From an uncultured Myxococcales bacterium (lineage in GTDB: Bacteria > Myxococcota_A > UBA9042): a stretch of DNA of 64,000 nt. Positions within the stretch are counted from its first letter, which is position 1, and every line of letters begins with the position of its first letter. Both the position numbers and the translations under genes were made by a program. The stretch covers positions 11,871 to 75,870 of the forward strand of contig CAISBR010000131.1 in the NCBI GenBank assembly GCA_903883645.1. Reading direction: 5' to 3'. Positions 1-64,000 of this stretch are shown here, one piece after another. Below the pieces are notes generated by a model, which searched no databases, was not told the origin of the DNA, and saw nothing but the letters and a program-made list of their open reading frames with translations.

Positions 1-352
1 GATTGCGCACTATGCCTATCGCAAGGCCTTTGAGGCGCTCGACGGCGCCCAGCGACCGGCCGAGGCCAGCCAACACGATTGCGACGCGGAACAGCTTGAA
101 GCGCAAATGGAAGACCCGGTCGATGTGGTGGCGCGCTGCCGGGCACATCTGCGCAAGACGGCGCTGCGCGGCCTTGACGACGAACAGGCCGCTCAGCTGG
201 GCCACTACGTCGACGCGCGGGTTGCCGGGCTGGCATTGGGCAAGAAGGCCAAGGAGTTGCGCAAGGTGGCGCTGACCGAGCAGTGGCTGTCGCTGCACCT
301 CGGGCTACAGTGGCCGAGTCTTGACGGCTGGTTTGCCGCGGACGGCGCCTAG
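1..352 (+). CDS. 3' fragment of an upstream gene (frame 2 is open from the window edge to TAG at 350-352); hypothetical protein
   Basis: Frame 2 has no stop from position 2 to 352; the listed ORFs 3..275 and 107..352 belong to this one partial gene. No recognisable motif. Confidence 0.35.
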   Translation, partial: IAHYAYRKAFEALDGAQRPAEASQHDCDAEQLEAQMEDPVDVVARCRAHLRKTALRGLDDEQAAQLGHYVDARVAGLALGKKAKELRKVALTEQWLSLHLGLQWPSLDGWFAADGA

Positions 353-366
353 ACCGTGTAGGTCTG

Positions 367-2067
367 CTAGTTGTTTGACGAAAGTGCGCGCCAGCGCTTG
401 GCGCGGTTGCTCCACAGGTACAGCAGGCCGTCGCGGCCGAGGCCGAGCAAGTCGTCGCCCATCAGCCAGATGCCCATCAAGTCGCCGTCGCGGTCGATAT
501 AGCTCGCGACATTACCCGAGTATACGCGGCCTTCGGTGTCGAGGCCGTACCAGGTGGCACCGAATGCCTGTACTTGATGCACGCCCGTGGCGATCGCCTC
601 GCCGCCGTTGTCCCACTGACCGCTGCGCCAGCGAAACAGGGTTCCGCCTTCGTGATCAAGGACATACAATACGCCTCGGCTGGCCGTAAGCGACCCGCGT
701 ATCGGGCGCGAGCTGAGCACCACTCGCTTGTCGCCGCGCACCATCGACACCATACCGGCCTTGTCGAGCACAAACACCGCGCCGTCGCTGGCTTCGAGGT
801 CGCGCGCCGGGCCCAGGCGGGTGCCCTGCCACTTGCCGGTGTCGCGCTCGTACGTCATGACGTTGCCTTCGCTGTCGGTGGCGTAGATCTGGCCGGTGGC
901 GTCATCGATGTCCATCGCCACGGCCTTGCCTACATCAAAGTACTTGATACTGCTACGAATCCATAGGTGGCCACTCTGCGACACGGCCAGCAGCGGAAAG
1001 CTCTGCTCGATGTATTTGACCGCCTTGGGCCGCTCGATGTCGGGCAGGGATGCCAAGGCGCCTTCGAGACTGTCGTTGAGCCAAGCGACCTCGCCAACGC
1101 CGCTGAGCAGGGTGCGCCCACCGTAGGTAAATGCCGAGAATAACGCGCAAACAACCTTTTTCGACTCGCCACCAGGGAAGCGCTTTTCCACGTCGGCAAA
1201 GACGCGCTTGACGATGACTGTCATGGCCGCGCTGTCGGGACTGCCTTTGCTATCCAAGCGTTCGGGCCCACTAGCCAGCGCATGCCCCAGGTCACCCTTT
1301 TGCTCGACAAACGCGCGCACTACATTGGCCGGCCGAGCAAAACCTAGCGATTGCGCATTCTTGCGTATCCACGTGTTGATGCCGACCAGCTTGCCGTCCA
1401 TGTCGAGCAGCGGCCCGCCCGAATTGCCTGGATTGATAGCTGTTTCGGTCTGCAGCGCGTTCTTGCGGATCGCCGAGATCGACCCCGACGTCAGCGTCCA
1501 CGCCAACCCCTGCGGATTGCCGATCGCCACGACATCTTGGCCGACGCGCACTACGTCCGAATCACCCCAATTTACAGTGGGATAGCCCCCTTTGCGTTCG
1601 GGTAGCTGCAGCAGCGCCAAGTCGTTTTCGGCGTCGACGCGCAGCACCCGCGGCGTCAGCGCTTTGGCCTTGTGGGCGCGGACATAGCTCGCCAAATCCT
1701 CTTCAACAACGCGCTCTTTGGGGTCATACAAGAACACGGCGAACGTTTCGGCCTGCGCCGCATCGGCCACCACATGGTGGTTGGTAATGAGCAGACCCTT
1801 GCTGTCGACCACTACGCCCGCGCCGATCTCCGCGCCGTGGCGGGTCATGAGCACGATAAGCGCCGTCGCCGGGCTACATTTGTCGAAGACGTCGGCCTTG
1901 CTGAGTGCCAGGGCAGGGGGCACCGGGGCGATCGCGGCCTGCGCGGCTACGGCTAGCGCGAGCGCACTCAGCCAGCCGAGAGTCTTGTTTGCCATCCGAT
2001 TTCGAAATGGAATCATACGACTATCCTCGAGATTGAGCCGCCTGACTTCGACCGCGTGCGCCCGCAC
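367..2067 (-). CDS. Secreted trypsin-like serine protease (HtrA/S1C-type catalytic domain) with a C-terminal beta-propeller-like repeat domain
   Basis: N-terminal signal-like segment (ANKTLGWLSALALAVAAQAAIA). Catalytic triad context TNHHVV ... DLALLQL ... GNSGGPLLDMDGKLVGINTW, typical of the chymotrypsin fold. C-terminal ~250 aa has repeated G-x-hydrophobic-Y/W...D..G blades. Start probably internal (MIPFRNRM). Confidence 0.7.
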   Translation of the reverse strand: MRAHAVEVRRLNLEDSRMIPFRNRMANKTLGWLSALALAVAAQAAIAPVPPALALSKADVFDKCSPATALIVLMTRHGAEIGAGVVVDSKGLLITNHHVVADAAQAETFAVFLYDPKERVVEEDLASYVRAHKAKALTPRVLRVDAENDLALLQLPERKGGYPTVNWGDSDVVRVGQDVVAIGNPQGLAWTLTSGSISAIRKNALQTETAINPGNSGGPLLDMDGKLVGINTWIRKNAQSLGFARPANVVRAFVEQKGDLGHALASGPERLDSKGSPDSAAMTVIVKRVFADVEKRFPGGESKKVVCALFSAFTYGGRTLLSGVGEVAWLNDSLEGALASLPDIERPKAVKYIEQSFPLLAVSQSGHLWIRSSIKYFDVGKAVAMDIDDATGQIYATDSEGNVMTYERDTGKWQGTRLGPARDLEASDGAVFVLDKAGMVSMVRGDKRVVLSSRPIRGSLTASRGVLYVLDHEGGTLFRWRSGQWDNGGEAIATGVHQVQAFGATWYGLDTEGRVYSGNVASYIDRDGDLMGIWLMGDDLLGLGRDGLLYLWSNRAKRWRALSSNN

Positions 2068-2214
2068 TTACCTGCGCCGAGGCGGCCAGACCACCCTGAC
2101 GGTAGGAGGATGGCGTCGCGCCGTCAACGCAGGACCGCCGCACTGCCGTGCCATCACCTGCGTGACCGCACTTTCGCGCCGCTCTCAGATACAATCGCGT
2201 GACGAAACCCCCGC

Positions 2215-3489
2215 GTGCGGCTATCCTTGCCGCCTCGGCCACAGAGGCCCTCGCCGGTAGGCATGAAGACCATCGCTCTTGTTGCTCCGTTTTTTCAAGA
2301 CAATACCCTTCGTTATGTCCGCGCCCTGGCCGATGTGGGCAAGTGCCAGGCCCTGCTGATTAGCCAAGACCCGCGCGAGCGTTTGCCGGCCGACCTGCAA
2401 GACAAAATCGCGGGTCACTACCGCGTGGGCAACTGCATGAACGGCGATGACCTGGCGCGGGCCTGCCGGGCTTTTCGTAAGCATTTCGGCGAGCTCGATG
2501 GTCTGTATGGCGTGCTCGAGCAGCTGCAAGAGCCCATGGCGCAGGCGCGCGAGCTGGCGGATGTGCCGGGGATGGGCTCGCTCATCGCCAAGAATTTCCG
2601 TGACAAAGCGCAGATGAAGGATGTGCTGCGCGCGGCCGGCGTGCCGGTGGCCCGGCATATGTTGGTCGAGCGTGACTTGGATGCGCTTGACTTTGTTGAG
2701 AAAGTTGGTCTGCCGATCATCTTGAAGCCCGTCGCGGGTCTGGGTAGCCGCGGTACCTACCGCATCCAGACCATCGAGGACCTGCATCAGGCACTCAAGA
2801 CGCTGCGGCCCTCGATCGACGCGCCGCTGCAGGCCGAAGAGTTCGTGGTAGGTCGCGAAAATACCTGCGAAACCGTGACGATCGCCGGCAAGCATGTGTG
2901 GTCGAGTGGCACGTGGTACATGAACCGGCCGCTCGAGGTGCTCGAAAACCCGTGGATGCAGTACTGTGTGATCCTGCCGCGGGAGGATAATCTTCCTGAA
3001 TTCAAGAAGTTCTTGCCCGATAACCACGCTGCGCTGACGGCCTTGGGGATGCAAACTGGGCTGTCGCACATGGAGTGGTTTCTGCGCGCCGACGGTACGC
3101 ACGTGGTCAGCGAAGTGGGGGCGCGGCCGCCCGGCGTGCAGATCATGCCGATGAACGGCATTGCTTACGAAGTCGATATGTTGGCGCTGTGGACCAAGCT
3201 GATGGTGCACGAAGAGTGGCCCAAGAAGCTGACGCGCAAGTGGGCGGTCGGCGCAGCGTTTTTTAGGGGACAGGGGCGCGGGCGCAAGGTGGCGCATGTG
3301 GCCGGCCTCGACCAGGCGATGATCACCGCCGTGCCGTACCTCGTCGATGCGAACTGGCCCACGGTCGGCAAGGCGCGCGCCGATGGCTACGAGGGCGAGG
3401 GCTGGGTCATCGTGAAGGCCAATGACACTGCGACCGTGAAAGACGTGTTGCGTCAACTCGTTACCTTGGTGCAGATACGCTACGCCTAG
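2215..3489 (+). CDS. ATP-grasp family carboxylate-amine/thiol ligase
   Basis: ATP-grasp signatures (LPIILKPVAGLGSRGTYRIQT; EEFVVGRENTCETV; HMEWFLRADGTHVVSEVGARPPG). Likely start MKTIALVAPFF at 2263. Confidence 0.7.
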   Translation: MRLSLPPRPQRPSPVGMKTIALVAPFFQDNTLRYVRALADVGKCQALLISQDPRERLPADLQDKIAGHYRVGNCMNGDDLARACRAFRKHFGELDGLYGVLEQLQEPMAQARELADVPGMGSLIAKNFRDKAQMKDVLRAAGVPVARHMLVERDLDALDFVEKVGLPIILKPVAGLGSRGTYRIQTIEDLHQALKTLRPSIDAPLQAEEFVVGRENTCETVTIAGKHVWSSGTWYMNRPLEVLENPWMQYCVILPREDNLPEFKKFLPDNHAALTALGMQTGLSHMEWFLRADGTHVVSEVGARPPGVQIMPMNGIAYEVDMLALWTKLMVHEEWPKKLTRKWAVGAAFFRGQGRGRKVAHVAGLDQAMITAVPYLVDANWPTVGKARADGYEGEGWVIVKANDTATVKDVLRQLVTLVQIRYA

Positions 3490-3550
3490 GCGCAGAGCTA
3501 CCACACGCCAATCCAACAAGCCAATCCAACAAGCATTACAAGAGGTTCAC

Positions 3551-4405
3551 ATGCGGCCAGCTCTGGTCATCTTGGACTTTGACGGCACCTTTACCGACAG
3601 CGAGGCGGAAGGCGCACCGTTTGCCACAGCATTTCCGTATGTTCTGGCGTGGCACCAGCAGGCGCCCGACGAGTTTATCCGCGCGTGGTCGCCGTCGGTG
3701 GTCGCGGTGCGGCATAACTCGCCAGAAGAAGGCTGGTTTACCAATGGGGTCTACTCAGCGCCGGCGGACGCGGACCCCTACATTCGCTGTTCAGCAGCTG
3801 GGTTGCGCATGCTGCGGCAGTTCGGCATGGGGGGCGACGACGAGCAGCGTGGCGCCTTGCTGGCGGCGACGTATGCCGAGGCCTATGCCTGCTCGGCGAC
3901 TAGCTTTCGGCCGCACGCGACGGAGGCGCTCGATCGCATTGTCGACAGTGGCGCCCGCGTGGTGGTCGTGACCAACAGCGAGCCGACGCATGTCGCCAAG
4001 AAAATCGACCACTTGGGGCTGCAAGACCGCGCGGCGGTCACGGTGGTGGGCAACGCCATGAAATTCTGGGTCGATGCCAAGGGTTGCGACGACCCGGCGT
4101 TTGCCGCCCTGCCGACCGAGCAACGCTGGCCTGGCCTGCAGCGGTCGGTTTTGCTCAAGCGAAGCAAGTACTTCAACATCCTGGCCCAGCTGTGGCGCGA
4201 GACGGGCTGCGGTCCGGCCGAGACGCTGGTGTGTGGCGACATCTACGAGCTGGACTTGGCGCTGCCAGCGGCGCTGGGTGCGCGGGTGGCGCTGATGAAG
4301 CGAGCCAATACGTATGGTTACGAGAGGGCTGCGGTCGCCGCGTTGGGATTGCGCGGGCGGTTCATCTACGACCTGCGCGAAGTGGCCGACTGGGTGACAA
4401 CGTAG
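3551..4405 (+). CDS. HAD-superfamily hydrolase/phosphatase
   Basis: Motif I ILDFDGTFTD (DxDGT), motif II VVVVTNS, motif IV VCGDIYELD. RBS aagagg precedes the ATG. Confidence 0.75.
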   Translation: MRPALVILDFDGTFTDSEAEGAPFATAFPYVLAWHQQAPDEFIRAWSPSVVAVRHNSPEEGWFTNGVYSAPADADPYIRCSAAGLRMLRQFGMGGDDEQRGALLAATYAEAYACSATSFRPHATEALDRIVDSGARVVVVTNSEPTHVAKKIDHLGLQDRAAVTVVGNAMKFWVDAKGCDDPAFAALPTEQRWPGLQRSVLLKRSKYFNILAQLWRETGCGPAETLVCGDIYELDLALPAALGARVALMKRANTYGYERAAVAALGLRGRFIYDLREVADWVTT

Positions 4406-4574
4406 GGGGCGAGTGGCGGGCACTGCTACCTAGCATCCGCGAAGTCCGCGCTAGAGCCCAAAAAACACTACGCCCGGAGTCCAGCGGACTCCGGGCGAGC
4501 GGGGAGGCGGCGGGGTGCGAGGCGGCGCGGCAGGCTAGGTACCAGGTACCCGACGGCCAGCCGCCGCGCACGCG

Positions 4575-4880
4575 CTACTTACCGCCGAGGTCCTTGAACT
4601 TCTTCAGACCATCGGGCGTCAGGTCGAACTTCGGCGCCATGTTGGCGTGGCAGGCCTTGCACGCCAGGGCTGGGTCCTTGGCCTTGGCCTCGCTGACCCA
4701 CGCCTTCCAAGCCTTCTTGGCCTCTTCCTGGCCGCCCTTCTTGCAGGCCTCTTCTGTCATCTTGGTCTCGAACTTGGTGCGGTTGCACGGAGCCGGAGCC
4801 GCCGGAGCATCGGCCATGGCCATGCCCGCGCCAAGAACAACCAGACCGAGCGCCAGGATCATCGAAAACTTCTTCATCAC
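4575..4880 (-). CDS. Small secreted monoheme c-type cytochrome
   Basis: Signal peptide MMKKFSMILALGLVVLGAGMAMA, single CxxCH (ACKACH), strong RBS GGAGGAGG. Same strand and immediately downstream of the sigma-54 regulator. Confidence 0.6.
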   Translation of the reverse strand: MMKKFSMILALGLVVLGAGMAMADAPAAPAPCNRTKFETKMTEEACKKGGQEEAKKAWKAWVSEAKAKDPALACKACHANMAPKFDLTPDGLKKFKDLGGK

Positions 4881-5067
4881 TTCCTCCTCCAGTCAACGGG
4901 CCGACCACCTGGCCGCCCCGCTGTCTGGCTTTGTATGCGAGCAGGCGCGTTTCTGTAGGTGCGCTCTTCTCGCCGAGCTGCCGCAGTTGCCCGCGGTGCT
5001 TCGTTTGCTTGCCCAGGTGCGGAATTTTCCACAGCGACTGGGCCAAATTCCACAGTTTCCGCCGCAC

Positions 5068-6471
5068 CTAACCGGCTTTGGCGGGCGCTGGTCCATCGGC
5101 GTCGGGCGCAAGACCCAGGGCCGCCAGCTTCTCGTACAAGGTGCTGCGATGCAGGCCCGCCAGCTCGGCGGCGCGTTGCACGCTGTGACCCGACCGCACC
5201 AAAAGCCGAGTAAAATAATCTACTTCGAATGCGCGGCGCGCGTCCTTGAAGTGGTCGATGTCGGCTGCGTGCGAGCTACTGGTTTGACCCTCGCGGGGCG
5301 CCACTAGCTCCGTTGGCAGACAATCAACCGTAATTTCAGAACCATCACAGATGAGCGCCGCCCGCTCGAGCACATGCTCTAGTTCCCGAACGTTTCCGGG
5401 CCACGGATATTCAATCATCGCGCGCAACACGGCCGGCACCACGGTGTGTTGGGGCCGGTGGTCGCGTGCCGCAATCTTCTGCAAGAAGTGGTCCACTAGG
5501 CGGCCGATGTCCTCGGCGCGCTTGCGCAGGGGCGGCAGCTCGATACGCACGGTATTGATACGATAATACAGGTCTTGGCGAAACTGACCGCGCTCGGCCA
5601 GCTGCTCGATGGCCCGGTTTGAGGCGCACAGCATCCGCACGTTGGTGTGCTCGAGCCGCCTGCTACCAACTCGATAATACTCGCCATTTTGCAGAACGCG
5701 CAGGAGCTTGGGCTGCAGCGCCAGGCTCATGTCGCCAATCTCGTCGAGGAAAAGGGTGCCGCCATCGGCCTCGGCAAAAAAGCCTTCGCGCGACTGATTG
5801 GCGCCCGAAAACGCGCCCTTTTCGTGGCCAAATAGCTCACTTTCAAGCAGGTGTTCGGGGATCGCGCTGCAGTTCAGCGACACGAACGGCCCCTTGTTGC
5901 GCAGGCTCAACTTGTGGATATGCTGGGCAAACACGTCTTTTCCGGTGCCGCTTTCACCCAGGATCAGCACGGGCAGGTCCGAGGGCGCCGCCCGCGCGGC
6001 TAGCTGCAAGGCCGCCTGCATCGTTGGGGCACTTCCAATAATTCCATGACTTTCAGTTTGGCGCGAGACCACGGAGCGCAGTCGGGTGTTTTCGCGCACC
6101 AACTGCCGGTGGGTGATCGCGCGCTCGACCACAATCTCGAGCTCGCTCGGATCAAAGGGCTTGCGCAAGTAGTCGAACGCGCCGCGCTTCATCGCCTCGA
6201 CAGCGGTCTCGACCGTGCCAAACGCGGTGATCACGACTACCGGCAGATCGGGATCGAGCTTGTGGAAGCGCTCTAAGCCCTGCAGCCCGTCGATTCCGGG
6301 CATGCGCAGGTCGGTCACCGCGACGTCCGCACCATCGGTCTGAAGAAATTCCTCGGCTTCGGCCACACCCGTGGCCGTGGCCAGCCGATAGCGCCGCGCA
6401 TCCATACTGCGGGTGAACAGCTCGCGCGCGGCGGGCTGATCGTCGATGAACAGGACGGTCGGTCGATTCAC
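5068..6471 (-). CDS. Sigma-54-dependent response regulator (NtrC family: receiver + AAA+ sigma-54 activator + HTH)
   Basis: Receiver (LFIDDQ...DLRMPGIDG), Walker A GESGTGKD, GAFSGA/ESELFGHEKGAFSGA sigma-54 interaction motif, C-terminal HTH. Overlaps the kinase gene by 4 bp. Confidence 0.9.
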   Translation of the reverse strand: MNRPTVLFIDDQPAARELFTRSMDARRYRLATATGVAEAEEFLQTDGADVAVTDLRMPGIDGLQGLERFHKLDPDLPVVVITAFGTVETAVEAMKRGAFDYLRKPFDPSELEIVVERAITHRQLVRENTRLRSVVSRQTESHGIIGSAPTMQAALQLAARAAPSDLPVLILGESGTGKDVFAQHIHKLSLRNKGPFVSLNCSAIPEHLLESELFGHEKGAFSGANQSREGFFAEADGGTLFLDEIGDMSLALQPKLLRVLQNGEYYRVGSRRLEHTNVRMLCASNRAIEQLAERGQFRQDLYYRINTVRIELPPLRKRAEDIGRLVDHFLQKIAARDHRPQHTVVPAVLRAMIEYPWPGNVRELEHVLERAALICDGSEITVDCLPTELVAPREGQTSSSHAADIDHFKDARRAFEVDYFTRLLVRSGHSVQRAAELAGLHRSTLYEKLAALGLAPDADGPAPAKAG

Positions 6472-8450
6472 GGCGCCTCCTGTTTCGGCCCGTCGAGCGG
6501 CAGGTCGATGGTAAAGGTGGTGCCCACGCCGAGCTGCGACTCAACACTCAGCTGTCCGCCATGTAAAGCAATGATTTGATGGGCAATTGATAGGCCAAGG
6601 CCCGTACCTTTGCCTTCCTTTGTCGAAAAGAACGGGTCGAAGATGCGGTCGAGATTCTCGCGCGGAATGCCGCAGCCGTTGTCGGCGATGACGACGCGGG
6701 CGCGCTGGTTGGCGTCGCGATGGGCGCTGACCCGCAGTGTCGGGTGGGGCACGCCGTCGAGCGCGTCGAGAGCATTGAGCAGTAAATTGACCAGAACCTG
6801 CACCAACTGCCGGCCATCACAGCGAATCGCGCCCAGATCGGCCTGGATATTCTCGTCGAGCTGCACTGTAGACGACCGCAGCCGATATCCACACATGCCC
6901 AGCGCCTCTTGCAGTAGGTCCGCCAGCGATTCGTCGCCAAAGCGGTTGTGCCCCGGCCGTGCAAACTGCAAGAAACGGTCCAAGATCTGAACACCTCGCT
7001 GATTTTCGCTGCGAATGGCGGCAATGTCGGGCGTGCGGTCGTCGTCGGCGGGCGTGGCGCGGGCCAGCAGCCCGGCAAAGCCTTGGATCGCGTGCATCAC
7101 GTTGCCGAGCTCGTGGGCCAGGCCCGCCGCAATCGTTCCGAGCGAAACCAAGCGGTCGTGGCGGCGCAAACGCTCTTCCAGCATGCGGTCGGCCGTCACA
7201 TCCGTCACGATGAGCACCGCGCCCAATGAACGGTTGCCCTGGCCGAGCAGCGGGTAGGCGTGGATGGCGAGCTGCCGCTGGGTAGGGCCACTGGCCTGTT
7301 CGCCGTCGCCGGTCGATGGATCATACATCCTTGAAATTTCGAACTTTCTCCCCTTGCGTGTATGGATTACCTCTTCGACCGTACGCCACAGCGGCTCGCC
7401 CTCGGGCACGATCTGTGCCAAGTGCATGCCGGGCTCGGGCTTCGACAGCCCCGCTAGCTGGCGACTCGCAGACTGGTTGACCTGTACGACCTCGCCGGCC
7501 AAATCACATGTTAACACGCCCTCTTCCATCGCACGGAACACCGACTCAAGGTAACGCGCCGTCTCGCGCAGCTCGGCCGTCACATCGTCGACGCGCTGGC
7601 GCAGGCGCGCACTCTGCAGCTGCAGCTTGTCGAGCAGGTCGGCGTTTGCCGCGCGCTGTTCTTTCAAAGCATCGACCAACTGCCCAAATCGATACTGCAA
7701 TTGACCGATCTCGTCGCGTGAAGTGGGGGCGATGGCGACTTGATCGAATTTGCCCTCGGCCACGGCTTCGGCCGCCTTGCCCAACTGTGCCAAAGGATTG
7801 GTAATTCTTCGCACATATACCGAGGCCAGGGCCGAGCCCACTAGCATCCACAGCAGCGCCATCGCCAGGGCAACTGCAGTTAAATGAAAGCTTTTTTCGG
7901 CCAGCACCGTCGAGCGAAAAACCAGGTTGATGTTGCCTACGATCTCGCTACCGCGCGCAATCGGCGCCCCAACCTCGTACATCGCATCGTCGCCGACCAG
8001 CGCCGCCAGACCTGGACTGCGCCGTGGTGTCCGAAATGCACCAAATGGCTGCGTTATTTGCGGTTCACGCCCCGGGCGCTTGCGCGACGCCAGCACCTTG
8101 CCGGCGCGGTCGCTCACCACTACCTCGACCACATCGACGGTCTTGTCGAGCCGGTCAAAGAGCAGACCAAAGGCCCTTTCGGTCGGATTCTCGAGCAGCG
8201 CCACCGCACTCGTGGCCACGCTCTGGGCAACGATGGTGCCGTCGCTCAGCACATGCTGGTCCATATCCGTGATTTCGCTCGATAACCACACCAAGGTCTG
8301 GCCGAGCAGCACCAGGCAAATCACGCCCGACATCAGCACGACCAGCTTGGTGCCGAGACTTATCGGTGCGCCACGGAGCCACGCCATCGCTGTTAACCAC
8401 GGCCGCAGACTCAGCTTCATGACTGGCCTCGCATGGGCAAGCTGTGGCAT
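6468..8450 (-). CDS. Transmembrane sensor histidine kinase (TM, HAMP, PAS, HisKA, HATPase_c)
   Basis: H-box [15 protein letters not shown]; N/G boxes [22 protein letters not shown]...GTGLGLSIA. Alternative start ATG at 8420 forms an ATGA overlap with the stop of the upstream cytochrome gene. Confidence 0.85.
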
Positions 8451-9439
8451 TTTTCGCAGGGCAAGGTATTCATGCCCGCGGGGGCGGTGCGCGGTCTGCG
8501 TCGTTCAGGGCGACCGCCCTCGGCGCTGCTGGGCGAGACATCGGGCGGCAAGCGGATGCCGGGTGGCAAGGTCTTGAAATCGCTGTTGTCGTGGCACTCG
8601 CGGCAGGCGCTTAAGCTCACGCGCCACAGGTGTGGTTTGTGGCAGTCGCCGCAGTTGCTGTGGTCGGCGATGTCGTGGATGGCCGACGGCAGCTTGCGCT
8701 TGTGGCAGCTGGTGCAGGCGACGATGCGGTCTTGGCCCTTGCCGTGTGGGCGGTGGCAGGTGCCGCAGCCCAGGTTAGCCATGTGGTGATCCTTAGAGTA
8801 ATCGGGCACATAAATGCCCCTCGCGCTGTGGCAATCGATGCACTGCGCCTGCGACGGCAACAGATCATCGCGCTTGGTACGAAAATCGTGGCACGCGTTG
8901 CAGTGCAGCTTCGACATGCCGGCGATGCGCACCTGCTCTTCGTGGCACTTGCCGCACGCATCGAGCGGGTCTACGTTCTTGTGCATCGACGCGCCGTGGC
9001 ACGAGTCGCAGCGCACATTGGGCTGGCGCAGGTGCAGGGCATGGCCGGCCGACACGTGGATCGGCGCATGGCCCGGCATCGGCTTGCCATGGCACGCGGT
9101 GCACGCACTCATCGGCACTTTGGGCGAATGTACGGCGGCCACAGAGCCCGGCTTGGTCGGATCGCGGCCACTCGCATAGGCCCTCAGCATCTCGGCGGCC
9201 TGTTCCAAGGTCTGGTGGTGGCAGTCTTGGCAGGCCACATCGTGGTGCGCGCTTTTTTGCCAAAGCTGGTACTGCTCTTGCGGCTCGTGGCAGTTGGCGC
9301 AAAATTGCGAGTCGTGTTCAACACTATGCACCACCTGCCGCCAGCTTGCGTAGGCAGCCACCACGAACACGATCCCGGCCGCTAGCCACCACCGCATACG
9401 CGGCGACAGTGCGGGTTGGCTTGGCTCCTCTCTGTCCAT
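8417..9439 (-). CDS. Membrane-anchored dodecaheme c-type cytochrome
   Basis: N-terminal TM helix (WWLAAGIVFVVAAYASW) and 12 CxxCH motifs in ~300 aa (CANCH, CQDCH, CTACH, CDSCH, CGKCH, CNACH, CIDCH, CGTCH, CTSCH, CGDCH, CRECH, CEKCH). The heme density resembles c7-type polymer cytochromes. Confidence 0.85.
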   Translation of the reverse strand: MDREEPSQPALSPRMRWWLAAGIVFVVAAYASWRQVVHSVEHDSQFCANCHEPQEQYQLWQKSAHHDVACQDCHHQTLEQAAEMLRAYASGRDPTKPGSVAAVHSPKVPMSACTACHGKPMPGHAPIHVSAGHALHLRQPNVRCDSCHGASMHKNVDPLDACGKCHEEQVRIAGMSKLHCNACHDFRTKRDDLLPSQAQCIDCHSARGIYVPDYSKDHHMANLGCGTCHRPHGKGQDRIVACTSCHKRKLPSAIHDIADHSNCGDCHKPHLWRVSLSACRECHDNSDFKTLPPGIRLPPDVSPSSAEGGRPERRRPRTAPAGMNTLPCEKCHSLPMRGQS

Positions 9440-9520
9440 GCCGTCCCCCGTCTCCTCGGTCCGCTGCGCTCATCGGCACAACCGGGCCGCAAGCACTAGG
9501 TCTCTAACCCGCCTCAGCAC

Positions 9521-10105
9521 CTAATGGCAACCTCCGCAGGTCTGTGTGCGGATCGTGACCTGAAAGTGCCCTTCAAAGGCGTGGCAGCTGTGGCAGTGTC
9601 CCACACCCTGCTCGTCGTGATCAAAGTGCGAGAACGTACCCGTAGGCAACTCAACTTTGGCTGGCTTCTCCGCTGCGTCGTCGTCGTCGCCCGTCGCCGT
9701 TGTCGCCGCAGGGGCCCCCGCTCCCGTCCCGCCGTCGTCCGCTGCTGTGGGTGAGGCTTCCCCAGCGGTGGCGGCAGGATTGGGAGCGGCAGGCTCCGCG
9801 GGACCGCCGGCATCACTGTCGACGGTCGCAGCTTCCGCAGGCGTTGCCGCCGCAGGTGGTTCGGCAGGAGGTGGGCCGAACGGGGTCCCCTTGCGGAAAG
9901 CTTCGAAATTGTGGCACCCAAAGCATGGTAACTTAGCAATTTTAGCAGCTCTACGGGCCTTTTCGGCCTCAGCAGCCTTGGCTGGGTCCTCGGCGGCGGC
10001 TGCGACATGGCTGGGGTCTTGCGCGGCGGCGCGTTGCCCTCCCACGACCCATGCGACCGCCGCTAGCATGGCCACCATGGCGCCTACTGCAGCGATGCGC
10101 TTCAT
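9521..10105 (-). CDS. Secreted triheme c-type cytochrome with a Pro/Ala-rich linker
   Basis: Re-called start: ATG at 10105 (GGGAGG RBS; ATGA overlap with the stop of the upstream gene). Signal peptide MKRIAAVGAMVAMLAAVAWV. CFGCH, CHSCH, CGGCH. The long N-terminal extension in the ORF track (9521..10708) lies in the same frame as the upstream gene's C-terminus and is rejected. Confidence 0.65.
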   Translation of the reverse strand: MKRIAAVGAMVAMLAAVAWVVGGQRAAAQDPSHVAAAAEDPAKAAEAEKARRAAKIAKLPCFGCHNFEAFRKGTPFGPPPAEPPAAATPAEAATVDSDAGGPAEPAAPNPAATAGEASPTAADDGGTGAGAPAATTATGDDDDAAEKPAKVELPTGTFSHFDHDEQGVGHCHSCHAFEGHFQVTIRTQTCGGCH

Positions 10106-11841
10106 TTTTCGCCTCCCTCTGGCGCAGTCGGCTTGGCCGCACTTGGCTCGGGCGCGGCCGCTTGCTCCGCAATGGGGGGCTGCGGGGCCTCGTCGGCCTT
10201 TTGCGCCTCTTTGACCCACTTGTCGTGCTCGTCTGCGTGCTCTTCGGCATAGTCGTGCAGGCTCATGCGCCCCGTCAAGAACACCCACGACATCGGGAAG
10301 ATAGATGGCCTCAGGTGCACGTTGTAGAAGTGCCAGACAAAGATCGCCAGGGCGGCCAGCAGGGCCTCGTCGGTATGGGCAAACCAGGCGATCTCGTAGA
10401 CCCAGGTGGGTGCGTACTTCATGATCGTGCTGGGGAACCAGCGTACCGCGCCCGACCCGACCATGATGACGCAGCCCCAGAACACTGCCCAGTAGTCGAA
10501 CTTCTCGAAGTAGGTGTAGCGACCATAGCGCGGACGCTCTTTGGCAAAGCCCAAGAACCAGGCGAGGTTTTGCGCCAAGTGCATCACATCGCGCGGCGCG
10601 GGCAACATGGTCGGCTGCAGCTTCTTTTGCAGCAACTTCTGCACCAGGTACGTCACGTGCAGCAGGGCCGCCACGATAAGACCGATCGCCGCGGCGCGGT
10701 GCAGCCAACCCAGCTGCTGCAAGCCACCGAACAGCGCGACCAAGCTATGCGAAGCGCCGATACCTCGCGTACTTAGCGGCCAACCCGTCAGCACCAGCGT
10801 CGAGAACGACAGCGCCATCAGGCCGTGGGCCGCGCGCTGCTGGCCGTCAAAGCGCAGCACCGTGCCGTCTTTGCCCACCCGTCCGCCACTGGCTTTGTGC
10901 AGCTTGTCGGTGTCAACCTTGTTGTTTTGGTGGGGCTTGCCCTCGGTAGCCTCGCGGCGCGCGCGGCGGATGACGTTGACCAGATCGAGCAGCACGTGCA
11001 GCGACAGGCCTAGGATCGTCAAGAAGGTGAGCCAGCCAAAGAAGCGGATGGTCCAGAACGACACCGGGCGATCCTCGGCGGTAATACCCTTGTGCCCGGC
11101 CAGTTTTTGGAAGTCTTTATCGGCACCTTGGTGGCACTTGGCGCACGGACCGGCGGCGCGGGCCTCGGTCTCGGTCACACTCTGCGGCGGATGCACCGGG
11201 TGGCAGTCGGCGCAACCGGGCGCATCGGGCGAGCCCAAGCTCAGCTTGGTAAAGTGCATCGTGTGCTCATACCCCTCGACCACATCGGCGCGCTGCTTAA
11301 CCGGCGCCATCTTCTTTTCGTCGCCATGGCACTTGATGCAGTGCTCGTTCATGTGCTTGCGCCAATCGTTCTTGGGCACATCGGCGCGCTTTTGGATGGT
11401 GTGGGGGTCGCCGTGGCAGTCGATGCAGTAGGGCAGGCCCGCCTTTAGACCGTCTTTCTGCTTGCCGTGCGGCATGGCGCCGGGCACTGCGCTCGGGCTG
11501 TCGTGGCAGTCGGTACACGCTGCCAGCGGCTCGGGGTGCTTGATGCCGCGCTTCTTAAGTGCATCGGCCGTCTCGCTTTTTACTTCTTCGACCGGCTCGT
11601 GCGGGTTGAACTGATAGCCCGTGTGACAGTCATTGCAGGCCTGCTCGCCGTGCGCCGAGGCCTTGTGGATCTTGGCCGAAAACTGCTCTTCTTGATGGCA
11701 GTTGCGGCACCACTTGGGGTCGTTGGCATCGGCCGGAGCCGCCAGAGCGGCCGCGGCAGTGCCGGTCACAAAGAGCAAGTTGGTCAGCGCCAGCCAGGCA
11801 GTGAGGCGAAGGGGCGGCAGACAGGCCAAGAAACGATGCAT
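10102..11841 (-). CDS. Fusion of a periplasmic heptaheme cytochrome c with an integral-membrane diheme cytochrome b (HydC/FdnI fold); CbcL-like quinol:cytochrome oxidoreductase
   Basis: Signal peptide, then 7 CxxCH (CRNCH, CNDCH, CTDCH, CIDCH, CIKCH, CADCH, CAKCH), then four or more TM helices carrying conserved His (HGLMAL, LHRAAAIG, LHVTYL, WFAHTDE, VWHFYNVHL) as in formate dehydrogenase gamma / hydrogenase b-type subunits. Confidence 0.75.
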   Translation of the reverse strand: MHRFLACLPPLRLTAWLALTNLLFVTGTAAAALAAPADANDPKWCRNCHQEEQFSAKIHKASAHGEQACNDCHTGYQFNPHEPVEEVKSETADALKKRGIKHPEPLAACTDCHDSPSAVPGAMPHGKQKDGLKAGLPYCIDCHGDPHTIQKRADVPKNDWRKHMNEHCIKCHGDEKKMAPVKQRADVVEGYEHTMHFTKLSLGSPDAPGCADCHPVHPPQSVTETEARAAGPCAKCHQGADKDFQKLAGHKGITAEDRPVSFWTIRFFGWLTFLTILGLSLHVLLDLVNVIRRARREATEGKPHQNNKVDTDKLHKASGGRVGKDGTVLRFDGQQRAAHGLMALSFSTLVLTGWPLSTRGIGASHSLVALFGGLQQLGWLHRAAAIGLIVAALLHVTYLVQKLLQKKLQPTMLPAPRDVMHLAQNLAWFLGFAKERPRYGRYTYFEKFDYWAVFWGCVIMVGSGAVRWFPSTIMKYAPTWVYEIAWFAHTDEALLAALAIFVWHFYNVHLRPSIFPMSWVFLTGRMSLHDYAEEHADEHDKWVKEAQKADEAPQPPIAEQAAAPEPSAAKPTAPEGGEK

Positions 11842-11900
11842 AGGGTCCTCCGAAGCGGTTGCGTCACTCTAACCAGGGCAGCCCAACCGCATTGACCCTT

Positions 11901-11917
11901 CGCACGATGCGTGCCAA
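11901..11917 (-). promoter_or_regulatory. Candidate sigma-54 (-24/-12) promoter for the cytochrome operon
   Basis: Minus strand reads TTGGCACGCATCGTGCG: TGGCAC-N5-GTGC versus the consensus TGGCAC-N5-TTGCA, with GG/GC spacing preserved. About 60 nt upstream of the ATG at 11841 and adjacent to the NtrC-type regulator. Confidence 0.45.
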
Positions 11918-11996
11918 GTTTTTTCGTCACTTGATCTGCGTCAAGTGTTAATAGTATCGCAATGTTGTGCGATGCAGGCTCGCGAGCCCAGGCCGA

Positions 11997-12135
11997 TGTC
12001 GGGTTTGCCGGACGGCTGTCGGCATGTCCCGACAAGTCCGCTGTCGGGTTTTCCAGACAAGCATACATGCGTACTATCGATGAGATATGTGGCATGTCTG
12101 GATTTCCAGACACCCTTTGTCGGGTTTTTTGGACA
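11997..12135. promoter_or_regulatory. Array of five TGTC-N10-GACA palindromes (putative enhancer/UAS sites)
   Basis: Copies at 11997-12013 (degenerate), 12017-12034, 12042-12059, 12095-12112 (perfect TGTCTGGA-tt-TCCAGACA) and 12118-12135; consensus TGTCGGGTTTTCCAGACA. They lie 80-230 bp upstream of the candidate sigma-54 promoter, in the divergent intergenic region. Confidence 0.5.
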
Positions 12136-12289
12136 AAAGCTGCCGAGAGCGCCGACACCGGCCTCGCTAGCGGTCTGGCACCGCGCCACCCGTCACAGCA
12201 ATGTCTGAAAATCCGACACGCCTTTCGGCCTTGCGCCGCTCGCCAACACGGCTCACCATCGCTGCGACACCCACTCGCCGGGCGTAGCG

Positions 12290-14590
12290 TTGCGCGCCCA
12301 TCCGGAGGTTCCGATGCCCGTGCTTGCCCATTTGGTTCAGCGGCGATGGCGCGCGCTGCCTGCGATTGCAGGCCTGCTTTTGCTGGCGACGCCCAGTTGC
12401 CGCCTCTTTGATCCACCGGCAATTGCGCAAAAAGCTATGGCCGACATGCCGATTAAGAAGGTGGTCCTGTACCAAAACGGCGTGGGCTACTTTGAGCGGC
12501 GCGGCAAGACGAATCTCGAAAGTGTGGAGCTGCGGGTGCGGCCCGACCAGGTCAACGATGTGCTGAAGTCGTTGGCTGTGCTGGACTTAGCGGGTGGTGC
12601 GGCCTCGTCGATCTCGCTGCCGGCTGAAAAGTCTGCCGACCGGCAAGAGGCCGAGATTCCGGCACAAGTCCGCAATGCTACGGGGCTTGTGGGCATGCTT
12701 GGGGTGCTGCGCGGCGCCGATGTGACGGTCGAGACCAACTCGGATAGCTGGACCGGCCGGGTGGTGGGCGTCGAAAATCCGCCGCAGGGCAAAGACGACA
12801 AGCCGCGGCCGGCGACGGTGACGCTGCTGGTGGGCGACGATCGCCTGGTGCCCGTGCACATCGACGCGATCAAGAGGGTGACGATCGGTGATCGGGCGCT
12901 GTCGGTGGGGCTAAAGCAGAGCCTGGATGTGAGCAAGCGCGAGGGCGCGTGGAAGCCGGTGTCGCTCGAGGTGCGGCTCGCGGGCGACAAGACGCACGAC
13001 TTGCTGATCAGCTACATCCACGAAGTGCCGGTGTGGCGGCCGGCCTATCGCGCGTGGGTCGAGACCGGAAAGGGTCTGCAATTGCAGGGTTGGGCGGTGG
13101 TCGACAACACCTCGGGCGAGGACTGGAACAAGGTCAATCTGAGCTTGGTGGTCGGCGCGCCGCTGTCGTTTCGCTACGATCTGCATACGGCGCACCATGT
13201 TACGCGGCCCGACCTGTCGGTGCGGTTGCCGCAAGAGGCCGCAGCGCCGCCGTCGCCCGACTCGGGCTTTGATGCTGCGCCCGCCGAAGTGCCTGCTGCC
13301 GAAGCGGCTGCCATGCCGCCCCCCGCGCCATCGGCGGCGCCTGCGGGCAATGCCATGGCCGACGAGTCGATGGAGGATGCCAAGAAGGCATCGTCTTCTT
13401 TTGGATTTGCTGGGGCAGGCCCCGGTGGTGGAGGCATGGGCGGTGGCATGGGTGGTGGCCGGTTTGCCAAAGAGCTGCCGCCGTCGAAGGTCGCGCGGCG
13501 CGCAATGCCGGCCGAGAAGTCGAAAGAGCAAGCGGACGACGCCGAGACCGAGCGGCAGCAGCGCGATGCGGCGATCAAGAACGTGCAAGCCCTTGTAACA
13601 GGTAAGGAAGTGGGCGCCTTGTATGCCTACGAGGCCACCTATCCGGTGACCGTGCCAGACCGGTCGTCGGCGCTGATCAATATCCTAAATCGCCACTTAG
13701 AGGGTCGCGATGTGTATCTTTTCCGCGAGCCGCAGAGCGGGCAGGCGCCGTATCGGGCGGTCATGCTGCGCAACGAAAGCACGGGGCCAGGTGCGGGGGC
13801 GCTCGAAGGTGGGCCGATAACACTCTATATCGACGGCACTTTTGCGGGCGAAGGCTTTGTTGGACGCATTGCGAAGGGCGAGGTGGCCTTTGTGCCGTAC
13901 GCCCGCGAGTCGGGCAGCACCGTGAGCCAGTCGAGTGACGACAAGACGGACGAGCTGCGGCTGGTTACGGTGGTCGATGGGCGCATCCGCATCGAGGGCA
14001 AGCAGCTGCATATCCGCACATTTACTGTTGAATCGAATACGGGCAAGCCCGCGCTGGCTTACGTTAAGACTAGCGCGACGGCGGGGATGACGCTGCGGGA
14101 CCCGCCGAAAGACTTCATCAAGGCTGGCAGCGACTGGTATGTGCCGGTGCTGATGCCCGCGAAGGGCAAAGGCGAGACCAAGCTTGTAGAAGAATCGCCG
14201 GTTTCATACGAAGAACTAGATGTAACAGATCGCGCTGCGGATGCGATGGCCTTGTATCTAAAGGGTGCCAAGGTTCAAGACGCGGTGAAAGGGCCAATTG
14301 AGCAGTTGTTGATGATTCGGGCGCAAATTGGCGATATTCAACGGGATACCAAGGGTCTCGACAGTCAACGCAGCGTGCTCGACGATGAGCAGCGGCGCAT
14401 TCAGGGCAACCTCGACGCGCTGCCGGCGGGTGCGGTGGCGGCGGACCTGCGGCGGCAGCTGCTGGGCCAGCTCGAGTCCGCATCGAAGAAGGCGGGCGAA
14501 GTGGCGAAAAAGCTGGTCGAAAACGAGGTCAAGATCGCCGCGTTGCGCGAGAAGATGGTGGTGCTGCTGCGGTCAATTGCACTCAAGTAG
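12290..14590 (+). CDS. Large secreted/membrane-associated protein; possible DUF4139/DUF4140-type protein common in myxobacteria
   Basis: Signal-like N-terminus, KVVLYQNGVGYFERRG segment, long Ala/Pro/Gly-rich low-complexity linker, C-terminal coiled coil. Domain naming is from memory only. Confidence 0.5.
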   Translation: MRAHPEVPMPVLAHLVQRRWRALPAIAGLLLLATPSCRLFDPPAIAQKAMADMPIKKVVLYQNGVGYFERRGKTNLESVELRVRPDQVNDVLKSLAVLDLAGGAASSISLPAEKSADRQEAEIPAQVRNATGLVGMLGVLRGADVTVETNSDSWTGRVVGVENPPQGKDDKPRPATVTLLVGDDRLVPVHIDAIKRVTIGDRALSVGLKQSLDVSKREGAWKPVSLEVRLAGDKTHDLLISYIHEVPVWRPAYRAWVETGKGLQLQGWAVVDNTSGEDWNKVNLSLVVGAPLSFRYDLHTAHHVTRPDLSVRLPQEAAAPPSPDSGFDAAPAEVPAAEAAAMPPPAPSAAPAGNAMADESMEDAKKASSSFGFAGAGPGGGGMGGGMGGGRFAKELPPSKVARRAMPAEKSKEQADDAETERQQRDAAIKNVQALVTGKEVGALYAYEATYPVTVPDRSSALINILNRHLEGRDVYLFREPQSGQAPYRAVMLRNESTGPGAGALEGGPITLYIDGTFAGEGFVGRIAKGEVAFVPYARESGSTVSQSSDDKTDELRLVTVVDGRIRIEGKQLHIRTFTVESNTGKPALAYVKTSATAGMTLRDPPKDFIKAGSDWYVPVLMPAKGKGETKLVEESPVSYEELDVTDRAADAMALYLKGAKVQDAVKGPIEQLLMIRAQIGDIQRDTKGLDSQRSVLDDEQRRIQGNLDALPAGAVAADLRRQLLGQLESASKKAGEVAKKLVENEVKIAALREKMVVLLRSIALK

Positions 14591-14726
14591 CTGCCGCAGC
14601 ACGGGATGTTGGGTGTCGTGTGTACGCTGCGGCGGAGTGTGCTAGGATCCCGAGCCGGTCGCCGACTCGGCTGGTCCGTCGCGCCAAAGCCGAATCGCCA
14701 AGCCTTCTTTGCCCTTGGAGCCCTGA

Positions 14727-15977
14727 ATGCAACTGCGCAATCAAGACATTATCTACGACTGGAACGAGGTCAAGCGCACTACGCCGCCTATCGCCCAGGG
14801 CTTTCAGTTGGTCGACGAGACCCTGCGCGACGGGATTCAGTCGCCATCGATCACCAATCCGCACATTGAGCATAAGCTAGCAATTCTGCACAGTATGGAG
14901 CGTCTCGGTATCGATGTGGCCGATGTGGGGCTGCCCGGTGCCGGCGCGCAAGCTGTGGCCGATGTTACGCGCCTTGTCGAAGAAATTCGCGACCAACACC
15001 TGAATATCAAGCCTAATTGTGCGGCACGGACCCACTCGGCCGATATCCAGAGCATCATCGATATCTCGCAGCACACGGGCGTCGAGATCGAGGTCTGCGC
15101 GTTTCTGGGAAGCTCGCCAGTGCGGCAACTAGTCGAAAACTGGGACATTCCGCACATGACCAAGCTGGTGGTGGCGTCGGCGGATCAGGCGGTCAAGGCT
15201 GGGCTGCCGTTTTCGTTTGTGACGGAAGACACCATTCGCTCGCACCCCGAGACGCTGCGCGCGCTATTCAAGGCGGCCATCGACCACGGCGCCACCCGGC
15301 TGATCTTGTGCGACACGGTTGGCCATGCAACTCCAGATGGACTTTGGAATTTGCTCGAATTTACCCGCAGCGTGATCGCCGAGACCGGGGTCAAAGTGGC
15401 GCTCGACTGGCATGGCCACAACGACCGTGCGCTGGCGGTGCCGCTGTGCTTGTCGGCGCTCGAATTCGGCATCGACCGCGTGCACGGCACCTGCTTGGGC
15501 GTGGGCGAGCGCGTCGGCAACGCGTCGATGGACCAGATTCTGTTGAATTTGCGTCTACTTGGTGTGTGGAAGCAGCCGCTGCACGAGCTGCGCCACTACG
15601 TCGACTTGGTGTCGAAGCACTATAGCGTGCCGGTGCCGTACAACTACCCGGCCTTTGGTGTCGATGCGTTTCGCACGGCGACCGGAGTGCACGCGGCGGC
15701 GATCGCCAAGGCGCTCAAAGCCGGGCGGCGCGACCTGGCGGATGCGGTCTACAGCTCGGTGCCCGCGCACGAAGTGGGTTGCAAGCAGCGGATCGATATC
15801 GGATTTTATAGCGGCAAGGCGAATGTAGAGGTCTGGCTCATCGAGCACGAACTCGACGCTACCGAAGAGCGGGTGCACGCGGTGCTGCAGCGCGCCAAAC
15901 AGGGTGATGCGACGCTGACCGATGTCGAAATCTACGAATGCCTGGCCCATCTCGATGGCCGGAGCGGCGCGGTCTAG
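14727..15977 (+). CDS. 2-isopropylmalate synthase / homocitrate synthase family (DRE-TIM metallolyase)
   Basis: ETLRDGIQS, HGHNDRALA, GVGERVGNA motifs of the HMGL-like LeuA/NifV/CimA family. Confidence 0.8.
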   Translation: MQLRNQDIIYDWNEVKRTTPPIAQGFQLVDETLRDGIQSPSITNPHIEHKLAILHSMERLGIDVADVGLPGAGAQAVADVTRLVEEIRDQHLNIKPNCAARTHSADIQSIIDISQHTGVEIEVCAFLGSSPVRQLVENWDIPHMTKLVVASADQAVKAGLPFSFVTEDTIRSHPETLRALFKAAIDHGATRLILCDTVGHATPDGLWNLLEFTRSVIAETGVKVALDWHGHNDRALAVPLCLSALEFGIDRVHGTCLGVGERVGNASMDQILLNLRLLGVWKQPLHELRHYVDLVSKHYSVPVPYNYPAFGVDAFRTATGVHAAAIAKALKAGRRDLADAVYSSVPAHEVGCKQRIDIGFYSGKANVEVWLIEHELDATEERVHAVLQRAKQGDATLTDVEIYECLAHLDGRSGAV

Positions 15978-17533
15978 CCATGCCGCAACCGGGGCCAACC
16001 GCGCCTACTAGCGCGAACTTACCGATTCTTGTCGCGGGTTTAGGGCATGTGGGCGTGGCCGTCGTGCACCGCCTGCACGCGCTTGGTCTGCCGGTGCGGG
16101 CGCTCATGACGCCGGCCGAAGTGGCGCGCCACGGCGTCGAGCTGCACAACCTGGGCGTCGAGGTGATGGCGGCGTCGGCGATGCTCGACAACGACCTGAC
16201 TCGCCTAGACTTTGCCGCGACGTGTGCGGTGGTCTTGGCGGCCGACAACGACTCGGGCAACGTGGATGCGTGTCTGCTGATTCGGCGGCAGTCGCCCGAT
16301 GTGCCTGTGTTGGTGCGGGTTTCGGATCCCACGCTCGTTCGCTTCTTGCGCATGTCCGTGCCGCATGTCGAACCCTACTCAATGGGATCGGTCATTGCAC
16401 CGGTGGCCGCCGACATGGCGCTGCAGCTGCTCACCCAGCCGCGCACGCCGTCGCGGGTGCTGCGTCCGCAGCCGGCGTGGCTCAAAGCGCGGGCTTGGCT
16501 GTGGGGCGTAGTCATCGCCGCCGGCGCCGGCAACGTGGCTGCTGCAATCGCAATTGCTAACTTTCAGGCGGCCCAGGGCAGCCACACGCGGGGGGTGCTC
16601 GGTCCGGTGGGCGTGCTGGCCTCGCTGCTGACTGGCCTGCATGTGGGCGGGCTCGACAACGTGTTGCGCTCGTCGCAGGCCGCGGGGCTGGCGCTGACGG
16701 TGGCGCTGCTCGACCGCGTCGCACTGGTGGCGGCGGCGGCGTTGCTGGTCGATTGGCTGGTGCCGCTGCGACTGGGGACGTCGGCGCCTGCAACTCCAGT
16801 AAGCTTGCGTAATCATGTGGTTATTCTTGGCGCGGGCAGCATTGGCTCGCGGGTGGCCGAGCTGCTACACCAACGGAATCTGCGGGTGGTGGTGATCGAG
16901 CGCGACGCACACCACAAGAATGTGCAGCGGTTGCGCTCGCTTGGCATGGCGGTGGTGGTGGGCGATGCCACCGTCGACGAGACGCTCGACCTGGCGGCGG
17001 CCTGGTCGGCAGGGGCGGTGCTGGCGCTGACGAATAGCGACGCGGTGAACCTCCATGTGGGCCTGCTGATGAGCGATCATAAAATCGGCGTGCCCACCGT
17101 GGTGCGGCTGCTGTCGCCCGAACTGAACGACCACGCCACAAAGGCTTCTGAGATTACACCGCTTTCTCCTGTTGCTGAAACGGCAAGCTACCTCTGTCGG
17201 GCCGTAGAGCGACTGCGCAGCGACCGCGCCAAGCCGCGCGAGCCGGTGGCGGCGGCGACGGCAGGCGAAGTGCTCAATCGACCGACAGGGCGCTATGCCG
17301 GCGTCGAATTTGACGGACGTATCACCGACTTGCACTTGCGCAGCGCCCGCACACCGTCGAGTCCGCGTGTGCCGAGTGGTGCAGCGAGTGCCGCCCCAAC
17401 CGACCGGCCCGTCGAATCGCAGCGGCGAGCCCCGTCGAATCAGCGGCCTGCCGTCGATGTCTCTGCAGCGGTGGCTGCAGCCAAGACGCCCGCAACTCCG
17501 CCCGATGGCGAGGGAACGCCCCCCGATGCCTAG
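15938..17533 (+). CDS. Membrane protein with two TrkA-N (RCK, NAD-binding) domains; K+ transport/channel regulator-like
   Basis: Two Rossmann GxGxxG segments (ILVAGLGHVGVAVVHRL; VVILGAGSIGSRVAELL) flanking a hydrophobic core. True start probably MPQPGPT near 15980. Confidence 0.55.
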   Translation: MPGPSRWPERRGLAMPQPGPTAPTSANLPILVAGLGHVGVAVVHRLHALGLPVRALMTPAEVARHGVELHNLGVEVMAASAMLDNDLTRLDFAATCAVVLAADNDSGNVDACLLIRRQSPDVPVLVRVSDPTLVRFLRMSVPHVEPYSMGSVIAPVAADMALQLLTQPRTPSRVLRPQPAWLKARAWLWGVVIAAGAGNVAAAIAIANFQAAQGSHTRGVLGPVGVLASLLTGLHVGGLDNVLRSSQAAGLALTVALLDRVALVAAAALLVDWLVPLRLGTSAPATPVSLRNHVVILGAGSIGSRVAELLHQRNLRVVVIERDAHHKNVQRLRSLGMAVVVGDATVDETLDLAAAWSAGAVLALTNSDAVNLHVGLLMSDHKIGVPTVVRLLSPELNDHATKASEITPLSPVAETASYLCRAVERLRSDRAKPREPVAAATAGEVLNRPTGRYAGVEFDGRITDLHLRSARTPSSPRVPSGAASAAPTDRPVESQRRAPSNQRPAVDVSAAVAAAKTPATPPDGEGTPPDA

Positions 17534-18356
17534 CTGGCGCCTGTGGCCTTTGGTGCTCGCGCTGGCGATGCCGGTCGTGGCGCACGCGGCCGAGCCGGCG
17601 GTGCTGCCGCCCGAGGTTACGGCCACGCAGCTGCCGACCGACGCGGAGCTCGACGGTGCGTGGGCGCGGGTGCAACTGCGGGCGAATCCCGGTCCTTTCC
17701 AATACTTGGCCTACGAGCTGACCAGTCGCGGCCCGGCCGGCGTGGTCTCGCACGTGCGCGGCTTTATGGGGCGCAGTGACGTAGTGACGCGCACCGAGCT
17801 GCTGACCAAGACGGACTTGCGGCGTATTATGGGCTACTTGCGTGATCTAGGGGCGCTCAAGCTGCCGGCCGTGCTGCCTGCGCCGTTGCAGCCGCGCAAG
17901 CCCAAGCCCAGTGCCATCGGCGTGCTCGATACTGCCAGCGAGGCCACGCACGGTCCCGACCACTCGCCGGTGCCGGTGGTCGAGCTGTCGTTTCGCTTGG
18001 GCGATCACGAGTGCACGGTGCTGGTGACCGACCCCGATAGCCAAGCAGACCGCCGCTATGCGCGGTTTATCGAGCTACTTCGCCATGTTGCGTTGCATGT
18101 GGCAGGCCCCATCGCCTACGAGGCGCCGAGCGGCAGCGCCGGGCAGGCCGGCTACCTGTTCATCGATAGTGCGCCAAGCGCCGAGGTCAGCGTCGACGGC
18201 GTGCCGTTGGGCGAGACGACCCCGGTCTTTGCCCACGCCGTGGCGCCTGGCAATCATACGATTATGCTTGAGAATAAGCGCCTTGAGCTGCGCCGCGAGG
18301 TCAAGGTCAAGGTGCAAGCAGGGCTGACGACGGCCGTGGAGCTTGAGCTGCCGTGA
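17526..18356 (+). CDS. Secreted PEGA-domain protein
   Basis: Re-called start ATG 17526 (MPSWRLWPLVLALAMPVVAHA signal peptide), overlapping the previous stop. C-terminal PEGA-like domain (GYLFIDSAPSAEVSVDGVPLGETTPVFAHAVAPGNHTIMLEN). The longer ORF in the track (17295) is rejected. Confidence 0.55.
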   Translation: MPSWRLWPLVLALAMPVVAHAAEPAVLPPEVTATQLPTDAELDGAWARVQLRANPGPFQYLAYELTSRGPAGVVSHVRGFMGRSDVVTRTELLTKTDLRRIMGYLRDLGALKLPAVLPAPLQPRKPKPSAIGVLDTASEATHGPDHSPVPVVELSFRLGDHECTVLVTDPDSQADRRYARFIELLRHVALHVAGPIAYEAPSGSAGQAGYLFIDSAPSAEVSVDGVPLGETTPVFAHAVAPGNHTIMLENKRLELRREVKVKVQAGLTTAVELELP

Positions 18357-19303
18357 GTGATGCCGTCTTTGAGCCTGACGAGGCGGCCGAGGTGCCAGCC
18401 CAGCCGAGTCTTGCGGAACAGACAGCGCACGCCCTGATGCGGCTGCGGCGCGCGATCGATGCCACGCCCGATGCGGCCCTGCGGCTGCGGCGGGTGGCCC
18501 AGCAGGTGCGCGAGACGGAGCCGGCGGTGCTGGCGGCGCTGCTTACGGAGGCCGCCCAGGGGTCGATTACGCGCGGTTGGCGCAGCGTGTATCTAGCTCT
18601 GGCGCAATGGGTTTTGCACTCTCGTCCGCGGCCCAAATTCCCCGTTGGCCACTGGCCACTGCCCGACGACGAGCTGGCTCCGCAGGGGGTGCACTTGGCG
18701 CTGGCTGTGGCCGCGTGTGGGCCGCAGAACAATGCCTTTGCTCTCATCGTGTTGCGCGATGCGTTTGCCCGCACCGGGCCGAGCGACGGCGTGCTGCTGA
18801 ACCTGCACCCCTCGGTCGAAAAGTGGCCTCTGGGCGTGCGGCGCGAGCGTGCCCGGGGGATCGATAAGAATATCGTACAGTTACTTCTGCTCGATACCAC
18901 GCCGGCGGTGGTGCAGATCCTGGCTGAGAATCCGCGGGTGCTCGAGACGCACGCGGTACAGATCGCCAGCTTGCGCAGTCAGCATCCGTGGTCGCTGCAG
19001 AGCCTGCTGATGGTGCCGCGCTGGATGGGCAACGAGCGGGTGGTCGAGGCGGTGCTGCGCAATCCGTCGGCACCGGCGTGGCTGGTGCTGCTGCTGGCCC
19101 CGTTGGTGGCGCGCCGTGTGCAGATGGCGGTGGTGCACCTGCCGTGGTTGGCGCAGCCGGTCGCGCAAGAGCTGGCCAGGTGGCACGGTGTGACGCTGGC
19201 GCCGACGAATCTTGGCGAAGAGCCCCCTACGGGGGTCTTTCTTGTGAGCGACGACGGCGATCTTGTGCCGTATGCCGATGACTATGGCGACGGCGAAACC
19301 TAG
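18353..19303 (+). CDS. Hypothetical protein
   Basis: GTG start overlapping the previous TGA; 316 aa, no recognisable motif. Confidence 0.45.
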   Translation: MSDAVFEPDEAAEVPAQPSLAEQTAHALMRLRRAIDATPDAALRLRRVAQQVRETEPAVLAALLTEAAQGSITRGWRSVYLALAQWVLHSRPRPKFPVGHWPLPDDELAPQGVHLALAVAACGPQNNAFALIVLRDAFARTGPSDGVLLNLHPSVEKWPLGVRRERARGIDKNIVQLLLLDTTPAVVQILAENPRVLETHAVQIASLRSQHPWSLQSLLMVPRWMGNERVVEAVLRNPSAPAWLVLLLAPLVARRVQMAVVHLPWLAQPVAQELARWHGVTLAPTNLGEEPPTGVFLVSDDGDLVPYADDYGDGET

Positions 19304-19321
19304 ACGAGCGAGGTAGTATTC

Positions 19322-19762
19322 TTGCAGTTCAAGCATTTGCCCTTCGATCAGCTGAGTCTAAGCGACTTGTATCAGCTGCTGTGGCTGCGCGACGAAGTGT
19401 TCGTTGTTGGCCAAAAGATCACCGCCGAGCCCGAGGTCGATGGCCTAGATCCACAGGCGATTCATGTGCTTGGCCGGCATGAGCCCGCTGGGCGCGTGTT
19501 GGTTACAGCGCGGCTTTTCGTCAGCGACGACAAGGTCAAGGTGGGGCGCGTGGCCGTACATCCCGACCTGCAGCGGCAGGGTCTGGGTACGCAGCTGATG
19601 CACTATGTGCACGAGATTATGCAAGATCGTCGCGGCGAGATGAGCGCCCAGGCCCACTTGCAGCCCTGGTACGGCTCGCTGGGCTGGCAGGCCGATGGGC
19701 CCGTGTACCTAGAGGCCGAGCTGCCGCATGTGCACATGCTGCGACCTGCTAAGACTAGATAA
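19322..19762 (+). CDS. elaA: GNAT acetyltransferase, ElaA family
   Basis: LYQLLWLRDEVFVVGQ ... VGRVAVHPDLQRQGLG, the ElaA-type signature. Confidence 0.75.
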   Translation: MQFKHLPFDQLSLSDLYQLLWLRDEVFVVGQKITAEPEVDGLDPQAIHVLGRHEPAGRVLVTARLFVSDDKVKVGRVAVHPDLQRQGLGTQLMHYVHEIMQDRRGEMSAQAHLQPWYGSLGWQADGPVYLEAELPHVHMLRPAKTR

Positions 19763-19894
19763 GGCCCTGTTCTGAAACAAGTTGGACAGTTCCTTGTGGC
19801 TAGGTGGGTCGCAAGCTCGCGTCGATACAGCCGACTCGCCGCACTGCCGTCGGAGCACCCGCTTGAGCTTTGTAAGGACAGATCCTAACTTCGC

Positions 19895-22369
19895 TTATTT
19901 GCTAGGCTTAGTCGCTGCCGGCGCCGGCGGTACCAGCACACTCAAGCGCAGCGCACCGGTCTCGGGGTCGTAGCCGTATTGTTCCACCAGCTGGGCCGCC
20001 ACTTTCTTGCGGTCACCCTCGCTCAATGCGGCGCGGCTCAGCCAGGCCAACGCCAGCCAATGGCCCTTTTCGTCAGCAGTTTTGCTCGCTTCAGCCTTGG
20101 CGACAAAACGTGTCGCGTGGTGGCTCAAGGCCTCGAGCACCGGCTGCAAAGCCGGCTCGACCAACCGTCGCGCCAAACCTGCCGTCACACTCGCGTCGTC
20201 GGGCAGGGCCGCAGCGTGCTGGGCTTCGAGCACTTGGCCTTTGATCATCACGGTATCACTGGTGAAATCCTCGCTCACCTCGTCGAGCCCGCGATTCGTC
20301 TCGGCGCGCGGCGCGGCACCCTTGACCGCCCCTTCGACCAGCGCCAACTTGAGCTGCGCCGCCACCTTCAGCCGATGCAGCGTCACCGCGTAGCTGTACG
20401 GTAGATTGACCGGCTGCGGCATCTTGCGCGAGGTCTTTTCGGCCACATCGCGGGCGCCATCAAAGCGCTTTTGTGCAGCATCTTCGGTCTCTTGTGCCAC
20501 ACGCAGCCTGGGGGCGAGCGTCGCCAGCTTCGCGCTTTCTTCGGCAATGCGCCGGTCGTAGTACTCGACGTTGGCCTTCCACCGCAGCTGCGCCTTGGTC
20601 TGGGGGCAATCGAGCTTGCCGTCAGGGCAGGGCGACGGGGTCTTGGCGTAGGTGACCCGGTCCTCTTCGACCATCTTCTTCTTGACGTCGGCCAACTGCC
20701 CCTGCAGCTGAAACAGCTTACTTTCAGCCATGTTGGCGGCATCGCGCAGCGGGCGCGCATCGTCGGTAGCGGCGTTGAGCTTGGCCAGCTCGGCACTCAT
20801 TTTCGACTGAGCCAGCCCCCATTCGGGGTTGTCGACCAGCTCGGTATGATCCAGGAATTCTTTGGTGCGCTGCTGCTGGCTCTGACTGCGCTCGATGATC
20901 AGCTTGGGCCACGCCACTTGCAGCACGCCGTCTGTCTGCTTGCCCTTGGCCGTAGTTACCGTTTCGCCGGCTGGCCCGAGCGTGCCAATTTGCCGCACCA
21001 CCGCAGCGGCGGTCGCCTGCACGACCTGTTCGGGCACACCGGCGTGCAAGGCCCCTGCCACCGGCTTGTCGAGCGGGGCGACGCGGGTGGTCAAGTGGTA
21101 ATGGGCCGATTCCGTAAGGATGGCGGTCAGTTTGGCCTGCGCCGCATCCCGCTTGGCCTCGCTGCCCAGCACCGCCGCTGTCAACTGGCCGTACCACCAC
21201 ACCGAGCCAGCGTAACCCTTGCCTTTGGCCGCCGCAGCTTTCTTGCCAAGCGCTGCAAGTACGGGTTTCTGCACGGCGCTGGCCGTCGCTTCAAGGCCCT
21301 TTTGCAGGTCGGCGTCGGCACCGGCAATGTGCCGTGCTTCTGCGACCTTTTGCGCCGCCTCTTGCCAGCGCCCCGCGCCCAAATCGCCAACGGCGGCAGC
21401 AACTTGGCTGTCGATGACCGCCCGCGCGGCTTTGCGCCGCATCGCCAGCAATTCCTCGTCACCTGGGTGCGCAAGTAGGGCTGCATCGGCCCGCTGCAGC
21501 GCTGCGCCATGGTCGCCGGCGCCGAGCAGCGCTTTTACCGCCGCCCGATCGGCCGCTAAGGCCCCGTTCTTCTGTTGCTCTTGCCGCGCCAGCGCCACAT
21601 CGGGGTGGTCCGCCTTCCAATGTTCAGCTTCGGCCAAGCGGGCTTGCGCGGCCTCGGCATTGCCGGCCTGCCACTCCGCTCGCGCTTCGGCACTTTTCCA
21701 CGCCGCAATCAGCGGTGCCGCTCGATCGCGCAGTTCGGCCGCTGCCGGGTAATCCTTCTGCCAACCTAGCAAAAATTCAACACTATCTAAGAGCTGTGCG
21801 TACAGCGCGGCGTCTTTGGCAGCATACGACTTGCCATCCAGACGCATCAGCAGGCCGCGCACTTGACCCTGCAACATCGCGCAACGACCCCGCAATTCTG
21901 CCACGCGCCCCCGCGTCGCCATCAGACGCGTATCAATGGCATCGTAGCTCGACGCGAGGACCAGCTCGGCCTCGGCCGCCGCCAAGTCGTGGGCATTGAC
22001 ATAGCGGTTGGCCGCATCGACATGGGCTAATTCAGCTGTATTCTTGGCAGCTTGGAGCTGCTCTTGCCAAGTGGCGGCCTCGGGGCTACCCGGATGCTCC
22101 GCCAGTTGCCTGCGCAAGTGCACCACCTTAGCGTCGACGTCGTCGGGCAGGGGTGCCACTACGTCACTCGCTACTGTAGCCGGACCCGCACAGCCCATCG
22201 CCAGAAGGACCGTCGCCAGAAGGACCGTCGCCAGACCCGTTGCCGCAGCCGTCCGCTTCCAAGCTGTTGCGCCGTTTTGAAGATGTTTCTGCCAGATCAT
22301 GCAAACCTCTCCTTTAGTGTAGCGGAATACTGCGCGCCGGTGCACCGCCCTGTTCGCAAATGTTGGCAA
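19895..22369 (-). CDS. Large Ala-rich coiled-coil lipoprotein; hypothetical
   Basis: Lipobox LLAMGC after an internal Met (MIWQKHL, alternative start 22300), long heptad/coiled-coil Ala/Glu/Gln-rich body. Confidence 0.55.
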   Translation of the reverse strand: MPTFANRAVHRRAVFRYTKGEVCMIWQKHLQNGATAWKRTAAATGLATVLLATVLLAMGCAGPATVASDVVAPLPDDVDAKVVHLRRQLAEHPGSPEAATWQEQLQAAKNTAELAHVDAANRYVNAHDLAAAEAELVLASSYDAIDTRLMATRGRVAELRGRCAMLQGQVRGLLMRLDGKSYAAKDAALYAQLLDSVEFLLGWQKDYPAAAELRDRAAPLIAAWKSAEARAEWQAGNAEAAQARLAEAEHWKADHPDVALARQEQQKNGALAADRAAVKALLGAGDHGAALQRADAALLAHPGDEELLAMRRKAARAVIDSQVAAAVGDLGAGRWQEAAQKVAEARHIAGADADLQKGLEATASAVQKPVLAALGKKAAAAKGKGYAGSVWWYGQLTAAVLGSEAKRDAAQAKLTAILTESAHYHLTTRVAPLDKPVAGALHAGVPEQVVQATAAAVVRQIGTLGPAGETVTTAKGKQTDGVLQVAWPKLIIERSQSQQQRTKEFLDHTELVDNPEWGLAQSKMSAELAKLNAATDDARPLRDAANMAESKLFQLQGQLADVKKKMVEEDRVTYAKTPSPCPDGKLDCPQTKAQLRWKANVEYYDRRIAEESAKLATLAPRLRVAQETEDAAQKRFDGARDVAEKTSRKMPQPVNLPYSYAVTLHRLKVAAQLKLALVEGAVKGAAPRAETNRGLDEVSEDFTSDTVMIKGQVLEAQHAAALPDDASVTAGLARRLVEPALQPVLEALSHHATRFVAKAEASKTADEKGHWLALAWLSRAALSEGDRKKVAAQLVEQYGYDPETGALRLSVLVPPAPAATKPSK

Positions 22370-22459
22370 TCGTTGATCTGAGCGCCACCGCCGCGTTCGT
22401 CCGCGCCCCGGTTCACAAGTTCGTCAGGGCGCGCTACGCTGCCGCGCCATAAGGTCCCG

Positions 22460-23329
22460 GTGGGCCTCCGCAAAGCCATGCTCAAAGTTGCCCTTCCCAA
22501 AGGCCGAATCGCCGACAAAGTCCTGCTGCTGATGGCCGATGCTGGCTTGCCGGTGCAGATCCCCGAGCGCGGCTATCGGCCCGACTGCGCCGACGGTCGG
22601 CTGCGGATGAAGATCTTGAAAGCGCAGAATATTCCGGCACTTGTGTCCCTTACCTCGCACGACATCGGCTTTACCGGTCGCGACTGGGTGGCCGAGAATG
22701 GCTCGGATGTGGTCGAACTGCTTGACCTTGGCTTCGACCCTGTGCGCATCGTGGCGGCGGCCCCGGCGGATTGCGACGAGGCCGAGCTGCTGGCCCGCCC
22801 GCGGCTCGTAGTGGTGAGCGAGTACGAGTCGCTGACGCGGCGGTGGCTCGATGCCCGTGGCGCGCGCTACCACTTTATGCGGTCGTACGGCGCGACGGAG
22901 GTTTTCCCCCCTGAAGACGCCGACTTGATTGTCGACAATACGGCTTCAGGGCGGACGCTAGTCGAGAACAACCTGAAGATTCTCGACACTCTGCTGCGCT
23001 CGACCACCTGCCTGGTCGCCAACAAGCAGGCGCTGGATAATCCAGAGAAGCTGCGTATAATTGAAGAGTTGCTGCTGCTATTTCGCGCAGTGCTGGATGG
23101 CCGGCAGCGGGTGCTGCTCGAGATGAACATCGACGAGGCGCGCTTGGGTTTGCTGGTGCAAGCGCTGCCATGTATGAAAAGCCCTACAATTTCAAAGTTG
23201 TATGGCGACGGCGGCTTTGCGGTCAAGGTGGCGGTGCCCAAGCAAGATGTGGCCAAGCTTTTGCCCGAGCTCAAGCGCCTGGGTGCCACCGACATCCTCG
23301 AGACGGGGATTCGCAAGGTGGTGGCGTAA
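22460..23329 (+). CDS. hisG: ATP phosphoribosyltransferase, long form
   Basis: MLKVALPKGRIAD ... C-terminal regulatory domain VKVAVPKQDVAKLLPELKRLGATDILE. Alternative start at 22478. Confidence 0.85.
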   Translation: MGLRKAMLKVALPKGRIADKVLLLMADAGLPVQIPERGYRPDCADGRLRMKILKAQNIPALVSLTSHDIGFTGRDWVAENGSDVVELLDLGFDPVRIVAAAPADCDEAELLARPRLVVVSEYESLTRRWLDARGARYHFMRSYGATEVFPPEDADLIVDNTASGRTLVENNLKILDTLLRSTTCLVANKQALDNPEKLRIIEELLLLFRAVLDGRQRVLLEMNIDEARLGLLVQALPCMKSPTISKLYGDGGFAVKVAVPKQDVAKLLPELKRLGATDILETGIRKVVA

Positions 23330-25114
23330 GTGGTGGCCGGTAAGCTCGCGACTCGCTTTGATCTTTCGGCGGTGCAGGCCTACCGCATCCCCGATCGCGA
23401 GCGGGCCGGGCTGCTGCGGCTCGACGTCAATGAACACGCCGAAGGGGCGGCTGCGGCGATCGTGCAGGCGGTGCGCGACGAACTGACCGGCGAGCGGCTG
23501 GCCACCTACCCCACCTATGGCCGCTGGCACACGGTTGCGGCGCACTACTTTGGCGTGCAGCCCGAGCAAGTGACCTGCACGGCGGGCGGCGACGAGGCGA
23601 TTAAGGCGATTTTTGAAGCCTTTTTGCTGCCTGGGCGCGCTGTGGTGATGCCCGAACCTGGCTTCGACATGTTTGCGCTGTGGGCCCGCGTGTACGGTTC
23701 GCCGCTGCGGGGCGTGGCGCTCAATGCCGATTTTACCTTTAATTCAGACGCTTGGTTTGCTGCGCTCGGCGACGACGTGGGCATGGCCATCTTGACCACG
23801 CCGAACAATCCCACGGGTACGCTGGTGCCGCCCACGGTGATTGAGGCGACGCTGCAGCGCCTGAGCTGCCCCGTGCTGGTCGACGAAACCTACATTGAAT
23901 TCGTAGGTTCGAGTGCTGCGGCCTGGATCGATCGCTTTCCGAACCTGCTGGTGGTGCGGTCGTTTTCCAAGGTATATGGCCTGGCCGGTCTGCGGGCCGG
24001 GGCGGTGCTGTCTCAAGCTGAGAATATCGAAGAACTGCGCAAGCTTCTGCCCCCATTCAATGTCGCGCGCCCGGCGATCGCGGCGTCGCTGGCGGCCATG
24101 CAGAACCCCGCCATTTTGGCCGACCATGTGGCCGCGATTGGCCAAGTGCGCCAAGAATTTGCTGACCAATTGGCCGTGTTGGGGATCCAGACGGGGCCGC
24201 TGTACGCCAACTTTGTGCTGGCGCGGCTGGGTGAGCGGGCTAGCGCGCTGGTCACGGCGCTGGCGGCCGAGGGCATCTTGCTGCGCGATCGCAGTCAAAC
24301 GCACGAAAGTATGCGCGGTTGCGTGCGAATCGGCCTTGGCTCGCGGCTGCAGATGGCCCGGGTGATCGCCGCGCTGCGCAAGCACGTTGTGCCGCCGCCG
24401 ACACTGCAAGCGCTGATTTTTGATATGGATGGCCCGCTGGTCGACACCGCGCGCTCGTACCGCGTGGCGATTGTGCAGACCGCCCAGACCTTGCTGGCTC
24501 GCTATGGGGCGCCCGACGCGGTGGTGGCCCAGGCCAACTTGGATGCGGTCGAAAAGCTGAAGCGACGCGGCGGCTTGAACAACGATTGGGATTGTTGCCA
24601 CGCCCTGATCGTGCAGCTTGGTGGGGCGGTGGGGTACGAGCAGGTGGTCGCGACCTTCCAAGAGCTGTACTGGGGCGAAGACGGCGATGGACTGATTTTG
24701 CAAGAAGAATTCTGTGTGCCAACAGAGTTGCGCGGGCAGATTCGCGCGACCTATGCCACCGCCATTGTGACGGGCAGGCCGCGCATCGAGGCGTTGCGAG
24801 CGCTACAAATTGCAGGTGCAACGGATACTTGGACCCCCGAGCGTGTGTTTGCGCATGAAGATGGACCCGCCAAGCCCGCGCCAGGCGGGATCTTGCAGAT
24901 GCTGCAGCTTGTGGGGGTGGCCGCCGGGCAGGCCGCGTATCTAGGTGATTCTGTAGATGATATGCGCGCCGCGCGTGCGGCCGGTGTGCGGGCTATCGGT
25001 GTGCTGCCGCCGCAGGCGAACTGGCACGATGGGCTGTGCGAGCGCCTAGTCGAGGCGGGCGCCGAGTGGGTTTTTGCCAATGTTGCCGAGGTGATGCGAT
25101 GGTTGCAGGCGTAA
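23330..25114 (+). CDS. hisC: Histidinol-phosphate aminotransferase fused to a C-terminal HAD phosphatase domain (putative histidinol-phosphatase)
   Basis: Aminotransferase class I/II body (TTPNNPTG, PLP-Lys context RSFSKVYGLAGLRAG). At ~aa 375 a HAD domain follows, with motif I IFDMDGPLVDT and motif IV YLGDSVDDMRAARAAG. Single uninterrupted ORF. Confidence 0.8.
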   Translation: MVAGKLATRFDLSAVQAYRIPDRERAGLLRLDVNEHAEGAAAAIVQAVRDELTGERLATYPTYGRWHTVAAHYFGVQPEQVTCTAGGDEAIKAIFEAFLLPGRAVVMPEPGFDMFALWARVYGSPLRGVALNADFTFNSDAWFAALGDDVGMAILTTPNNPTGTLVPPTVIEATLQRLSCPVLVDETYIEFVGSSAAAWIDRFPNLLVVRSFSKVYGLAGLRAGAVLSQAENIEELRKLLPPFNVARPAIAASLAAMQNPAILADHVAAIGQVRQEFADQLAVLGIQTGPLYANFVLARLGERASALVTALAAEGILLRDRSQTHESMRGCVRIGLGSRLQMARVIAALRKHVVPPPTLQALIFDMDGPLVDTARSYRVAIVQTAQTLLARYGAPDAVVAQANLDAVEKLKRRGGLNNDWDCCHALIVQLGGAVGYEQVVATFQELYWGEDGDGLILQEEFCVPTELRGQIRATYATAIVTGRPRIEALRALQIAGATDTWTPERVFAHEDGPAKPAPGGILQMLQLVGVAAGQAAYLGDSVDDMRAARAAGVRAIGVLPPQANWHDGLCERLVEAGAEWVFANVAEVMRWLQA

Positions 25115-25707
25115 CGCGACGCGGTGTGGTCGAGCGCACGACCCAAGAGACTCAAATTCGCTGCGAAGTCGACCTGGATGGGGTCGGCAAGTCGGAGATC
25201 GCGTGTCCGATCGGCTTTCTTGGCCACATGCTCGAGGCGCTCGCCCGCCACGCGCACCTGGACCTTGTGCTGACGATTGCCGGTGATCTGCATGTGGATC
25301 AGCACCATACGGTCGAAGACACCGGGCTAGTGCTGGGGCAAGCGCTGCGGCAGGCCTTGGGCGACCGGCGCGGCATTTGGCGTTGCGGCGACGCGCGCTT
25401 TCCGATGGACGAAGCGCTGGCCGAGTGCGCCATCGACATCGCGGGCAGGCCGTATCTTAGCTTCGACGTTACGTTTTCGCGGCCGTTCTTGGGTGAGCTG
25501 CAGAGTGACCTAGTGCACGAGTTCTTTGCGGCGGTGGCGATGGGCTTGGGCGCCAATGTGCATCTGCGGCTGTTGTCGGGCGACAACGACCACCACAAAT
25601 GCGAAGCCGTTTTCAAGGCCTTTGCCCGTTCGCTCGAGCTGGCGGTGGCGCGCCATCCGCGGGCGGTCAGCGAGGTGCCAAGCACGAAGGGTGCGCTGGA
25701 TTCGTGA
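25099..25707 (+). CDS. hisB: Imidazoleglycerol-phosphate dehydratase (monofunctional)
   Basis: Re-called start ATG 25099 (MVAGVTRRG), 16-nt overlap with hisC. IGPD motifs DLHVDQHHTVEDTG, HEFFAAVA, ANVHLR. Confidence 0.85.
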   Translation: MVAGVTRRGVVERTTQETQIRCEVDLDGVGKSEIACPIGFLGHMLEALARHAHLDLVLTIAGDLHVDQHHTVEDTGLVLGQALRQALGDRRGIWRCGDARFPMDEALAECAIDIAGRPYLSFDVTFSRPFLGELQSDLVHEFFAAVAMGLGANVHLRLLSGDNDHHKCEAVFKAFARSLELAVARHPRAVSEVPSTKGALDS

Positions 25708-25743
25708 GGAAATACTTGAGGGTCGGCGCTCTGTTGCACCCAA

Positions 25744-27624
25744 TTGCCGCACCTCGCACATTCGCCGCACTTGCCGTATCCTTGGCCTGCGCTGCCTCCA
25801 ATTGCAGCCCGTGATCGCATGTCGAGCGCTGAGTCCATTTTGTCGCCAACCGTGCCACCGCCGCCCGAGCTGCGGCCAGCCGATGTGCGGCTTGCGGCGG
25901 TTTCTGAGGTGGCGCGCGCACTTTCGGCGCCGTGGACGGTTGACGAGCTGCTCGATCTGGTGATGGACCGGCTCACCTGGGCGCTCGACGCGGACCGCTC
26001 GACGCTGTTCTTGGTCGACGGCGACGCCCTGTGGTCCAAGATTACCCGTGGCGGCGATGCCGCGCAGTTTCGCGTGCCGATCGGCGTGGGCGTCGTAGGT
26101 TGGGTGGCGCAGCGGCGCCGCGGCGTAAACGTGAAAAATGCCTACGATGATCCCCGGTTTGATCCCAGCTGGGACCAGGTGACTGGCTACACGACCCGCT
26201 CGCTGCTGTGCCAGCCCGTGCTCGACCGCGAAGAGAACCTGGTGGGCGTGGTGCAGGTGCTGAACAAGCGCGGCGGCTACTTCCATGTCGACGACGAGCG
26301 CCTGCTGTCGACGATCCTGTCGATGACCGCGATCTCGATTGTGAACGCGCAGTTGGCGAATCAATTGGCGGTGAAGAACGACGAGCTGCTGAAGACTCAG
26401 GGGGATCTTGCCGACCGCGTGCGCGAAATCGACATGCTGTACGACCTAGAACGCGAGGTGGCGCGGGCGCCGACCTTTGACGATGCGGTGCGGGCGGTGG
26501 TCGAGCGCGTGAGCTACACCCTGCACGCCGACTTGCTGCAGGTGGCGGTGCGCACCGAGGGCGGCGGTCTGGTCCTGTATCGCGCGCTAGGGCCTGACTT
26601 TTTTGAGGTGCTGCCCCTGCCGGAGGCCCGTGGGCTGGTGGCGCGGGTCTTCGCCGAGCCCAAGCGTTACAACCCCTGCGACATGCCGCGCGACGAGCTG
26701 AAACGTGCGGCGGCAGAAGAACAATTGCCCTGGGTGCCGGCGGCGGGGCTGTGCGTGCCCCTTGAGCGCGACGACGGCTTGGTGGGGGCGCTGGCGGTCT
26801 ACTGGAAGCCCGGTCGCCACACTTGCATGACCGAAGATCAGGTGCGGGTTGTCGAATTGACCGCCGACCAGATTGGCCACGCTTTGGCGCAGCGCCAGGC
26901 CCGCCAGCAGCAAGAGCGCGAAGAACGGCTGTCGGCGATCGGTCGGGCCCTGGCCAGCATTGTCCACGACCTAAAGACGCCGATGACCGTGGCGAGCGGC
27001 TATGTGCAACTGCTTAAAATCGAAGATGATGAGGGCGAGCGGGTCAGCTTGGCCGACGGTGTGCTCGAGCAGCTGCGGCGGATGAACGAGATGACCCGCG
27101 AGGTGCTGGGCTTTGCCCGTGGCGACAGCGAGCTGCTGCTGGTAAAGGTGGTGATGCCCGATTTCGCCAAGGACCTGCAACGTCTGTTCGAGTCGGTGTT
27201 CGCAGATTCGCAGACCCACTTTACGATTGAATGCTTGGACCGCGGTTTTGCCCGTATCGATGCCGGGCGGGTCATGCGCGCCGTGCAGAACATTGCCCGC
27301 AACGCGCGCGAGGCCTTGGGCAGCGTGCACCCGCATCGCTTCGACGTTAAAATCCTGAGCGAGAGCAGCGACTTGCTGATTCTGTGCAGCGACGACGGTC
27401 CGGGCGTGCCGCGGGAATTTCAGCACCGCCTGTTCGAAGCCTTCGCTACGCACGGCAAGGCGGAAGGTACCGGCCTAGGGCTGGCGATGGTCAAGCAAAC
27501 CGCAGACTTGCATGGCGGTACCGTGGTCTATCGCGAGACGCCGGGCGGCGGCGCGACCTTTGAGCTGCGTTTGCCGCGCGATTCGCGACTGGGCCGCACT
27601 ACGGCGCCGGCGCCCCAGGCCTAG
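25744..27624 (+). CDS. Cytoplasmic tandem-GAF sensor histidine kinase
   Basis: Two GAF-like domains, H-box LASIVHDLKTPM, HATPase DDGPGVPREFQHRLFEAF...GTGLGLAMV. Confidence 0.8.
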   Translation: MPHLAHSPHLPYPWPALPPIAARDRMSSAESILSPTVPPPPELRPADVRLAAVSEVARALSAPWTVDELLDLVMDRLTWALDADRSTLFLVDGDALWSKITRGGDAAQFRVPIGVGVVGWVAQRRRGVNVKNAYDDPRFDPSWDQVTGYTTRSLLCQPVLDREENLVGVVQVLNKRGGYFHVDDERLLSTILSMTAISIVNAQLANQLAVKNDELLKTQGDLADRVREIDMLYDLEREVARAPTFDDAVRAVVERVSYTLHADLLQVAVRTEGGGLVLYRALGPDFFEVLPLPEARGLVARVFAEPKRYNPCDMPRDELKRAAAEEQLPWVPAAGLCVPLERDDGLVGALAVYWKPGRHTCMTEDQVRVVELTADQIGHALAQRQARQQQEREERLSAIGRALASIVHDLKTPMTVASGYVQLLKIEDDEGERVSLADGVLEQLRRMNEMTREVLGFARGDSELLLVKVVMPDFAKDLQRLFESVFADSQTHFTIECLDRGFARIDAGRVMRAVQNIARNAREALGSVHPHRFDVKILSESSDLLILCSDDGPGVPREFQHRLFEAFATHGKAEGTGLGLAMVKQTADLHGGTVVYRETPGGGATFELRLPRDSRLGRTTAPAPQA

Positions 27625-27750
27625 CGGCGGCGCGATCGCCAATTTGATCGTTGTGTAGGCGCGATCGTGGCTTACACGCGCAACCTGCAAAAAACTAGAC
27701 AGGATCTGCCGCAGCGCTAGCCTCCGAACCGGTTCGGGCCGGAGGATGCG

Positions 27751-28071
27751 ATGCAGCAGTGGTCGTGGTGGAAAGCGGTGCGTAAGGCCGGGCAGCTGCT
27801 GGGCTCTTTTGTCAAGCTGGTGCTGTACGTGGTATTCGCCGCGGTGGCCGTGGCCGGCCTGGGGCACGCCTTTACCCAGCGCGGTTATGCCGAGGATCGC
27901 GGCATGGAGCTGCGGCAAGTGCGCGAACAGCTTGTGCAAGCCCGCATGCGCGGTCAGGAATTGGGTGCTCGCGTCGACGCCTTTGCCAGCCGTCGCGATG
28001 TGCGGATTCAGACCATTCGCAGCGAGCTAGGGCTGGTGCGTCCGGGCGAAAAAGTCTACGTTCTCAAGTAG
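27751..28071 (+). CDS. ftsB: Septum formation initiator family protein (FtsB/DivIC-like)
   Basis: Single N-terminal TM, coiled coil, C-terminal IRSELGLVRPGEKVY motif. Confidence 0.55.
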   Translation: MQQWSWWKAVRKAGQLLGSFVKLVLYVVFAAVAVAGLGHAFTQRGYAEDRGMELRQVREQLVQARMRGQELGARVDAFASRRDVRIQTIRSELGLVRPGEKVYVLK

Positions 28072-28074
28072 TTC

Positions 28075-28518
28075 TTAGCCAATCGTTAGGCTTCGCGTCA
28101 TGAGCACCGCGTCCATGTCGTCGTGGTAGTACTTCTTGCGCAGACCTGCCTGGCCAAAGCCGTGGCGCAGGTACAGTGCGAGCGCTTGGGCATTGTCGGC
28201 GCGCACTTCGAGATAGGCTCGATCGGCACCCTCGGCCTGGGCCCGCTCCAGCGCAGCCGCGACCAGTAGCCCCCCTAACCCCTGATTTTGCATGGCAGGA
28301 TCGACAGCAACGCGGTTGATCTGCAACTCGCCGCCCAACAGCCACGCCAGCAAGGAGCCCAGCACGACCCCATCGCGCTCGACGACGAGCGGCCGGCAGT
28401 GCAGCTGCTCAAGCTCGGCGCGCACCCCGTCAGATGTCCAAGGATCCTGAAAACACAGCGCTTCAAGGCACAGCAAGGCTTCTAGGTCGCGCTCGCGCGC
28501 CGGGCGTACCTGCATCAT
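28075..28518 (-). CDS. rimI: Ribosomal-protein-alanine N-acetyltransferase (GNAT)
   Basis: LEALCFQDPW ... INRVAVDPAMQNQGLG ... GF motifs. Confidence 0.75.
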   Translation of the reverse strand: MMQVRPARERDLEALLCLEALCFQDPWTSDGVRAELEQLHCRPLVVERDGVVLGSLLAWLLGGELQINRVAVDPAMQNQGLGGLLVAAALERAQAEGADRAYLEVRADNAQALALYLRHGFGQAGLRKKYYHDDMDAVLMTRSLTIG

Positions 28519-28527
28519 AGTCAGCGG

Positions 28528-29337
28528 CTACTTGGCCTTGACAGCCTTAGGTGGCCGTGGATACGCGGTGTTGCGCAGCTTGTTCAGCAATTCCACGATG
28601 TGGGAGCCGTCGCGGGCCGACACGGCTAGCGGCAGTTCTTCGAGCTGAAATTCAGCCTTTAGTCGGGCACATACGGTACCAATCTTCGTCTTCGAGATCT
28701 CGTCTGCCTTGGTCGCCACCACATCGAAGGGCACGCGGTTCTCGTTCAGCCAGCGCGCAAAGCCGATAGCGTCTTCGTCGCGGTCGCGGCGGGCGTCTTG
28801 CAGAATCAGCACCTTGCGCATGGTCTCGCTGCCGACCAGATAATACTGAATCATTTCAGAAAATTGCGCCATCATCGCCTTGCTGACCTCGGCGTGGCCA
28901 AAGCCGGGTAGGTCCACTAGGCGCAAGACTTTGCCGTCGGACAGGGTCGCGTCGAACAGATTGATGCGCTGCGTGCGCCCCGGCGTCTTCGAGGTGCGAG
29001 CCAAGGCCTCGCGGCCGCAAAGTGCGTTAATAAGCGAAGACTTGCCCACATTGCTGCGACCTACAAAGGCGATCTCGGGCGCTCCACTCGGAAACTCGCC
29101 GGCCTTGCGCACCGACGCCACGAAATCGGCAGAAATGATGCGCAATACCCGCGGCGCTCGCTTTTTGGGCGCGGGCTCGCCTTTTGCCGCGGCCGCATTG
29201 GGCTGAATCGGCTTGGCGTGCGACTTGGTCACGATTTTGGCCGACGGCTTGGGCTGGGGCTTGGGCTGAGGCTTGGACTGAGTGGTCGCAAGCGCCTTAT
29301 TCGTGCGTAACTTCGGCTTGTTGCTTGGCGTTGCCAT
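28528..29337 (-). CDS. engB: Ribosome-biogenesis GTPase EngB/YsxC with a Lys/Pro-rich N-terminal extension
   Basis: G1 GRSNVGKSS, G3 DLPGFG, G4 ATKAD; N-terminal KPQPKPQPKP repeats. Confidence 0.85.
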   Translation of the reverse strand: MATPSNKPKLRTNKALATTQSKPQPKPQPKPSAKIVTKSHAKPIQPNAAAAKGEPAPKKRAPRVLRIISADFVASVRKAGEFPSGAPEIAFVGRSNVGKSSLINALCGREALARTSKTPGRTQRINLFDATLSDGKVLRLVDLPGFGHAEVSKAMMAQFSEMIQYYLVGSETMRKVLILQDARRDRDEDAIGFARWLNENRVPFDVVATKADEISKTKIGTVCARLKAEFQLEELPLAVSARDGSHIVELLNKLRNTAYPRPPKAVKAK

Positions 29338-29346
29338 GGTTTGTGC

Positions 29347-31035
29347 CTATTGGACGGAGTCGTCGTCGCGCCAGCGCGCGAACGCCAGCACCACCGGTTT
29401 ACGCGGCGTAAAGCGCTTGGCCACGCGCCGCACTTGGGCCTGGACCATCCCTTCGATGCCATCGAGCGGGGTGCGCGCGTCGAGCCCGCCCAGCCAGCGT
29501 GTCAGGATCTGTTCCGTTTCTTTGGCCAATTCGCCCTGGGCCGCGTAGACGCCGTGGTGCTTGACCCGCGCCTGGCCGCTGACGACGCCATGCGAGCGAC
29601 GCAGGTCGAGCTCTACGGCAATCACGCCGTGCCACGCCAGCTGCTGCCGGGCCGACAGTTCGACCATATGGGCATCGCCAAAGGTCAGGCCATCGCCGTA
29701 CCAGGGCTCAACATCGCGAACACCAAGGCTTTCGATGCCGGTCGGCGTAATGGCGCAGTGGTGGCCATTTTCGATGAGCGACACATTGGGCACGCCCAGC
29801 GCCCGCGCCATGTCGGCATGTCGCTGCAAGAACGTGTACTCGCCGTGCACTGGGATGAAGCAACGCGGCCGCACCAGCTGCAGAACATGTTGCAATTCAT
29901 CGGCGTACGCGTGGCCCGAGGCATGGATGGCCCGGTCGGTGCGGGTATAGACCACATGCGCGCCGCGGCGGGCAAAATCGTTGAGCATCGCGTGGATACG
30001 CCGCTCATTGCCCGGAATATTGCGCGCCGACAGCACCACCGTATCGGTCGGACGCACATGCACATCGGGATGGGTGCCGTTGGCCACGCGCGCCAGCGCC
30101 GCACGCGGTTCCGCTTGCGATCCGGTGCACAGCAGCACCAGCTCGTCGTCGTCGTAGCGGCTGAGCTCGCTAACTTGGATAAAGTCTTCGGGGTCGAACG
30201 GCATGTTGGTAAAGCCGTTGGCGCACTCGACAAAGCGCTCGAGCGACTTGCCCAAAAGTGCGCAATAGCGACCATTCTTGCGCGCCGCATCCACAATCGA
30301 ATGCACGCGATACAAGTTGCTGGCAAACAAGCCGACGATGATGCGGCCGCGGCATTCCGAAAAAACGTCGCCTAGGTGCTCGCTTACGTCGTGTTCATTG
30401 CCCGACCAGCCCGGCACTTCGGCGTTGGTCGAGTCGCTCATCAAGAGGTCGACGCCGCGGTCACCGGCTGCCTTGAAACCGGCTTCGTCGAATACGGCGC
30501 CGTCGCGCAAGCCCTTTTCGATTTTGAAGTCGCCGGTAAAGAGCAGGGTGCCGCCGTCCGACTTGACCACAAGCGATACACAATCGGGGATGGAGTGGGT
30601 AACCCGCAGAAAATCGAGGACAAAGCCGCCGATCTTGACCGTTTGCCCCGGCGCGATAGCGTGCAGCACAGCCTTGTCGGTCAAGCCGTGCTCGCGCAGC
30701 TTGTGGGCCAGCAGCCCCATCGTGAAGCGCGTAGCATATACGGGGCAATCCAAGACCTTAAGGGCATACGGCACCGCGCCGATGTGATCCTCGTGGCCGT
30801 GGGTGAGCACGATCGCCTTGATTTTCTTCTTGAACGCGCCCAGCACCGCCAGCGAGGGCAGCACCAGCTCGACGCCGGTCTGATCGGGCTCGGGGAAGGC
30901 GACGCCGCAGTCGAGCAGCAACCACTCGTCGCCACAGCCGACCAGCATGGCGTTCATGCCGATACGGGCCACGCCGCCAAGCGGCAGCACCTGCAGCGAA
31001 GGAAGGGTAGGCAGGGTAGATAAATCGGTCGTCAA
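29347..31035 (-). CDS. rnj: Ribonuclease J (metallo-beta-lactamase / beta-CASP)
   Basis: HGHEDHIG motif, beta-CASP and C-terminal domain; 562 aa. Confidence 0.85.
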   Translation of the reverse strand: MTTDLSTLPTLPSLQVLPLGGVARIGMNAMLVGCGDEWLLLDCGVAFPEPDQTGVELVLPSLAVLGAFKKKIKAIVLTHGHEDHIGAVPYALKVLDCPVYATRFTMGLLAHKLREHGLTDKAVLHAIAPGQTVKIGGFVLDFLRVTHSIPDCVSLVVKSDGGTLLFTGDFKIEKGLRDGAVFDEAGFKAAGDRGVDLLMSDSTNAEVPGWSGNEHDVSEHLGDVFSECRGRIIVGLFASNLYRVHSIVDAARKNGRYCALLGKSLERFVECANGFTNMPFDPEDFIQVSELSRYDDDELVLLCTGSQAEPRAALARVANGTHPDVHVRPTDTVVLSARNIPGNERRIHAMLNDFARRGAHVVYTRTDRAIHASGHAYADELQHVLQLVRPRCFIPVHGEYTFLQRHADMARALGVPNVSLIENGHHCAITPTGIESLGVRDVEPWYGDGLTFGDAHMVELSARQQLAWHGVIAVELDLRRSHGVVSGQARVKHHGVYAAQGELAKETEQILTRWLGGLDARTPLDGIEGMVQAQVRRVAKRFTPRKPVVLAFARWRDDDSVQ

Positions 31036-31071
31036 AAGCAGGGGCCTTTGGCGAAAGTGCAGCGCGGGCGG

Positions 31072-32262
31072 CTAGTTCTTGGCCAGCACGATGGCGGTAC
31101 CCTGACCGCCGCCGATACAAGCCGAGCCCACGGCGTACTGTTCGCCGGTACGCTGCAGGTGCAGCGCCAGATGCAAGGTAATCCGCGCGCCCGAGGCGGC
31201 CAGCGGGTGACCCAGGGCGATCGCGCCGCCGTGGATATTGGTCTTTTCGCGCGGCAGGCCCAGGTCTTTTTCGACCGCCAGGTACTGTGCGCCAAACGCT
31301 TCGTTCACCTCGAAGAAGCTGATATCGCCGATGCCCAGGCCGGCCTTGGCCAGCGCGGCCTTGATAGCCGGTACCGGGCCAATGCCCATCACGGTCGGGT
31401 CGCAACCCACGCTCGCCGAAGCGACAAAGCGCGCCAGCACCGGCCAGCCCTCGGCCTTGGCCCGCTCGGCAGTGGTGACCAGAACAGCCGCGGCACCGTC
31501 TACGATACCTGAGGCATTGCCAGCTGTTACCACACCATCTTTCTCGAACGCGGCCTTGAGCTTGGCCAGCCCTTCGATCGTGGTATCGGGCTTGGGGTGC
31601 TCGTCTTTGCTGACCATAATCGGACCCTTGCGGGTCTGCACTTCGTAGGGCGCAATCTCGTCGGTGAAGATGCCGGCGGCGAGCGCAGCTTGGTAGCGCT
31701 GCTGGCCTTGCAGAGCAAACGCATCGACGTCCTCGCGCTTGATCTCGTGCGTGCGCGCCAACTTCTCGGCCGTATTCGCCATCATCAGGCCGGTCATCGA
31801 GTCCGTCAGGCACGACCACAGCGTGTCTTCGAGCAGCGGACCCTTGCCAAACGGCACGCCGTTGCGAGCGCCGCGAACCACGTGGGGCGCCTGCGACATC
31901 GACTCGGTGCCGCCGGCCAAAATCACTTCGCCTTCGCCCAGTTCGATGAGCTGCGCCGCTTGGATGATCGCCTCGAAACCGGAGCCGCAGAGGCGCTGCA
32001 CGGTCAAGGCGGGGACTTCGACGCGGCAACCGGCGCGCAAGCCGATGTGGCGAGCCAAGTAGATGGCGTCGGCCGCAGTCTGGCACACGTTGCCGAACAC
32101 GACCGCGTCGACCTTTGCGGGGTCACAGCCGATCGCCGCCAGGGCAGCCTTGGTAGCGCCCACAGCGAGATCGGTCGCGGTCTGGTCCTTGAGCGAGCCG
32201 CAAAAGGCGGCGAAAGGAGTACGTTTGCCGGCGACGAGCACAATATTCTTCTGCGGTTTCAT
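31072..32262 (-). CDS. Acetyl-CoA C-acetyltransferase (thiolase II)
   Basis: Re-called start ATG 32262 (MKPQKNIV; AGGAGG RBS 8 nt upstream). Active-site Cys context QRLCGSGFEAI, C-terminal GGAIALGHPLAASGARI, CIGGGQG. Confidence 0.9.
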   Translation of the reverse strand: MKPQKNIVLVAGKRTPFAAFCGSLKDQTATDLAVGATKAALAAIGCDPAKVDAVVFGNVCQTAADAIYLARHIGLRAGCRVEVPALTVQRLCGSGFEAIIQAAQLIELGEGEVILAGGTESMSQAPHVVRGARNGVPFGKGPLLEDTLWSCLTDSMTGLMMANTAEKLARTHEIKREDVDAFALQGQQRYQAALAAGIFTDEIAPYEVQTRKGPIMVSKDEHPKPDTTIEGLAKLKAAFEKDGVVTAGNASGIVDGAAAVLVTTAERAKAEGWPVLARFVASASVGCDPTVMGIGPVPAIKAALAKAGLGIGDISFFEVNEAFGAQYLAVEKDLGLPREKTNIHGGAIALGHPLAASGARITLHLALHLQRTGEQYAVGSACIGGGQGTAIVLAKN

Positions 32263-32439
32263 AGCTGGGCCTCCTGCATAGGTTGGCGCGACGAGCGGTC
32301 GCACGGGCGCAGGAGTGTAGCCGCGGGCGGCGCATAAGTCGATCGGTCGTCGCGGAGAGCGCGTCACGAAAGGGCCATAGCGCCCACCCCGAGCAACCAG
32401 AAGTAGGCACCCATTTTCTACTGCTTGAAATTAAAAGGA

Positions 32440-33957
32440 TTAGCTGGCGGTGGCGTGCGCTGCCACCAGCTGCTCGACCAGCGCCCTGACATGGGGCCGC
32501 CGCGCTGGCTGGACGAACTCAAAATTAACTTGCCGATCTGTAATTTCGTAGAACGACCGCTCGGTGTTTTCGAGCAACGTCGCCGCCACTTCGCGCAGCA
32601 CATTGGGTGGCACGTTGGCCAAATTGTCGCGCACACGCTGGGCTTCGGCATCGCGGCCCGTCTCGGCCAGCCCCGCGCCCAAGATCACCTTGGCCTCGAC
32701 CAGCATGGGCTGGGCCTTGCCTCCGGCCATGTGGTCGAAACGCAGCAATTCAGTGAGTAATTCGGGGGCGGCCGCGCAGTTGTTGTCGTACGAGCGCCGC
32801 ACCAGCCAGCCCAGGTCGAAGGCGCCCATATGCGCGGCAAAAGTGAGGCCCGCGTTGCCGGCTTGCACGCTATAAATCCTTAAGAATCCGCCAATTTTGC
32901 GGACCAAGTCGGCGTCGCTGGCGGTGTCGCGCCCAAGGCAGCGGTACTGGTAATACAGGTCGTACAGCGCGTGCATGTCTTTGCGCTTGATGGCTTCGCG
33001 CAGGTAGTTATTGAAGAATTTAACGACCAATTCGGCCGCCCGCTTGTCGCCGCGCTGGTGCGCCAGGGTGCCGATGACCCGCGTCGCGTCGCTGATCCAC
33101 GACACGGCGTCGGTCGACTTGCTCAGCGCTTGACCGTAGGCGAGGTACATCTGCGCCATCACCTTCATCTCGAACCAAGTGCCTTCTTCGTTTAGCAATT
33201 CGAGCGCTTCAGCCGACATCCCCACGAAGTCTTGGCGATCGACATGGAACCAAGCTTCGGGCATCTTCGACTTGTGTTCCCCATATAAATCCATGATTTG
33301 CTTGAGAGTCCACACGCCCTCGGTCACGACGCTGCGGTCGGCGCGGTCGATGCTTTTCAACACGATCGTGCCAATCTGGTTCAACCGCTCGTGCACAATG
33401 TTCTGCCCGGCGTTGGCCGCGATCTTGCCCGCCTGAACGTCGCGGATGGCGCTGCAGGTCTGATCCTTTAGGCGCGACAGGATGTTCGAGGGGTCAAGGA
33501 AGCGGACCACGTAAAAGAAATACGGCACCAGGGCGATCCAGCCGAGGATGGCGCCGATGACCGAGATGCGAAACGTCCACATCGTCGCGAACTTAGGACC
33601 TACCATCCAGTCGGCGAAGAGCACGTTGGCGGCGCCAAAAGCGCAGGCGAACAGCATGAAGCGATTGGTGCGATCGCGCAGGAACATGTCGATCAGCTTG
33701 GGCGTATGCATGTTCGCCGTCAGCGGAATGGCGAGGCCGATGGTGGCGATCAGCATGGCCAAGATGTTGTTGTAGGCGCGCGCCATGGGCGACAAAATGT
33801 CGACGATCTTGGCGTTGTTGGCGTCGGCCCACGACATGTCGGCTAGGCTGGGCTGGCCTAGACGTATGTACTCCATGGCGAATTCGGCGACGAAGATGGC
33901 GCAGAACACGCCGGCGGCGATGAACATGCTGCGCAAAAAGGTGCTCCGGGAGTCCAT
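32440..33957 (-). CDS. Integral membrane protein, DUF2254-like
   Basis: Four or more N-terminal TM helices followed by a large soluble domain. Family assignment is from memory. Confidence 0.5.
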   Translation of the reverse strand: MDSRSTFLRSMFIAAGVFCAIFVAEFAMEYIRLGQPSLADMSWADANNAKIVDILSPMARAYNNILAMLIATIGLAIPLTANMHTPKLIDMFLRDRTNRFMLFACAFGAANVLFADWMVGPKFATMWTFRISVIGAILGWIALVPYFFYVVRFLDPSNILSRLKDQTCSAIRDVQAGKIAANAGQNIVHERLNQIGTIVLKSIDRADRSVVTEGVWTLKQIMDLYGEHKSKMPEAWFHVDRQDFVGMSAEALELLNEEGTWFEMKVMAQMYLAYGQALSKSTDAVSWISDATRVIGTLAHQRGDKRAAELVVKFFNNYLREAIKRKDMHALYDLYYQYRCLGRDTASDADLVRKIGGFLRIYSVQAGNAGLTFAAHMGAFDLGWLVRRSYDNNCAAAPELLTELLRFDHMAGGKAQPMLVEAKVILGAGLAETGRDAEAQRVRDNLANVPPNVLREVAATLLENTERSFYEITDRQVNFEFVQPARRPHVRALVEQLVAAHATAS

Positions 33958-34066
33958 TGGGCATCACCTGTTGGCGCGAATAGCCGCGCGCGAGCTGCGG
34001 GGGCGAAAGGGCACGCTGGGTACCAACGGAGCGTAGTCGCAAAAGCTGCGCGGGGATACGGTCGGC

Positions 34067-35740
34067 GTGACACTCTTGAGACAGAAACGCGCAGTTGCAG
34101 CGCGGGTGATTGGGCCGACCTGGCAGCCGTGCTATCGTCGTGCTGCCCGCCGTAGCGGGTCGATGGCGCCCATGGCCCGCCGCGGCATTAAACCCCCTGA
34201 AAAGAAAACGAGTCGCCCGGCCGCAACGCTGGGGTCGCCGCTGCTGACGGGCGAAGTGGGCACCCTGTGGCGGCGCGCGCCGACGGAAGTGGTGCTGTGC
34301 TACGCCAACAGCTACCGCGTGGCTGCGTCGAGCCTGGGCTTTCAGCTCATTTACCGCGAGCTGAACCGTCGCGACGATATGGCCTGCCACCGCGCCGTGT
34401 TCGAGCCTCTCGCGGTGCGCGGGCCGTTGCCGCCGATTCGCTCGCTCGAGTACGGCAAGCGCCTCGACGACTACGATGCGATCTTGCTGTCGCTGGCCTA
34501 CGAGCTTGATCTGGCGAATCTTGCTTTGATGCTAGAGGCTTGTGGCCTGTCGCCCCTGGCGAGTGAGCGGCCGGAGTCGGCGCCGCCGCTGATTGTGGGT
34601 GGGCCGGTCACGACCTCGAATGTGCTGCCGCTGGCCGTGTTTGCCGATGTGGTGGTCATGGGCGAGGCCGACGAGCTGATTGTGCAACTGACCGATGTGC
34701 TGGCGCAGCGACCGTCGCGGGCTGAGTTGCGGCGCTGGGCGCTGACGGTGCCGGGCCTTTGGGTGCCGGCAGAGCAGGGCGATGCGGTGCCGGCGCTGCT
34801 GCCGGTGGGCGCGCATTGTCTGCCAGCTTTGGGGCAATTTCGCAGTCCGAATGCTGAGTTTAGCGACATGATGCTGCTCGAGGCGAGCCGTGGCTGTCCG
34901 CGCTATTGCAGCTTTTGCGTGGTCCGCGCCCCCTTGGCGCCGATGCGCGAGCCCGAGCTTGATCGCGTGGTGGCAGCGCTCGATCGCCCTGAATTTGCTT
35001 CGAGTCCGCGGGTTGGCCTTGTGGGCGCGGCCGTGAGCGACTGGGGGCCGATCAAGGGCGCGATGCGCGCCATCATCGAACGTGGCAAAACCTTTGGAAT
35101 TTCGAGCTTGCGGGCCGATCGCTTGGACGAAGACGACGAGTTTGTCGACTTGTTGTACCAGGGCGGTTACCGAACCATGACAGTCGCGTCGGATGCCCCC
35201 AGCCAGCGCATGCGCAACAAGCTGAAAAAAGGTATTCGCGAAAGGCACTTATGGGGCTCGGCCCTGCAGGCGCGGCGCGTGGGCATGAACGGCTTCAAGA
35301 TGTATCTGATCATCGGTTTGCCGGGCGAAGAGGCCGAAGATATCGACGAACTCATCGCGTTTTGCCAGCGCTTGTCGACGCAGGTGCGCACCGCGATTAC
35401 ACTATCGCCCTTTGTGCCCAAGCTGCATACCCCGCTGGCGGCGGCGGAATTTGCCGATCCCGACGCGACCCAGGCGACGTTGCGGCGCATTCAGGCGGCC
35501 CTGGCCGAGCGGGTGGATGTGCGCTTCGACGCGCCGAAGTGGGCCTGGGTCGAGTATCGGCTGAGCCAAGGTGGCATGGCGACAGGGCTTGCCGCGATCG
35601 AGGCTGCGCGCAATGGCGGTGGATCAACGGCGTGGCGGCGGGCGTTGGCGGCCCTGGATGCTCGCGATGCTACAGAAGAACGAGCGGCACTGGCGGCGGC
35701 GGAGCGGCACAAACTGTGGCCGGCGACCGGCGAACGCTGA
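34067..35740 (+). CDS. B12-binding-domain radical SAM protein
   Basis: N-terminal cobalamin-binding-like Rossmann segment, radical SAM cluster motif SRGCPRYCSFC (Cx3Cx2C). Alternative start 34163. Confidence 0.7.
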   Translation: MTLLRQKRAVAARVIGPTWQPCYRRAARRSGSMAPMARRGIKPPEKKTSRPAATLGSPLLTGEVGTLWRRAPTEVVLCYANSYRVAASSLGFQLIYRELNRRDDMACHRAVFEPLAVRGPLPPIRSLEYGKRLDDYDAILLSLAYELDLANLALMLEACGLSPLASERPESAPPLIVGGPVTTSNVLPLAVFADVVVMGEADELIVQLTDVLAQRPSRAELRRWALTVPGLWVPAEQGDAVPALLPVGAHCLPALGQFRSPNAEFSDMMLLEASRGCPRYCSFCVVRAPLAPMREPELDRVVAALDRPEFASSPRVGLVGAAVSDWGPIKGAMRAIIERGKTFGISSLRADRLDEDDEFVDLLYQGGYRTMTVASDAPSQRMRNKLKKGIRERHLWGSALQARRVGMNGFKMYLIIGLPGEEAEDIDELIAFCQRLSTQVRTAITLSPFVPKLHTPLAAAEFADPDATQATLRRIQAALAERVDVRFDAPKWAWVEYRLSQGGMATGLAAIEAARNGGGSTAWRRALAALDARDATEERAALAAAERHKLWPATGER

Positions 35741-35838
35741 AACCCGCACCCCGAGCACGCCTTGCCAGTTGTCGAACGGCGGCAGTAACTGCATCCTATG
35801 GTGAGTCGGGCCGGCCAGCCCGCAGCCGAGGCTACGCC

Positions 35839-38800
35839 GTGCTCCCAACCCATCGCAGAATTCTTTCACTGTGGTTTCAAGTGCTTCTTAGCCTTGTGGC
35901 CGTATTTGCGACCGCCAGCTGCGGCGACGGTGCCTCGAGCCACCCCTGGGCCATCACCGGCGTACCGTGCCCAACCAGCAAAAGCCGCTGCGCCGAGCTG
36001 TGCGTCGACCTGAAGGCGGACCCCATCAACTGCGGCGAATGCGGCCACGGCTGCGGCCTGGGCGAGGTCTGCTCGCTGGGCAAGTGCGCGCTGTTCTGCG
36101 CCGACCCCTTGGTCGACTGCGGTGGCCTGTGCGCCGACCTTCGCACCGATGTGGCCCACTGCGGCACCTGCTCGACCGGTTGCCCCAAGGGCAGCGTGTG
36201 CCAAAACAGCAAGTGCGAGCTCAGCTGTATCGACGGCGATGTACCGTGCGGCGGCGCCTGTGCCAACTTGCAGGCGGACCCCAAGCACTGCGGCAAGTGC
36301 GAAAAATCGTGTGTCGGCGAAGAGTTCTGCAGCTCGGGCGAATGCAAACTGCCGTGCACCGGCGGCCAGCTGCAGTGCGGCGACAAGTGTGTCGATCTAG
36401 CGAGTGACGTAAGCAACTGTGCCGGCTGCGGCCAGACCTGCCCCGCGGGCAACTGGTGCGTCAATGCCAAGTGCGTGCCCACGTGCCAAGTTGGCATGGC
36501 GGAGTGCGGTGCGGCGTGTGTCGACCTAGATAACGACTTGAATCACTGTGGCAATTGCGACAAGGTCTGCGCGGCTGGCCAAGTGTGCAGCAAGGGGCAA
36601 TGCACCGCCGCTTGTGCCACGGGCCAGATCGAGTGCGGCGGCAAGTGCAGCGACCCCAAAGAGGATTCAACCCATTGTGGCGACTGCGAAACAGCGTGCA
36701 AGGCCGGCCAGTTGTGCTCGGGCGGCAAGTGCACACTGTCGTGCCAAGAAGGCCTGATTGATTGCGAGGGCGTGTGCGCCAACCCCAAGACCGACATTAC
36801 CCATTGCGGCGGCTGCTACCAACCGTGCGCCACCGGCAGCGTCTGTGTCGACGGCGCGTGCAGCTTGGCCTGCCCCGGCACCATGACCGGCTGCGAAGAC
36901 GGCCTGTGCGCCGACTTGACCACCGACCCCTTGCACTGCGGCAGCTGCAGCACCGTCTGCGCACCCGGCGAGAAGTGCACCGGCGGCAAATGCCTGCTGT
37001 CGTGCCAGAGCGGTTTTGAAGTGTGCGCGGGCACTTGCGTAGACTACGCCAGCAACAACCAGCACTGCGGCGACTGCGAAACCAGCTGCGCCACCGGCCA
37101 GCAGTGCAAGAATGGCAAGTGCGTCCTCGACTGCCAGCCGGGCCTGAGCGCGTGCGGCGGCACCTGTGTCGACGTCTCGACCAACAACGCGAACTGCGGC
37201 GATTGCGACCAGCCATGTCCGCTCGGCCACGTCTGCCAAGCCGGCAACTGCAAGCTTAGCTGCCAGCAAGGCATGGATGAGTGCAGCGGCACGTGCAGCA
37301 ATCTGAAAACCGACGAATTGCACTGCGGATCCTGCGACAAGCAATGCGCGTCGGGCATGATCTGCGTCAACGGCAAGTGCACGCCCGACTGCCCGGTCAG
37401 CCAGGTCAATTGTGGTGGCAACTGTTCGGATTTGCAGGTAGACCACCAGCACTGCGGCGACTGCGACACGGCGTGCTCGTCGGGCGAAATCTGCTTTAGC
37501 GGCAAGTGCGTGTCGAGCTGCAAGTCGCCCCTGCTCGGCTGCGGCAACGTGTGCATCGACCCCAATTTTGACCCCAACAACTGCGGCGATTGCGGCCAAG
37601 TCTGCCAACTGCCCAACGCGGTAGCGCCGGCGTGCATGGGCGGGGCTTGCCAAGTCACTACGTGCCAAGACGGCTACGCCAACTGCGACAACCAGTCGGC
37701 GAATGGCTGTGAAATCGAGCTAAAATCAAGTGGTTTGCACTGCGGCGCCTGCAATAAGGTGTGCACGTTGTTCAAGGCCATCCCCTCGTGCCAAGACGGC
37801 AAGTGCGTCGTCACCGCGTGCGAAGAGGGCTGGGGCGACTGCAACGGCAACGCTGACGACGGCTGCGAGCAAGACCTGGGCACCTCGGCGGCCAACTGTG
37901 GCGGTTGCGGCATCAAGGTCGCGGCCGGCGAAGTTTGCTGCGGCGCCAAGCCCGTCGTGGGCAGCAGCTATGCCACCGACTCGAACAACTGTGGCGCGTG
38001 CGGCAACGTCTGTGGCAGCGGCCAGGTGTGCTGCGGCGGCTTCTGCTACACGGTCGACGGAAGCAAAATCTGCCCCGATTGCGGCAAGTTGTGCAACGTA
38101 GCCGAAGTCAGTGGCAACAAGTTCATCACCACCGGTGCGGTCAGCAAGCTAGAAGCGTCGGGTTCGGGCATTAGCACCGTATCGAACGAGGGCGGCAAGA
38201 ATCAGGTCGCCACGCCCCGGGTGTGGATCGCCGCCCACGACTCGAACTTGGTGAACCGCCTCGACACCGGGTCCGGCAAATTGATGAGCGTGTTCCCATC
38301 GTTCGGCAGCAATCCGTCGCGCGGCGCGGTGGCACTCGACGACACGTTCTGGATTGGCAACCGCTGCCCGAGCGACGCCAACAACCCCAAGTGCAGCAAC
38401 GTCGCGCAGTTGAACAGCGACGGCACGCTGGGCTGCTTGGTGGGCAACGCCGCTGACGGCGCGCCGCTGCCGCTGGTTCGGGCGATCGCGGTCGATGACC
38501 AGGGCTTTATCTGGCTCGGCACCTGGAACGACGCGCGTATCCACAAGATCGACCCGTTAGCCTGCAAAACGATTGCCGATTACACCGTTCCCGTCGGTGC
38601 TAGCCCTTATGGCTTCGCGATCGACAGCACTGGCTTGCTCTGGATCAGCAGCCCCAACGGCCCGACCGAGCCGCTCCGCTCGTTCGACACCAAGACCGGC
38701 AAGTTGGTCGACAGCGTAGCGCGCAACTCGAACACCTATGGCGTGGTGGTCGACGGCGATAGCAACGTGTGGTTCGCGTCGTGGTGCACGCCCAACGTGC

Positions 38801-39522
38801 TCGAAATCGACAAAAAGACCAAGGCGTTGACCACCCGCAGCATCGATGGCTTGCCCAGCCCGAGCCAATGGTGTGCGCGCGGCATGGCGGTCGATGTCGA
38901 CGGCAACGTATGGGCAGCCGTGGGCCGCTACAACAGCGATGCGTGTGCTGCCGGCGAGAGCTATGTAGCTAAGTACCAGAAAACTACTGGTAAATTCCTG
39001 GGTTTGTACAAGATCGGCGCTCCGTTCGGCGGTGGCGCGCTCGGCATCTCGATGGACGCCAACGGCCGCTTGTGGGTCACCAGCACCTGCACGAACAAGG
39101 CCGCGCGCATCAACAAAGACACGGGCGCTACCGAGCTCGTCGCCGATTTGTACGGCACCAACCCGTACACCTATTCGGATTGGACCGGCGCGATGCTGAA
39201 GAATGTGACGACGCACAACGGTCAAATGGGGCTGTGGACGGCGAATTTTGATGGAAATGCCGCGACGGCCCAGTGGCAGCAGGCCACCTACACCAGCGAC
39301 ATCCCGGCTGGCACGCGCATCCGCTTGCGCTTCCGGGCTTCGTCGGCCATCGAAGCGATCGAAGGTGCGACCTGGTGCGTGCCCGCCGAGACGTCGCCCG
39401 TAGACCTAAAGTCCTGCAATTTCGGGCAGAAGCGTTACCTGCAGGCCCAGGTGTACCTGATTACCAACGATGTGGATGTGCGGCCCACACTCGACAACTT
39501 CAAAGTCTACTGGCAGAACTAG
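35839..39522 (+). CDS. Giant lipoprotein: about twelve tandem 43-aa 8-Cys repeats plus irregular Cys-rich modules, with a C-terminal beta-propeller (Vgb/SMP-30-like blades)
   Basis: Re-called start GTG 35839, giving MLPTHRRILSLWFQVLLSLVAVFATASC (lipobox). Repeat C-x3-C-x6-C-x3-C-x(9-10)-HCG-x-C-x3-C-x5-C (for example CELSCIDGDVPCGGACANLQADPKHCGKCEKSCVGEEFCSSGE). C-terminal blades VDDQGFIWLGTW, STGLLWISS, DSNVWFASW, DGNVWAAVG, NGRLWVTST. The in-frame upstream 196 codons in the track overlap the previous gene and are rejected. Confidence 0.8.
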   Translation: MLPTHRRILSLWFQVLLSLVAVFATASCGDGASSHPWAITGVPCPTSKSRCAELCVDLKADPINCGECGHGCGLGEVCSLGKCALFCADPLVDCGGLCADLRTDVAHCGTCSTGCPKGSVCQNSKCELSCIDGDVPCGGACANLQADPKHCGKCEKSCVGEEFCSSGECKLPCTGGQLQCGDKCVDLASDVSNCAGCGQTCPAGNWCVNAKCVPTCQVGMAECGAACVDLDNDLNHCGNCDKVCAAGQVCSKGQCTAACATGQIECGGKCSDPKEDSTHCGDCETACKAGQLCSGGKCTLSCQEGLIDCEGVCANPKTDITHCGGCYQPCATGSVCVDGACSLACPGTMTGCEDGLCADLTTDPLHCGSCSTVCAPGEKCTGGKCLLSCQSGFEVCAGTCVDYASNNQHCGDCETSCATGQQCKNGKCVLDCQPGLSACGGTCVDVSTNNANCGDCDQPCPLGHVCQAGNCKLSCQQGMDECSGTCSNLKTDELHCGSCDKQCASGMICVNGKCTPDCPVSQVNCGGNCSDLQVDHQHCGDCDTACSSGEICFSGKCVSSCKSPLLGCGNVCIDPNFDPNNCGDCGQVCQLPNAVAPACMGGACQVTTCQDGYANCDNQSANGCEIELKSSGLHCGACNKVCTLFKAIPSCQDGKCVVTACEEGWGDCNGNADDGCEQDLGTSAANCGGCGIKVAAGEVCCGAKPVVGSSYATDSNNCGACGNVCGSGQVCCGGFCYTVDGSKICPDCGKLCNVAEVSGNKFITTGAVSKLEASGSGISTVSNEGGKNQVATPRVWIAAHDSNLVNRLDTGSGKLMSVFPSFGSNPSRGAVALDDTFWIGNRCPSDANNPKCSNVAQLNSDGTLGCLVGNAADGAPLPLVRAIAVDDQGFIWLGTWNDARIHKIDPLACKTIADYTVPVGASPYGFAIDSTGLLWISSPNGPTEPLRSFDTKTGKLVDSVARNSNTYGVVVDGDSNVWFASWCTPNVLEIDKKTKALTTRSIDGLPSPSQWCARGMAVDVDGNVWAAVGRYNSDACAAGESYVAKYQKTTGKFLGLYKIGAPFGGGALGISMDANGRLWVTSTCTNKAARINKDTGATELVADLYGTNPYTYSDWTGAMLKNVTTHNGQMGLWTANFDGNAATAQWQQATYTSDIPAGTRIRLRFRASSAIEAIEGATWCVPAETSPVDLKSCNFGQKRYLQAQVYLITNDVDVRPTLDNFKVYWQN

Positions 39523-39539
39523 GTCAAAAGCGGGGCTCT

Positions 39540-40088
39540 GTGAAGAACATTCTTGTGCTGCTAGCCGCCGTCGCGCTGACCGTGCTGGCGTGCCGGCCCG
39601 CCCAGACTGCCGCCCATCCGCCGCATTATGCTGTGCAATATCCAAATGGTCCGCCAACTGGCATGGCGATTTGCGAAGTTGAACTGGCGGGGCGAGTTAG
39701 CGAGACGGTGACCGGCAATCGCGCGATTATCACCTATGTCAGCGAAGGCGATTGTCTGGCGCCCGAGGCGCGCATCTTGGCCCGCTCGCCGGCCCTGGGT
39801 GACGGTGAGTTTTTTGCTGAAGTTTTCGTGCCTTGTGGCACCAAGCTGGGGATATGCGCCAGCGTAGAGCCGCGCGTGAACCCGGACCAAGTGCCGCTGG
39901 CGAGCCGCCACTATGCCGCGCTGAATCGGCTGCTGACAGCGCAAGGATCTGGCGAGATTGAGTTTTTTGGGCTTGCTTGGGCGATGCGCGATGCGGACGA
40001 GAAGACCTTTGCCGCGCCGCGCCCCTATTTTGAGCGGCCCGGGGATCAGCCGCAGCGGGCGGACCCGCGACCGCTGCCTGCGCATTAA
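39540..40088 (+). CDS. Small lipoprotein, hypothetical (co-directional with, and 18 nt after, the giant lipoprotein)
   Basis: GTG 39540, giving MKNILVLLAAVALTVLAC (lipobox), 182 aa. Confidence 0.5.
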   Translation: MKNILVLLAAVALTVLACRPAQTAAHPPHYAVQYPNGPPTGMAICEVELAGRVSETVTGNRAIITYVSEGDCLAPEARILARSPALGDGEFFAEVFVPCGTKLGICASVEPRVNPDQVPLASRHYAALNRLLTAQGSGEIEFFGLAWAMRDADEKTFAAPRPYFERPGDQPQRADPRPLPAH

Positions 40089-40105
40089 CTGCATCTAATG
40101 GTTGC

Positions 40106-40525
40106 CTATTTGCAGGTCTTGTTGACGCAGGCCAGGCCGGCCGGGCACTCGCAGTCGACCTGGCAGGCGGTGGTGGGCGCGAGCGAGACGGAGCAGTAGC
40201 CGCTGATGCAGCTCTCGCCCGTGTGGCATTCGCAGCTCGCCTTGCAGCGCAGCAAGCAGAAGCTGCCGACGCAGTCCTCGGCCGCGGCGCAATCCTGATT
40301 CTTGCTGCAGGTATACGTGGTGCTGGTGACGACCGTGTCGGTGGCGCTGCTGGCGTCGGCGCTGCTGCCTTTGGCGCTGCTGCCTGTGGCGTCGGCTGCC
40401 TTGTCTTTGTCGCAGCCTAGATTCATACCTTCGCCGGTGTAAGTCTCGATATTGCAACCGCCAAGGCCCGCCAGACCAGCGATCGTGACCGCGCCAACTA
40501 CCCAACTCGAAATCGCCAAACGCAT
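40106..40525 (-). CDS. Small Cys-rich lipoprotein (about 13 Cys in the C-terminal 70 aa)
   Basis: ATG 40525 with AGGAGG RBS; MRLAISSWVVGAVTIAGLAGLGGC lipobox; Ser/Ala/Thr-rich linker; CSKNQDC...CVGSFC...CKASCEC...CISGYC...CQVDCEC...CVNKTC. Confidence 0.55.
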   Translation of the reverse strand: MRLAISSWVVGAVTIAGLAGLGGCNIETYTGEGMNLGCDKDKAADATGSSAKGSSADASSATDTVVTSTTYTCSKNQDCAAAEDCVGSFCLLRCKASCECHTGESCISGYCSVSLAPTTACQVDCECPAGLACVNKTCK

Positions 40526-40765
40526 CCTATTTGCCTCCTGCGCCACCGGAATCTGTGTGCGCCTTGTGGTTCGCGCCAGCGCCATGCTGTGCACTTCGCC
40601 AGTGGGTGCCCGCCCGGTATCGGTTCGTTCAAGCGCGCGTGCAGTAAAGTGTAATAAGGCATTCTTCAAGCTATTTTGCTTAGTCGTGTGCGGTGCGCTA
40701 CCGTGCAGACGCGGCCGCAGCACCCGCGCAGCGATTTCTTGGGGCGGTGTTGAACGGTCGCGCCG

Positions 40766-41419
40766 GTGGCGGGCACTCAGGGGCAGATGGCAACGGTGCC
40801 GTCGCGTTGTGGTGTGCGCATGATCCTGCCTGTGCTCGCAGTCGAGGCCCAAATGTGGTGGCGGCGTAGCCCCGGCCCGGTGCTGGATGAGCTGAGTCAA
40901 CGGCTGCAATCCGGCGATTCTGTTGCGCTTGGACAGGCTTACGACCTGCATCACGCCGCAGTACGGGCCTTTGCCCGGCGGCTGCTCGGCGATGCGGATG
41001 CGGCCGAAGACCTGGTGCAAGATGTGTTTGTCACGCTTCCCAAGGCGATACGGCGCTTTGACGGGCGATCGGCGCTGCGCACTTTTGTGCTGGGGATTGC
41101 AGTGCGGCACGCCCAACATCACCAGCGGGCCCTGGCGCGGCGGCAGCGGGCGTGGCGGCGCAGTGGCGACGTTGAGAGGACGCACTCCGCGAACCCAGAA
41201 GCGCAATGTGGCGAAAATGAACTTGCGGCGGCCTTGGCGCGGGCCCTAGAGCAACTGCCGATCGACCAGCGTGCGGCGTTTGTCTTGTGCGAGATCGAAG
41301 AGCGCACGGCGGGCGAAGTGGCGACCATTGTCGATGCCCCCGAGGCGACGGTGCGGACACGCTTATTCCACGCTCGCAAGAAACTGCGCGAGGCATTGGA
41401 GCGGGAGGGACTGCGATGA
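40766..41419 (+). CDS. ECF-family RNA polymerase sigma factor
   Basis: Region 2 (LVQDVFVTLPKAIRRFDGRSALRTFV) and region 4 (LEQLPIDQRAAFVLCEIEERTAGEVATIVDAPEATVRTRLFHARKKLRE). Start may be 40850. Confidence 0.8.
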   Translation: MAGTQGQMATVPSRCGVRMILPVLAVEAQMWWRRSPGPVLDELSQRLQSGDSVALGQAYDLHHAAVRAFARRLLGDADAAEDLVQDVFVTLPKAIRRFDGRSALRTFVLGIAVRHAQHHQRALARRQRAWRRSGDVERTHSANPEAQCGENELAAALARALEQLPIDQRAAFVLCEIEERTAGEVATIVDAPEATVRTRLFHARKKLREALEREGLR

Positions 41420-42201
41420 CTGACGACGAACTGCTGCAGCGCGCGATAAAAGCATTGCGCGATGAAGAGTTGGGCGATGCTCCGGCGGGGGCTCGGCATC
41501 GTATGCTGCAGGCCGCTGGGCGGGCGCGCAAGCTCGAGACGCGGCAGACTGTGGTCACCTTGGCCCTTGGTTTGGCACTTGTGGCCTCGACGGCGGCGGC
41601 GACGGGGCAGCTACAGCGGGCGGTTGCGGCGCTTAAAGCGGTGGTGGCGCCGGTGGTACCCGCGCCGCAGGTGGTCGTGCCGCAGAAGTCTAACGCTCGA
41701 GCGGGTCATTACGCCGCGAATTTGATGCGGATTACGCCCAGCATGCCCGCTTGTGCGACGCCGACGGCCACTGTTGCGCAAGTGCCTGTAGACGAAGCTG
41801 CAGCGGTGTCGCCGCGCGAGCGTGAGTCGGCTCCACATACGACAAGTGATCGCCATGTAGGAAGAATGCGCGTTGCGCCTGTCGCACTAGAGGCCCTGCC
41901 TGAACTCGCTTCGACCGACGAGGCGCTGCAGCAGTTCCGCGTTGCCCAACGGCTGCACGCCCAGCACCAGTGGCAGGCGGCCTTGGCGGCGTGGGGCAAG
42001 TATTTACAACTAGTTCCGAGCGGCGAGCTCGCCCCCGAGGCGCGTTGGAGTCGTGCGCAGTGCCTGGTTCGCCTGGGGCGGGGTGCCGCGGCGCAGGCCG
42101 CGCTGCAGCCATTTGCGAGCGGTGCCGAAGGCGGTTACCACCAGGCCGATGCCGCAGAGCTGCTGCAGGCGCTGGCCAACCCGTCTGAGCCCACCCAGTA
42201 G
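41416..42201 (+). CDS. Putative anti-sigma factor (single TM, periplasmic C-terminal domain)
   Basis: ATGA overlap with the sigma-factor stop; N-terminal cytoplasmic helix, TM segment VVTLALGLALVASTAAATG, TPR-like C-terminus. Confidence 0.5.
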   Translation: MTDDELLQRAIKALRDEELGDAPAGARHRMLQAAGRARKLETRQTVVTLALGLALVASTAAATGQLQRAVAALKAVVAPVVPAPQVVVPQKSNARAGHYAANLMRITPSMPACATPTATVAQVPVDEAAAVSPRERESAPHTTSDRHVGRMRVAPVALEALPELASTDEALQQFRVAQRLHAQHQWQAALAAWGKYLQLVPSGELAPEARWSRAQCLVRLGRGAAAQAALQPFASGAEGGYHQADAAELLQALANPSEPTQ

Positions 42202-42213
42202 CCGGGAGACCCC

Positions 42214-43764
42214 ATGAAACTGCAGATGTCGACAGGACTTGTTTGGCTGCTCGTGCTGCTTGCGGCGGCGCTGCCGGCGTGGGCGCAGGGCCAGGTGGCG
42301 CCGAACACGGCTCTGGTGCTCGACGTCGCGCGTGCCCCGCAGCTGCCGACCGCGCAAGTGTTGGCCGCAGCTTTGGAAGCGGAGCTTGCTATTCACGTCA
42401 GCCTGTTTCAGGTGGTGGGCCAGCAGACGGCGCGGCTGAGCGTGGCTGCCGCCGGGCCGAATCGGGCTAGGGTGGCCTTTTTGTTGCCTGGACGGCCACT
42501 TGTGGGGCGCGAGGTGCAGCTGCCGCGCGACCCCATGCGCGCCGTGGATACGCTGACTTTACTGCTGGCCAACATGGTTCACTCTGAAGCGGGCGAGCTG
42601 CTGGCGAGCTTGCGTGCGGTCAAGAGGTCTGAACTGGCTGCGCCGCCAGTAGTTTTGGAGCCGCCCCCTGCTGTGCCGGCGCCAGCGCCGCCGACCCCTG
42701 TGGCGCTGCTGCCGCCGCCTGCCGACCCTACGCCCATCGCGCAGCCTTCTGCGGCTACGCCCGTCGATTTTGCGGCCGATGGGCTGCGCACCGTGTTGCT
42801 TGGTGTTGACCTAGTGCCCGGAATTACCTTTCCGCCGGCGCCCTTTGAAGGCACTGTGCGTCGCTTTTCGTTTGGCGGCATTACCTATTCAAGCGGGCTC
42901 GATGGCATGGAAGCCGCAGCCATTGGCACTCTGCATAGCGGCGATGTAAAGGGCGGACAGTTTTCGTCTGTTTTTAACGCGGTGCGTGGCGATGTGCGCG
43001 GTTTTCAGGGCGCCTCGTCGCTCAATGTGGTGGGGGGCAAGCTCCATGGCGCGCAGCTGTCGAGTGGCGCGAATCTGGCCGGCGAGGTCGACGGTGGCTT
43101 ACAGATGGCGGTGTTTAATGGAGTCCTTCGGTCCATGCGCGGCGCGCAACTCGGCGTAGCCAATGCGGTAGCTGGGCCGGTCGCGGGTCTACAACTCGGC
43201 CTTGTCAACCTAGCGGGCGAGCATGTGCACGGCGCTCAGATTGGCCTTGTCAACCTGGGCAAGTCGGCTGACGCGGGAATCGGCCTACTTTCGCTGTATT
43301 CAGATGGTCGCAGCCATGTGCAGGCTTGGACCGACGGGGCACTTGGGGCGACAGTTGGCGTAGAGCACGGCAGCAAGCGGATGCATAATCTGTTCGCAGT
43401 GGGGGCGCAACCGGTCAGTAATGCTGGGCATTGGCAACCGCACGCCGGTCTGGGCCTGGGCATCCACCTGCAACCCAAAGATTGGCTGACTGTAGATTTT
43501 GATGCGCTTGAAATGGTGCGCTACGACCGTGATCGCAGCGACTGGTTCGCCGAGACGCAGCTGCGCGTGGTGGGTGGCGTGCGTCTGTTCAGTAGCGTGC
43601 GGCTGATCGGCGGCCCGACTTGGGCGGTGCGCGTGGCGGGCGTCGGTGCGCATCTGACTACGGTGGTTGATGGGCGCAACGCCATGGTACGGTTCAACAT
43701 TTCGGACCGGGGTGCGCGGGTGGCGATGGACCTGGGCTGGTTTGTCGGCTTGTCGGTGTTTTAG
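42214..43764 (+). CDS. Secreted repeat protein with Gly/Gln-rich G-x-Q-x-G-x-x-N repeats; hypothetical
   Basis: Signal peptide MKLQMSTGLVWLLVLLAAALPAWA; Pro-rich linker; C-terminal repeats GAQLGVANAVAGPVAGLQLGLVNLAGEHVHGAQIGLVNLG; 12 nt after the anti-sigma gene. Confidence 0.55.
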   Translation: MKLQMSTGLVWLLVLLAAALPAWAQGQVAPNTALVLDVARAPQLPTAQVLAAALEAELAIHVSLFQVVGQQTARLSVAAAGPNRARVAFLLPGRPLVGREVQLPRDPMRAVDTLTLLLANMVHSEAGELLASLRAVKRSELAAPPVVLEPPPAVPAPAPPTPVALLPPPADPTPIAQPSAATPVDFAADGLRTVLLGVDLVPGITFPPAPFEGTVRRFSFGGITYSSGLDGMEAAAIGTLHSGDVKGGQFSSVFNAVRGDVRGFQGASSLNVVGGKLHGAQLSSGANLAGEVDGGLQMAVFNGVLRSMRGAQLGVANAVAGPVAGLQLGLVNLAGEHVHGAQIGLVNLGKSADAGIGLLSLYSDGRSHVQAWTDGALGATVGVEHGSKRMHNLFAVGAQPVSNAGHWQPHAGLGLGIHLQPKDWLTVDFDALEMVRYDRDRSDWFAETQLRVVGGVRLFSSVRLIGGPTWAVRVAGVGAHLTTVVDGRNAMVRFNISDRGARVAMDLGWFVGLSVF

Positions 43765-43970
43765 CGGCTGGGGATGGGGTGGCCACGACCGCGACGGATT
43801 CTGCGCGGCGGCGGAGGCTGCAATGGCAAGGTCGGGCAAGAACGCGACGACATTGCGGTCACGCTGGGTGTGCCGCCTGCGGCGGCTGGGCTGCGACTTC
43901 GGGCGAGCACAGGTTTCGCGAGCCAGCGAGAGGGCTTGCGCCCGAAGCGGCGACGCGCGGGCCCTCTCAT

Positions 43971-44059
43971 TTTCTAAGCTGCCTACGCGGCAGTGAACGA
44001 GATGGCCCAGCAGGATGCGCTCACGGACCTTCTTCTAAGCTGCCTACGCGGCAGTGAAC
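43971..44059 (-). CRISPR. Orphan CRISPR mini-array: two repeats matching the type I-F consensus (28 bp) flanking one ~33-bp spacer; no cas genes in the window
   Basis: Plus-strand repeats tttctaagctgcctacgcggcagtgaac (43971-43998) and cttctaagctgcctacgcggcagtgaac (44032-44059). The reverse complement, GTTCACTGCCGCGTAGGCAGCTTAGAAA, matches the I-F consensus including the CUGCC-N5-GGCAG hairpin. Spacer 43999-44031. Confidence 0.55.
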
Positions 44060-44125
44060 ACCTGCAGGCCTTGCGCATCACAGCGTCAAGAAGGCACTCG
44101 GTCGATAGCGGATCGCTGTAGCCCA

Positions 44126-44222
44126 TCGAGTGCTCAACGCCTTACGGCAGCACGGCGACAAGAAGCTTGGCGCCTACACCAGATGGTGTAGATTGTGTCG
44201 TGCTCAACGTCTTACGGCCAGT
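44126..44222. repeat. Pair of degenerate ~24-bp direct repeats (tcgagtgctcaacgccttacggcag / tcgtgctcaacgtcttacggccag), possibly decayed CRISPR repeats
   Basis: 44126-44150 and 44198-44222; the core gcct-tacgg-cag resembles gcctacgcggcag of the neighbouring I-F repeat. Confidence 0.3.
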
Positions 44223-44322
44223 ACAGCCCCAGGCCAATCGGCAACTTGGCCCGCTGGCGCCTTGCACAGCGAAATCGACAGCCTTGGCAGCGGCTGCGGT
44301 GCCATGTCAAGAATCTCTGGCG

Positions 44323-44796
44323 TTAAGGCAACGAGCGCACTTGGCGCCTGCCCGACCCTTCAGTAGGGCATCGGCCAAATCCGGCCCATGGACCATCATC
44401 GGTTTCCCCTTGTGAATACAATGCAATGGCCTGCCATCCAAAGGATACCAGCCGCTCCACCAAGCCCAGCAGCGACCCCAACGCGCCCCTCCACGCCGCG
44501 TAGCCCATAGGGTCCACAATCAGCAAGGGCCCGTTCGCCCAGCACGGCGTCTGCATCCCCGGCTGGCCACCGGCAAGCGCCAAACGAGCGAACGTTTGCA
44601 GCCGCGGCACGGCATCCGCGCGGGCTAAGTGCAGCTGTAGATGCCACCCGCCGCCGTCGCGGGCAGGCTGTTCACGCACCCGACTCCACGGCGAATTCTG
44701 CAAAATCGCTACCAAAAGGTCGGCACGCGCTCGGCCCTCGATGGGCTGCGGCTCGCCATAATGCCGATACACCGTGTCGATTTGCTCGCCGGTCAT
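44323..44796 (-). CDS. Hypothetical protein
   Basis: ORF only; no motif recognised. Confidence 0.3.
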   Translation of the reverse strand: MTGEQIDTVYRHYGEPQPIEGRARADLLVAILQNSPWSRVREQPARDGGGWHLQLHLARADAVPRLQTFARLALAGGQPGMQTPCWANGPLLIVDPMGYAAWRGALGSLLGLVERLVSFGWQAIALYSQGETDDGPWAGFGRCPTEGSGRRQVRSLP

Positions 44797-44993
44797 GCCA
44801 GACGGCTCAACAGCTTGAACTGGCTAGTACCGCTTGGCGGCAGTGGCTTGGCCCGGCGTGCGAGCGCTTGCAAGCCGGTGAGCCAGGCGCCGCAACCGAG
44901 CTAGCCGATGTGCGGTTTTCGTGCGATGCCGCGGTTGGAGTAGGTGTTTCCTTTGGTTCTAAAGAGTTGTAATGCCTATGGCGCAATGGCGAT

Positions 44994-45056
44994 TTCTGCT
45001 GGCCCTGTGGCTGCTTCTGCTGGCCCTGTGGCTGCCTCTGCTGGCCCTGCGGCTGC
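44994..45056. repeat. Three copies of a 21-bp tandem repeat (ctgctggccctgtggctgcyt)
   Basis: Direct reading; encodes LLALWLL (+ strand) or PQGQQ(K/R)Q (- strand) heptads. Coding status uncertain. Confidence 0.6.
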
Positions 45057-45273
45057 GGTGGCAGCACCGCGTACCCGACCTAGTTGGCGTGTTCGCACGG
45101 GTCAAGCGCAAGCAGCGCACGCAGTTTTGTCGGGAACATCACGGGTTACAACCCGTCGCTGGGCCCCTAGCGCCGCTTGAGTTCGCGCTGCCTGTCATTG
45201 CTGCGGTGCGCCGGGGCTTAATTTGATGCGGAGGCCGATCTGTGACCGTTCGCCCGGAGTTGCGCCTTGTTCG

Positions 45274-45684
45274 CTACATCAACAGCAGGAACACGGCGCC
45301 AGCCGCGGCCGCCATGCGCCCACCGCCCTCGATAATTGCGATGACCTTGCCATATTTCGAGTCGCCCCGAATGACTTTATCTCCATCAAGAATTGCGATG
45401 ACTTTGCCGTATTTCGAGTCCCCAGCGATCAACTTTTCGCCATCGACGAGCGCAATCACTTTGCCATACTTCGAATCGCCGCCAATGACCTTTTCTCCGT
45501 CGACGAGGGCAATCACTTTGCCGTACCTGGAGTCTCCGGCTATCAGCTTGCCGTCCTCAAAGACCGCAATTACTTTGCCATACTTCGAGTCTCCGGCGAT
45601 CACCTTACCAAGCGCCCAAGCAGGCGAGGCCGCGCACACGCCGATTGCCATTGCCAGCCAGAAGTGCAGTAGTTTTTGATACAT
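45274..45684 (-). CDS. Small secreted protein composed of six tandem 19-aa repeats (GDSKYGKVIALVDGEKLIA)
   Basis: ATG 45684 with GAGGGG RBS; signal peptide MYQKLLHFWLAMAIGVCAASPAWA; 57-bp DNA periodicity; lower local GC. Confidence 0.6.
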   Translation of the reverse strand: MYQKLLHFWLAMAIGVCAASPAWALGKVIAGDSKYGKVIAVFEDGKLIAGDSRYGKVIALVDGEKVIGGDSKYGKVIALVDGEKLIAGDSKYGKVIAILDGDKVIRGDSKYGKVIAIIEGGGRMAAAAGAVFLLLM

Positions 45685-45890
45685 CGAGTGTCACCCCTCT
45701 GCCTTGACCATGGTTGCTGGCCTCTTTGGCTGGGCTCCGCCGTGCATCCGCCCGCGTGGGGCGTAGTGTCGCGACAACCTCAGCCTGTATCTGCTCTTGG
45801 CGCCTATCAGCGGCGTCCCTATATCCTTGTTGTAACTGTGGTCTTGCCGTCGTTCAGCGGCCAAGTACCGCCGTCGTGCCGGGCACCACC

Positions 45891-46349
45891 CTAAACCCCA
45901 GCCGGATACCCAACAACCCCAACCTCAATCCCCGCCCGCGACAGCCGCCCCGGCTCAATCGCATTCGTTCCAACAGGATCGGTCTCGGTCCACGCGTGCC
46001 CTTGGCCATAGCCGCTCTCGACACAAAACGCGTGCCGCCACGCCGCCACCAGTCGACGACCAATGTAAAGTCGCGAAATCACCCAGCCTTCCGTCAGCAC
46101 GTCGCACTGCTGGTCCACATGGTAGCGCTGCCGCACCTTGACCGGCCGCTTGCGCTCGGCCAGCTTGCCCACCAGCCACCGCGCCGTAGCGACCGAATTG
46201 TCGCCGTATTCATCCAATTCGTCCGCCAGCAGCAACTCCAGCAGCTGCCGCGCCTGCTTATCGCGAATCGGCTTGTCGGGCACATCGGGAATCAGCGGCG
46301 CATTCTTGTCTGCATAAGCGTAAGGATAATCAGTTGGTTGACTCGACAC
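45891..46349 (-). CDS. Hypothetical protein (cargo of the accessory region)
   Basis: Start re-called to GTG 46349 (GGAGGTG RBS); no motif recognised. Confidence 0.4.
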   Translation of the reverse strand: MSSQPTDYPYAYADKNAPLIPDVPDKPIRDKQARQLLELLLADELDEYGDNSVATARWLVGKLAERKRPVKVRQRYHVDQQCDVLTEGWVISRLYIGRRLVAAWRHAFCVESGYGQGHAWTETDPVGTNAIEPGRLSRAGIEVGVVGYPAGV

Positions 46350-46422
46350 GGGGCACCTCCAAGAAGTTTGAACTGCAGGTACCCTGGCACTTTTCGCCAC
46401 CGAGTGCCAGGGCATTTTTCGC

Positions 46423-46803
46423 CTACCTCTGCTGCGCCAGCCACGCGTCGAACTCCGCCCGCCGCCCCTTCACAGCAAGCTCGTTGACTGCCCCGCACCG
46501 ACATAGCACCACGTAACCCACTGGCTGGCTTGCAATAAATGCATTCGGCTGCGTCAACACCACCGGCACCAGCTTCCCACAGGTCATGCACGGCGCGACA
46601 AGGGTCACATCCGCCACCGCCGCCAACACCGCGTCCCGCCTATGTTTTGCCCCAACTGTGTTATCCGTCCGCGCCACCTCAGCCAGGCGCTTAGCAATCG
46701 TGTTGCGATGCACGCCAGTGCGCTCGGCAACCTCAGCAATCGAGTACCCAGCTTTGTGGTCCTTCAGCAGCATATCCACAACTTCCTTCTTGAGTTTCGC
46801 CAC
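46423..46803 (-). CDS. Small HTH DNA-binding protein with a C-terminal Cys4 cluster (MGE regulator / excisionase-like?)
   Basis: GTG 46803 with GAGAGGTG RBS; HTH GYSIAEVAERTGVHRNTIAKRL; CMTCG...CRCG. Confidence 0.5.
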   Translation of the reverse strand: MAKLKKEVVDMLLKDHKAGYSIAEVAERTGVHRNTIAKRLAEVARTDNTVGAKHRRDAVLAAVADVTLVAPCMTCGKLVPVVLTQPNAFIASQPVGYVVLCRCGAVNELAVKGRRAEFDAWLAQQR

Positions 46804-46850
46804 TTTACACACCTCTCGTTTGCCGCTCGCTTCAGCATTAAGAGTCCATT

Positions 46851-46990
46851 CGCTGGCCGTCGGTAGCCTGTCTGTCTGCGAGTTCGAGAAACGCCTGCCG
46901 CGACGAGTGGCACGCGCTCGGCCGGCCGGCGGATCTGGCCGCGATGGAGTTGATCGAGGCGCGGTTGTGGGTGCGGCGCCGGCTGGGTAG
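46851..46990. repeat. ~140-bp block duplicated at 50582-50716 (about 88% identity; this copy has a 1-nt indel)
   Basis: Both copies were aligned by eye: ctggccgtcggtagcctgtc(t/c)gtctg...gagtggcacgcgctcggccggccggcgga...atggag...gatcga...tag. Confidence 0.6.
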
Positions 46991-47179
46991 GGCAGAGGAA
47001 GGGTGGGTTGCGCTGGATTGCAGTGTCGTGGCCGCCCGGTTCGGGCCCACGGACCTACACCAGCGGCACGAAAGCCCGCGGTGGCACCTGCACATTCTGC
47101 CCGTCGGGATAATTGCGCCGGCGCATATGCCATCACTACAACTGGCGGTCACTGAGGCCATGCCGGCGCGCCGCGGCCG

Positions 47180-47556
47180 CTAGTTGTCGCGTTGCCATTC
47201 GCACTTGCCGGAAAATGGTCTAAAGGCAGGAGTAATCGCCTTTATAATTAGCTGGTTTGCCCTTTGGTTGTTGCCAACCATTCCCGACTCGACCGTCGCT
47301 ACTCGCTGACCTCGTTTGAGCTTGCCACACGCGACGCCATCGGTGCTATCGAGCGTCAGCGCATACCCCTTGCCTGCCAGGGTCAGGCGGCCCGTCACGC
47401 AGCACGCGTTGCCGGCGCAAAGCTCAATCGCCGTGGATCGGGTGTCGAACTTGGCCGTAAGCTGGTTGCCGGCGCAGTCGTAGACACCATCGACGGCGCC
47501 CGCAGCGGGCTGGCTTGTTGCGGCAATGGCCAACACTATAAGATGAAACAGGTAGG
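47180..47556 (-). CDS. Small secreted protein, hypothetical
   Basis: GTG start with AGGTGAA RBS, signal peptide MPYLFHLIVLAIAATSQPAAGA, six Cys; low-GC context. Confidence 0.4.
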
Positions 47557-47668
47557 GCACGGTATTCACCTGAACCAGCACCGAGCTGGCGAAACAGAAT
47601 TGCCCCGAGCGTAGCCAGACTTGGCCGCCACGTCGAGAGGGTGGGCCCGGCTCCATTGGCGTCAGCGC

Positions 47669-48577
47669 CTACCCGGCCACCCGCCCGCCGCGCTCCATCG
47701 GCAGCACCTCCGCCCCACCACCAGGCCCAAGCCCATCAAACCGCCCAAGATCCCCCATGAACGCCGCCGGGCTCAAATGCGCATACCGCAGCGTCAGCTC
47801 GGTCGACTTGTGCCCCAGAATCTTCTGCAGCTTGAACAGATCGCCGCCCGCCATCATCCAGTGGCTAGCGAACGTATGTCGCAGATCATGAAAGCGAATG
47901 TAGTGCGACTGCCGCCCCTGCTCCGGCCGCTTGAACCCCGCCGCGTCGAGCACCTTGTGAAAGCGCTCGCAAAAGATGCGGTCCTTCGACCGGTGCATCA
48001 GCCCCTTGGTGTTCGGAAACAGCAGCCCGCCCGGGCAGCGCAGCCGCCATGCCCGCAAAATCGGCAGCAGCACGTCCAGAATCGGCACATAGCGCACGTC
48101 GCCGGCATTGGTCGGCCCGTCAAAGCTGCGGTCCACGGTGATGATGCGCCGGTCCAGGTCCACGCACTGCCAGCTGAGCGCCGCCAGCTCGCCCTGGCGC
48201 AGCCCGGTGTAGACCGCAGTAGCAAATCGGGTGTAGGCGTCGACGCTATCGTCGTGCGCGGCCCGCAGGAACCGTTGCACCTCCTCGCTGGACCGCAGGT
48301 AGCTGAAGTCCTGGCCGTTGACCCGCACGCTGGGCTTGTCGATGGGCGGCACCGCCAGCAACCAGCCCAGCCGGTGCGCCTGTTTCAGCATCGACCCCAG
48401 CAGAATCAGCAGGTGCCTTAGCATCTGCTTGGACAGGCCGGCGCGCTCGGGCTTGAATACCGCGTTGCGGGCAAGGGCAACGTCTTGCAAGGCCTGCCCA
48501 AGAAGGCCCGGCGCCAACGGCCTGCTTGGCGCCTGCACAGGTGTATCCGCCGGGTACGTCTGCAGATTGGCGCCCAC
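47669..48577 (-). pseudogene. 5'-truncated copy of the tyrosine recombinase (integrase) found at 52375-53508
   Basis: About 90% identical to the full integrase from FKPERAGLS onward (catalytic R...HxxR...Y region intact), but the N-terminal ~125 aa are replaced by unrelated sequence. Confidence 0.7.
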
Positions 48578-48586
48578 CGCCCGCTA

Positions 48587-48605
48587 CCAGGATTCGCACA
48601 GGGCC
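48587..48605. repeat. Degenerate att-like copy of the tRNA-Arg 3' end (ccaggattcgcacagggcc versus cctggattcgaaccagggacc)
   Basis: It sits just 5' of the truncated integrase, mirroring the tRNA/integrase arrangement at 53.5-53.8 kb. Confidence 0.35.
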
Positions 48606-48708
48606 GATGCGCGCGCAGCACTCTGCGGGTGATGGGCCACCGGGACCATGTATGACCGTTGCTGCCACGAGACCGATCGATCATGCCTAAAGTCGCCTAC
48701 AATAACAT

Positions 48709-50076
48709 GTGCTTGTGTGGCATCTTGGCGCTCGTGCCCTGCCAGACTGGCGCAAACACGACCTACTGGTTGACGCCAGCCGCCGCGGCGTCAAGATCGC
48801 CGCTGTCCGCATCGGGCGCGAGGTCACCATGTTCAGGCTTCTGACGGGCATTGGCTGGTTCGTGATGCTACCGATCTTCCTGGTATCGCACGTTTTTCAG
48901 TCGCTATTCGGCAATCGCAGACTTGGATCGACGGCGTGGGATGCCGGCACTGTGCTGCAAGCGTGCATCGCTTTCCACAAGCCGCAAGCGGGCGATCGTC
49001 CTGAAGTCAAAGTTCGGCTGACCGGTGATAGCGACTACGCGCCCGAGTTGCTGCTCTGGCTCGCCGTTCGCGTCATCCAGGACGCAAATGCGCTACGGTC
49101 AAGGTCGCTTACCCCACTTGGCATGGGGGCGCCGGAATACATCGATCTGCTGGACGCGCGCGCGACAAAGCGCCCATCGCAATGGAGTGCCTCCTGGGCC
49201 CCGTACCTTCGTATGATGCGAGCGACCCACGCGCCGTCGGGTCCGATGGCCTACCAGATCGTTGTGAACCTTGTGGCGGGGCAGCGGCGCAACGCCAGGT
49301 GGCTGTGTATGGTACACCTCGAAGGACCGGTGCCTGATGTTGCGCTTGTCGTCGCGCCCTGGATTCTCTGGGACCATCTATCTGCGGTGCTTGAAGCCGA
49401 CCTCTTGGACGAGATCGACTTGTACGTGCACTCCCTTGAAAATAAGTCCAATTTCCCAGTTGGCCACGTAATGGCGGCGCTCTGGGTAAACCGTGTGTTT
49501 GACGCCTATCTCGCATCGTCGGAGGCGAGAGCCGGAGCCAGCCGTCAAAGCGATTCGCCCGCCCCGTATCCCGAAGGCCACAGGGCCCCATCCCACGGCG
49601 CCGCTGTCGCCGCCACGGAACTCGCGGAAGCCATGAGGATCGACGATGTGCTCAGTATGGCCGCTGCCTACCGCGCTGACCAACTTGCAGTCTCATACCT
49701 TGTTCCAGGCGAGCGCGACCCTGCAAGGCGCTGGGTGACGTACCCTGAGTGCAAATTCTGCAAGGAACCGACCAGCAAGACCGGCAACATTGCGAACATG
49801 TTGTTGTCTGGGATCGGCGACCCAGGCGCCTTCCATGACAGGTTCGGCATGGCGTGCTCGCCCCACGCACAAAGGATGACGGCAGAGCTTGCGCCAGATT
49901 TAGGCAATAGTATTCAAGGTCTGCGACAGACTATTGAGAGGGCCCATGTAGAAATGAGGAAACATGCCGAAATTTATGACGTTGACCACCAGTTCGAAAC
50001 AGACGCAACTACGTTGCTCGACCAGCAGCGGCGCGAGAGGGCCGAAGTACTGGGGAGATACGGATTGGCAAATTAG
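48709..50076 (+). CDS. Hypothetical membrane-anchored cargo protein (455 aa)
   Basis: N-terminal TM (FRLLTGIGWFVMLPIFLVSH; probable start MFRLL at 48829); no recognisable motif; lower GC than its surroundings. Confidence 0.45.
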   Translation: MLVWHLGARALPDWRKHDLLVDASRRGVKIAAVRIGREVTMFRLLTGIGWFVMLPIFLVSHVFQSLFGNRRLGSTAWDAGTVLQACIAFHKPQAGDRPEVKVRLTGDSDYAPELLLWLAVRVIQDANALRSRSLTPLGMGAPEYIDLLDARATKRPSQWSASWAPYLRMMRATHAPSGPMAYQIVVNLVAGQRRNARWLCMVHLEGPVPDVALVVAPWILWDHLSAVLEADLLDEIDLYVHSLENKSNFPVGHVMAALWVNRVFDAYLASSEARAGASRQSDSPAPYPEGHRAPSHGAAVAATELAEAMRIDDVLSMAAAYRADQLAVSYLVPGERDPARRWVTYPECKFCKEPTSKTGNIANMLLSGIGDPGAFHDRFGMACSPHAQRMTAELAPDLGNSIQGLRQTIERAHVEMRKHAEIYDVDHQFETDATTLLDQQRRERAEVLGRYGLAN

Positions 50077-50581
50077 GTGACTGCGCAATCGCGTTCGCCG
50101 GCCGCCTTAATTATCCGTGGCGACCACGTCGGAGCGAAGCTTGAATCCGCCCAAATGGTACCGACTTAATGGTGCGGCGCGCGATTTTGGGCCAAGGTTC
50201 GCAACAGCCGCATACTCCCGCAGCGGCACCCCGTGTCATGGGCTTCGTCGCCAAGAGCGCGTAGTGATTCTGAGTTGGCGGCGAATTCCAACCGAAGTTT
50301 GTAGCTGCCGGGCCTCGGCAACTGCCCCGGTCGATTGCTATCCAGCTTGAGCAGAGCTGCTTTGCAACGCGCCTTCACCTGCCAATGTGCGGACCGCCGT
50401 CGCCCACGGCCCGCCGAGGCGGGAACACGGGCCGGCTACCACGAGCGCGAGCCGGTCCGCGCATCGCGCCGCCCGTCGCCCCCGGGACCCTGATCCGCTA
50501 CGAAACCGGTGCCTGCGCCCTGAACACTGGCGTGACCTCCGGCGAGGCCCGCGCATTGGGCTGCAGGCTCGACGCGCTGGC

Positions 50582-50716
50582 CGTCGGTAGCCTGTCCGTC
50601 TGGGAGTTCGAGAACGCCTGCCGTGACGAGTGGCACGCGCTCGGCCGGCCGGCGGACCTGGCGGCCATGGAGCTGATCGAATCGCGGATGTGGGAGCGGC
50701 GGCGGGCGGGGTAGAG
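50582..50716. repeat. Second copy of the ~140-bp duplicated block (see 46851-46990)
   Basis: Direct alignment with the first copy. Confidence 0.6.
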
Positions 50717-50823
50717 CGACACAATCGAGAAGCCCAGTGGGTTACAGTGCTGCGATCTGGGCGGTTTGGTTATCAAGTGGGCAGCAAGTTGCAGCACCCT
50801 GCCCGGAATGCGCCACAACCCAA

Positions 50824-51222
50824 TTACGACACGCGAACCATCCGCGGGGCGATCCAAAGCGCCAGTGCTGCCAACGAGCAACGCTTTGCCGCCACATCTT
50901 GGATTTTTTGGGCAAGCATCGTAGGGCGCACGGAATCGGCAAGTACGAGTCCGTTCGCACCCAAGAACACAATCATTGCTACCGCTGCCAGGCGCTTGTT
51001 GCCGTCTTCAAAGCAGTGCTTCATCGCTGCGAACCACGCGTAAGCTGCTGCTTTTTCGGCGAGTGTCGGATAGTGGTCTTGCCCCGCAAAGCCGGCAGCC
51101 GGCTGTGCAGCGGTACCGTCTGCACAGCCTTGGTGCAGTTCCGGTGGAACCGGGCGACTCTCCATTGCGAAGAGTTGCCGGTGGAGACTGCGGAGCTCAT
51201 CACCGGTTAGGTAGCGAACCAC
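50824..51222 (-). CDS. doc: Doc (death-on-curing) / Fic-family toxin
   Basis: Fic/Doc active-site motif HCFEDGNKR within ...AAYAWFAAMKHCFEDGNKRLAAVAMIVFL; 132 aa. Confidence 0.8.
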   Translation of the reverse strand: MVRYLTGDELRSLHRQLFAMESRPVPPELHQGCADGTAAQPAAGFAGQDHYPTLAEKAAAYAWFAAMKHCFEDGNKRLAAVAMIVFLGANGLVLADSVRPTMLAQKIQDVAAKRCSLAALALWIAPRMVRVS

Positions 51223-51620
51223 TAGGAATTCCCGAGAATTTCAAGGTCCTCTGCGAAGCGGTTCGCTGTATACCGAAACCATTTCGACAACTCGGCGTCT
51301 AGGCCTTCAAGAGGTGGCGAGGCCAAATCTGCTTGGTGAGCGAAAGGCGGCGGGCCGCCGTGCAGATCGACGAGCCCAGTGACGGCTACGCCCACAGCTC
51401 GGCGAACATTGGGAATTTCAACCTCGCACGGGCATGGAGCCACCAAGCCGGCCGTTACTGCGAATGCAAGAACCGTTGTCGTAACTTTTTCCTGCAAATT
51501 TCCACGGCTCCGCTCCCTGTGCGGCCGGGCAATTCGCTTGATTGGCTTCGCCACAGGTGCCGGCCTAAGGTACCCGTCCGCAGTCCAATCACGAATCATG
51601 TAGTCGTTGAAATCACTCAT
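51222..51620 (-). CDS. Hypothetical protein immediately upstream of, and overlapping, doc; candidate non-canonical antitoxin
   Basis: ORF terminates with a 1-nt overlap at the doc start; no similarity to Phd/YefM recognised. Confidence 0.3.
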   Translation of the reverse strand: MSDFNDYMIRDWTADGYLRPAPVAKPIKRIARPHRERSRGNLQEKVTTTVLAFAVTAGLVAPCPCEVEIPNVRRAVGVAVTGLVDLHGGPPPFAHQADLASPPLEGLDAELSKWFRYTANRFAEDLEILGNS

Positions 51621-52234
51621 TTTGTGTCCATGCTTGCGGCAGATGCAGGTGCAACGACCGCCAACTGGTCTAGGAGCGTGCCCAGGGCTGCCGTCGAGAG
51701 CTGAATTCTGACCACCGGCTCTACTGTTGCTTCTCTTGCGGTAGCTCCAGCTCGGCCCAAATCATGACGAGCCCAGGCCGTCAAGTCGTACAAGTCGATG
51801 GAGGCCTGATACCCCGCGTGAACCATCGCGGCAATCGAAAAGTCTACTTTCACTGTGGGATCTGGATCCGCAGTAAACGCCAGCGGGGGAGCACTATTCA
51901 GACCAGACGAAGTCAAAAACTCGCGGACACGCGGTCCGAATTCCCTGCAACTATTCACCACATCCAGCACACGGTCGGCGCTCGTGCGGGCCACGAGCAA
52001 CTGTGTCAGGCCATCGCCCCGGCACTTTGTTTGGCCGAAAAGCACAAGAATGTCTGCTCCGTCGGTCTCGACTGCAACCCGATCCGCAAGGAATCGGCGG
52101 CTTGGTATGGGGAGGTCGGCTAGCGCAAACGAGACTGTTCCGGTGCCAGGCGGCCCAGGAACAATCGGCAATGCAACACCCGTCGCGCGAGTCAGCGAGG
52201 AAGTGTGCGCCAAACCGGCGCCTTTCTTGACCAT
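51617..52234 (-). CDS. Hypothetical protein, first gene of the three-gene doc operon
   Basis: 4-nt overlap with the next ORF; no motif recognised. Confidence 0.35.
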   Translation of the reverse strand: MVKKGAGLAHTSSLTRATGVALPIVPGPPGTGTVSFALADLPIPSRRFLADRVAVETDGADILVLFGQTKCRGDGLTQLLVARTSADRVLDVVNSCREFGPRVREFLTSSGLNSAPPLAFTADPDPTVKVDFSIAAMVHAGYQASIDLYDLTAWARHDLGRAGATAREATVEPVVRIQLSTAALGTLLDQLAVVAPASAASMDTK

Positions 52235-52374
52235 ACTGCCCTAACCTTGCGGGCCAACGCCGAAGCGAACTTAGGCCCTCCTCATCGTAGTAGGCACGCC
52301 GGCGATCGTCAACAGCCAAGTTGCCCGTCTATGTCGAAAATAATGAGCTTTTGCCGATAATTGAGGGGCTTATG

Positions 52375-53508
52375 CTACCCCACCCGCCGCACCCGCCCGC
52401 CGCGCTCCATCGGCAAAACCTCCGCCCCGCCACCCAGCCCAAGCCCATCAAACCGCCCAAGATCCCCCATGAACGCTGCCGGGCTCAAATGCGCATACCG
52501 CAGCGTCAGCTCGGTCGACTTGTGCCCCAGAATCTTCTGCAGTTTGAACAGATCGCCGCCCGCCATCATCCAATGGCTAGCGAACGTATGTCGCAGATCA
52601 TGAAAGCGAATGTAGTGCGACTGCCGCCCCTGCTCCGGCCGCTTGAACCCCGCTGCGTCGAGCACTTTGTGGAACCGCTCGCAGAAAATCCGGTCCTTCG
52701 ACTGGTGCATGACGCCCTTGGTGTTCGGAAACAGCAGCCCGCCCGGGCACCGCAGCCGCCACGCCCGCAGGATCGGCAGCAGCACGTCAAGGATCGGCAC
52801 ATAGCGCACATCGCCGGCCTTGGTCGGCCCGTCAAAGCTCCGGTCCACGGTGATGATGCGCCGGTCAAGGTCCACGCATTGCCACGTCAGCGCGGCCAGC
52901 TCGCCTTGGCGCAGCCCGGTGTAAACCGCAGTCGCAAACAGGGTATAGACGTCGACGTCATCGTCGTGGGCCGCGCGCAAGAACCGTTGGACCTCCTCGC
53001 TCGACCGCAGGTACGAAAAATCTTTGCCGTTGAGGCGCACGCTCGGCTTGTCGATGGGTGGCACCGCCAGCAACCAGCCCAGCCGGTGCGCCAGCTTCAG
53101 CATCGACCCCAGCAGAATCAGCAGATGCCGCAGGGTCTGCTTAGACAGGCCGGCGCGCTCGGCCTTGAACGCCTCGATGCGAGCAAAGGTAATGTCCTGC
53201 AGCTGCAGCTTGCCAAAGGCCGGAGTCAGGTGGGCCCGCAGCCGGGACGCATCGTCGTTGCCGCTGCGCTTGTGGATCGCCCGCGTGGTCATCCACTGGT
53301 GCGATAGGTCGGCAAAGGTCTTCTTGGGCGGCGGGGCGGGCACTAGGCCCTGCTTGGCCGCATTGACGTTGGCGAGGAGCTGGTGGGTCGCCTGCTGGGC
53401 CTCGTTGTAGCTGTCGAAGGTCTTGGACTGCCGTTGGCCGGCGACGTCGTACCAGCGGACCTGCCACTTGCCGCTCGGCATTCGCTTAGGGTGAACTGAC
53501 CGGGCCAT
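52375..53508 (-). CDS. int: Tyrosine-type site-specific recombinase (phage/ICE integrase)
   Basis: ATG 53508 with GGGAGG RBS (MARSVHPKRMPSGKWQVRWYD); catalytic C-terminus ...HDLRHTFAS...LGHKSTELTLRYAH; adjacent to a tRNA. Confidence 0.85.
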   Translation of the reverse strand: MARSVHPKRMPSGKWQVRWYDVAGQRQSKTFDSYNEAQQATHQLLANVNAAKQGLVPAPPPKKTFADLSHQWMTTRAIHKRSGNDDASRLRAHLTPAFGKLQLQDITFARIEAFKAERAGLSKQTLRHLLILLGSMLKLAHRLGWLLAVPPIDKPSVRLNGKDFSYLRSSEEVQRFLRAAHDDDVDVYTLFATAVYTGLRQGELAALTWQCVDLDRRIITVDRSFDGPTKAGDVRYVPILDVLLPILRAWRLRCPGGLLFPNTKGVMHQSKDRIFCERFHKVLDAAGFKRPEQGRQSHYIRFHDLRHTFASHWMMAGGDLFKLQKILGHKSTELTLRYAHLSPAAFMGDLGRFDGLGLGGGAEVLPMERGGRVRRVG

Positions 53509-53737
53509 CCTTGCCTCCCGAAGGGGCAAGCTATCCATTCGTCTCAACTTCTTCTGCTGACAGTTTTGCCGACTTGTCTGTCAGCAAAACGGCCGGGCAG
53601 GGCGCCTTGGGGGCAGCCGCGCCGCGCCGAATCCCCGGTGTCCGAGCTACCCGCGAGCACCTCGAAAAACAGGGGGGGTACGAGCCTCTCGGGCAATTTT
53701 CGGGCAACGACAGGGGGTCAAAATCGAAATTCCCTAG

Positions 53738-53811
<74 letters not shown>

Positions 53812-53915
53812 CCGCCGCGCAGTTTCCTTGCTGCCCGCCCCACAGTCAACGGGCTTGCCCGCTTTGCGTCATCTTGTTACGGTGGAGCGGTGGCCCGCAG
53901 CCACGGCGAACTCCA

Positions 53916-55847
53916 GTGGCCAACCCAGCAGAATCACCAAAGCTTGCCCCCGCGGCCCCTGTCCTTGGCGACGGCGAACTCCCCTTTCGCGTCACCGATG
54001 CCTGCTTGGCGCATTGTGTATTCTGTGCCGAGCATGTTCCGCGCCGCACGCCCGACCTGGCTACCGACGCCGTGCTGGTCCGCCTGCGCGACCTGCTGCA
54101 CCAGCGCATCCCGCGTCGGCTGCTTTTGACAGGTGGTGAGCCGGCTTTGCACCCCCGCCTGCCCGAGCTCATTGCGCTGGCCCGCGCGGCCGGTGTCGCC
54201 GAAGTTGTGCTTGCCACCCACGGCGCGCCGCTGGCCGACGTGGTCAAGCTCGCGACTTGGCGCCAAGCCGGGCTGACGGGCGCGCGGGTGCTGCTTGTCG
54301 CCGCAAATCAAGAAGACGCCTCTGATCTCACACGTCTAGCCGATAGCTGGCGTTGGCAGCGCATGGGCCTATTGGCGGCGCTGCACCACGGTCTGCGCTG
54401 CGAGGTCGAGACGCCCGTACTCACCCTAACTGCGCCGAACTTGCCCGAAATTGCCGCGTGGCTGGCTGCCCTGCATCAGGCCGAGCGCGGTGCCAAGCGG
54501 CCGGGCCTGGCGGGTTGGCGCCTGCTGCCCTACATCAGCCATCCGCCCGGTGCGCCAGCGAATTTGCACGCGCTGCCCAGGACCATCGAGCCCCTGCTGT
54601 TGCAAGCCCTTACCGCCGCGAGCAGTGCCGATCTGCCCCTGGCGCTGCCGCCGAACCAAGGTTGGCACGCCTGTGCTTTCGACGATGTGCACAAGCTCCG
54701 CGGCCTTCTCGCTCGCACATCTGGCGGACTTTCAAGGGTTTACCTGCCCCAGTGCCACGATTGCGCTGTGCGGCAGCAGTGTCCGGGTGTCGAGGCGACG
54801 TTAGCCGGGCAGGGCGGTCCGGACCTGGTGCGGCCGTTTCGCGACGCGCAGAAGGCGGCCTGGCTTCCGCTGCACCGTGGCGGTACCACGCGCACTGCCG
54901 ATGGCCGGGAGCGCAACGTGCAGGTGCCCGTATCCAAAGACGAAGGCCAGGGTCGCGAGGTTCACGAGCTGGTCGTGCGGATTGTGCACCAGTGCAACCA
55001 GCGCTGCGCCTTTTGCTGGGTCGACTTCGAGGCGCCGCGCATGGAGCTCGCCGAAGTAAAAGACCGCGTGGATCAAGGCTTTACGGGCGGTCAGACGCCC
55101 ACGGTGGCCTTCACGGGCGGCGAACCGCTGCTTCATCCGCAAGTGCTCGAGATGATTGCCTATGCTCACGCTTCGGGTGCGCCCACGGTGTCGCTGCAGA
55201 CCAATGCCAGCCGCGTCCGCAGTCTTGAGCACGCTAGGCAGCTCGCCCAGGCTGGCTTGGGGCACGCGCTTGTGTCGCTGCACGCCGCCGATGCCGCCGC
55301 GTCGGACCACCTGACCGCAGCGCCCGGCACGTTTGAGCGGACCGTTCAGGGGATAAGATGGCTTTGTGAAGCAGGTATTTCCGTCACCATCAATCATGTG
55401 CTTACGCGCGATCTGGCACCCAAGTTTGCAGAGTTTGTGCGTTTTGTCGCAAACGAGCTCGCGCACCCCAAGCTTGGCCTGACTCTCGCCGTCGCCGGCC
55501 ACATCGACGCCGGTCCCATCGATCAGGGCGTGCTGCCCACCCACCGCGAACTTGGGCCGTGGGTCGCGCAAGGTGTTCTGCTCGCTAAGGAATTGGGCGT
55601 GCAGGTGGTGGGGCTGCTGCACCCGTGCGGTCTAGTGCCGTGCGCGCTGCCCGACCCGTGGCCCGTGCTCGATGCCGCCACCCTGCGGCCACCCGCTCTC
55701 GACGATTCGGCGGTGCTGCGCGACGGCGGTGTCAAGTCGGCCGAATGTGAGCGATGTGCTCTGAATCGCATGTGTTTTGGTCTGCGGCGCGAATATGTTC
55801 AGGTGCACGGTCTGGCCGAGCTGCACGCGATCGCTCCGCGGAGCTAG
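53916..55847 (+). CDS. Tandem (di-domain) radical SAM protein with C-terminal Cys-rich (SPASM/twitch-like) region
   Basis: Two Cx3Cx2C motifs (CLAHCVFC at ~aa 30; CNQRCAFC at ~aa 350), each followed by a GGEPxLHP segment (LLLTGGEPALHP / VAFTGGEPLLHP). C-terminal CGLVPC...CERCALNRMC. Start uncertain: the track's start (53511) runs through the tRNA, and GTG 53916 is the first plausible in-frame start. Confidence 0.65.
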   Translation: MANPAESPKLAPAAPVLGDGELPFRVTDACLAHCVFCAEHVPRRTPDLATDAVLVRLRDLLHQRIPRRLLLTGGEPALHPRLPELIALARAAGVAEVVLATHGAPLADVVKLATWRQAGLTGARVLLVAANQEDASDLTRLADSWRWQRMGLLAALHHGLRCEVETPVLTLTAPNLPEIAAWLAALHQAERGAKRPGLAGWRLLPYISHPPGAPANLHALPRTIEPLLLQALTAASSADLPLALPPNQGWHACAFDDVHKLRGLLARTSGGLSRVYLPQCHDCAVRQQCPGVEATLAGQGGPDLVRPFRDAQKAAWLPLHRGGTTRTADGRERNVQVPVSKDEGQGREVHELVVRIVHQCNQRCAFCWVDFEAPRMELAEVKDRVDQGFTGGQTPTVAFTGGEPLLHPQVLEMIAYAHASGAPTVSLQTNASRVRSLEHARQLAQAGLGHALVSLHAADAAASDHLTAAPGTFERTVQGIRWLCEAGISVTINHVLTRDLAPKFAEFVRFVANELAHPKLGLTLAVAGHIDAGPIDQGVLPTHRELGPWVAQGVLLAKELGVQVVGLLHPCGLVPCALPDPWPVLDAATLRPPALDDSAVLRDGGVKSAECERCALNRMCFGLRREYVQVHGLAELHAIAPRS

Positions 55848-56275
55848 CCGCCGTCCGCGCGCACGCCGCACCACTCGCCACCGTCTTCTTCCGAGCTCTC
55901 GTAGCCATAAATGCCAGAGAATTTGCTGCTTTCGCCGTCGAGCACAAACCTTCCGCGGCCCTTGTTGCTGCCGCCTTGCTCCACCCAAGTAAAGGTGAGT
56001 ACGTTGCCCAGCGGCTTGCCTACCAGCAGGCCGACACGCTCCGTACCTTCGCTAACATAGCGAAAGGCGCCACGAATCTGCCCATCCGCTGCGAATAGCT
56101 CCAGCTGCCCCCAGTTGGTCTGCCAGCGCCCGCTCCAGTGCAAACCATGAGCATTGTCATTGGGTTCAATGCTATCAACATGCAACGCGTTGACTTGCAC
56201 GGCCTTGGGCCCCGAGCACGCGGCCAGCACTAGCAGCGAAATTGCGGCAATGGTCTGCAAATTCAGCATGTTCAT
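55844..56275 (-). CDS. Lipoprotein, hypothetical
   Basis: MNMLNLQTIAAISLLVLAACSG lipobox; 143 aa. Confidence 0.5.
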   Translation of the reverse strand: MNMLNLQTIAAISLLVLAACSGPKAVQVNALHVDSIEPNDNAHGLHWSGRWQTNWGQLELFAADGQIRGAFRYVSEGTERVGLLVGKPLGNVLTFTWVEQGGSNKGRGRFVLDGESSKFSGIYGYESSEEDGGEWCGVRADGG

Positions 56276-56281
56276 AGCCTC

Positions 56282-57757
56282 TTATAGGTCGATGCGCAGG
56301 TTCATGCCACCGCGAAACAGCGGCGCGTGCAGCTGCTCGGCAAAACTGGCAAACACGGGTGTCAGCTGCGTCATCGCATCCTTTAGCCGCGGAATATACC
56401 CACGAAATTCGCCTGTTCCCCACGATATCGCCCCGTAAACTTCAACGGTTAGGTCCGTTAGGAAGCGATTCGACAGGCTAAGTTGCGCTGTGCCGCTTTT
56501 ATCGGTCAGGTTGGTCAGCCCCATCGCCGTGATAGCGGCGTCGCTAAAGCTACCTGGCGAGGTCACTGCGGCAAGCAAACCCATGTAATCCTTGCCAGTG
56601 TACAGGGGCGTCATGGCCGGGGCTGTCTTGCCTTGCAGCGCCGCATCCACCTGCGCCTTCACCACCGCATCAGCCGTTTGCCCTTGCGGATTATGGAAGT
56701 ACTCAGCGCCAAGTGTCAGCGAGTCGTCTTCGCGATACGCCCACGACCACGATGCGCCAGCGCTCGCGTACCACTGTGGGTCGCCGTAGCCGCTTGACGC
56801 GACCCCCTGCTGGGTTCCCAGATTTGTGGATCCCTTGTTCGGCAGCCACGCGGACACTTCGCCCGTCAGGTCAAAATCGCCCACACCCGCCGACACATCG
56901 AAGCCGGCCTTTGGGTCAAAACCCTTGCGCGCCAGCCCGGTTAGTCCCATTTCAACCGGACCAAACACGAACTCGCCGCGGACCGCCAGGCCCAACTGCT
57001 CGGCTTTCGCGGCATTCTCTGTCAGCGCCAGCGCATAAAAGTTCCAACCGAGCGACTCAATCGGGATGTGGAACTTGATCATGGTCGGGCCCACGCGATC
57101 ATCAAAGAAAAGCAGGGGGTTATACTTTGCCGAGTTCAGCACATCCACCGGATTCCAAAACCGCGTCGCGCCCCAGCGCACAAATTGCCGGCCCGCCGTC
57201 ACAAAGACCCGCTGATTCAGGTCGAACTTCACCCACATTTGCGTAAGCACGGCGCGCACTTCGTCGGTATTCGCCGCGGTGGTGCTGTAGCCCGGAATGC
57301 TCGCCATGCTGCTCGGCACGTCGGCCAGCGGGTTGTAAATCAGCCGCCCGCGCGTATAGACCCGCAGCCGATCGTTGATGCGCGAGTCAAAATAACTCTC
57401 AAAAAGCGTGGTGTTGCCCAAGCCCGCGTCCGAGATTTTCTGCCCCTCGCCCAAGCTGCCCGTGGTGCGCGTGTAGAAGAATCCGCCGATTTGCGTGCGG
57501 TCGCGGGTGAGCAACTCGGTATTTTCTTTGGCCGGCCCGGTGATACGCGCGTCGCCCAAGTCGCTGGGGTCGGCCGCAGCTTCCGCCTTGCTCGCAGCAG
57601 GTTGCGCCGCTGCTGTTGTCGAAGTAGCTGCAGCCGCAGGAGTTTCTTCGCCAAAGATCGCGTCGTCGCGGTCCTCGGCCTGGGCCGTCCACGACCACAG
57701 CGACCCCGCCACTACTAGCGCCAGCCCAAGCCGGCGAACGATTTCCTGTGTACCCAT
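56282..57757 (-). CDS. Secreted protein, probable outer-membrane beta-barrel
   Basis: Signal peptide (LGLALVVAGSLWSWTAQA), alternating amphipathic strands rich in Tyr/Gly, C-terminal ...GGMNLRIDL. Confidence 0.5.
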   Translation of the reverse strand: MGTQEIVRRLGLALVVAGSLWSWTAQAEDRDDAIFGEETPAAAATSTTAAAQPAASKAEAAADPSDLGDARITGPAKENTELLTRDRTQIGGFFYTRTTGSLGEGQKISDAGLGNTTLFESYFDSRINDRLRVYTRGRLIYNPLADVPSSMASIPGYSTTAANTDEVRAVLTQMWVKFDLNQRVFVTAGRQFVRWGATRFWNPVDVLNSAKYNPLLFFDDRVGPTMIKFHIPIESLGWNFYALALTENAAKAEQLGLAVRGEFVFGPVEMGLTGLARKGFDPKAGFDVSAGVGDFDLTGEVSAWLPNKGSTNLGTQQGVASSGYGDPQWYASAGASWSWAYREDDSLTLGAEYFHNPQGQTADAVVKAQVDAALQGKTAPAMTPLYTGKDYMGLLAAVTSPGSFSDAAITAMGLTNLTDKSGTAQLSLSNRFLTDLTVEVYGAISWGTGEFRGYIPRLKDAMTQLTPVFASFAEQLHAPLFRGGMNLRIDL

Positions 57758-57805
57758 CCGTCGCCTACCTTGCGTTCAGCCCGGACCAAAACTAGCAGGA
57801 ATTGG

Positions 57806-59761
57806 CTACTGCGACGACTTGGCCGCGGCAAATCGCTGGCGCAGCACCGCAAACGTCACACTCAGCGCCAGCCACGTGACCAGCAGAATCACCAACAGGC
57901 GAATCTGGAAGTGTTCTAGGTGGCTATTGCCCTCATCGGCGCCCACAAAGTACCCGGTCGTCTTGCCGTCGCGCAGCACTGGCGCATAGCCAGAAAGCGA
58001 CAAACCCCAAGAATCACGGGTAAAATCGGTGTCAGCCATCGGAATCGCCGCCTTCGACCCCTCGACAATCTGCCCCGACGCCTCGCCCGCGTAGTCGTCG
58101 CCAGGAAGCGAGCCCTTTTCCTCGTCTTCGATCACGCCGTTACCATCCCGATCGACATCCTTTGGATACAGATCGACAACGAACGTGAAGTGCCCCGCCG
58201 CCGTCGCCGGCTTCATCACATAAAGCGACTTGATCTCGGGATCGCGCTGGTGATAGCGCTCGAGCAGCCGGTGTACCCTCAGGAATTCGGGCGAGGTAAT
58301 GCTTTTGCTCGCACCGATGCGGTCCAGATCGTCCGCCGCGATCTGGTTGGCAATCGCCTCTGCCAGACGCGCTTGCGCCGGCCGCATCTCGCGAATCACG
58401 GCGCTGTGCGCAATGGTCCACAGGCCTACACCCACCAGACTGAGCAAAATCGCTAAAATTGTAGTCGCGCCAGCAACTTGCGCGATCGCCTGCTTGCGCC
58501 GCTGGCCGCGGTCCAGGCGCTCGAGCACATCGCCAACGGACTGCGGGCGCTGCTCGGGCCGCTTGGCCAGGCACGCCGCCACCAGCTTCGCCAAGTCGCG
58601 ATCGACCCCTGGCACCAGCGTCTCTAGGTTGGGCGCCGGCGACGAACGATGTAAATCAGCAAGTTCTTGATTGGTTGCAGCCTTAAACGGCACTTTCTTC
58701 GTTAAGCTTACATAGAGAATTACGCCCAGTGCATACAGATCTGTGCGAGCATCGCCGCGCTGACCGTCCCACTGCTCGGGGGCCATATAGGTGGGCGTAC
58801 CGCGCCCGGCCGAGGTCACTTCCCACGGCGCATTGGCACTAACTTCGACCAATTCTTCAGGATTTGGTTCATCGTCATCGACGGCGGCGGCGATGCCAAA
58901 GTCCATGATGACCGCCACTCGCGCATCGGGCACCAGCATGATATTCGCCGGCTTCAGGTCGCGGTGCACCACGCCCGCCTTGTGCGCCGCCCGCAGCCCT
59001 TGGCAAATATTCACTGCAATTGCACGCACTTCAGTAGACGACAGCGGATCGCTGCGCTTGATGCGCGCCACCAGCGTCTCGCCCTCTAGGTGCTCCATCG
59101 TCAGGTAGTGTACGCCGGCCGCCTCGCCCAGGTCGTAAGTACGCGCCACATTAGGGTGATTGATGGCGTGGGCGATCGCCACCTCGCGGCGAAACCGCTC
59201 AAGGTCCTCTTCGGCCAGCTCGGCGCGGTCGGCGAACAGCGTCTTGAGCGCAACCTTGCGCCGCAGCAGCAGATCCTCGCACAGCCACACCGCACCCATG
59301 CCGCCTTCGCCCAGTTTGCTAATCAGCTTATAGCGACCATTGAGCGGCCGCCCCGACGACCAATCGATCGCGCGCACCAGCGGCCGGCGCGGCATCGGAC
59401 GCGGGCGCGGCGGCATTGGCGTGGCCTGGCGCAGACTTCCCGGCCCTGTGACCGGCTTGGGCGGCGGTGGGGGCGGCGGCGTCGGCACGCTCGGCACGGG
59501 GCCACTTGGCGCAGCGGCGGCACCACCGCGCAGGGGCTCGGGTGCGGTCCCCGGTCGCGGCACCACCAGCGGCGGCTGAGTCTGGGCGCGCACTGGCGCC
59601 GGACTCGGCACGGTAGGCGACCAAACACTAGGCTTTTCGTGCAGATTAGCACTAGCAACGGGCGCGCTCGCCGGCAGCTCGGGCCGCTTGGGCATGGGCC
59701 GGGCCGGCAATCGCTGGGGCGGCGGCGCCTTGGGCTGGGGATCGTTCGGCGGCTCGGCCAC
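57806..59761 (-). CDS. Transmembrane Ser/Thr protein kinase with a periplasmic Cache-like sensor domain between two TM helices
   Basis: Pro-rich N-terminus; kinase motifs GEGGMGAVW, VALK, HRDLKPANIML, DFGIA, GTPTYMAPE; TM, ~230-aa extracytoplasmic domain, second TM. GTG start abuts the paralogue's stop. Confidence 0.85.
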   Translation of the reverse strand: MAEPPNDPQPKAPPPQRLPARPMPKRPELPASAPVASANLHEKPSVWSPTVPSPAPVRAQTQPPLVVPRPGTAPEPLRGGAAAAPSGPVPSVPTPPPPPPPKPVTGPGSLRQATPMPPRPRPMPRRPLVRAIDWSSGRPLNGRYKLISKLGEGGMGAVWLCEDLLLRRKVALKTLFADRAELAEEDLERFRREVAIAHAINHPNVARTYDLGEAAGVHYLTMEHLEGETLVARIKRSDPLSSTEVRAIAVNICQGLRAAHKAGVVHRDLKPANIMLVPDARVAVIMDFGIAAAVDDDEPNPEELVEVSANAPWEVTSAGRGTPTYMAPEQWDGQRGDARTDLYALGVILYVSLTKKVPFKAATNQELADLHRSSPAPNLETLVPGVDRDLAKLVAACLAKRPEQRPQSVGDVLERLDRGQRRKQAIAQVAGATTILAILLSLVGVGLWTIAHSAVIREMRPAQARLAEAIANQIAADDLDRIGASKSITSPEFLRVHRLLERYHQRDPEIKSLYVMKPATAAGHFTFVVDLYPKDVDRDGNGVIEDEEKGSLPGDDYAGEASGQIVEGSKAAIPMADTDFTRDSWGLSLSGYAPVLRDGKTTGYFVGADEGNSHLEHFQIRLLVILLVTWLALSVTFAVLRQRFAAAKSSQ

Positions 59762-61651
59762 TCAGTCCTCTCGTTTCCGCGCCGTCTCGTCGGCCAGGCG
59801 CAGCGCGCGCGCGAACTGCCGGCTCGGCGACAACAGCAGCGTAAGCGTCACCATCACGGCCAGTTGCGCCAGGCCCAGCAGCACCGCCAGCCGCGTACGC
59901 AGCGACCCCAGCGTCTCACTCGTCACGTCACAACCCACTAGGTAGGGTGCTTTGGCTTGGCCCACCGGCAGCGGCGAGTAGCCCGAGATCGACACCCGCC
60001 AGCTATCTGCCGAAAAATCCTCGTCTGCCGTCGCTTTGCCCGTGGCCAGCGCTTCGTTCATCGCCGGGTACGGCCCGCTGTCAAACGCCTTGCCGGGCGG
60101 GTCACCCTCTTCGTCGGTATCGGGGTCAATGCGGCCATTGTGGTTCAAATCCTGGCTTTCGTGGTAGGTATCATATACATACGACCACCTCGATGCCGTT
60201 GCCCCAGCGCGGAACACATACAGGTAGTGCACATCGAGATTCTCGGCCTCAATGCGCCGCATCACCGCCTTCAGCTTGGCAAACGCCGGCGTCTTGATGT
60301 CGGCCTCGCTGCGGATCTGGTCGAGCACCGCCGGGTCGAGCTGCCGCGCCGTCAACTCACCTAATCGCCGCAGCGACGGGCGCAATTCGTCGATCACGAT
60401 GTGCGCCGCCAGCGAATAGAGCGCCAGCCCCAGCAGCCCCAGCACTAGCGCCGTCGCCAGCGTACCCAGTACCAGCTGCGCGGCATACGTCTTGCGTCGC
60501 GCCGGCCGCTGCAACCGCTCGATCACCATGTCGATCGTCTGCGGGCGCTTGTTCGGATCCTTTGCCAGGCAATCCGTAACAAGTTCAGCTAGATCCTTGT
60601 CGATCCCCACCGCGAGCTTGGCTACATTCGGCACTGGCGCACTTTTGTGCAGCTCGGCGATCGCCTCATTGCTGTCGGCGACATACGGCGCATCGCCCGT
60701 CAGGCACACAAACAGAATCACGCCCAGCGAGTACACATCGGTGCGCGCGTCGCCGGTCTGCGAATTCCACTGTTCGGGCGCCATGTATACGGGCGTGCCC
60801 AGCCCCGCCGACGTCACTTCCCACGTGCTCGGCGCTTTGCCCTCGGGCCGGCGCGTCATCGACGGCGACTCGATCATCTCCGACACCGCCGCGGCGATGC
60901 CAAAATCCATGATCGCCACTTTGCGCTCGCCGCTCACCAGCATCACGTTCGCCGGCTTCAGATCGCGGTGCACCACCCCCACGCGATGGGCCGCACGCAG
61001 GCCCAGGCACAGCGGAATCGCCATATCGCGCACTTCGGCGCTCGTCAGATTGGGCCCGCGGCGAATGCGGTCCATCAGCGTCTCGCCGCGCAGGGCTTCC
61101 ATGGTGATGTAGTGCACGCCGCCCGCCTCGCCCAGGTCGTACGTACGCGCCACGTTGGGGTGGCTAACACTGTGCGCCATCGCCACTTCTTTGCGCAGGC
61201 GCTCGATATCGGCACTTTCGAACAGGTCCTCGTCCCACAGCGTCTTTACGGCCACTTTGCGCCGCAGCAGCAGGTCTTCGGCCAAATACACCGTGCCCAT
61301 GCCGCCTTCGCCCAGCTTGTCGACCATCACATAGCGGCCCGACAGGGGTTTGCCCGAGGTCCACTCAATGCGCGTCACCTTATGTGTCAGCGGCTTGCGC
61401 GGCGGCGGCCGACCTCCCGGCACCAGCCCAGCGGGCGGCGGCGTCAGCAGCGGAATATTCGACTGCGGTTGCGGCGCGGCGGGCACCACATCCATCGGCA
61501 TCGTCGGCAAGAAGTCGTTTTCGGGCGGCGGCGGCGGCGGCGGTGGCGGTGGCGGCTCGGTGGGGCGTCGCCCAGGGCCCGCGCGCGTAGCACTGAGCGG
61601 CGGTCTCGCCGGACCGGTACCTGCATCGCGGTTGTTGGGATCGTTCGCCAT
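59762..61651 (-). CDS. Paralogous transmembrane Ser/Thr protein kinase with a periplasmic Cache-like domain
   Basis: Start re-called to ATG 61651 (MANDPNN; GAGG RBS) by paralogy with the downstream kinase. GEGGMGTVY, VAVK, HRDLKPANVML, DFGIA, GTPVYMAPE; Cache-like YLYVF...NHNGRIDPD...SWRVSISGYSPL. Confidence 0.85.
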   Translation of the reverse strand: MANDPNNRDAGTGPARPPLSATRAGPGRRPTEPPPPPPPPPPPENDFLPTMPMDVVPAAPQPQSNIPLLTPPPAGLVPGGRPPPRKPLTHKVTRIEWTSGKPLSGRYVMVDKLGEGGMGTVYLAEDLLLRRKVAVKTLWDEDLFESADIERLRKEVAMAHSVSHPNVARTYDLGEAGGVHYITMEALRGETLMDRIRRGPNLTSAEVRDMAIPLCLGLRAAHRVGVVHRDLKPANVMLVSGERKVAIMDFGIAAAVSEMIESPSMTRRPEGKAPSTWEVTSAGLGTPVYMAPEQWNSQTGDARTDVYSLGVILFVCLTGDAPYVADSNEAIAELHKSAPVPNVAKLAVGIDKDLAELVTDCLAKDPNKRPQTIDMVIERLQRPARRKTYAAQLVLGTLATALVLGLLGLALYSLAAHIVIDELRPSLRRLGELTARQLDPAVLDQIRSEADIKTPAFAKLKAVMRRIEAENLDVHYLYVFRAGATASRWSYVYDTYHESQDLNHNGRIDPDTDEEGDPPGKAFDSGPYPAMNEALATGKATADEDFSADSWRVSISGYSPLPVGQAKAPYLVGCDVTSETLGSLRTRLAVLLGLAQLAVMVTLTLLLSPSRQFARALRLADETARKRED

Positions 61652-61852
61652 ACCTCGCCCTCGGAGTCTAGCGTGCGACGCAGCGAGCCGGGCGTCAAGC
61701 CGGCGCGGTTGGCTCCGTGGCGCCAGGTCGTGCAACCCCGCATCGCAACAGTGGACTGCATGCGCCAGTGGCAATGGCTTCTGGATTGTCGTAGCCTGCA
61801 AAATGGCTGCAAGCGCGTTCCGCTTGCCCCGACACTACTAGGAGGACCGCCG

Positions 61853-64000
61853 ATGCCGGTCGCCAATTGTCAGAATAATCATGGAATTCTAGGCGCTTTG
61901 CTGTGCTTGGCTCTCAGCCTCGCCGCGTGCAACGGTTCCGACATCAACCTTGGAGCGACTGGTGCCCCGGGCAAGCCGATCGCGACAGGCAGCGACGTCA
62001 GTGGCACGCAACCTAGCGAGTCAGTTTGCTTAGCCGATGCCGATTGTGCCGCCTTGGCCAAGACCGCCTGTTCTGTGGCTTTTTGTGAACCTGCGTCAAA
62101 GCGTTGTGTCGTAGCGGCCCGACCCGATGGTGCGGCGTGCGACGACGGCGACCCGTGCAGCGGCGAGTCGCTCTGCGCGAGTGGCGCTTGCCGCGCGAGC
62201 CATGCGGTCGACTGTGACGATAAAAATCCTTGTACTACAGATACTTGTGCGGTCGATCTGGGCTGCAGCCACACCGCGGTCGATGCCCCCTGCAGCGACG
62301 GCAACGCTTGCACGACCGGCGACCATTGCGCCGCCGGGGTCTGCGAGTCGCTGTCCAACGTGTGCAGCTGCGGCAACGATGCCGACTGCGCCGCCTTTTC
62401 GCCCGACAAGTGCTCAGGTTCACTGCAATGTTCCGCTGGTGTGTGCGTCGCCAACCCCGCCAGCAAGATCGACTGCAGCGACAGCAACCCGTGCACCGTA
62501 GACGCGTGTATCCCCGCCACTGGCTTGTGCCAGCACGACTTAGCGGCCACGGGCCAACCCTGCGACGACGGCGACGTGTGCACCTTTGGCGAGACCTGCC
62601 AAGGCGCGACGTGCAAGCCCACCTCTACTCTAAATTGCCAAGGCGGGGCAGGGCAGTGCACCCTCGCTTGCGACAAGAAGCTGGGCTGCTCGGCCCCAGC
62701 CGGCGGCGCGCTACCCTGCGACGACGGCAACACCTGCACCAAAGACGACACCTGCCATAGCGGCGTGTGCGTGGGCGCGCCCAGCTGCGGCTGCCAGGTC
62801 GACAGCGACTGCAGCAGCGCCAATGTGCCCGCTTGCCAAGGGATTGCGGTTTGCAAGGCCGGTCAGTGCATGGTCGACGTAGGCTTGGCTGTGCCGTGCA
62901 CCCAAGACACCGCGAGTTGCATTCAGGCGGCGTGCGGTAGCAAAGGTTGCGAAAAGCTTAGCACTCCCGATGGTGGAACCTGCAGCGACGGCAACCCGTG
63001 CAGCTTGGGCGACCACTGCCAGAGCGGCAGTTGCCAAAGCGCGGGCCAAGACGGCTGCGACGACAGCAACCCCTGCACCAGCGACGGCTGTGTGCCCAGC
63101 AAGGGCTGCGTCCACGTGGCCGCCAGCGACAACCAGCCGTGCGACGACGGCGATGTCTGCAGCCAGGGCGATGCCTGCCAAGCCGGCAAATGCCAAGGCA
63201 AAACGGGTCAGTGCGACGACAAGGACCCTTGCACCATCGACGTGTGTGCACCGCTGACCAAGGCCACGTGCCTCCACGACCAGCGGCCCGAGGGCGCGGC
63301 CTGCGACGACGGCAACCCCTGCACCGTGGGCGGCGCCTGCACCAGCGGCACGTGCGTGCCCACGCAAATCCTCGACTGCGATGACCAAAGCCCTTGCACC
63401 GTCGACGTTTGCTTGCCCGAGGGCTGCACCCACACCGCGCTCGCCACCGACGTGAGCGTGGCGTGCGACGACGGCGACAGCTGCACCACCAGCGACCTGT
63501 GCAACGGCGGCGCGTGCCAAGGCCAGCCCGGCGCGTGCCAGTGCCAAAACGACAGCGATTGCGCAACCTTTGAAGATGGCAACCTGTGCAACGGCACCTT
63601 GCGCTGTATCGAGCACGCCTGCGCCGTCGACCCGGCCACCATGGTCGGCTGCCCCGTCTCGCAAAACCCGTGCACGGTGGTGCAGTGCCAGCCGGCGATC
63701 GGTATTTGCCAAGAATTGCCTGTACCTGTAGATGTTACGGCCACCACCTGCGACGACGGCAATGCCTGCACCGTGGGCGACGCGTGCGGCATCGGCGGCG
63801 TGTGCCTGGGTGGTAACCCGTTGAATTGCGACGATAGTAATGTCTGCACCCAAGACAGCTGCGACCCCGCCGGCGGCTGCGCCTACCTACCCTGGGACGT
63901 GAGCGCCCTAGTGCCCTGCGACGACGGAAACCCCTGTACATTCAGCGATGTATGTGGTGTTGGCGCCTGCCAGCCCGGCACACAGGCCTGCGAGTGCACC
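61853..64000 (+). CDS. Cys-rich repeat lipoprotein (CDDGNxCTxGDxCxxGxC / DCDDxNPCTxDxC repeats), 5' portion; continues past the window end
   Basis: ATG 61853 with AGGAGG RBS 7 nt upstream; lipobox LCLALSLAAC; 716 or more codons open to the window edge; 20 or more repeats resembling the Myxococcus cysteine-rich repeat. The opposite-strand ORFs 61879..62856 and 62711..63853 are rejected. Confidence 0.75.
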   Translation, partial: MPVANCQNNHGILGALLCLALSLAACNGSDINLGATGAPGKPIATGSDVSGTQPSESVCLADADCAALAKTACSVAFCEPASKRCVVAARPDGAACDDGDPCSGESLCASGACRASHAVDCDDKNPCTTDTCAVDLGCSHTAVDAPCSDGNACTTGDHCAAGVCESLSNVCSCGNDADCAAFSPDKCSGSLQCSAGVCVANPASKIDCSDSNPCTVDACIPATGLCQHDLAATGQPCDDGDVCTFGETCQGATCKPTSTLNCQGGAGQCTLACDKKLGCSAPAGGALPCDDGNTCTKDDTCHSGVCVGAPSCGCQVDSDCSSANVPACQGIAVCKAGQCMVDVGLAVPCTQDTASCIQAACGSKGCEKLSTPDGGTCSDGNPCSLGDHCQSGSCQSAGQDGCDDSNPCTSDGCVPSKGCVHVAASDNQPCDDGDVCSQGDACQAGKCQGKTGQCDDKDPCTIDVCAPLTKATCLHDQRPEGAACDDGNPCTVGGACTSGTCVPTQILDCDDQSPCTVDVCLPEGCTHTALATDVSVACDDGDSCTTSDLCNGGACQGQPGACQCQNDSDCATFEDGNLCNGTLRCIEHACAVDPATMVGCPVSQNPCTVVQCQPAIGICQELPVPVDVTATTCDDGNACTVGDACGIGGVCLGGNPLNCDDSNVCTQDSCDPAGGCAYLPWDVSALVPCDDGNPCTFSDVCGVGACQPGTQACECT

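Follow-up and report, generated by a model that had tools for sequence, protein, structure and literature searches.

Five consecutive minus-strand genes, g1 to g5, form a real conserved cassette and not a chance arrangement, and we consider it likely that they constitute one sigma-54-dependent, self-activating operon for electron exchange between quinone and periplasm via an inner-membrane complex. The cassette encodes a CbcL-family cytochrome (g1), a triheme protein (g2), a dodecaheme cytochrome (g3) and a two-component system (g4 and g5). The core of a first-pass annotation of this DNA, which had described a sigma-54-controlled block of CbcL-like, triheme and dodecaheme cytochromes, is supported.

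Layout and conservation of the cassette

Six adjacent minus-strand genes, g1 to g6, are found in the window, by which we mean the whole 64-kb stretch analysed (Table 1). All six lie where the first-pass annotation had placed them, but its count of seven consecutive genes was one too many, the next gene downstream being a plus-strand HAD hydrolase. Two of the ATGA start/stop overlaps that it had listed, at 10105/10102 (g2 ATG on the g1 stop codon) and at 8420/8417, stand as described, whereas the third, at 6471/6468, reads GTGA, GTG being the start codon of the regulator gene g5. The g2–g3 gap is 81 bp. A scripted count of CxxCH motifs gives seven in g1, three in g2, twelve in g3 and one in g6; across the 64 kb, g1, g2 and g3 are the only multiheme ORFs.

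Table 1. Genes and regulatory features of the locus
Feature	Coordinates	Strand	Description
g1	10102..11841	-	579 aa, CbcL-family protein
g2	9521..10105	-	194 aa; N-terminal hydrophobic helix (signal peptide or anchor) and triheme domain
g3	8417..9439	-	340 aa, membrane-anchored dodecaheme cytochrome
g4	6468..8420	-	650 aa, sensor histidine kinase; ATG overlaps g3 stop (ATGA)
g5	5068..6471	-	467 aa, NtrC-family sigma-54 activator; GTG start overlaps g4 stop (GTGA)
g6	4575..4877	-	100 aa (most likely start), small secreted protein, invariant Cys pair and one CxxCH
Candidate sigma-54 -24/-12 promoter	11901..11916	-	TGGCACGCATCGTGCG; GG 11915-11914, GC 11903-11902
18-bp palindrome array	11997..12218	.	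consensus TGTCGGGTTTTCCAGACA (TGTC-N10-GACA); repeat family D1, inverted repeats I1-I9
Palindrome copies	11997-12014, 12017-12034, 12042-12059		first copy with one mismatch
Palindrome copies	12095-12112, 12118-12135, 12202-12218		last copy with N9 spacing
Intrinsic terminator	4471..4497	-	downstream of g6; 12-bp stem, 10 G-C pairs, then T-run

The order g1-(g2)-g3-kinase-regulator is found again in at least 16 loci of Myxococcota, with unrelated surroundings; the relatives are mostly Anaeromyxobacteraceae and other Myxococcota. A 12-heme homolog of g3 (296–359 aa) adjoins the g1 homolog in approximately 15 loci, and homologs of g5 (51–66% identity) come after the kinase in 16. Multiheme proteins with a g3-like N-terminus are paired with g1 more widely still, in Acidobacteriota, Calditrichota, Aquificota and Phycisphaerae. 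The sixth gene behaves differently. The first-pass annotation had counted g6 into the block as a small monoheme c-type cytochrome, and it does carry one CxxCH, but none of the related cassettes contains it and its closest homolog (63% identity) sits in an unrelated context; g6 is a same-strand neighbour, not a conserved member. Its most probable start codon, the ATG at 4877 with a strong Shine-Dalgarno sequence (GGAGGAGG), places it 190 bp from g5 (187 bp if the GTG at 4880 is used). A Pfam search with g6 gave no family; its own family of 175 cluster representatives has invariant C31, C45 and C73-x-x-C76-H77. Between g1 and the terminator downstream of g6 we found no stronger minus-strand terminator-like site, only two weak matches of three G-C pairs each inside the g1 and histidine kinase coding regions, so read-through from g5 into g6 may occur.

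Neither the window nor the regions beside the cassette in relatives yielded genes for an outer-membrane porin-cytochrome conduit, Mtr/Mto proteins or a terminal reductase. This bears on the idea that the cytochromes serve a particular periplasmic reductase whose gene lies elsewhere (one for nitrite, sulfur or selenium oxyanions, for example) and not general or extracellular electron transfer. Subunits of the NapC/NirT/NrfH and FdnI types usually partner dedicated periplasmic enzymes, and a sensor kinase of its own would suit a substrate-specific response; however, in the window as in the relatives the cassette is flanked by unrelated housekeeping genes that differ among genomes, with no catalytic subunit gene among them, and we hold this explanation to be quite improbable.

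The CbcL-family cytochrome and its triheme partner

The g1 product starts with a signal peptide, followed by a periplasmic domain with seven CxxCH motifs (approximately residues 36–258). Five TM helices then hold a diheme cytochrome b domain of the FdnI type, and the cytoplasmic tail is of low complexity. A b-type cytochrome domain, on which the first-pass reading of g1 had been staked, was found by HMM search: Pfam Ni_hydr_CYTB (PF01292) matches residues 330–506 with 43.7 bits (cut-off 30.1, E = 3.4e-11). All seven CxxCH motifs and H339, H381, H395, H489, H504 and H509 are invariant across 70 homologs, and H282 is nearly so (at least 90% of the 70). The periplasmic side combines its seven CxxCH motifs with five invariant and two nearly invariant extra histidines, a pattern consistent with bis-His ligation of the c-hemes.

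In the AlphaFold2 model of g1 (pLDDT 85.9) the helices span residues 259–300, 333–357, 374–404, 444–468 and 479–510, and the best PDB fold match of the membrane domain is FdnI, the gamma subunit of E. coli formate dehydrogenase-N (PDB 1KQF chain C, 1kqf_C; E = 7e-5, target-normalised TM-score 0.77). In the sequence alignment H381 and H489 coincide with FdnI His57 and His155, and H504 falls one residue off His169; H339 is paired with His18 because of where it lies in the first helix. FdnI is a stand-alone, menaquinone-reducing four-helix enzyme subunit; g1 differs from it by one more helix at the N-terminus and by a covalently attached heptaheme domain, and no dehydrogenase genes lie nearby.

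Homology to CbcL extends over the whole length of g1. Against a Geobacter-type CbcL we obtained 40% identity over 115 aa by BLASTP (E = 2e-27), E = 2e-40 by tblastn, and 34% identity over 538 columns of a global alignment in which every candidate b-heme histidine is aligned and only CbcL hemes 3 and 4 are missing from g1; the reference was hand-stitched from a frameshifted gene on a metagenome contig (L086) and is linked to G. sulfurreducens CbcL solely via a machine-read fragment of a published alignment. This identity is near the 35% reported for CbcL versus MtoC/MtrH, in a family covering 15 phyla, 3–23 hemes, 4–6 transmembrane helices and 28.6–100% identity (PMC6295460). As in CbcL (GSU0274 of G. 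sulfurreducens), the periplasmic multiheme c domain forms the N-terminal part of g1 and is fused to a diheme b membrane domain of the FdnI/HydC type at the C-terminus, and g1 has the EKFD(Y/F)WAVFWG and HF(Y/F)N motifs in common with CbcL, in agreement with published descriptions (PMC9129911; bioRxiv 10.1101/2021.04.15.440034). It differs in having seven hemes where CbcL has nine, and five transmembrane helices where CbcL has six, the sixth being on the separate g2 protein, which adds three hemes. HMM domain, conserved histidine ligands, FdnI fold and whole-length homology together bear out the earlier description of g1 as a CbcL-like heptaheme::cytochrome-b fusion.

The second gene does encode a triheme protein, as had been annotated. 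Its domain reads CFGCH ... FSHFDH ... CHSCH ... CGGCH and is split by a Pro/Ala/Asp-rich insertion of approximately 85 aa. Seven plus three hemes with an extra TM helix occur in approximately 25 of the 120 top homologs, and concatenated g1+g2 is colinear with 10-heme relatives that have the sixth TM helix and three hemes fused C-terminally. Together with the ATGA overlap between g1 and g2, this makes g2 better described as the split-off equivalent of the "TM6 + 3 hemes" C-terminal module of the fused relatives. Two earlier labels fall away. The protein had been called c7-like: it shares its heme count and the class III F-x-H-x-x-H ... CxxCH motif with PpcA-type c7, but Pfam Cytochrome_C7 scores only 19.5 bits against a cut-off of 24.8, the N-terminus is hydrophobic, the counterpart in relatives is fused to a CbcL-like protein, and the best PDB match, an ACIII ActA-type chain, is insignificant (E = 0.09). 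It had also been credited with a Pro/Ala-rich tether; this stretch is a lineage-specific loop insertion, missing or far shorter in the homologs from L007, L016, L026 and L028.

Resemblance to FdnI, a quinone reductase, raises the matter of direction. Electrons could instead enter g1–g3 from the periplasm or from outside the cell, as with MtoC, and the FdnI-type bundle could reduce quinone on the cytoplasmic side as FdnI does; such reversal is conceivable because the family includes MtoC of Fe(II) oxidisers; its members occur in metal reducers and oxidisers alike, and no sequence feature tells the direction (PMC6295460). Against this stand the lack of mtoA/mtoB-like or Cyc2-like genes nearby, the fact that both characterised Geobacter Cbc proteins are quinol oxidases and the experimentally shown metal reduction in the group to which the relatives mostly belong, Anaeromyxobacteraceae and other Myxococcota (as cited in bioRxiv 10.1101/2022.03.26.485925). 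We judge reverse flow to be decidedly unlikely.

The dodecaheme protein

The N-terminal part of g3 comprises a TM helix with a NapC/NirT/NrfH-like tetraheme region followed by four more hemes, and the C-terminal part an STC-like tetraheme region (residues 216–286; hemes 8–11), a Pro-rich insertion of approximately 45 aa and heme 12. Residues 19–82 match PF03264 (NapC/NirT) with 31.0 bits (cut-off 24.1), and g3 is similar to the Shewanella small tetraheme cytochrome 1m1p (E = 4.6e-4). All twelve heme motifs are kept in 13 homologs; the structure model, at pLDDT 50, is too poor for use. The first-pass annotation had taken g3 for a membrane-anchored 12-heme protein with the heme density of c7 polymers, and anchor, heme number and density (28 residues per heme, against 26 in the likewise dodecaheme GSU1996) all hold. 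Kinship to the GSU1996-type c7 polymer was rejected: the similarity is undetectable, g3 is membrane-anchored unlike GSU1996 and its N-terminus is NapC/NirT/NrfH-like. Among the chains that g3 matched in a PDB sequence search with an E limit of 1, none bears the name GSU1996, dodecaheme cytochrome or c7-type cytochrome; one of them, 28pb_A, is a 278-residue 'Cytochrome c' chain that carries no further identification.

Geobacter ImcH and CbcL serve different redox-potential ranges. By analogy, g3 and not g1 could be the working quinol dehydrogenase, electroneutral and of the NrfH/CymA type, with g1/g2 as a parallel entry for another range; the operon would then hold two alternative quinol oxidases and not one linear chain. 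The above-cut-off NapC/NirT match and the broad phylogenetic reach of the g1 pairing with g3-like N-termini favour this, as does the adjacency of cbcL to an ImcH-like gene in a Geobacter-type contig. Like NrfH/CymA/NapC and the NapC/NirT-like region of ImcH, g3 has a membrane anchor and four CxxCH motifs with NrfH-like spacing, and the four NrfH hemes all align with hemes 1–4 of g3 (residues 20–153 on positions 3–138 of the 138 of TIGR03153). Yet that NrfH match reaches 35 bits against an equivalog cut-off of 134, g3 has 12 hemes instead of 4 and lacks the CxxCHxM of NrfH heme 1, because it reads CANCHEP there, and similarity to the ImcH-like protein is marginal (E = 0.01 over 58 aa). Furthermore, g3 is missing from several relatives (L016, L028) in which g1, g2 and the regulators are retained. 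On balance we regard this reading, with two alternative quinol oxidases, as unlikely.

Two-component regulation and sigma-54 control

Domain matches in g4 and g5 agree with their annotation as a histidine kinase and a sigma-54 NtrC-type activator. In g4, two TM helices around a periplasmic domain of approximately 130 aa are followed by HAMP, PAS, HisKA and HATPase_c domains; the periplasmic domain had no match in Pfam or PDB sequence searches. Full-length homologs (42–43% identity) occur in the nearest relatives, and in Anaeromyxobacteraceae the kinase core alone is conserved. The g5 protein has receiver (PF00072, 94.9 bits), AAA+ sigma-54 interaction (PF00158, 230.6 bits) and Fis-type HTH (PF02954, 26.6 bits) domains, and its Walker A motif (GESGTGKD), sigma-54 contact loop (GAFSGA) and receiver Asp (in VTDLRMPG) read intact. 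The window contains no rpoN.

Located 60 nt upstream of g1, the candidate -24/-12 promoter matches 9 of 11 specified positions, both invariant dinucleotides included, with GTGC instead of TTGC as its -12 element. The predicted transcription start near 11890 would leave a leader of approximately 49 nt before the g1 ATG at 11841. Of 20 non-identical related loci, 13 have a comparable element, positioned 116–227 nt ahead of the first heme codon; given a background of 0.11 per kb per strand, the binomial P is ~1e-20, or ~3e-12 with similar sequences collapsed. The seven loci under threshold, among 21 comprising the window contig and 20 relatives, are all relatives. Further upstream is the palindrome array. 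Exact TGTC-N10-GACA occurs four times in the window (0.59 expected), always within 12017–12135 and 100–220 bp upstream of the -24/-12 element. Similar palindromes precede the g1 genes of the two closest relatives (L006 and L016), the only relatives in which the motif was seen. We propose that these palindromes are upstream activator sites to which the operon's own NtrC-type regulator would bind.

Taken together, predicted sigma-54 control of the operon is well supported, and the earlier suggestion of sigma-54/two-component control now extends beyond the regulator gene to a -24/-12 element, its conservation in relatives and a palindrome array. Regulators that merely happen to be adjacent, controlling other genes while the cytochromes are constitutive, would fit the imperfect -12 element and the constitutive cbcL of G. 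sulfurreducens (bioRxiv 10.1101/2021.04.15.440034). We find this very improbable given the 4-nt overlaps at g3/g4 and g4/g5, the gene order kept in at least 16 loci, the conserved promoter element and clustered exact palindromes upstream of g1, and the failure to find a sigma-70-like promoter on the minus strand.

Discussion

Computation shows how the genes are built, to which domains and families their products belong, the fold, the promoter and palindrome motifs and the conservation of the cassette. From these we infer how the proteins would be loaded with heme, assemble into a complex, be controlled by the bound regulator and pass electrons in one direction to a terminal acceptor. The diheme b bundle of g1 would conduct electrons through the membrane, linking a quinone site with its seven periplasmic bis-His c-hemes. 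The g2 protein would supply a sixth helix and three hemes, probably docking on g1, and g3 would lengthen the wire by twelve hemes through its NapC/NirT/NrfH-like anchor, perhaps also acting as a second quinol-oxidising entry point; g1–g3 would thus hold 22 c-type and two b-type hemes. On sensing a periplasmic or redox cue, the kinase g4 would phosphorylate g5, which would bind the TGTC-N10-GACA palindromes 90–300 bp upstream and activate sigma-54 RNA polymerase at the -24/-12 element. With g4 and g5 in the same transcript, induction would amount to a positive feedback.

A precedent is the sigma-54/BccR-dependent cbcBA operon of Geobacter (GSU0593-0598 in G. sulfurreducens), which, like the cassette, includes an RpoN-dependent regulator gene; CbcBA is reported to have no sequence homology to CbcL (bioRxiv 10.1101/2021.04.15.440034). 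By published description, which is how g1 was set against CbcA and CbcB, the two systems share a b-type and a 7-heme c-type cytochrome, a sigma-54 promoter, an NtrC-type response regulator and conditional induction, all regulatory features being predicted on the cassette side. They differ in that CbcB and CbcA are separate proteins, unlike the fused g1, BccR is divergently transcribed, and CbcBA lacks an NrfH-like dodecaheme partner. The cassette also differs from the reportedly constitutive Geobacter cbcL in that g1 shares a predicted operon with an NrfH-like protein of 12 hemes and with sigma-54 two-component regulators. Precedents exist in the CbcL/MtoC/MtrH family and in the sigma-54-controlled CbcBA module. 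The cassette is a modest variation on an established kind of respiratory module, and its most likely role would be conditionally induced oxidation of quinol, with the electrons passed to acceptors in the periplasm or outside the cell.

Six genes make up the cytochrome block

The minus strand carries six genes at 4575-11841, where the first-pass annotation had counted seven, and the same six-gene layout is returned by independent gene calls on five metagenome contigs of identical sequence (see the table). The ATGA start/stop overlaps that had been described are present at g1/g2 and g3/g4, while the one claimed for g4/g5 is a GTGA. Intergenic gaps of 81 bp and 190 bp (the latter to the ATG at 4877) separate g2 from g3 and g5 from g6, respectively. 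Beyond the multiheme genes of the cassette, no further multiheme ORFs were found in the 64 kb. The G+C content of the window is ~63%, and the source organism is uncultured and Myxococcota-like.

Genes and regulatory elements of the cytochrome cassette (coordinates refer to the window)
Feature	Position	Strand	Description
g1 (CbcL-like protein)	10102-11841	minus	579 aa, 7 CxxCH
g2 (triheme protein)	9521-10105	minus	194 aa, 3 CxxCH
g3 (dodecaheme protein)	8417-9439	minus	340 aa, 12 CxxCH
g4 (histidine kinase)	6468-8420	minus	650 aa, 0 CxxCH
g5 (NtrC-type activator)	5068-6471	minus	467 aa, GTG start, 0 CxxCH
g6 (small CxxCH protein)	4575-4877	minus	100 aa, 1 CxxCH
Candidate -24 GG / -12 GC promoter, TGGCACGCATCGTGCG	11916-11901	minus	60 nt upstream of g1 ATG
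TGTC-N9/10-GACA palindromes	11997-12218		five or six 18-bp copies, 90-300 bp upstream of the promoter
Strong intrinsic terminator	4497-4471	minus	downstream of g6

g1 is assigned to the CbcL/MtoC/MtrH family

g1 has a signal peptide, and all of its CxxCH motifs lie within residues 45-237. The HMM check set beforehand for a b-type cytochrome domain was positive: the prokaryotic cytochrome b561/Ni_hydr_CYTB domain (PF01292) matches residues 330-506 with 43.7 bits against a cut-off of 30.1, and Pfam multiheme models also match the N-terminal half of the protein. Alignments of 17 and of 70 homologs show no variation in the seven CxxCH motifs, nor in five additional periplasmic His residues; two more such residues are nearly invariant in the 17-sequence alignment, and since CxxCH and additional conserved His together suffice in number, bis-His ligation of all seven hemes is feasible. 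For the membrane part, the two alignments have H339, H381, H395, H489, H504 and H509 in every sequence and H282 in at least 90% of them.

The AlphaFold2 model of g1 (pLDDT 85.9, pTM 0.78) has five transmembrane helices. In a PDB fold search FdnI, which is the diheme b subunit of E. coli formate dehydrogenase-N, came out on top with E = 7e-5 and a target-normalised TM-score of 0.77; the cytochrome b of hydrogenase-1 ranked next. When the sequences of g1 and FdnI are aligned, H381 and H489 fall on the heme ligands His57 and His155, and H504 falls one residue off His169. We rejected the reading of g1 as part of a formate dehydrogenase or hydrogenase, because the protein falls far short of the equivalog cut-offs and catalytic genes are absent nearby. 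The CbcL-like fusion of a heptaheme domain to a cytochrome b, as originally proposed, is upheld by the seven CxxCH motifs, PF01292, the FdnI fold and whole-length homology to CbcL.

Published descriptions of CbcL of G. sulfurreducens place nine hemes in an N-terminal periplasmic domain (residues 30-279), behind which comes a diheme-b domain with six helices (PMC9129911; bioRxiv 10.1101/2021.04.15.440034). The CbcL/MtoC/MtrH family, to which MtoC of Fe(II) oxidisers also belongs, is reported from 15 phyla, its members having 3-23 hemes and 4-6 helices (PMC6295460). Our Geobacter-type reference was stitched by hand from the frameshifted cbcL gene of metagenome contig L086, one fragment of which is 94% identical to a published CbcL fragment; the latter was taken from the machine-read, garbled supplementary alignment of PMC9129911, and a search with it gave two fragments only. 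g1 matches the frameshifted L086 gene with a tblastn E of 2e-40. Identity amounts to 40% (115 aa) against the L086 CbcL fragment, 34% (538 columns) against the stitched protein and 49% (43 aa) against the published G. sulfurreducens fragment. Hemes 1, 2 and 3-7 of g1 pair with CbcL hemes 1, 2 and 5-9, whereas CbcL hemes 3 and 4 lie in an insertion that g1 lacks. Furthermore, Geobacter-type CbcL combines nine hemes and six helices in one polypeptide, whereas g1 has seven hemes and five helices, and the equivalent of the sixth, C-terminal helix of CbcL resides on g2, together with three hemes. Since the identity between g1 and CbcL is at the level reported for CbcL versus MtoC/MtrH, and since the family is already broad, we assign g1 on sequence grounds to this family but not to the Geobacter-type orthologs.

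At least 590 species genomes, spread over many phyla, encode relatives of g1 in the wider family. In several related loci of the L044 type (L016, L026, L028, L053, L055, L059, L076 and L077) the heptaheme (or 8-9-heme) and cytochrome b domains are apparently encoded by separate ORFs, so that the c::b fusion would not be a fixed feature of the g1 family.

On contig L086 (4635-8524) the frameshifted cbcL (9 hemes, 6 transmembrane helices) is followed ~550 bp downstream by the gene for an ImcH-like protein of 482 aa with three N-terminal transmembrane helices, a NapC/NirT-like region, five CxxCH and one CxxxCH, so that two quinol-oxidase types are adjacent there.

g2 corresponds to a detached C-terminal module of fused g1 relatives

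Our search returned 558 g1 homologs, and among the best 120 of these, which we inspected for heme counts, most carry seven hemes and ~25 carry ten. The ten-heme proteins, first seen in the homolog P0039, consist of seven hemes, the b domain, an additional transmembrane helix (TM6) and three C-terminal hemes. Concatenated g1 and g2 are colinear with these fused relatives: the hydrophobic helix of g2 falls on their TM6 and its three heme motifs on theirs. Both this colinearity and the ATGA overlap point to g1 and g2 acting as one functional unit, and the existence of both split and fused forms of g2 predicts physical contact between the two proteins.

PpcA-type cytochrome c7 is a compact soluble triheme fold of ~70 aa, from which g2 differs by its hydrophobic N-terminus and an insertion of ~85 aa. 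The c7-like label initially given to g2 had to be dropped: PF14522 reaches 19.5 bits against a cut-off of 24.8 and covers residues 163-194 only, and a PDB search with g2 gave no significant relative. The insertion, rich in Pro, Ala and Asp and previously regarded as a tether, sits in the loop between heme 1 and the F-x-H-x-x-H motif. The fused proteins lack it, and the related loci L007, L016, L026 and L028 have g2 homologs in which it is either missing or strongly shortened, which makes it a lineage-specific insertion.

g3 is an NrfH-like anchored dodecaheme cytochrome, as judged by sequence

For g3, the membrane anchor and all twelve heme motifs noted in the first-pass annotation stand, and the motifs are conserved throughout 13 homologs; a relation to c7-polymer cytochromes, with which it had been compared in heme density, was not supported, and the N-terminus is NapC/NirT/NrfH-like. 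The NapC/NirT N-terminal region (PF03264) matches residues 19-82 with 31.0 bits against a cut-off of 24.1. The NrfH model TIGR03153 can be aligned along its full length to the region of the first four hemes, scoring 35 bits against an equivalog cut-off of 134; heme 1 reads CANCHEP, and the CxxCHxM signature of NrfH is missing. Hemes 8-11 are similar to the Shewanella small tetraheme cytochrome (STC), and a Pro-rich insertion of ~45 aa before heme 12 is common only to the closest homolog. In the structure model, built from a 15-sequence alignment (pLDDT 50), only the N-terminal helix (residues 13-41) is confident.

A c7 polymer of the GSU1996 type, i.e. a soluble protein of four c7-type triheme domains, would share the high heme number of g3. 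We rejected this identity since g3 is membrane-anchored and showed no similarity to PDB chains named GSU1996 or c7-type at E up to 1; a GSU1996 structure should be among the PDB entries. Neither these names nor 'dodecaheme' occurred among the chains returned at that threshold, which were STC, NrfH and the 278-residue chain 28pb_A, named just 'Cytochrome c' (E = 0.0029). We describe g3 as NrfH-like, and it may oxidise quinol itself.

Candidate sigma-54 promoter and activator sites upstream of g1

g5 is a complete NtrC-type activator: it contains a receiver domain (PF00072), an AAA+ sigma-54 interaction domain (PF00158, 230.6 bits) and an HTH domain (PF02954), and it retains the GAFSGA loop, the Walker A motif and the receiver Asp. 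g4 is a HAMP-PAS kinase with a periplasmic domain, for which no Pfam or PDB sequence match was found. The candidate promoter TGGCACGCATCGTGCG is unremarkable when taken alone, with 50 two-mismatch matches in the window versus 48 expected. However, of 20 non-identical relatives 13 have a comparable -24/-12 element, with the invariant GG and GC and at least 9/11 matches, at a distance of 116-227 nt before the first heme codon. Against a background of 0.11 per kb per strand, this conservation has P ~1e-20, or ~3e-12 once similar sequences are collapsed. The strand that carries the cassette yielded no sigma-70-like promoter.

All four exact TGTC-N10-GACA matches of the window cluster inside a 119-bp stretch of the upstream palindrome region, against 0.59 expected for the whole window, and the two closest relatives have related palindromes. 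We consider them candidate activator sites for g5; promoter and palindromes would then have the classical layout of an enhancer-dependent promoter. Together with the intact activator, its kinase and the conserved -24/-12 element, they bear out the sigma-54/two-component control suggested earlier. Since the regulators are predicted to be co-transcribed with the structural genes, the operon should autoactivate. Myxococcota are known to carry rpoN, which is absent from the 64-kb window. Among precedents, the cbcBA operon of Geobacter, which depends on sigma-54 and BccR, comes closest (bioRxiv 10.1101/2021.04.15.440034); Geobacter cbcL itself is constitutive, whereas the g1 cassette has a sigma-54 kinase/activator pair.

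The candidate promoter element is also, at 11902-11914, a perfect palindrome (GCACG-CAT-CGTGC), which could be a coincidence or a second protein-binding site over the promoter.

Five of the six genes travel together

We surveyed 80 related loci by tblastn with g1-g6, supplemented by ORF and heme counts. A g1 homolog is followed by a 12-heme g3 homolog of 296-359 aa in ~15 loci; in 16 it is followed by a kinase together with a regulator that shares 51-66% identity with g5. These loci mostly belong to Anaeromyxobacteraceae and other Myxococcota, and the closest relatives also keep g2. Two additional loci have the same gene order between flanks that are unrelated and different, and distant phyla keep only g1, paired with a multiheme protein with a g3-like N-terminus. 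This distribution is evidence that g1-g5 travel as a self-contained cassette.

g6 had been included in the module as its monoheme cytochrome. It is absent from all related cassette loci among the 80 surveyed and its closest homolog sits in an unrelated gene context, and we therefore treat it as a neighbour only. Its family comprises small secreted CxxCH proteins (175 representatives) in which a Cys pair and the CxxCH are invariant. Neither a sigma-54 nor a sigma-70 promoter is evident upstream of g6, and the closest homolog has no conserved counterpart of this region. The P0004 locus, that of the 63%-identical relative, has the five cassette genes and, ~290 bp beyond the regulator, an ORF of 115 aa without a Pfam match, which occupies the position that g6 has in the window.

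Other features of the window

Two 28-nt CRISPR-DR4 (type I-F-like) repeats, GTTCACTGCCGCGTAGGCAGCTTAGAA, flank one spacer of ~33 nt at 43971-44059 on the minus strand (Rfam 45.9 and 42.5 bits). No cas genes were found nearby, the neighbouring ORFs having no Pfam or PADLOC match, and the pair may be an orphan mini-array. tRNA-Arg(TCT) at 53737-53811 adjoins a phage-type integrase gene (52375-53547), a partial copy of which (300 nt, 95% identical) lies 4712 bp away at 47678-47977; additional 88-95% repeats are found at 46851-46987 and 50575-50710, and the arrangement looks like two tandem integrated elements at this tRNA gene. The tandem repeat at 45334-45607 (57-nt unit, 114-nt super-unit, 2-4 copies, 75-81% identity) probably encodes a 19-aa repeat. 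An ORF of 1423 aa on the plus strand (35251-39522) carries four Cys-rich repeats of the Stig1 type (Pfam 219 bits) and matches a beta-propeller weakly, and two adjacent Ser/Thr protein kinase genes lie on the minus strand at 57806-61801; Stig1-type repeat proteins and paired Ser/Thr kinases are typical Myxococcota features.

Discussion

The cytochrome block recognised in the first-pass annotation is real and its core interpretation is right. The cassette is a variant of known Cbc-type quinone:multiheme modules with sigma-54 control, and our analysis refines this known theme. HMM surveys had previously recorded CbcL homologs in genomes of Myxococcota (bioRxiv 10.1101/2022.03.26.485925), and our literature searches for this cassette in Myxococcota yielded only such surveys. 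We add to it the two forms, split and fused, of the TM6-triheme module, a dodecaheme partner that is NrfH-like and conserved, a promoter and candidate activator sites with their positions, and evidence for a five-gene cassette that stays together.

The combined evidence supports a regulated inner-membrane module with two b-type and 22 c-type hemes, which would couple the quinone pool to periplasmic partners; electrons may flow either way, given that the family includes MtoC of Fe(II) oxidisers (PMC6295460). No gene for an outer-membrane conduit or reductase was found in the window or beside the cassette in relatives. In a diheme-b bundle of the FdnI/CbcL type the quinone site would be expected near the cytoplasmic face, and in a NapC/NrfH-type anchor the quinol site would be expected at the periplasmic face. 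These two mechanistically different quinone-interacting modules, whose pairing is conserved and which are joined by 22 periplasmic c-hemes, might form a single machine and not a simple export wire. Such a machine might be a quinol oxidase with two entry points gated by redox potential, or a proton-motive redox loop that links two quinone sites or two quinone species, although we regard either version as a long shot. Geobacter-type CbcL is needed to reduce acceptors below about -0.1 V, and a two-entry oxidase could span the ranges that in Geobacter are served separately by ImcH and CbcL. Either version could be switched on by its own sigma-54 sensor system.

CbcL-type proteins serve as genomic markers of extracellular electron transfer, and to our knowledge the only one studied experimentally is the Geobacter protein, which is constitutive. 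The heptaheme proteins form a distinct and populous clade, as seen from the seven-heme majority among the best 120 of the 558 homologs. For Myxococcota, including Anaeromyxobacteraceae, the mapped promoter, the candidate activator sites and positive feedback together provide a testable regulatory model of how a quinone-to-periplasm electron route would be switched on.

Follow-up and report, generated by a model that had tools for sequence, protein, structure and literature searches.

How the multihaem cytochrome genes of this uncultured Myxococcales bacterium are switched on is the question raised by the locus described here. The window (the whole stretch of DNA analysed, 64,000 nucleotides) contains an intergenic region of 472 bp between the ATG of a cytochrome gene on the minus strand and the ATG of a divergent gene on the plus strand. 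The original prediction placed in this region a sigma-54 promoter and, upstream of it, an array of palindromes. Judging from sequence and gene arrangement, the region very probably controls a minus-strand operon of six genes, which runs from 11841 down to ~4575. The genes concerned are as follows.

10102 to 11841, minus strand: gene 1, a 579-aa fusion of a 7-haem c-type cytochrome with a cytochrome b561 (HydC/FdnI-type) membrane domain (PF01292, 7 CXXCH motifs)
9521 to 10105, minus strand: gene 2, a 194-aa secreted trihaem protein (3 CXXCH motifs, Pro/Ala-rich linker; 78% identity to the gene at the same position in the related locus L085)
8417 to 9439, minus strand: gene 3, a 340-aa NapC/NirT-like multihaem cytochrome (12 CXXCH)
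6468 to 8450, minus strand: gene 4, a 660-aa sensor histidine kinase (HAMP-PAS-HisKA-HATPase)
5068 to 6471, minus strand: gene 5, a 467-aa NtrC-family sigma-54 activator with a receiver, a Sigma54_activat (AAA+) domain and a Fis-type HTH
4575 to 4877, minus strand: probable gene 6, a 100-aa secreted monohaem cytochrome c (CKACH), found by tblastn
12314 to 14590, plus strand: divergent gene, DUF4139/MuiA-like (weak match), outside the conserved module

Gene 1 has the SD sequence GGAGGA 5 nt before its ATG, and its haem ligands are invariant among homologues. It joins a HydC/FdnI b-type domain to a multihaem c domain, which is the CbcL-type design as far as architecture alone goes, and it is proposed to be a quinol-dehydrogenase-like b/c cytochrome fusion. 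For gene 2, a listed '164-aa ORF' (9514-10008) was discarded as a wrong-frame artefact with a junk translation, and the match in L085 favours the frame 9521-10105. The gene 4 kinase has two TM segments around a periplasmic region of ~130 aa, for which no Pfam match was found; among the models, the kinase is closest to AtoS. Probable gene 6 lies 190 bp downstream of the regulator gene and matches 102-aa ORFs located 3' of the regulator in L085 and in another related locus, L087. The divergent gene likely starts at ATG 12314, which has the SD sequence GGAGG, and not at TTG 12290.

The minus strand carries a sigma-54 type element 61 nt before the ATG at 11841, and the original estimate of about 60 nt was accurate.

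11902 to 11916, minus strand: TGGCACGCATCGTGC, sigma-54 type -24/-12 element, read from 11916 to 11902, with GG at 11915-11914 and GC at 11903-11902

The element agrees with the sigma-54 consensus TGGCAC-N5-TTGCW at 10 of 12 positions, and the gap between GG and GC is exactly 10 nt; its -12 part reads GTGC, not TTGC. Transcription is predicted to start at ~11890, which would give a 5' UTR of ~49 nt. No sigma-70-like promoter was detected in a scan of 11700-12450, and an Rfam scan of 11000-13000 gave no sRNA or riboswitch between the promoter and the ATG. In the 64-kb window, the sigma-54 pattern has two matches vs 0.88 expected and is not above chance on its own; eight sigma-54 elements of equal score occur across the window. 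Therefore, the promoter call must rest on context and conservation. The other TGGCAC-N5-GTGC match, at 7406-7420, lies within the kinase coding sequence (HLAQIVP), where codon constraint explains it.

A frequency at chance level is also what would be seen if TGGCAC-N5-GTGC were a coincidental palindrome and the dyads upstream of it were non-functional repeats, arisen by chance or left behind by a repeat element. A terminator scan points the same way, as it flags 11902-11914 on the plus strand (a small hairpin, then a T-run); however, no plus-strand gene ends near this position. The dyads themselves are listed below with their centres counted from the predicted start at ~11890. The five 18-bp dyads of the original prediction are confirmed as four exact copies of TGTC-N10-GACA and one with a single mismatch, and a sixth, with N9 spacing, had not been listed there.

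11997 to 12014, no strand assigned: dyad 1 (proximal), TGTCGGGTTTGCCGGACG, one core mismatch, centre ~-115.5, 12.7 bits (PWM from orthologues only)
12017 to 12034, no strand assigned: dyad 2, TGTCGGCATGTCCCGACA, centre ~-135.5, 22.7 bits, kept in L085
12042 to 12059, no strand assigned: dyad 3, TGTCGGGTTTTCCAGACA, centre ~-160.5, 24.9 bits, 53 bp away from the distal pair and conserved as its 'third site'
12095 to 12112, no strand assigned: dyad 4, TGTCTGGATTTCCAGACA, a perfect 8+2+8 palindrome as originally described, centre ~-213.5, 26.9 bits, distal pair
12118 to 12135, no strand assigned: dyad 5, TGTCGGGTTTTTTGGACA, centre ~-236.5, 16.2 bits, distal pair, 23 bp from dyad 4
12202 to 12218, no strand assigned: sixth dyad, the 17-bp N9 variant TGTCTGAAAATCCGACA, ~-320 from the predicted operon start

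All four exact copies of TGTC-N10-GACA in the 64 kb (starting at 12017, 12042, 12095, and 12118) fall inside 119 bp (12017-12135). The number expected per window is 0.59 from dinucleotide shuffles, and the chance of at least four dyads in one 119-bp span is ~4e-9 (Poisson, corrected for the whole window). Both this clustering and the lack of further copies in the window argue against non-functional repeats. With a PWM made from orthologous sites only, four of the window sites score 16-27 bits and the fifth 12.7, and the rest of the window reaches 14 bits at most. From proximal to distal, the start-to-start spacings are 20, 25, 53, and 23 bp. The distance from the -24 element upstream to the five 18-bp dyads is 81-219 bp; enhancers for NtrC-family activators are expected to have at least two dyad-symmetric sites at ~80-250 bp. 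Five sites had been considered a large number, but NtrC at glnAp2 also has five. Taken over the window and the orthologous loci, the extended consensus is TGTCkGGAwwTCCmGACA, i.e. two 8-bp half-sites around a 2-bp centre.

Gene 1 and the regulator have homologues in Myxococcota or 'Deltaproteobacteria' MAGs, where the two co-occur on contigs. Related Myxococcota MAGs keep the order of five genes (b/c fusion, trihaem protein, 12-haem cytochrome, HAMP-PAS kinase, and sigma-54 regulator), at the loci L081/L082, L083, L085, L086, L087, L001, L002, L011, and L023, and it is also found in Anaeromyxobacter-type loci, in which the kinases are more divergent. In L085 the regulator is 88% identical, and synteny is kept on both sides of the intergenic region. 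When the two intergenic regions are aligned, identity is concentrated in the six dyads, the -24/-12 element, a TTGA-N6-TCAAGTG block, a 5'-UTR block, and the RBS, and between these islands the sequence has diverged or been deleted. The L085 counterpart of TGGCACGCATCGTGC is TGGCACGTATCGTGCG; dyad 1 is kept at the matching position as CGTCGTGCAATCCCGACA, and dyad 4 is identical in sequence. The island nearest to the promoter on its upstream side is the following.

11928 to 11945, minus strand: CTTGACGCAGATCAAGTG, conserved block TTGA-N6-TCAA, identity island between the window and L085

This block is 12-30 bp upstream of the -24 element and is possibly a site for an architectural protein. The window and the upstream regions of five orthologous loci were scanned with the IHF consensus WATCAANNNNTTR (at most one mismatch), which was of the E. 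coli type. Nothing conserved was found, and the intergenic region itself has no match; therefore, an IHF site like that of glmY is not supported. The scanned region shows just an AT-rich spacer of 35 bp (43% GC) together with the TTGA-N6-TCAA block.

In L081, L083, L086, and L087, the regulators are 66-70% identical and the neighbouring gene differs. A pair of dyads 23-24 bp apart is kept in these four loci and in L085, as is a third dyad 53-64 bp from the pair. The -24/-12 element is found 59-107 nt before the ATG in L081, L083, L085, and L086 (e.g. TGGCACAGATGTTGCT, TGGTACGGAAATTGCT), and L023 has a consensus-like sigma-54 element at the equivalent position; in the L087 element, TC replaces GC at -12. 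Sites, spacing, and position are thus kept down to ~66% regulator identity while the flanks diverge. On these alignments the reading as non-functional repeats may be regarded as effectively refuted, and it retains practically no probability. The same four loci (L081, L083, L086, and L087) also carry an upstream gene for a ~116-aa membrane protein with its own near-consensus sigma-54 promoter, TTGGCACGGnnnTTGCT. Upstream of this gene, L083 and L086 have clear dyads and L081 has one exact copy. Since this gene has both features, dyad arrays and sigma-54 promoters pair at two places in the lineage.

It had also been suggested that some of the sites serve the divergent gene. Accordingly worded as an alternative, part of the array, at least the N9 site, would control the divergent gene instead of, or besides, the cytochrome operon. 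The N9 site is located 104 bp upstream of ATG 12314 and is conserved in L085 only, as TGTCGGAATTTCCGACA. Among the relatives compared, L085 is the only one in which the divergent gene adjoins the operon, the others having a same-strand ORF of ~116 aa in its place, and a further block between the N9 site and the divergent gene (12243-12265) is conserved between the window and L085. However, a link that leans on a single shared relative is weak evidence. Moreover, no plus-strand sigma-54-like element was found in 11991-12300, nor a sigma-70-like match, and the 18-bp dyads persist in relatives that lack the divergent gene. Control of the divergent gene is therefore considered unlikely; the suggestion is not supported for the main array and survives as a possibility for the N9 site.

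Whether the sites belong to the linked regulator was examined through their distribution. In a search of 86 loci with a PWM from the window's five sites only, sites scoring 14 bits or more were counted as strong. Where the regulator is at least 58% identical (n = 10 loci, 152 kb), 28 strong sites occur, of which 23 lie no more than 500 bp upstream of the cytochrome gene; the loci with a homologous cytochrome and no orthologous regulator (n = 63, 1.05 Mb) contain nine, none of them (0/9) within that distance. The sigma-54 element behaves similarly: of eight non-redundant loci that have the regulator, six carry one upstream, compared with 4 of the 63 loci that lack it. Together with footprinting across relatives and the second pairing of dyads with a sigma-54 promoter, this co-occurrence supports the original view of a sigma-54 promoter fed by enhancer sites for the linked regulator.

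The regulator, gene 5, is the sole sigma-54 activator encoded in the 64-kb window. As had been noted from the first, an activator of the NtrC type is encoded in the same block as the promoter (5068-6471), and its domains are a receiver, Sigma54_activat (230 bits), and HTH_8. Its sigma-54 contact loop reads GAFSGA and not the canonical GAFTGA. The same loop is present in the closest 66 homologues, and since it is conserved in the clade, it is probably functional. The recognition helix of gene 5, HRSTLYEKL, is common to more than 100 homologues, including Anaeromyxobacter-type regulators, whose loci are mostly without strong dyads. Because the helix does not tell loci that have dyads from those that lack them, its comparison neither confirms nor refutes the assignment of the sites. 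From the linkage and distribution described above, gene 5 is proposed as the binder of the 18-bp dyads.

A different protein, encoded elsewhere, may be considered in its place: a paralogous EBP with the same helix, or a repressor of the PpsR/CrtJ type or the XRE type. As Anaeromyxobacter-type regulators share the helix at loci mostly devoid of strong dyads, a paralogue with the same specificity is conceivable. When metagenomes were scanned for the perfect extended palindrome, 120 loci were obtained, none with the regulator or the cytochrome; 99 of them were isolated sites, and at a few loci, on unrelated contigs, near-identical palindromes formed arrays with a period of 38-40 bp directly upstream of XRE/HipB-like genes. 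Therefore, the extended palindrome alone is not diagnostic. TGTc-N10-gACA is, in addition, the operator of PpsR, a protein with a C-terminal HTH, so that the core letters and the spacing (TGT-N12-ACA) are the same (PMC3949515). Whereas PpsR of purple bacteria represses photosynthesis-gene promoters, the sites here co-occur with an EBP and are a long way upstream of the nearest sigma-54 element. PpsR-controlled photosynthesis-gene promoters are of the sigma-70 type. A PpsR/CrtJ operator was rejected for the window, as the pattern fits but the sites are 80-220 bp upstream of the sigma-54 element, lie by cytochrome genes, and track the EBP; the annotated genes between 3551 and 15977 offer no photosynthesis context. 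Against any different binder, the sites follow the presence of the gene 5 regulator and not that of the cytochrome gene, they always precede a sigma-54 element by 100-300 bp rather than overlying a sigma-70 promoter, and the window has no second EBP. Overall, the co-occurrence data favour the linked regulator, and a different binder appears improbable.

The proposed binding of the dyads by gene 5 invites comparison with known systems, of which the closest in its sites is GlrR of Enterobacteriaceae. TGTC-N10-GACA is the consensus of E. coli GlrR/QseF, an experimentally characterised activator that binds three such sites ahead of the sigma-54 promoters driving glmY and glmZ (PMC3045617). The E. 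coli glmY sites were read as TGTCTGTAAATCACGACA, TGTCGCTTTCTGGCGACA, and TGTCTCTTTTTAGCGACA, with spacings of 33 and 63 bp, and TTGGCACAGTTACTGCA comes after them. The two systems share the core, sites located ~100-230 bp upstream of a TGGCAC-type -24/-12 promoter, and an arrangement of a close pair plus a third site ~60 bp on (33/63 bp in E. coli, 23/53 bp here); in both, an NtrC-family response regulator has its cognate kinase gene nearby. The differences are considerable. The recognition helix is HRSTLYEKL here vs NRTEFYKLL in GlrR, the target is a cytochrome operon and not an sRNA (no Rfam match in 11000-13000), neither QseG nor an IHF consensus is present, the kinase is of the HAMP-PAS type, and there are five to six sites instead of three. 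The inner positions kGGA..TCCm are missing from the three E. coli glmY sites. Gene 5 is 39% identical to GlrR and scores 348.7 bits with NCBIfam NF011695, for which the cutoff is 763, whereas the NtrC and AtoC models score higher. That gene 5 is a GlrR orthologue is ruled out by this identity and sub-cutoff score, together with the different recognition helix, the kinase type, and the lack of an sRNA target.

NtrC-family enhancers such as those of NtrC at glnAp2 and of NmpR likewise consist of multiple dyads upstream of a sigma-54 promoter, with cooperative oligomerisation, but the sequence and spacing of their half-sites are unlike those of the dyads here. The Myxococcus NmpR motif is GCGCA-N5-TGCGC, and the regulator's own operon is frequently autoregulated in such systems (PMC11841059). 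NmpR was the sole characterised myxobacterial EBP motif found in a literature search, and it is unrelated to TGTC-N10-GACA. The same kind of search for the extended half-sites returned primers and unrelated sequences only, and no TGTC/GACA motif is listed in the text of the Desulfovibrio sigma-54 regulome paper. The idea that the dyads define the motif of an uncharacterised regulator is thus to be divided: the core has been published, both for GlrR/QseF and for PpsR, while the inner positions and the regulator clade have not been described.

With respect to the genes controlled, a parallel is found in Geobacter sulfurreducens. There, cbcBA is a bc-cytochrome operon under BccR, a sigma-54-dependent activator of the response-regulator type, and a module of this type is thought to pass quinol-pool electrons on to the periplasm (bioRxiv 10.1101/2021.04.15.440034). 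Here too, an inner-membrane b-type plus multihaem c-type module is probably under sigma-54 control; bccR, however, is divergently transcribed, whereas the regulator and kinase genes here are inside the target operon. No binding motif for BccR was found in the passages searched. In function, BccR-cbcBA is the nearest precedent for a b/c cytochrome module under sigma-54 control. Geobacter CbcL (GSU0274) is a b/c fusion like gene 1 by architecture only, with nine c-haems vs seven here, and is reported there to be constitutive (bioRxiv 10.1101/2021.04.15.440034).

Taken together, there is good reason to regard the intergenic region as a sigma-54 promoter with upstream sites for the two-component activator of its own operon; we infer binding, start site, and sigma-54 dependence alike from the DNA sequence. 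The best-supported course of activation would be as follows. Sigma-54 RNA polymerase would bind at 11916-11902 and form a closed complex, and regulator dimers would occupy the 18-bp dyads, centred ~115-237 bp upstream of the start. Phosphorylation of the regulator by the HAMP-PAS kinase would lead to an AAA+ ring on the array, which would reach sigma-54 by DNA looping and open the promoter with ATP. The promoter is probably autoregulated. Because the kinase and regulator genes are within the same operon, activation would close a positive feedback loop. The signal is probably related to redox state or to an electron acceptor, since the cargo of the operon is cytochromes.

The design of the promoter is canonical, and the regulator clade of uncultured Myxococcota is unstudied. 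Beyond the published core, what is new here lies in the regulator clade and in kGGAwwTCCm, the inner part of the extended motif. A wider proposal can be offered only tentatively, and it has somewhat less than an even chance of being correct: a Myxococcota-specific clade of GAFSGA EBPs, reading TGTCkGGAwwTCCmGACA, would form with its HAMP-PAS kinase a self-amplifying redox or acceptor switch for a 23-haem conduit from quinol to the periplasm, made up of a CbcL-like fusion and three c-type cytochromes, and in relatives also for the small membrane protein behind the second promoter. If so, the operon would be a regulated counterpart of the constitutive CbcL of Geobacter, and the TGTC/GACA core held in common with GlrR would represent an old DNA-reading mode of Fis-type HTH domains.

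No new regulatory principle emerges from this locus, and its interest is modest, mainly for those who work on extracellular electron transfer and on the sigma-54 regulon of Myxococcota. It links probable sigma-54 control to a CbcL-like multihaem respiratory module, and in Geobacter such modules set which extracellular electron acceptors the cell can use. It also supplies a testable motif and promoter architecture for a two-component system of uncultured Myxococcota that is so far uncharacterised, and with the motif model the regulon could be mapped across the many MAGs in which the operon occurs.

Two genes for secreted haem proteins on the minus strand emerged where mis-framed ORFs had been called:

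4575-4877, minus strand: monohaem cytochrome c gene (100 aa, secreted, CKACH)
9521-10105, minus strand: trihaem protein gene (194 aa, secreted, three CXXCH motifs, long Pro/Ala linker)

The first, concealed by a mis-framed 162-aa ORF, lies 190 bp 3' of the gene for the NtrC-family regulator, and the gap between them contains neither a dyad nor a sigma-54 element. Since its homologues also come after the regulator gene in two relatives' loci (L085, the closest, and L087), the monohaem cytochrome gene is probably the sixth gene of the operon, as judged from gene order. The trihaem protein is 78% identical to its L085 counterpart; the 164-aa ORF called mechanically at 9514-10008 was rejected as an Arg/Pro-rich junk translation in the wrong frame.

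At residue 219 of the regulator (gene 5068-6471), the sigma-54 contact loop reads GAFSGA, not GAFTGA. The 66 closest homologues among the best 120 matches all share this form, and homologues further off have GAFTGA or GSFTGA.

Two further blocks of the intergenic region are shared with L085:

12243-12265, minus-strand reading: GCAGCGATGGTGAGCCGTGTTGG, between the N9 dyad (a 17-bp variant) and the start of the divergent gene
11873-11888, minus strand: 5'-UTR block GGTTGGGCyGCCCTGG, directly downstream of the predicted start site

The former matches neither sigma-70 nor sigma-54 patterns and may be the promoter or 5' UTR of the divergent gene. The latter could form a small hairpin.

A second exact TGGCAC-N5-GTGC occurs at 7406-7420 (minus strand) within the kinase gene, where it codes for HLAQIVP. 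Its GG-N10-GC frame is kept in L085 because of codon constraint, and there are no dyads nearby; therefore, it is probably a chance match.

The metagenome scan for the perfect extended palindrome also found arrays in unrelated, high-GC contigs, directly 5' of XRE/HipB-like HTH genes:

L099, 1278-1370: palindrome array
L105, 722-815: palindrome array
L202, 1335-1470: palindrome array

In each, a near-perfect palindrome, TGTCGGGAwwTCCCGACA, occurs three or four times with a period of 38-40 bp, and the arrays are probably operators of another regulator family with an almost identical palindrome. At another locus (L102, 9406-9591), the same palindrome forms a 42-bp tandem array, CGTCGGGAGTTCCCGACA, of four or five copies. 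Identical copies are scattered 450-1000 bp apart at several positions in two low-GC contigs (L167 and L169), where they look like a repeat element.

Four relatives carry a conserved membrane-protein gene (113-118 aa) immediately 5' of the cytochrome operon:

L081, 7017-7349: membrane-protein gene
L083, 6971-7303: membrane-protein gene
L086, 6817-7149: membrane-protein gene
L087, 1725-2057: membrane-protein gene

The protein has the motif GAVPGxLYGGYMGL and no Pfam match, and no homologue of the gene is present in the 64-kb window. A separate near-consensus sigma-54 promoter, TTGGCACGGnnnTTGCT, is predicted for this gene, with the ATG 65-107 nt downstream, and upstream of it there are clear dyads in L083 and L086 and one exact dyad in L081.

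Follow-up and report, generated by a model that had tools for sequence, protein, structure and literature searches.

Within histidine biosynthesis, only the step of histidinol-phosphate phosphatase (HolPase) is not conserved. When amino-acid pathways are reconstructed automatically, no other step is so often of low confidence, and GapMind reported it missing in 28% of 148 prototrophs (PMC7311316). Among the described enzymes, nmHisN (Nmar_1556) of Nitrosopumilus maritimus is a specific histidinol-phosphate phosphatase in vitro, with a kcat of 0.79 s-1 and a KM of 73 uM, and none of nine other phosphoesters tried was dephosphorylated by it (PMC10804674). toHisN of Thermococcus onnurineus is a monofunctional HAD-type HolPase (Lee et al. 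2008, as cited in PMC10804674). Replacement of Asp25 by Ala in nmHisN caused a ~220-fold loss in kcat/KM (PMC10804674). Arg at this position was reported for Euryarchaeota (cluster II) and delta-Proteobacteria; these homologues were termed 'likely HolPases', and the same authors brought the HolPase function of the variant 'into question' (PMC10804674). Fusion of these homologues to HisC finds no mention in PMC10804674.

The 64-kb window, that is the whole stretch of DNA analysed, contains a three-gene his cluster composed of hisG, a HisC::HAD ORF of 594 aa and a hisB of 202 aa with the IGPD domain only. The first-pass annotation had placed this cluster at 22460-25707 with a HAD domain at the C-terminal end of the hisC ORF and a short monofunctional hisB, and the ORFs were found as described. 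The features are given below.

22460 to 23329, forward strand: hisG, long-form ATP phosphoribosyltransferase of 289 aa, first gene of the cluster (Pfam, NCBIfam)
23330 to 25114, forward strand: fused hisC::hisN ORF, 594 aa plus stop, aminotransferase followed by putative HAD phosphatase (uninterrupted ORF)
23330 to 24388, forward strand: HisC domain, residues 1-353 (best NCBIfam match TIGR01141)
24389 to 24409, forward strand: short Pro-rich linker VPPPTLQ, residues 354-360, from the last HisC helix to the first HAD strand (AF2)
24410 to 25111, forward strand: HAD subfamily-IA phosphatase domain, residues 361-594, putative histidinol-phosphate phosphatase (NCBIfam, AF2, hhalign)
24422 to 24430, forward strand: HAD motif I DxD, nucleophile D365 and general acid/base D367 as predicted (invariant in 17- and 50-sequence alignments)
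24431 to 24769, forward strand: all-helical C1 cap, residues 368-480, carrying the substrate-specificity positions (AF2, hhalign)
24770 to 24784, forward strand: HAD motif II within the family signature TGRPR, T481-R485 (17- and 50-sequence alignments)
24872 to 24874, forward strand: HAD motif III lysine K515 (17- and 50-sequence alignments)
24947 to 24961, forward strand: HAD motif IV DSVDD, with D540 and D544 as Mg2+-binding acidic residues (invariant columns)
25099 to 25707, forward strand: hisB, monofunctional imidazoleglycerol-phosphate dehydratase of 202 aa (Pfam IGPD 1.5e-59)

The hisG product matched Pfam HisG (3.8e-36) and HisG_C (3.2e-20) and scored 142.8 bits against NCBIfam TIGR00070, above the cutoff of 75.75. 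The hisB ORF spans 25036-25707 with its likely start at ATG 25099, the same start being given by an independent gene call. The three genes look translationally coupled: the hisG stop codon TAA (23327-23329) is immediately followed by the GTG start codon of hisC, and the first 16 nt of hisB overlap the end of the fusion ORF. The hisB product scored 253.6 bits against NCBIfam NF002111 (cutoff 231) and matched the bifunctional-HisB model over its IGPD half only (model positions 166-355); no phosphatase half was found in it by Pfam and NCBIfam. Pfam scan of the fusion protein and of ~50 ORFs from the window found no PHP or IMPase domain. A second HAD-like ORF is situated at 3551-4405 of the window, and no class was assignable to it. 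The window covers 64 kb of the genome, and a further HolPase may be encoded outside it.

The 594-aa protein recurred without any change on 18 contigs (read from 24 blocks of the Logan assembly collection, ENA and NCBI), and an independent gene call on these contigs gave the same three genes. Homologous fusions of equal length and architecture were present at 82%, 78%, 64% and lower identity, and the two-domain HisC::HAD architecture was shared by over 100 clusters (90% identity). The HAD family comprises ~720 representatives at 50% identity (E <= 1e-30), and the HisC extension was present in 77 of the 150 best representatives (50%-identity clusters). The closest named relatives of the window fusion are proteins from Deltaproteobacteria/Myxococcales MAGs. 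Fused proteins carry in the databases only the names 'histidinol-phosphate transaminase' or 'aminotransferase class I/II-fold', and no paper describing a HisC::HAD fusion was found in the literature. The architecture had been called unfamiliar; with respect to textbooks this holds, but in sequence databases it is very common under the aminotransferase label.

In other lineages (Acidobacteriota, Thaumarchaeota), unfused hisC and HAD genes often lie end to end or overlap, therefore one indel could mimic a fusion and the single ORF could be two adjacent genes merged by sequencing or assembly error. The probability of such merging is practically nil against the identical product on 18 contigs, the diverged homologues of equal length and architecture, the 77 fused representatives and a linker which is kept in frame in an alignment of 50 fusions and is confidently modelled. 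A frameshift or assembly artefact is thereby excluded for the fused ORF. In the AF2 model, a helix (339-353) precedes the linker and a strand (361-364) follows it, and the block of residues 351-360 which includes the linker has a mean pLDDT of 96. The full-length fusion was modelled with pLDDT 95.1 and pTM 0.90; since the linker is confident along with this pTM, the model suggests a defined inter-domain arrangement. The two domains proposed earlier stand with altered sizes, about 352 and 237 aa instead of ~370 and ~220 aa.

Pfam Aminotran_1_2 matched residues 29-349 of the fusion (E 6e-48). The motifs of fold-type I aminotransferases are present, namely SFSK with the PLP lysine K214, D185-E-T-Y188 and PNNPTG (158-163), and N34, Y60, D185, Y188, S213-K214, R222 and R333 are invariant across the 50 fusions. 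TIGR01141 (hisC) was the best of 87 models for this domain with 258.5 bits, which misses its cutoff of 276.55 by 18 bits, and the CobD model TIGR01140 was second with 173.6 bits. As Rv3772-type aromatic aminotransferases were also among the structural matches, these scores could be read as those of a paralogue, a CobD-like threonine-phosphate decarboxylase or aromatic aminotransferase, with the whole protein acting in another pathway. This is very unlikely, as the hisC model leads the CobD model by 85 bits and the orthologous HisC domain of a triple fusion (P0445) passes the TIGR01141 cutoff with 284.1 bits. The top phmmer matches in PDB were all HisC (5e-42 to 1e-36), for example 7szp (5e-42) and E. 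coli 1fg3 (2e-39), and Foldseek aligned the domain to HisC structures with TMt 0.85-0.89. The position of the gene between hisG and hisB, with apparently coupled translation, also argues for a true HisC.

The C-terminal domain matched Pfam HAD/Hydrolase over fusion residues 360-558 (E 3e-13), with Hydrolase and HAD_2 both above their cutoffs, and was modelled alone by AF2 with pLDDT 95.7. All the four catalytic HAD motifs (DxD, T/S, K and (G)DxxxD) are intact. The motif I string IFDMDGPLVDT occupies residues 363-373 (nt 24416-24448) and motif IV reads GDSVDD; these two motifs were noted as intact by the first-pass annotation, and their D365/D367 and D540/D544 are present in invariant columns. 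In the TGRPR signature T, G and R483 are invariant, and P484 and R485 reach a conservation of at least 90%. K515 does not vary among the 17 aligned sequences and is conserved to at least 90% over the 50 fusions. The cap consists of ~110 residues forming seven helices (at least 4 residues each) between the motif-I and motif-II strands, and has a 9-residue insertion in the 17-sequence alignment. It carries the specificity positions Y377, R378, I381, V407, K411 and D419, the last one within NNDW (417-420). It is exceedingly improbable that the domain is catalytically dead, a vestigial structural or regulatory appendage of HisC: in 50 fusions from many phyla, the four motifs and the cap fingerprint show little or no variation, which indicates purifying selection on catalysis.

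Domain search placed the C-terminal part in HAD subfamily IA. The best NCBIfam HAD model was TIGR01548, a hypothetical equivalog, matched over its full length (1-197) with 114-117 bits, below the cutoff of 140.2, and a stand-alone relative (P0131) which is 37% identical to the window domain passes this model with 155 bits. The HisB-N type was rejected for this domain on the basis of the TIGR01656 score (41.9 bits, cutoff 84.15) and the presence of the C1 cap. The earlier idea that the phosphatase of HisB had been relocated onto HisC does not hold, as the domain is of the TIGR01548-like subfamily-IA type.

The HAD domain belongs, by profile comparison, to the C1-capped family of archaeal phosphatases represented by nmHisN and toHisN. 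The thaumarchaeal comparison set consisted of 25 metagenomic nmHisN-type proteins which fit the published description of Nmar_1556, in place of its deposited sequence, and in which the seven residues mapped in nmHisN are present at equal relative spacing, the absolute residue numbering not being reproduced. On AT-rich contigs, their genes are flanked by hisC and hisB. The hhalign comparison of the window-family profile with this set gave a probability of 99.94% (E 6.7e-37, 228 columns), and blastp gave a best E of 1e-12 at ~20-23% identity. The positions of the window domain and nmHisN correspond as Y377 to Y24, R378 to D25, I381 to I28, V407 to I52, K411 to K56 and D419 to E64. The I-x3-K-x7-D spacing is identical to nmHisN, D419 is Asp as in toHisN, and the Y24 equivalent is Tyr in most family members examined. 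One of the four published specificity residues deviates in the window domain, with Arg378 in place of Asp25, and Arg was found at this position in 305 of 456 collected family proteins.

This substitution leaves room for a phosphatase acting on another substrate, with fusion to HisC serving regulation or co-expression and not step 8. Phosphoglycolate- or sugar-phosphate-type housekeeping activity, imidazole-acetol phosphate or another histidine intermediate would be the candidates. The closest solved structures are likewise generic C1-cap HADs of ~20% identity with varied substrates, and roughly every second family locus of the reference genomes does not adjoin his genes, many members in haloarchaea, Bathyarchaeia and an acidobacterial paralogue group being situated away from them. 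Such a role is unlikely when set against the inactivity of the characterised relative on other phosphoesters (PMC10804674) and the fusion or adjacency of the HAD to hisC and hisB in many phyla. Among 80 reference-genome loci of the HAD family, 14 had the hisC::HAD fusion followed by a short hisB and ~23 had an unfused HAD gene in his context (21 as hisC-HAD-hisB, one as HAD-hisC-hisB and one as HAD-hisB). The hisC-HAD-hisB order recurs across phyla, fused or unfused. MAGs of Gammaproteobacteria (Kangiellaceae, Lysobacterales) which encode the fusion also have a hisB of ~190-200 aa with the IGPD domain only.

Further evidence against another substrate comes from Rosetta-stone fusions and from two otherwise complete his operons. 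HisC::HAD::IGPD was found in two proteins (P0444, P0445), the Y-R-K-D fingerprint of P0445 being that of the window, and HisG::HisC::HAD in one (P0353). One operon (L082/L083) is ordered hisI-hisG-prs-hisE-hisD-[hisC::HAD::hisB]-hisH-hisA-hisF and the other, of Kangiella, hisG-[hisC::HAD]-hisB-hisH-hisA-[hisF::hisIE]-hisD. All other steps are encoded in both, and the HAD domain, with no additional domain beside it, is the sole candidate for step 8.

The 594-aa protein is therefore very probably a bifunctional histidine enzyme, on comparative sequence grounds, in which HisC carries out step 7 and the HAD domain of the nmHisN family step 8. The placement of the step-8 phosphatase on the step-7 enzyme, as claimed in the first-pass annotation, is strongly supported by the homology to nmHisN, the gene order, the triple fusions and the operons. 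The HisC domain would convert imidazole-acetol phosphate to L-histidinol phosphate in a PLP-dependent reaction, the HAD domain would hydrolyse this to L-histidinol with Mg2+, and the short HisB would catalyse step 6 only. By standard HAD chemistry, D365 would form the aspartyl-phosphate intermediate with D367 as general acid/base, while T481, K515, D540 and D544 would bind phosphate and Mg2+. The cap residues Y377, R378, K411 and D419 are predicted to recognise the histidinol moiety. The fusion would guarantee 1:1 expression and proximity of HisC and HAD, and would couple the reversible transamination with an irreversible hydrolysis. It may also permit the histidinol-phosphate channeling raised in the first-pass annotation. 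A more far-reaching proposal is rather doubtful: a HisC::HolPase(::IGPD) of fixed geometry might hand histidinol phosphate straight on from one active site (PLP) to the other (HAD), with the Arg378 cap representing a distinct mode of recognition, and might be the main bacterial solution of the 'missing HisN'. Its scope may include Myxococcota, Acidobacteriota, Melainabacteria, several DPANN lineages, Microgenomates and some Gammaproteobacteria.

The fusion is a new architectural variant of an already characterised phosphatase family, and reveals neither new chemistry nor a new protein family. It is useful for annotation: the evidence would put step 8 on an unannotated domain, for which the NCBI model says only 'TIGR01548 family HAD-type hydrolase'. 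Independent evidence for the Arg-for-Asp25 variant as a genuine HolPase also comes from the fusions and from the two operons.

Compared with known systems, the window domain shares with nmHisN and toHisN the HAD subfamily with a single large helical C1 cap, homology over the full length, the specificity Tyr, Lys and Asp/Glu with two accessory hydrophobic residues, and the hisC-HAD-hisB neighbourhood. It differs in its covalent position at the C-terminus of HisC, while nmHisN and toHisN are monofunctional, in a cap ~70 residues shorter than that of the thaumarchaeal nmHisN-type proteins, and in Arg378 against Asp25 of nmHisN. With the delta-proteobacterial and euryarchaeal cluster II homologues of nmHisN it shares Y-R-K-D and Ile/Val at the accessory positions. 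The paHisN/SerB-like HolPases of beta- and gamma-Proteobacteria are also of the HAD superfamily and also fill the 'missing HisN' gap, but were recruited independently from phosphoserine phosphatases with another cap (PMC5764234; Kinateder 2023/2024), have the different fingerprint D16-D18-Y47 and are unfused to HisC. Mannitol-1-phosphate dehydrogenase/phosphatase MtlD of Acinetobacter baumannii (7ocs and related), which turned up in the structure search with the HAD domain, also joins a C1-capped HAD to the maker of its phosphorylated substrate; this is an analogy only, as the pathway is unrelated, the HAD is N-terminal and the identity is ~18%. HisB of E. coli and Salmonella likewise joins a HAD-superfamily HolPase for the step 8 reaction to another histidine enzyme. 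HisB-N of E. coli is of the HAD-IIIA ('DDDD') type without C1 cap while the window domain is C1-capped and of subfamily IA, and its partner is a C-terminal IGPD of the non-consecutive step 6 while here it is an N-terminal HisC of the consecutive step 7. Unlike E. coli HisB, HisC::HAD joins consecutive enzymes and would therefore offer a clean system in which channeling can be told from stoichiometry alone.

The three open reading frames of the first-pass annotation, hisG, a hisC::HAD fusion and hisB, were all found as it described them:

22460-23329, forward strand, hisG, 289 aa, long form with HisG_C domain
23330-25114, forward strand, hisC::HAD fusion ORF, 594 aa
25036-25707, forward strand, hisB ORF, probable start ATG at 25099, 202 aa

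The GTG start of the 594-aa ORF directly abuts the stop codon of hisG, and the start region of hisB overlaps the end of the fusion ORF by 16 nt. Such abutting and overlapping ends are typical of translationally coupled operons. The two-domain reading of the fusion ORF was borne out by Pfam, which placed Aminotran_1_2 at residues 29-349 and HAD/Hydrolase at 360-558. The best NCBIfam model for the N-terminal half is hisC TIGR01141 (258.5 bits, below the cutoff of 276.55) and for the C-terminal half TIGR01548 'HAD-type hydrolase' (114-117 bits, below the cutoff of 140.2). The hisB gene is monofunctional, as had been proposed; it matched IGPD models only, and the bifunctional HisB model aligned over the dehydratase half alone. 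The cluster neighbours are unrelated to histidine, namely an upstream 824-aa protein on the opposite strand and a downstream GAF-containing histidine kinase. The 824-aa protein (19895-22369, reverse strand) is Ala-rich, has no Pfam match and is transcribed divergently from hisG; it also adjoins the cluster on other contigs with the identical fusion, where it is called as 801 aa. A promoter and terminator scan of 22200-26000 gave nothing exceeding shuffle expectation, and Rfam detected no leader or riboswitch close to the his cluster.

A frameshift or sequencing error could in principle have merged two genes into the single ORF. In the assembly collection (24 blocks read), 18 contigs carry the identical 594-aa protein, and genes called independently on one of these contigs come in the same order of hisG, 594-aa fusion and 202-aa hisB. 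A word-indexed search recovered more than 100 clusters at 90% identity sharing the two-domain architecture (~545-650 aa; 82% down to about 30% identity), with named matches from Deltaproteobacteria/Myxococcales, Calditrichia, Aminicenantes, Woesearchaeota and Kangiella. Deltaproteobacteria/Myxococcales MAGs are the nearest named relatives. When 1.84 billion 50%-identity representatives were searched exhaustively with an HMM, 720 family members were found at E <= 1e-30. Among the best 150 of these 720, the N-terminus is extended by 300 aa or more in 77 and by less in 18 (the 3 checked were truncated fusions), and 55 are stand-alone HAD proteins. On the basis of the contigs with the identical protein, the homologue clusters and the 77/150 fused members, the HisC::HAD fusion is real, and no other architecture is as common in its close relatives (best 150 of 720); an artefactual single ORF is effectively excluded. 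In a neighbour-joining tree of the HAD domains the fused forms occurred in several clades, mixed with unfused forms; fusion or fission events could not be counted on so crude a tree, and no number of them is claimed.

In the aminotransferase half, the PLP lysine K214 and the HisC residues D185, Y188, R222 and R333 are invariant, and the best sequence and fold matches are HisC. An aminotransferase other than HisC is unlikely in view of how the models rank, what the structures match and where the gene lies.

The HAD half contains the four catalytic motifs in conserved form (D365/D367, T481 in TGRPR, K515 and D540/D544), and a catalytically dead domain is effectively excluded. In the very confident AlphaFold2 model of the domain (pLDDT 95.7) the core is Rossmann-like, and motif I is followed by an inserted C1 cap, all-helical and ~110 residues long. 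PDB sequence and fold searches returned no close solved structure, the best matches being assorted C1-capped HADs of about 20% identity; by these searches the family is without a solved structure. The first-pass annotation had regarded the phosphatase as apparently relocated from HisB, which did not hold. TIGR01656, the model of HisB-N (the phosphatase half of E. coli bifunctional HisB), scored 41.9 bits on the domain (cutoff 84.15), and no large C1 cap is present in HisB-N; for these reasons the phosphatase was not moved from HisB. Judged by these profiles, the domain is an independent recruitment from another HAD subfamily.

A HAD gene between hisC and hisB is known from Nitrosopumilus maritimus, where Nmar_1556 (nmHisN) was characterized as a specific Mg2+-dependent histidinol-phosphate phosphatase (HolPase) with toHisN of Thermococcus onnurineus as a relative (Kinateder et al., Protein Sci 2024, PMC10804674). 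Its functional fingerprint comprises four cap residues, Y24, D25, K/R56 and D/E64, with I28 and I52 as accessory residues (PMC10804674). Homologues with Arg instead of Asp25 were reported from Euryarchaeota and two small delta-proteobacterial clusters; they were named 'likely HolPases', yet the Arg was said to put this function in question (PMC10804674). None of 80 reference-genome loci from the HAD alignment scan belonged to Thaumarchaeota or Thermococcales, and among 120 listed of 3159 matches from an archaeal-biased profile protein search there was neither a thaumarchaeal protein nor one with the Y-D-K-E fingerprint. Metagenomes scanned with a DNA pattern yielded ~98 AT-rich contigs (28-40% GC), each encoding a HAD protein of ~300-325 aa flanked by hisC and hisB; hisG often lies upstream. 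These thaumarchaeal-type proteins follow the sequence pattern 'IIFDCDGVLIDITKSYDLAI...IIDGFKSTGGFNDEVD', and in 12 of the ~98 contigs all seven residues named for nmHisN are spaced relative to one another as in that enzyme. The match is in spacing only: with an ATG 28 residues ahead of the first Asp, these proteins do not reproduce the published absolute numbering (Tyr24). In a profile-profile comparison, the window family aligned with 25 of these metagenomic proteins, which fit the published description of Nmar_1556 and stand in for Nmar_1556 itself, at 99.94% probability (E 6.7e-37), the 228 aligned columns covering the full HAD domain.

Residues of the window protein and their nmHisN counterparts in the profile-profile alignment
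Y377 = Y24
R378 = D25
I381 = I28
V407 = I52
K411 = K56
D419 = E64

By this residue map the window domain is the 'Y-R-K-D' variant reported for delta-Proteobacteria (PMC10804674). Arg378 thus occupies the place of a functionally important Asp, hinting at the possibility that the domain is a phosphatase for a different substrate.

Genomic context bears on this possibility from both sides. When 80 family loci from species-representative genomes were sorted by the genes adjoining the HAD gene, 14 showed a fused hisC::HAD with a short hisB immediately after it and, in most cases, hisG before it; these were from Myxococcota, Kangiellaceae, Lysobacterales, Aminicenantes, Gastranaerophilales, Brocadiaceae, Microgenomates and Micrarchaeota. 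About 23 of the 80 had a separate HAD gene in his context. The order was hisC-HAD-hisB in 21 of them, mainly Acidobacteriota along with one Woesearchaeote, while one archaeal locus was HAD-hisC-hisB and one Atribacterota locus HAD-hisB. The remaining loci are stand-alone HAD genes, and the many family members outside his context make a different substrate conceivable. They include an acidobacterial paralogue group with another fingerprint, in which F/Y-[Q/H/W] replaces Y-R and NDDW replaces NNDW. These paralogues do not lie beside his genes and may differ in substrate specificity:

L020-L022, L029, L031-L034, L037, L040, L042-L043, L047-L049, L051, L053, L055-L059, acidobacterial paralogue loci

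A different substrate would, however, leave two his operons and the triple fusions unexplained. HisC::HAD::IGPD fusions were found in the family proteins P0444 (751 aa) and P0445 (762 aa), and a HisG::HisC::HAD fusion in P0353 (764 aa). The P0445 operon reads hisI-hisG-prs-hisE-hisD-[hisC::HAD::hisB]-hisH-hisA-hisF; all other steps are encoded, step 8 has no candidate besides the HAD domain, and the fingerprint of this domain is Y-R-K-D, as in the window. The same gap-filling logic applies to the Kangiella operon, hisG-[hisC::HAD]-hisB(198 aa)-hisH-hisA-[hisF::hisIE]-hisD. Features of these operons are:

L082/L083, 6001-8289, HisC::HAD::IGPD, 762 aa, steps 6-8
L082/L083, 3491-4486, PRPP synthetase gene prs, between hisG and hisE
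L084 (Kangiella sp. GCA_014762745.1), 11726-12964, 412-aa His_biosynth (HisF) + PRA-CH + PRA-PH (HisI, HisE), an apparent hisF::hisIE triple fusion beside hisC::HAD

Taken together, the recurrent his context, the triple fusions and the two operons are strong evidence, of the Rosetta-stone and gap-filling kind, for the HAD domain as the pathway phosphatase, and the context supports a HolPase role for the Arg variant in particular. Another HAD-like ORF in the window (3551-4405, forward strand) was considered as a rival HolPase. It gave only weak generic HAD matches (PF00702, without a specific family) and lies directly downstream of an ATP-grasp ligase-like gene (2215-3489, forward strand); hence nothing ties it to histidine.

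The two domains are joined by a 7-residue Pro-rich linker. The full-length AlphaFold2 model (pLDDT 95.1, pTM 0.90) is confident in the linker too, which suggests that the domains pack in a defined way and are not loosely tethered. The PDB fold search found no entry spanning both HisC and HAD domains. HisC is normally active as a dimer. In the proposed working of the fused protein, histidinol phosphate made by the HisC domain would be hydrolysed by the HAD domain via an aspartyl-phosphate on D365, and the cap residues would recognise the imidazole and amino groups. Fusion would provide 1:1 stoichiometry and proximity, and the irreversible hydrolysis could pull the reversible transamination. Histidinol phosphate might also be channeled between the two active sites.

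Other features of the window are:

8417-9439, 10102-11841, 57806-61801, all reverse strand, two multihaem c-type cytochrome genes and two adjacent Ser/Thr kinase genes
35251-39522, forward strand, 1423-aa ORF with 11 Stig1-like cysteine-rich repeats and beta-propeller-like matches
43972-44059, reverse strand by Rfam, two identical 27-nt repeats 61 nt apart, matching Rfam CRISPR-DR4 (28-nt model)
44979-45056, three 36-nt copies spaced 21 nt
45324-45608, four overlapping 114-nt copies at 57 nt spacing, 66-73% identity to the reference copy
47669-48577, 52375-53547, 53737-53811, all reverse strand, two tyrosine-recombinase (phage integrase) genes and tRNA-Arg(TCT)

One cytochrome is fused to a cytochrome b561-like domain and the kinases are of eukaryotic type; both gene pairs are in keeping with the Myxococcota-like affiliation to which the closest named homologues point. 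The true start of the 1423-aa ORF is uncertain, as a radical-SAM gene (34067-35740) ends within this ORF. The 43972-44059 repeats are a predicted one-spacer CRISPR mini-array; the Pfam-scanned ORFs flanking it gave no Cas domains, several having no match at all. The copies at 45324-45608 are consistent with a 57-nt period, and both tandem repeats lie in a region without Pfam-annotated genes. One integrase gene directly adjoins the tRNA gene. Many ORFs of the ~39-52 kb stretch lack a Pfam match, and G+C drops slightly at ~44-52 kb; the stretch may be an integrated element.

A literature search covering few subscription journals found no description of a HisC-HolPase fusion or of the triple fusions. 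The HisC fusion is absent from Kinateder et al. 2024 (PMC10804674), the reviews of his-gene fusions examined do not include hisC fusions, and current annotation resources do not name the phosphatase activity of the HAD domain. Since HisN is the most frequent low-confidence step (PMC7311316), the fusion is useful for annotation, and HisC::HAD offers a tidy model for the fusion of consecutive enzymes. The enzyme family and its reaction are already known (toHisN 2008; nmHisN 2024), and the delta-proteobacterial Arg variant had been flagged in silico (PMC10804674). The thaumarchaeal nmHisN-type proteins possess ~70 more cap residues than the window domain. With no surprise in chemistry or fold, what appears to be new here is the covalent HisC fusion architecture on a known enzyme family.
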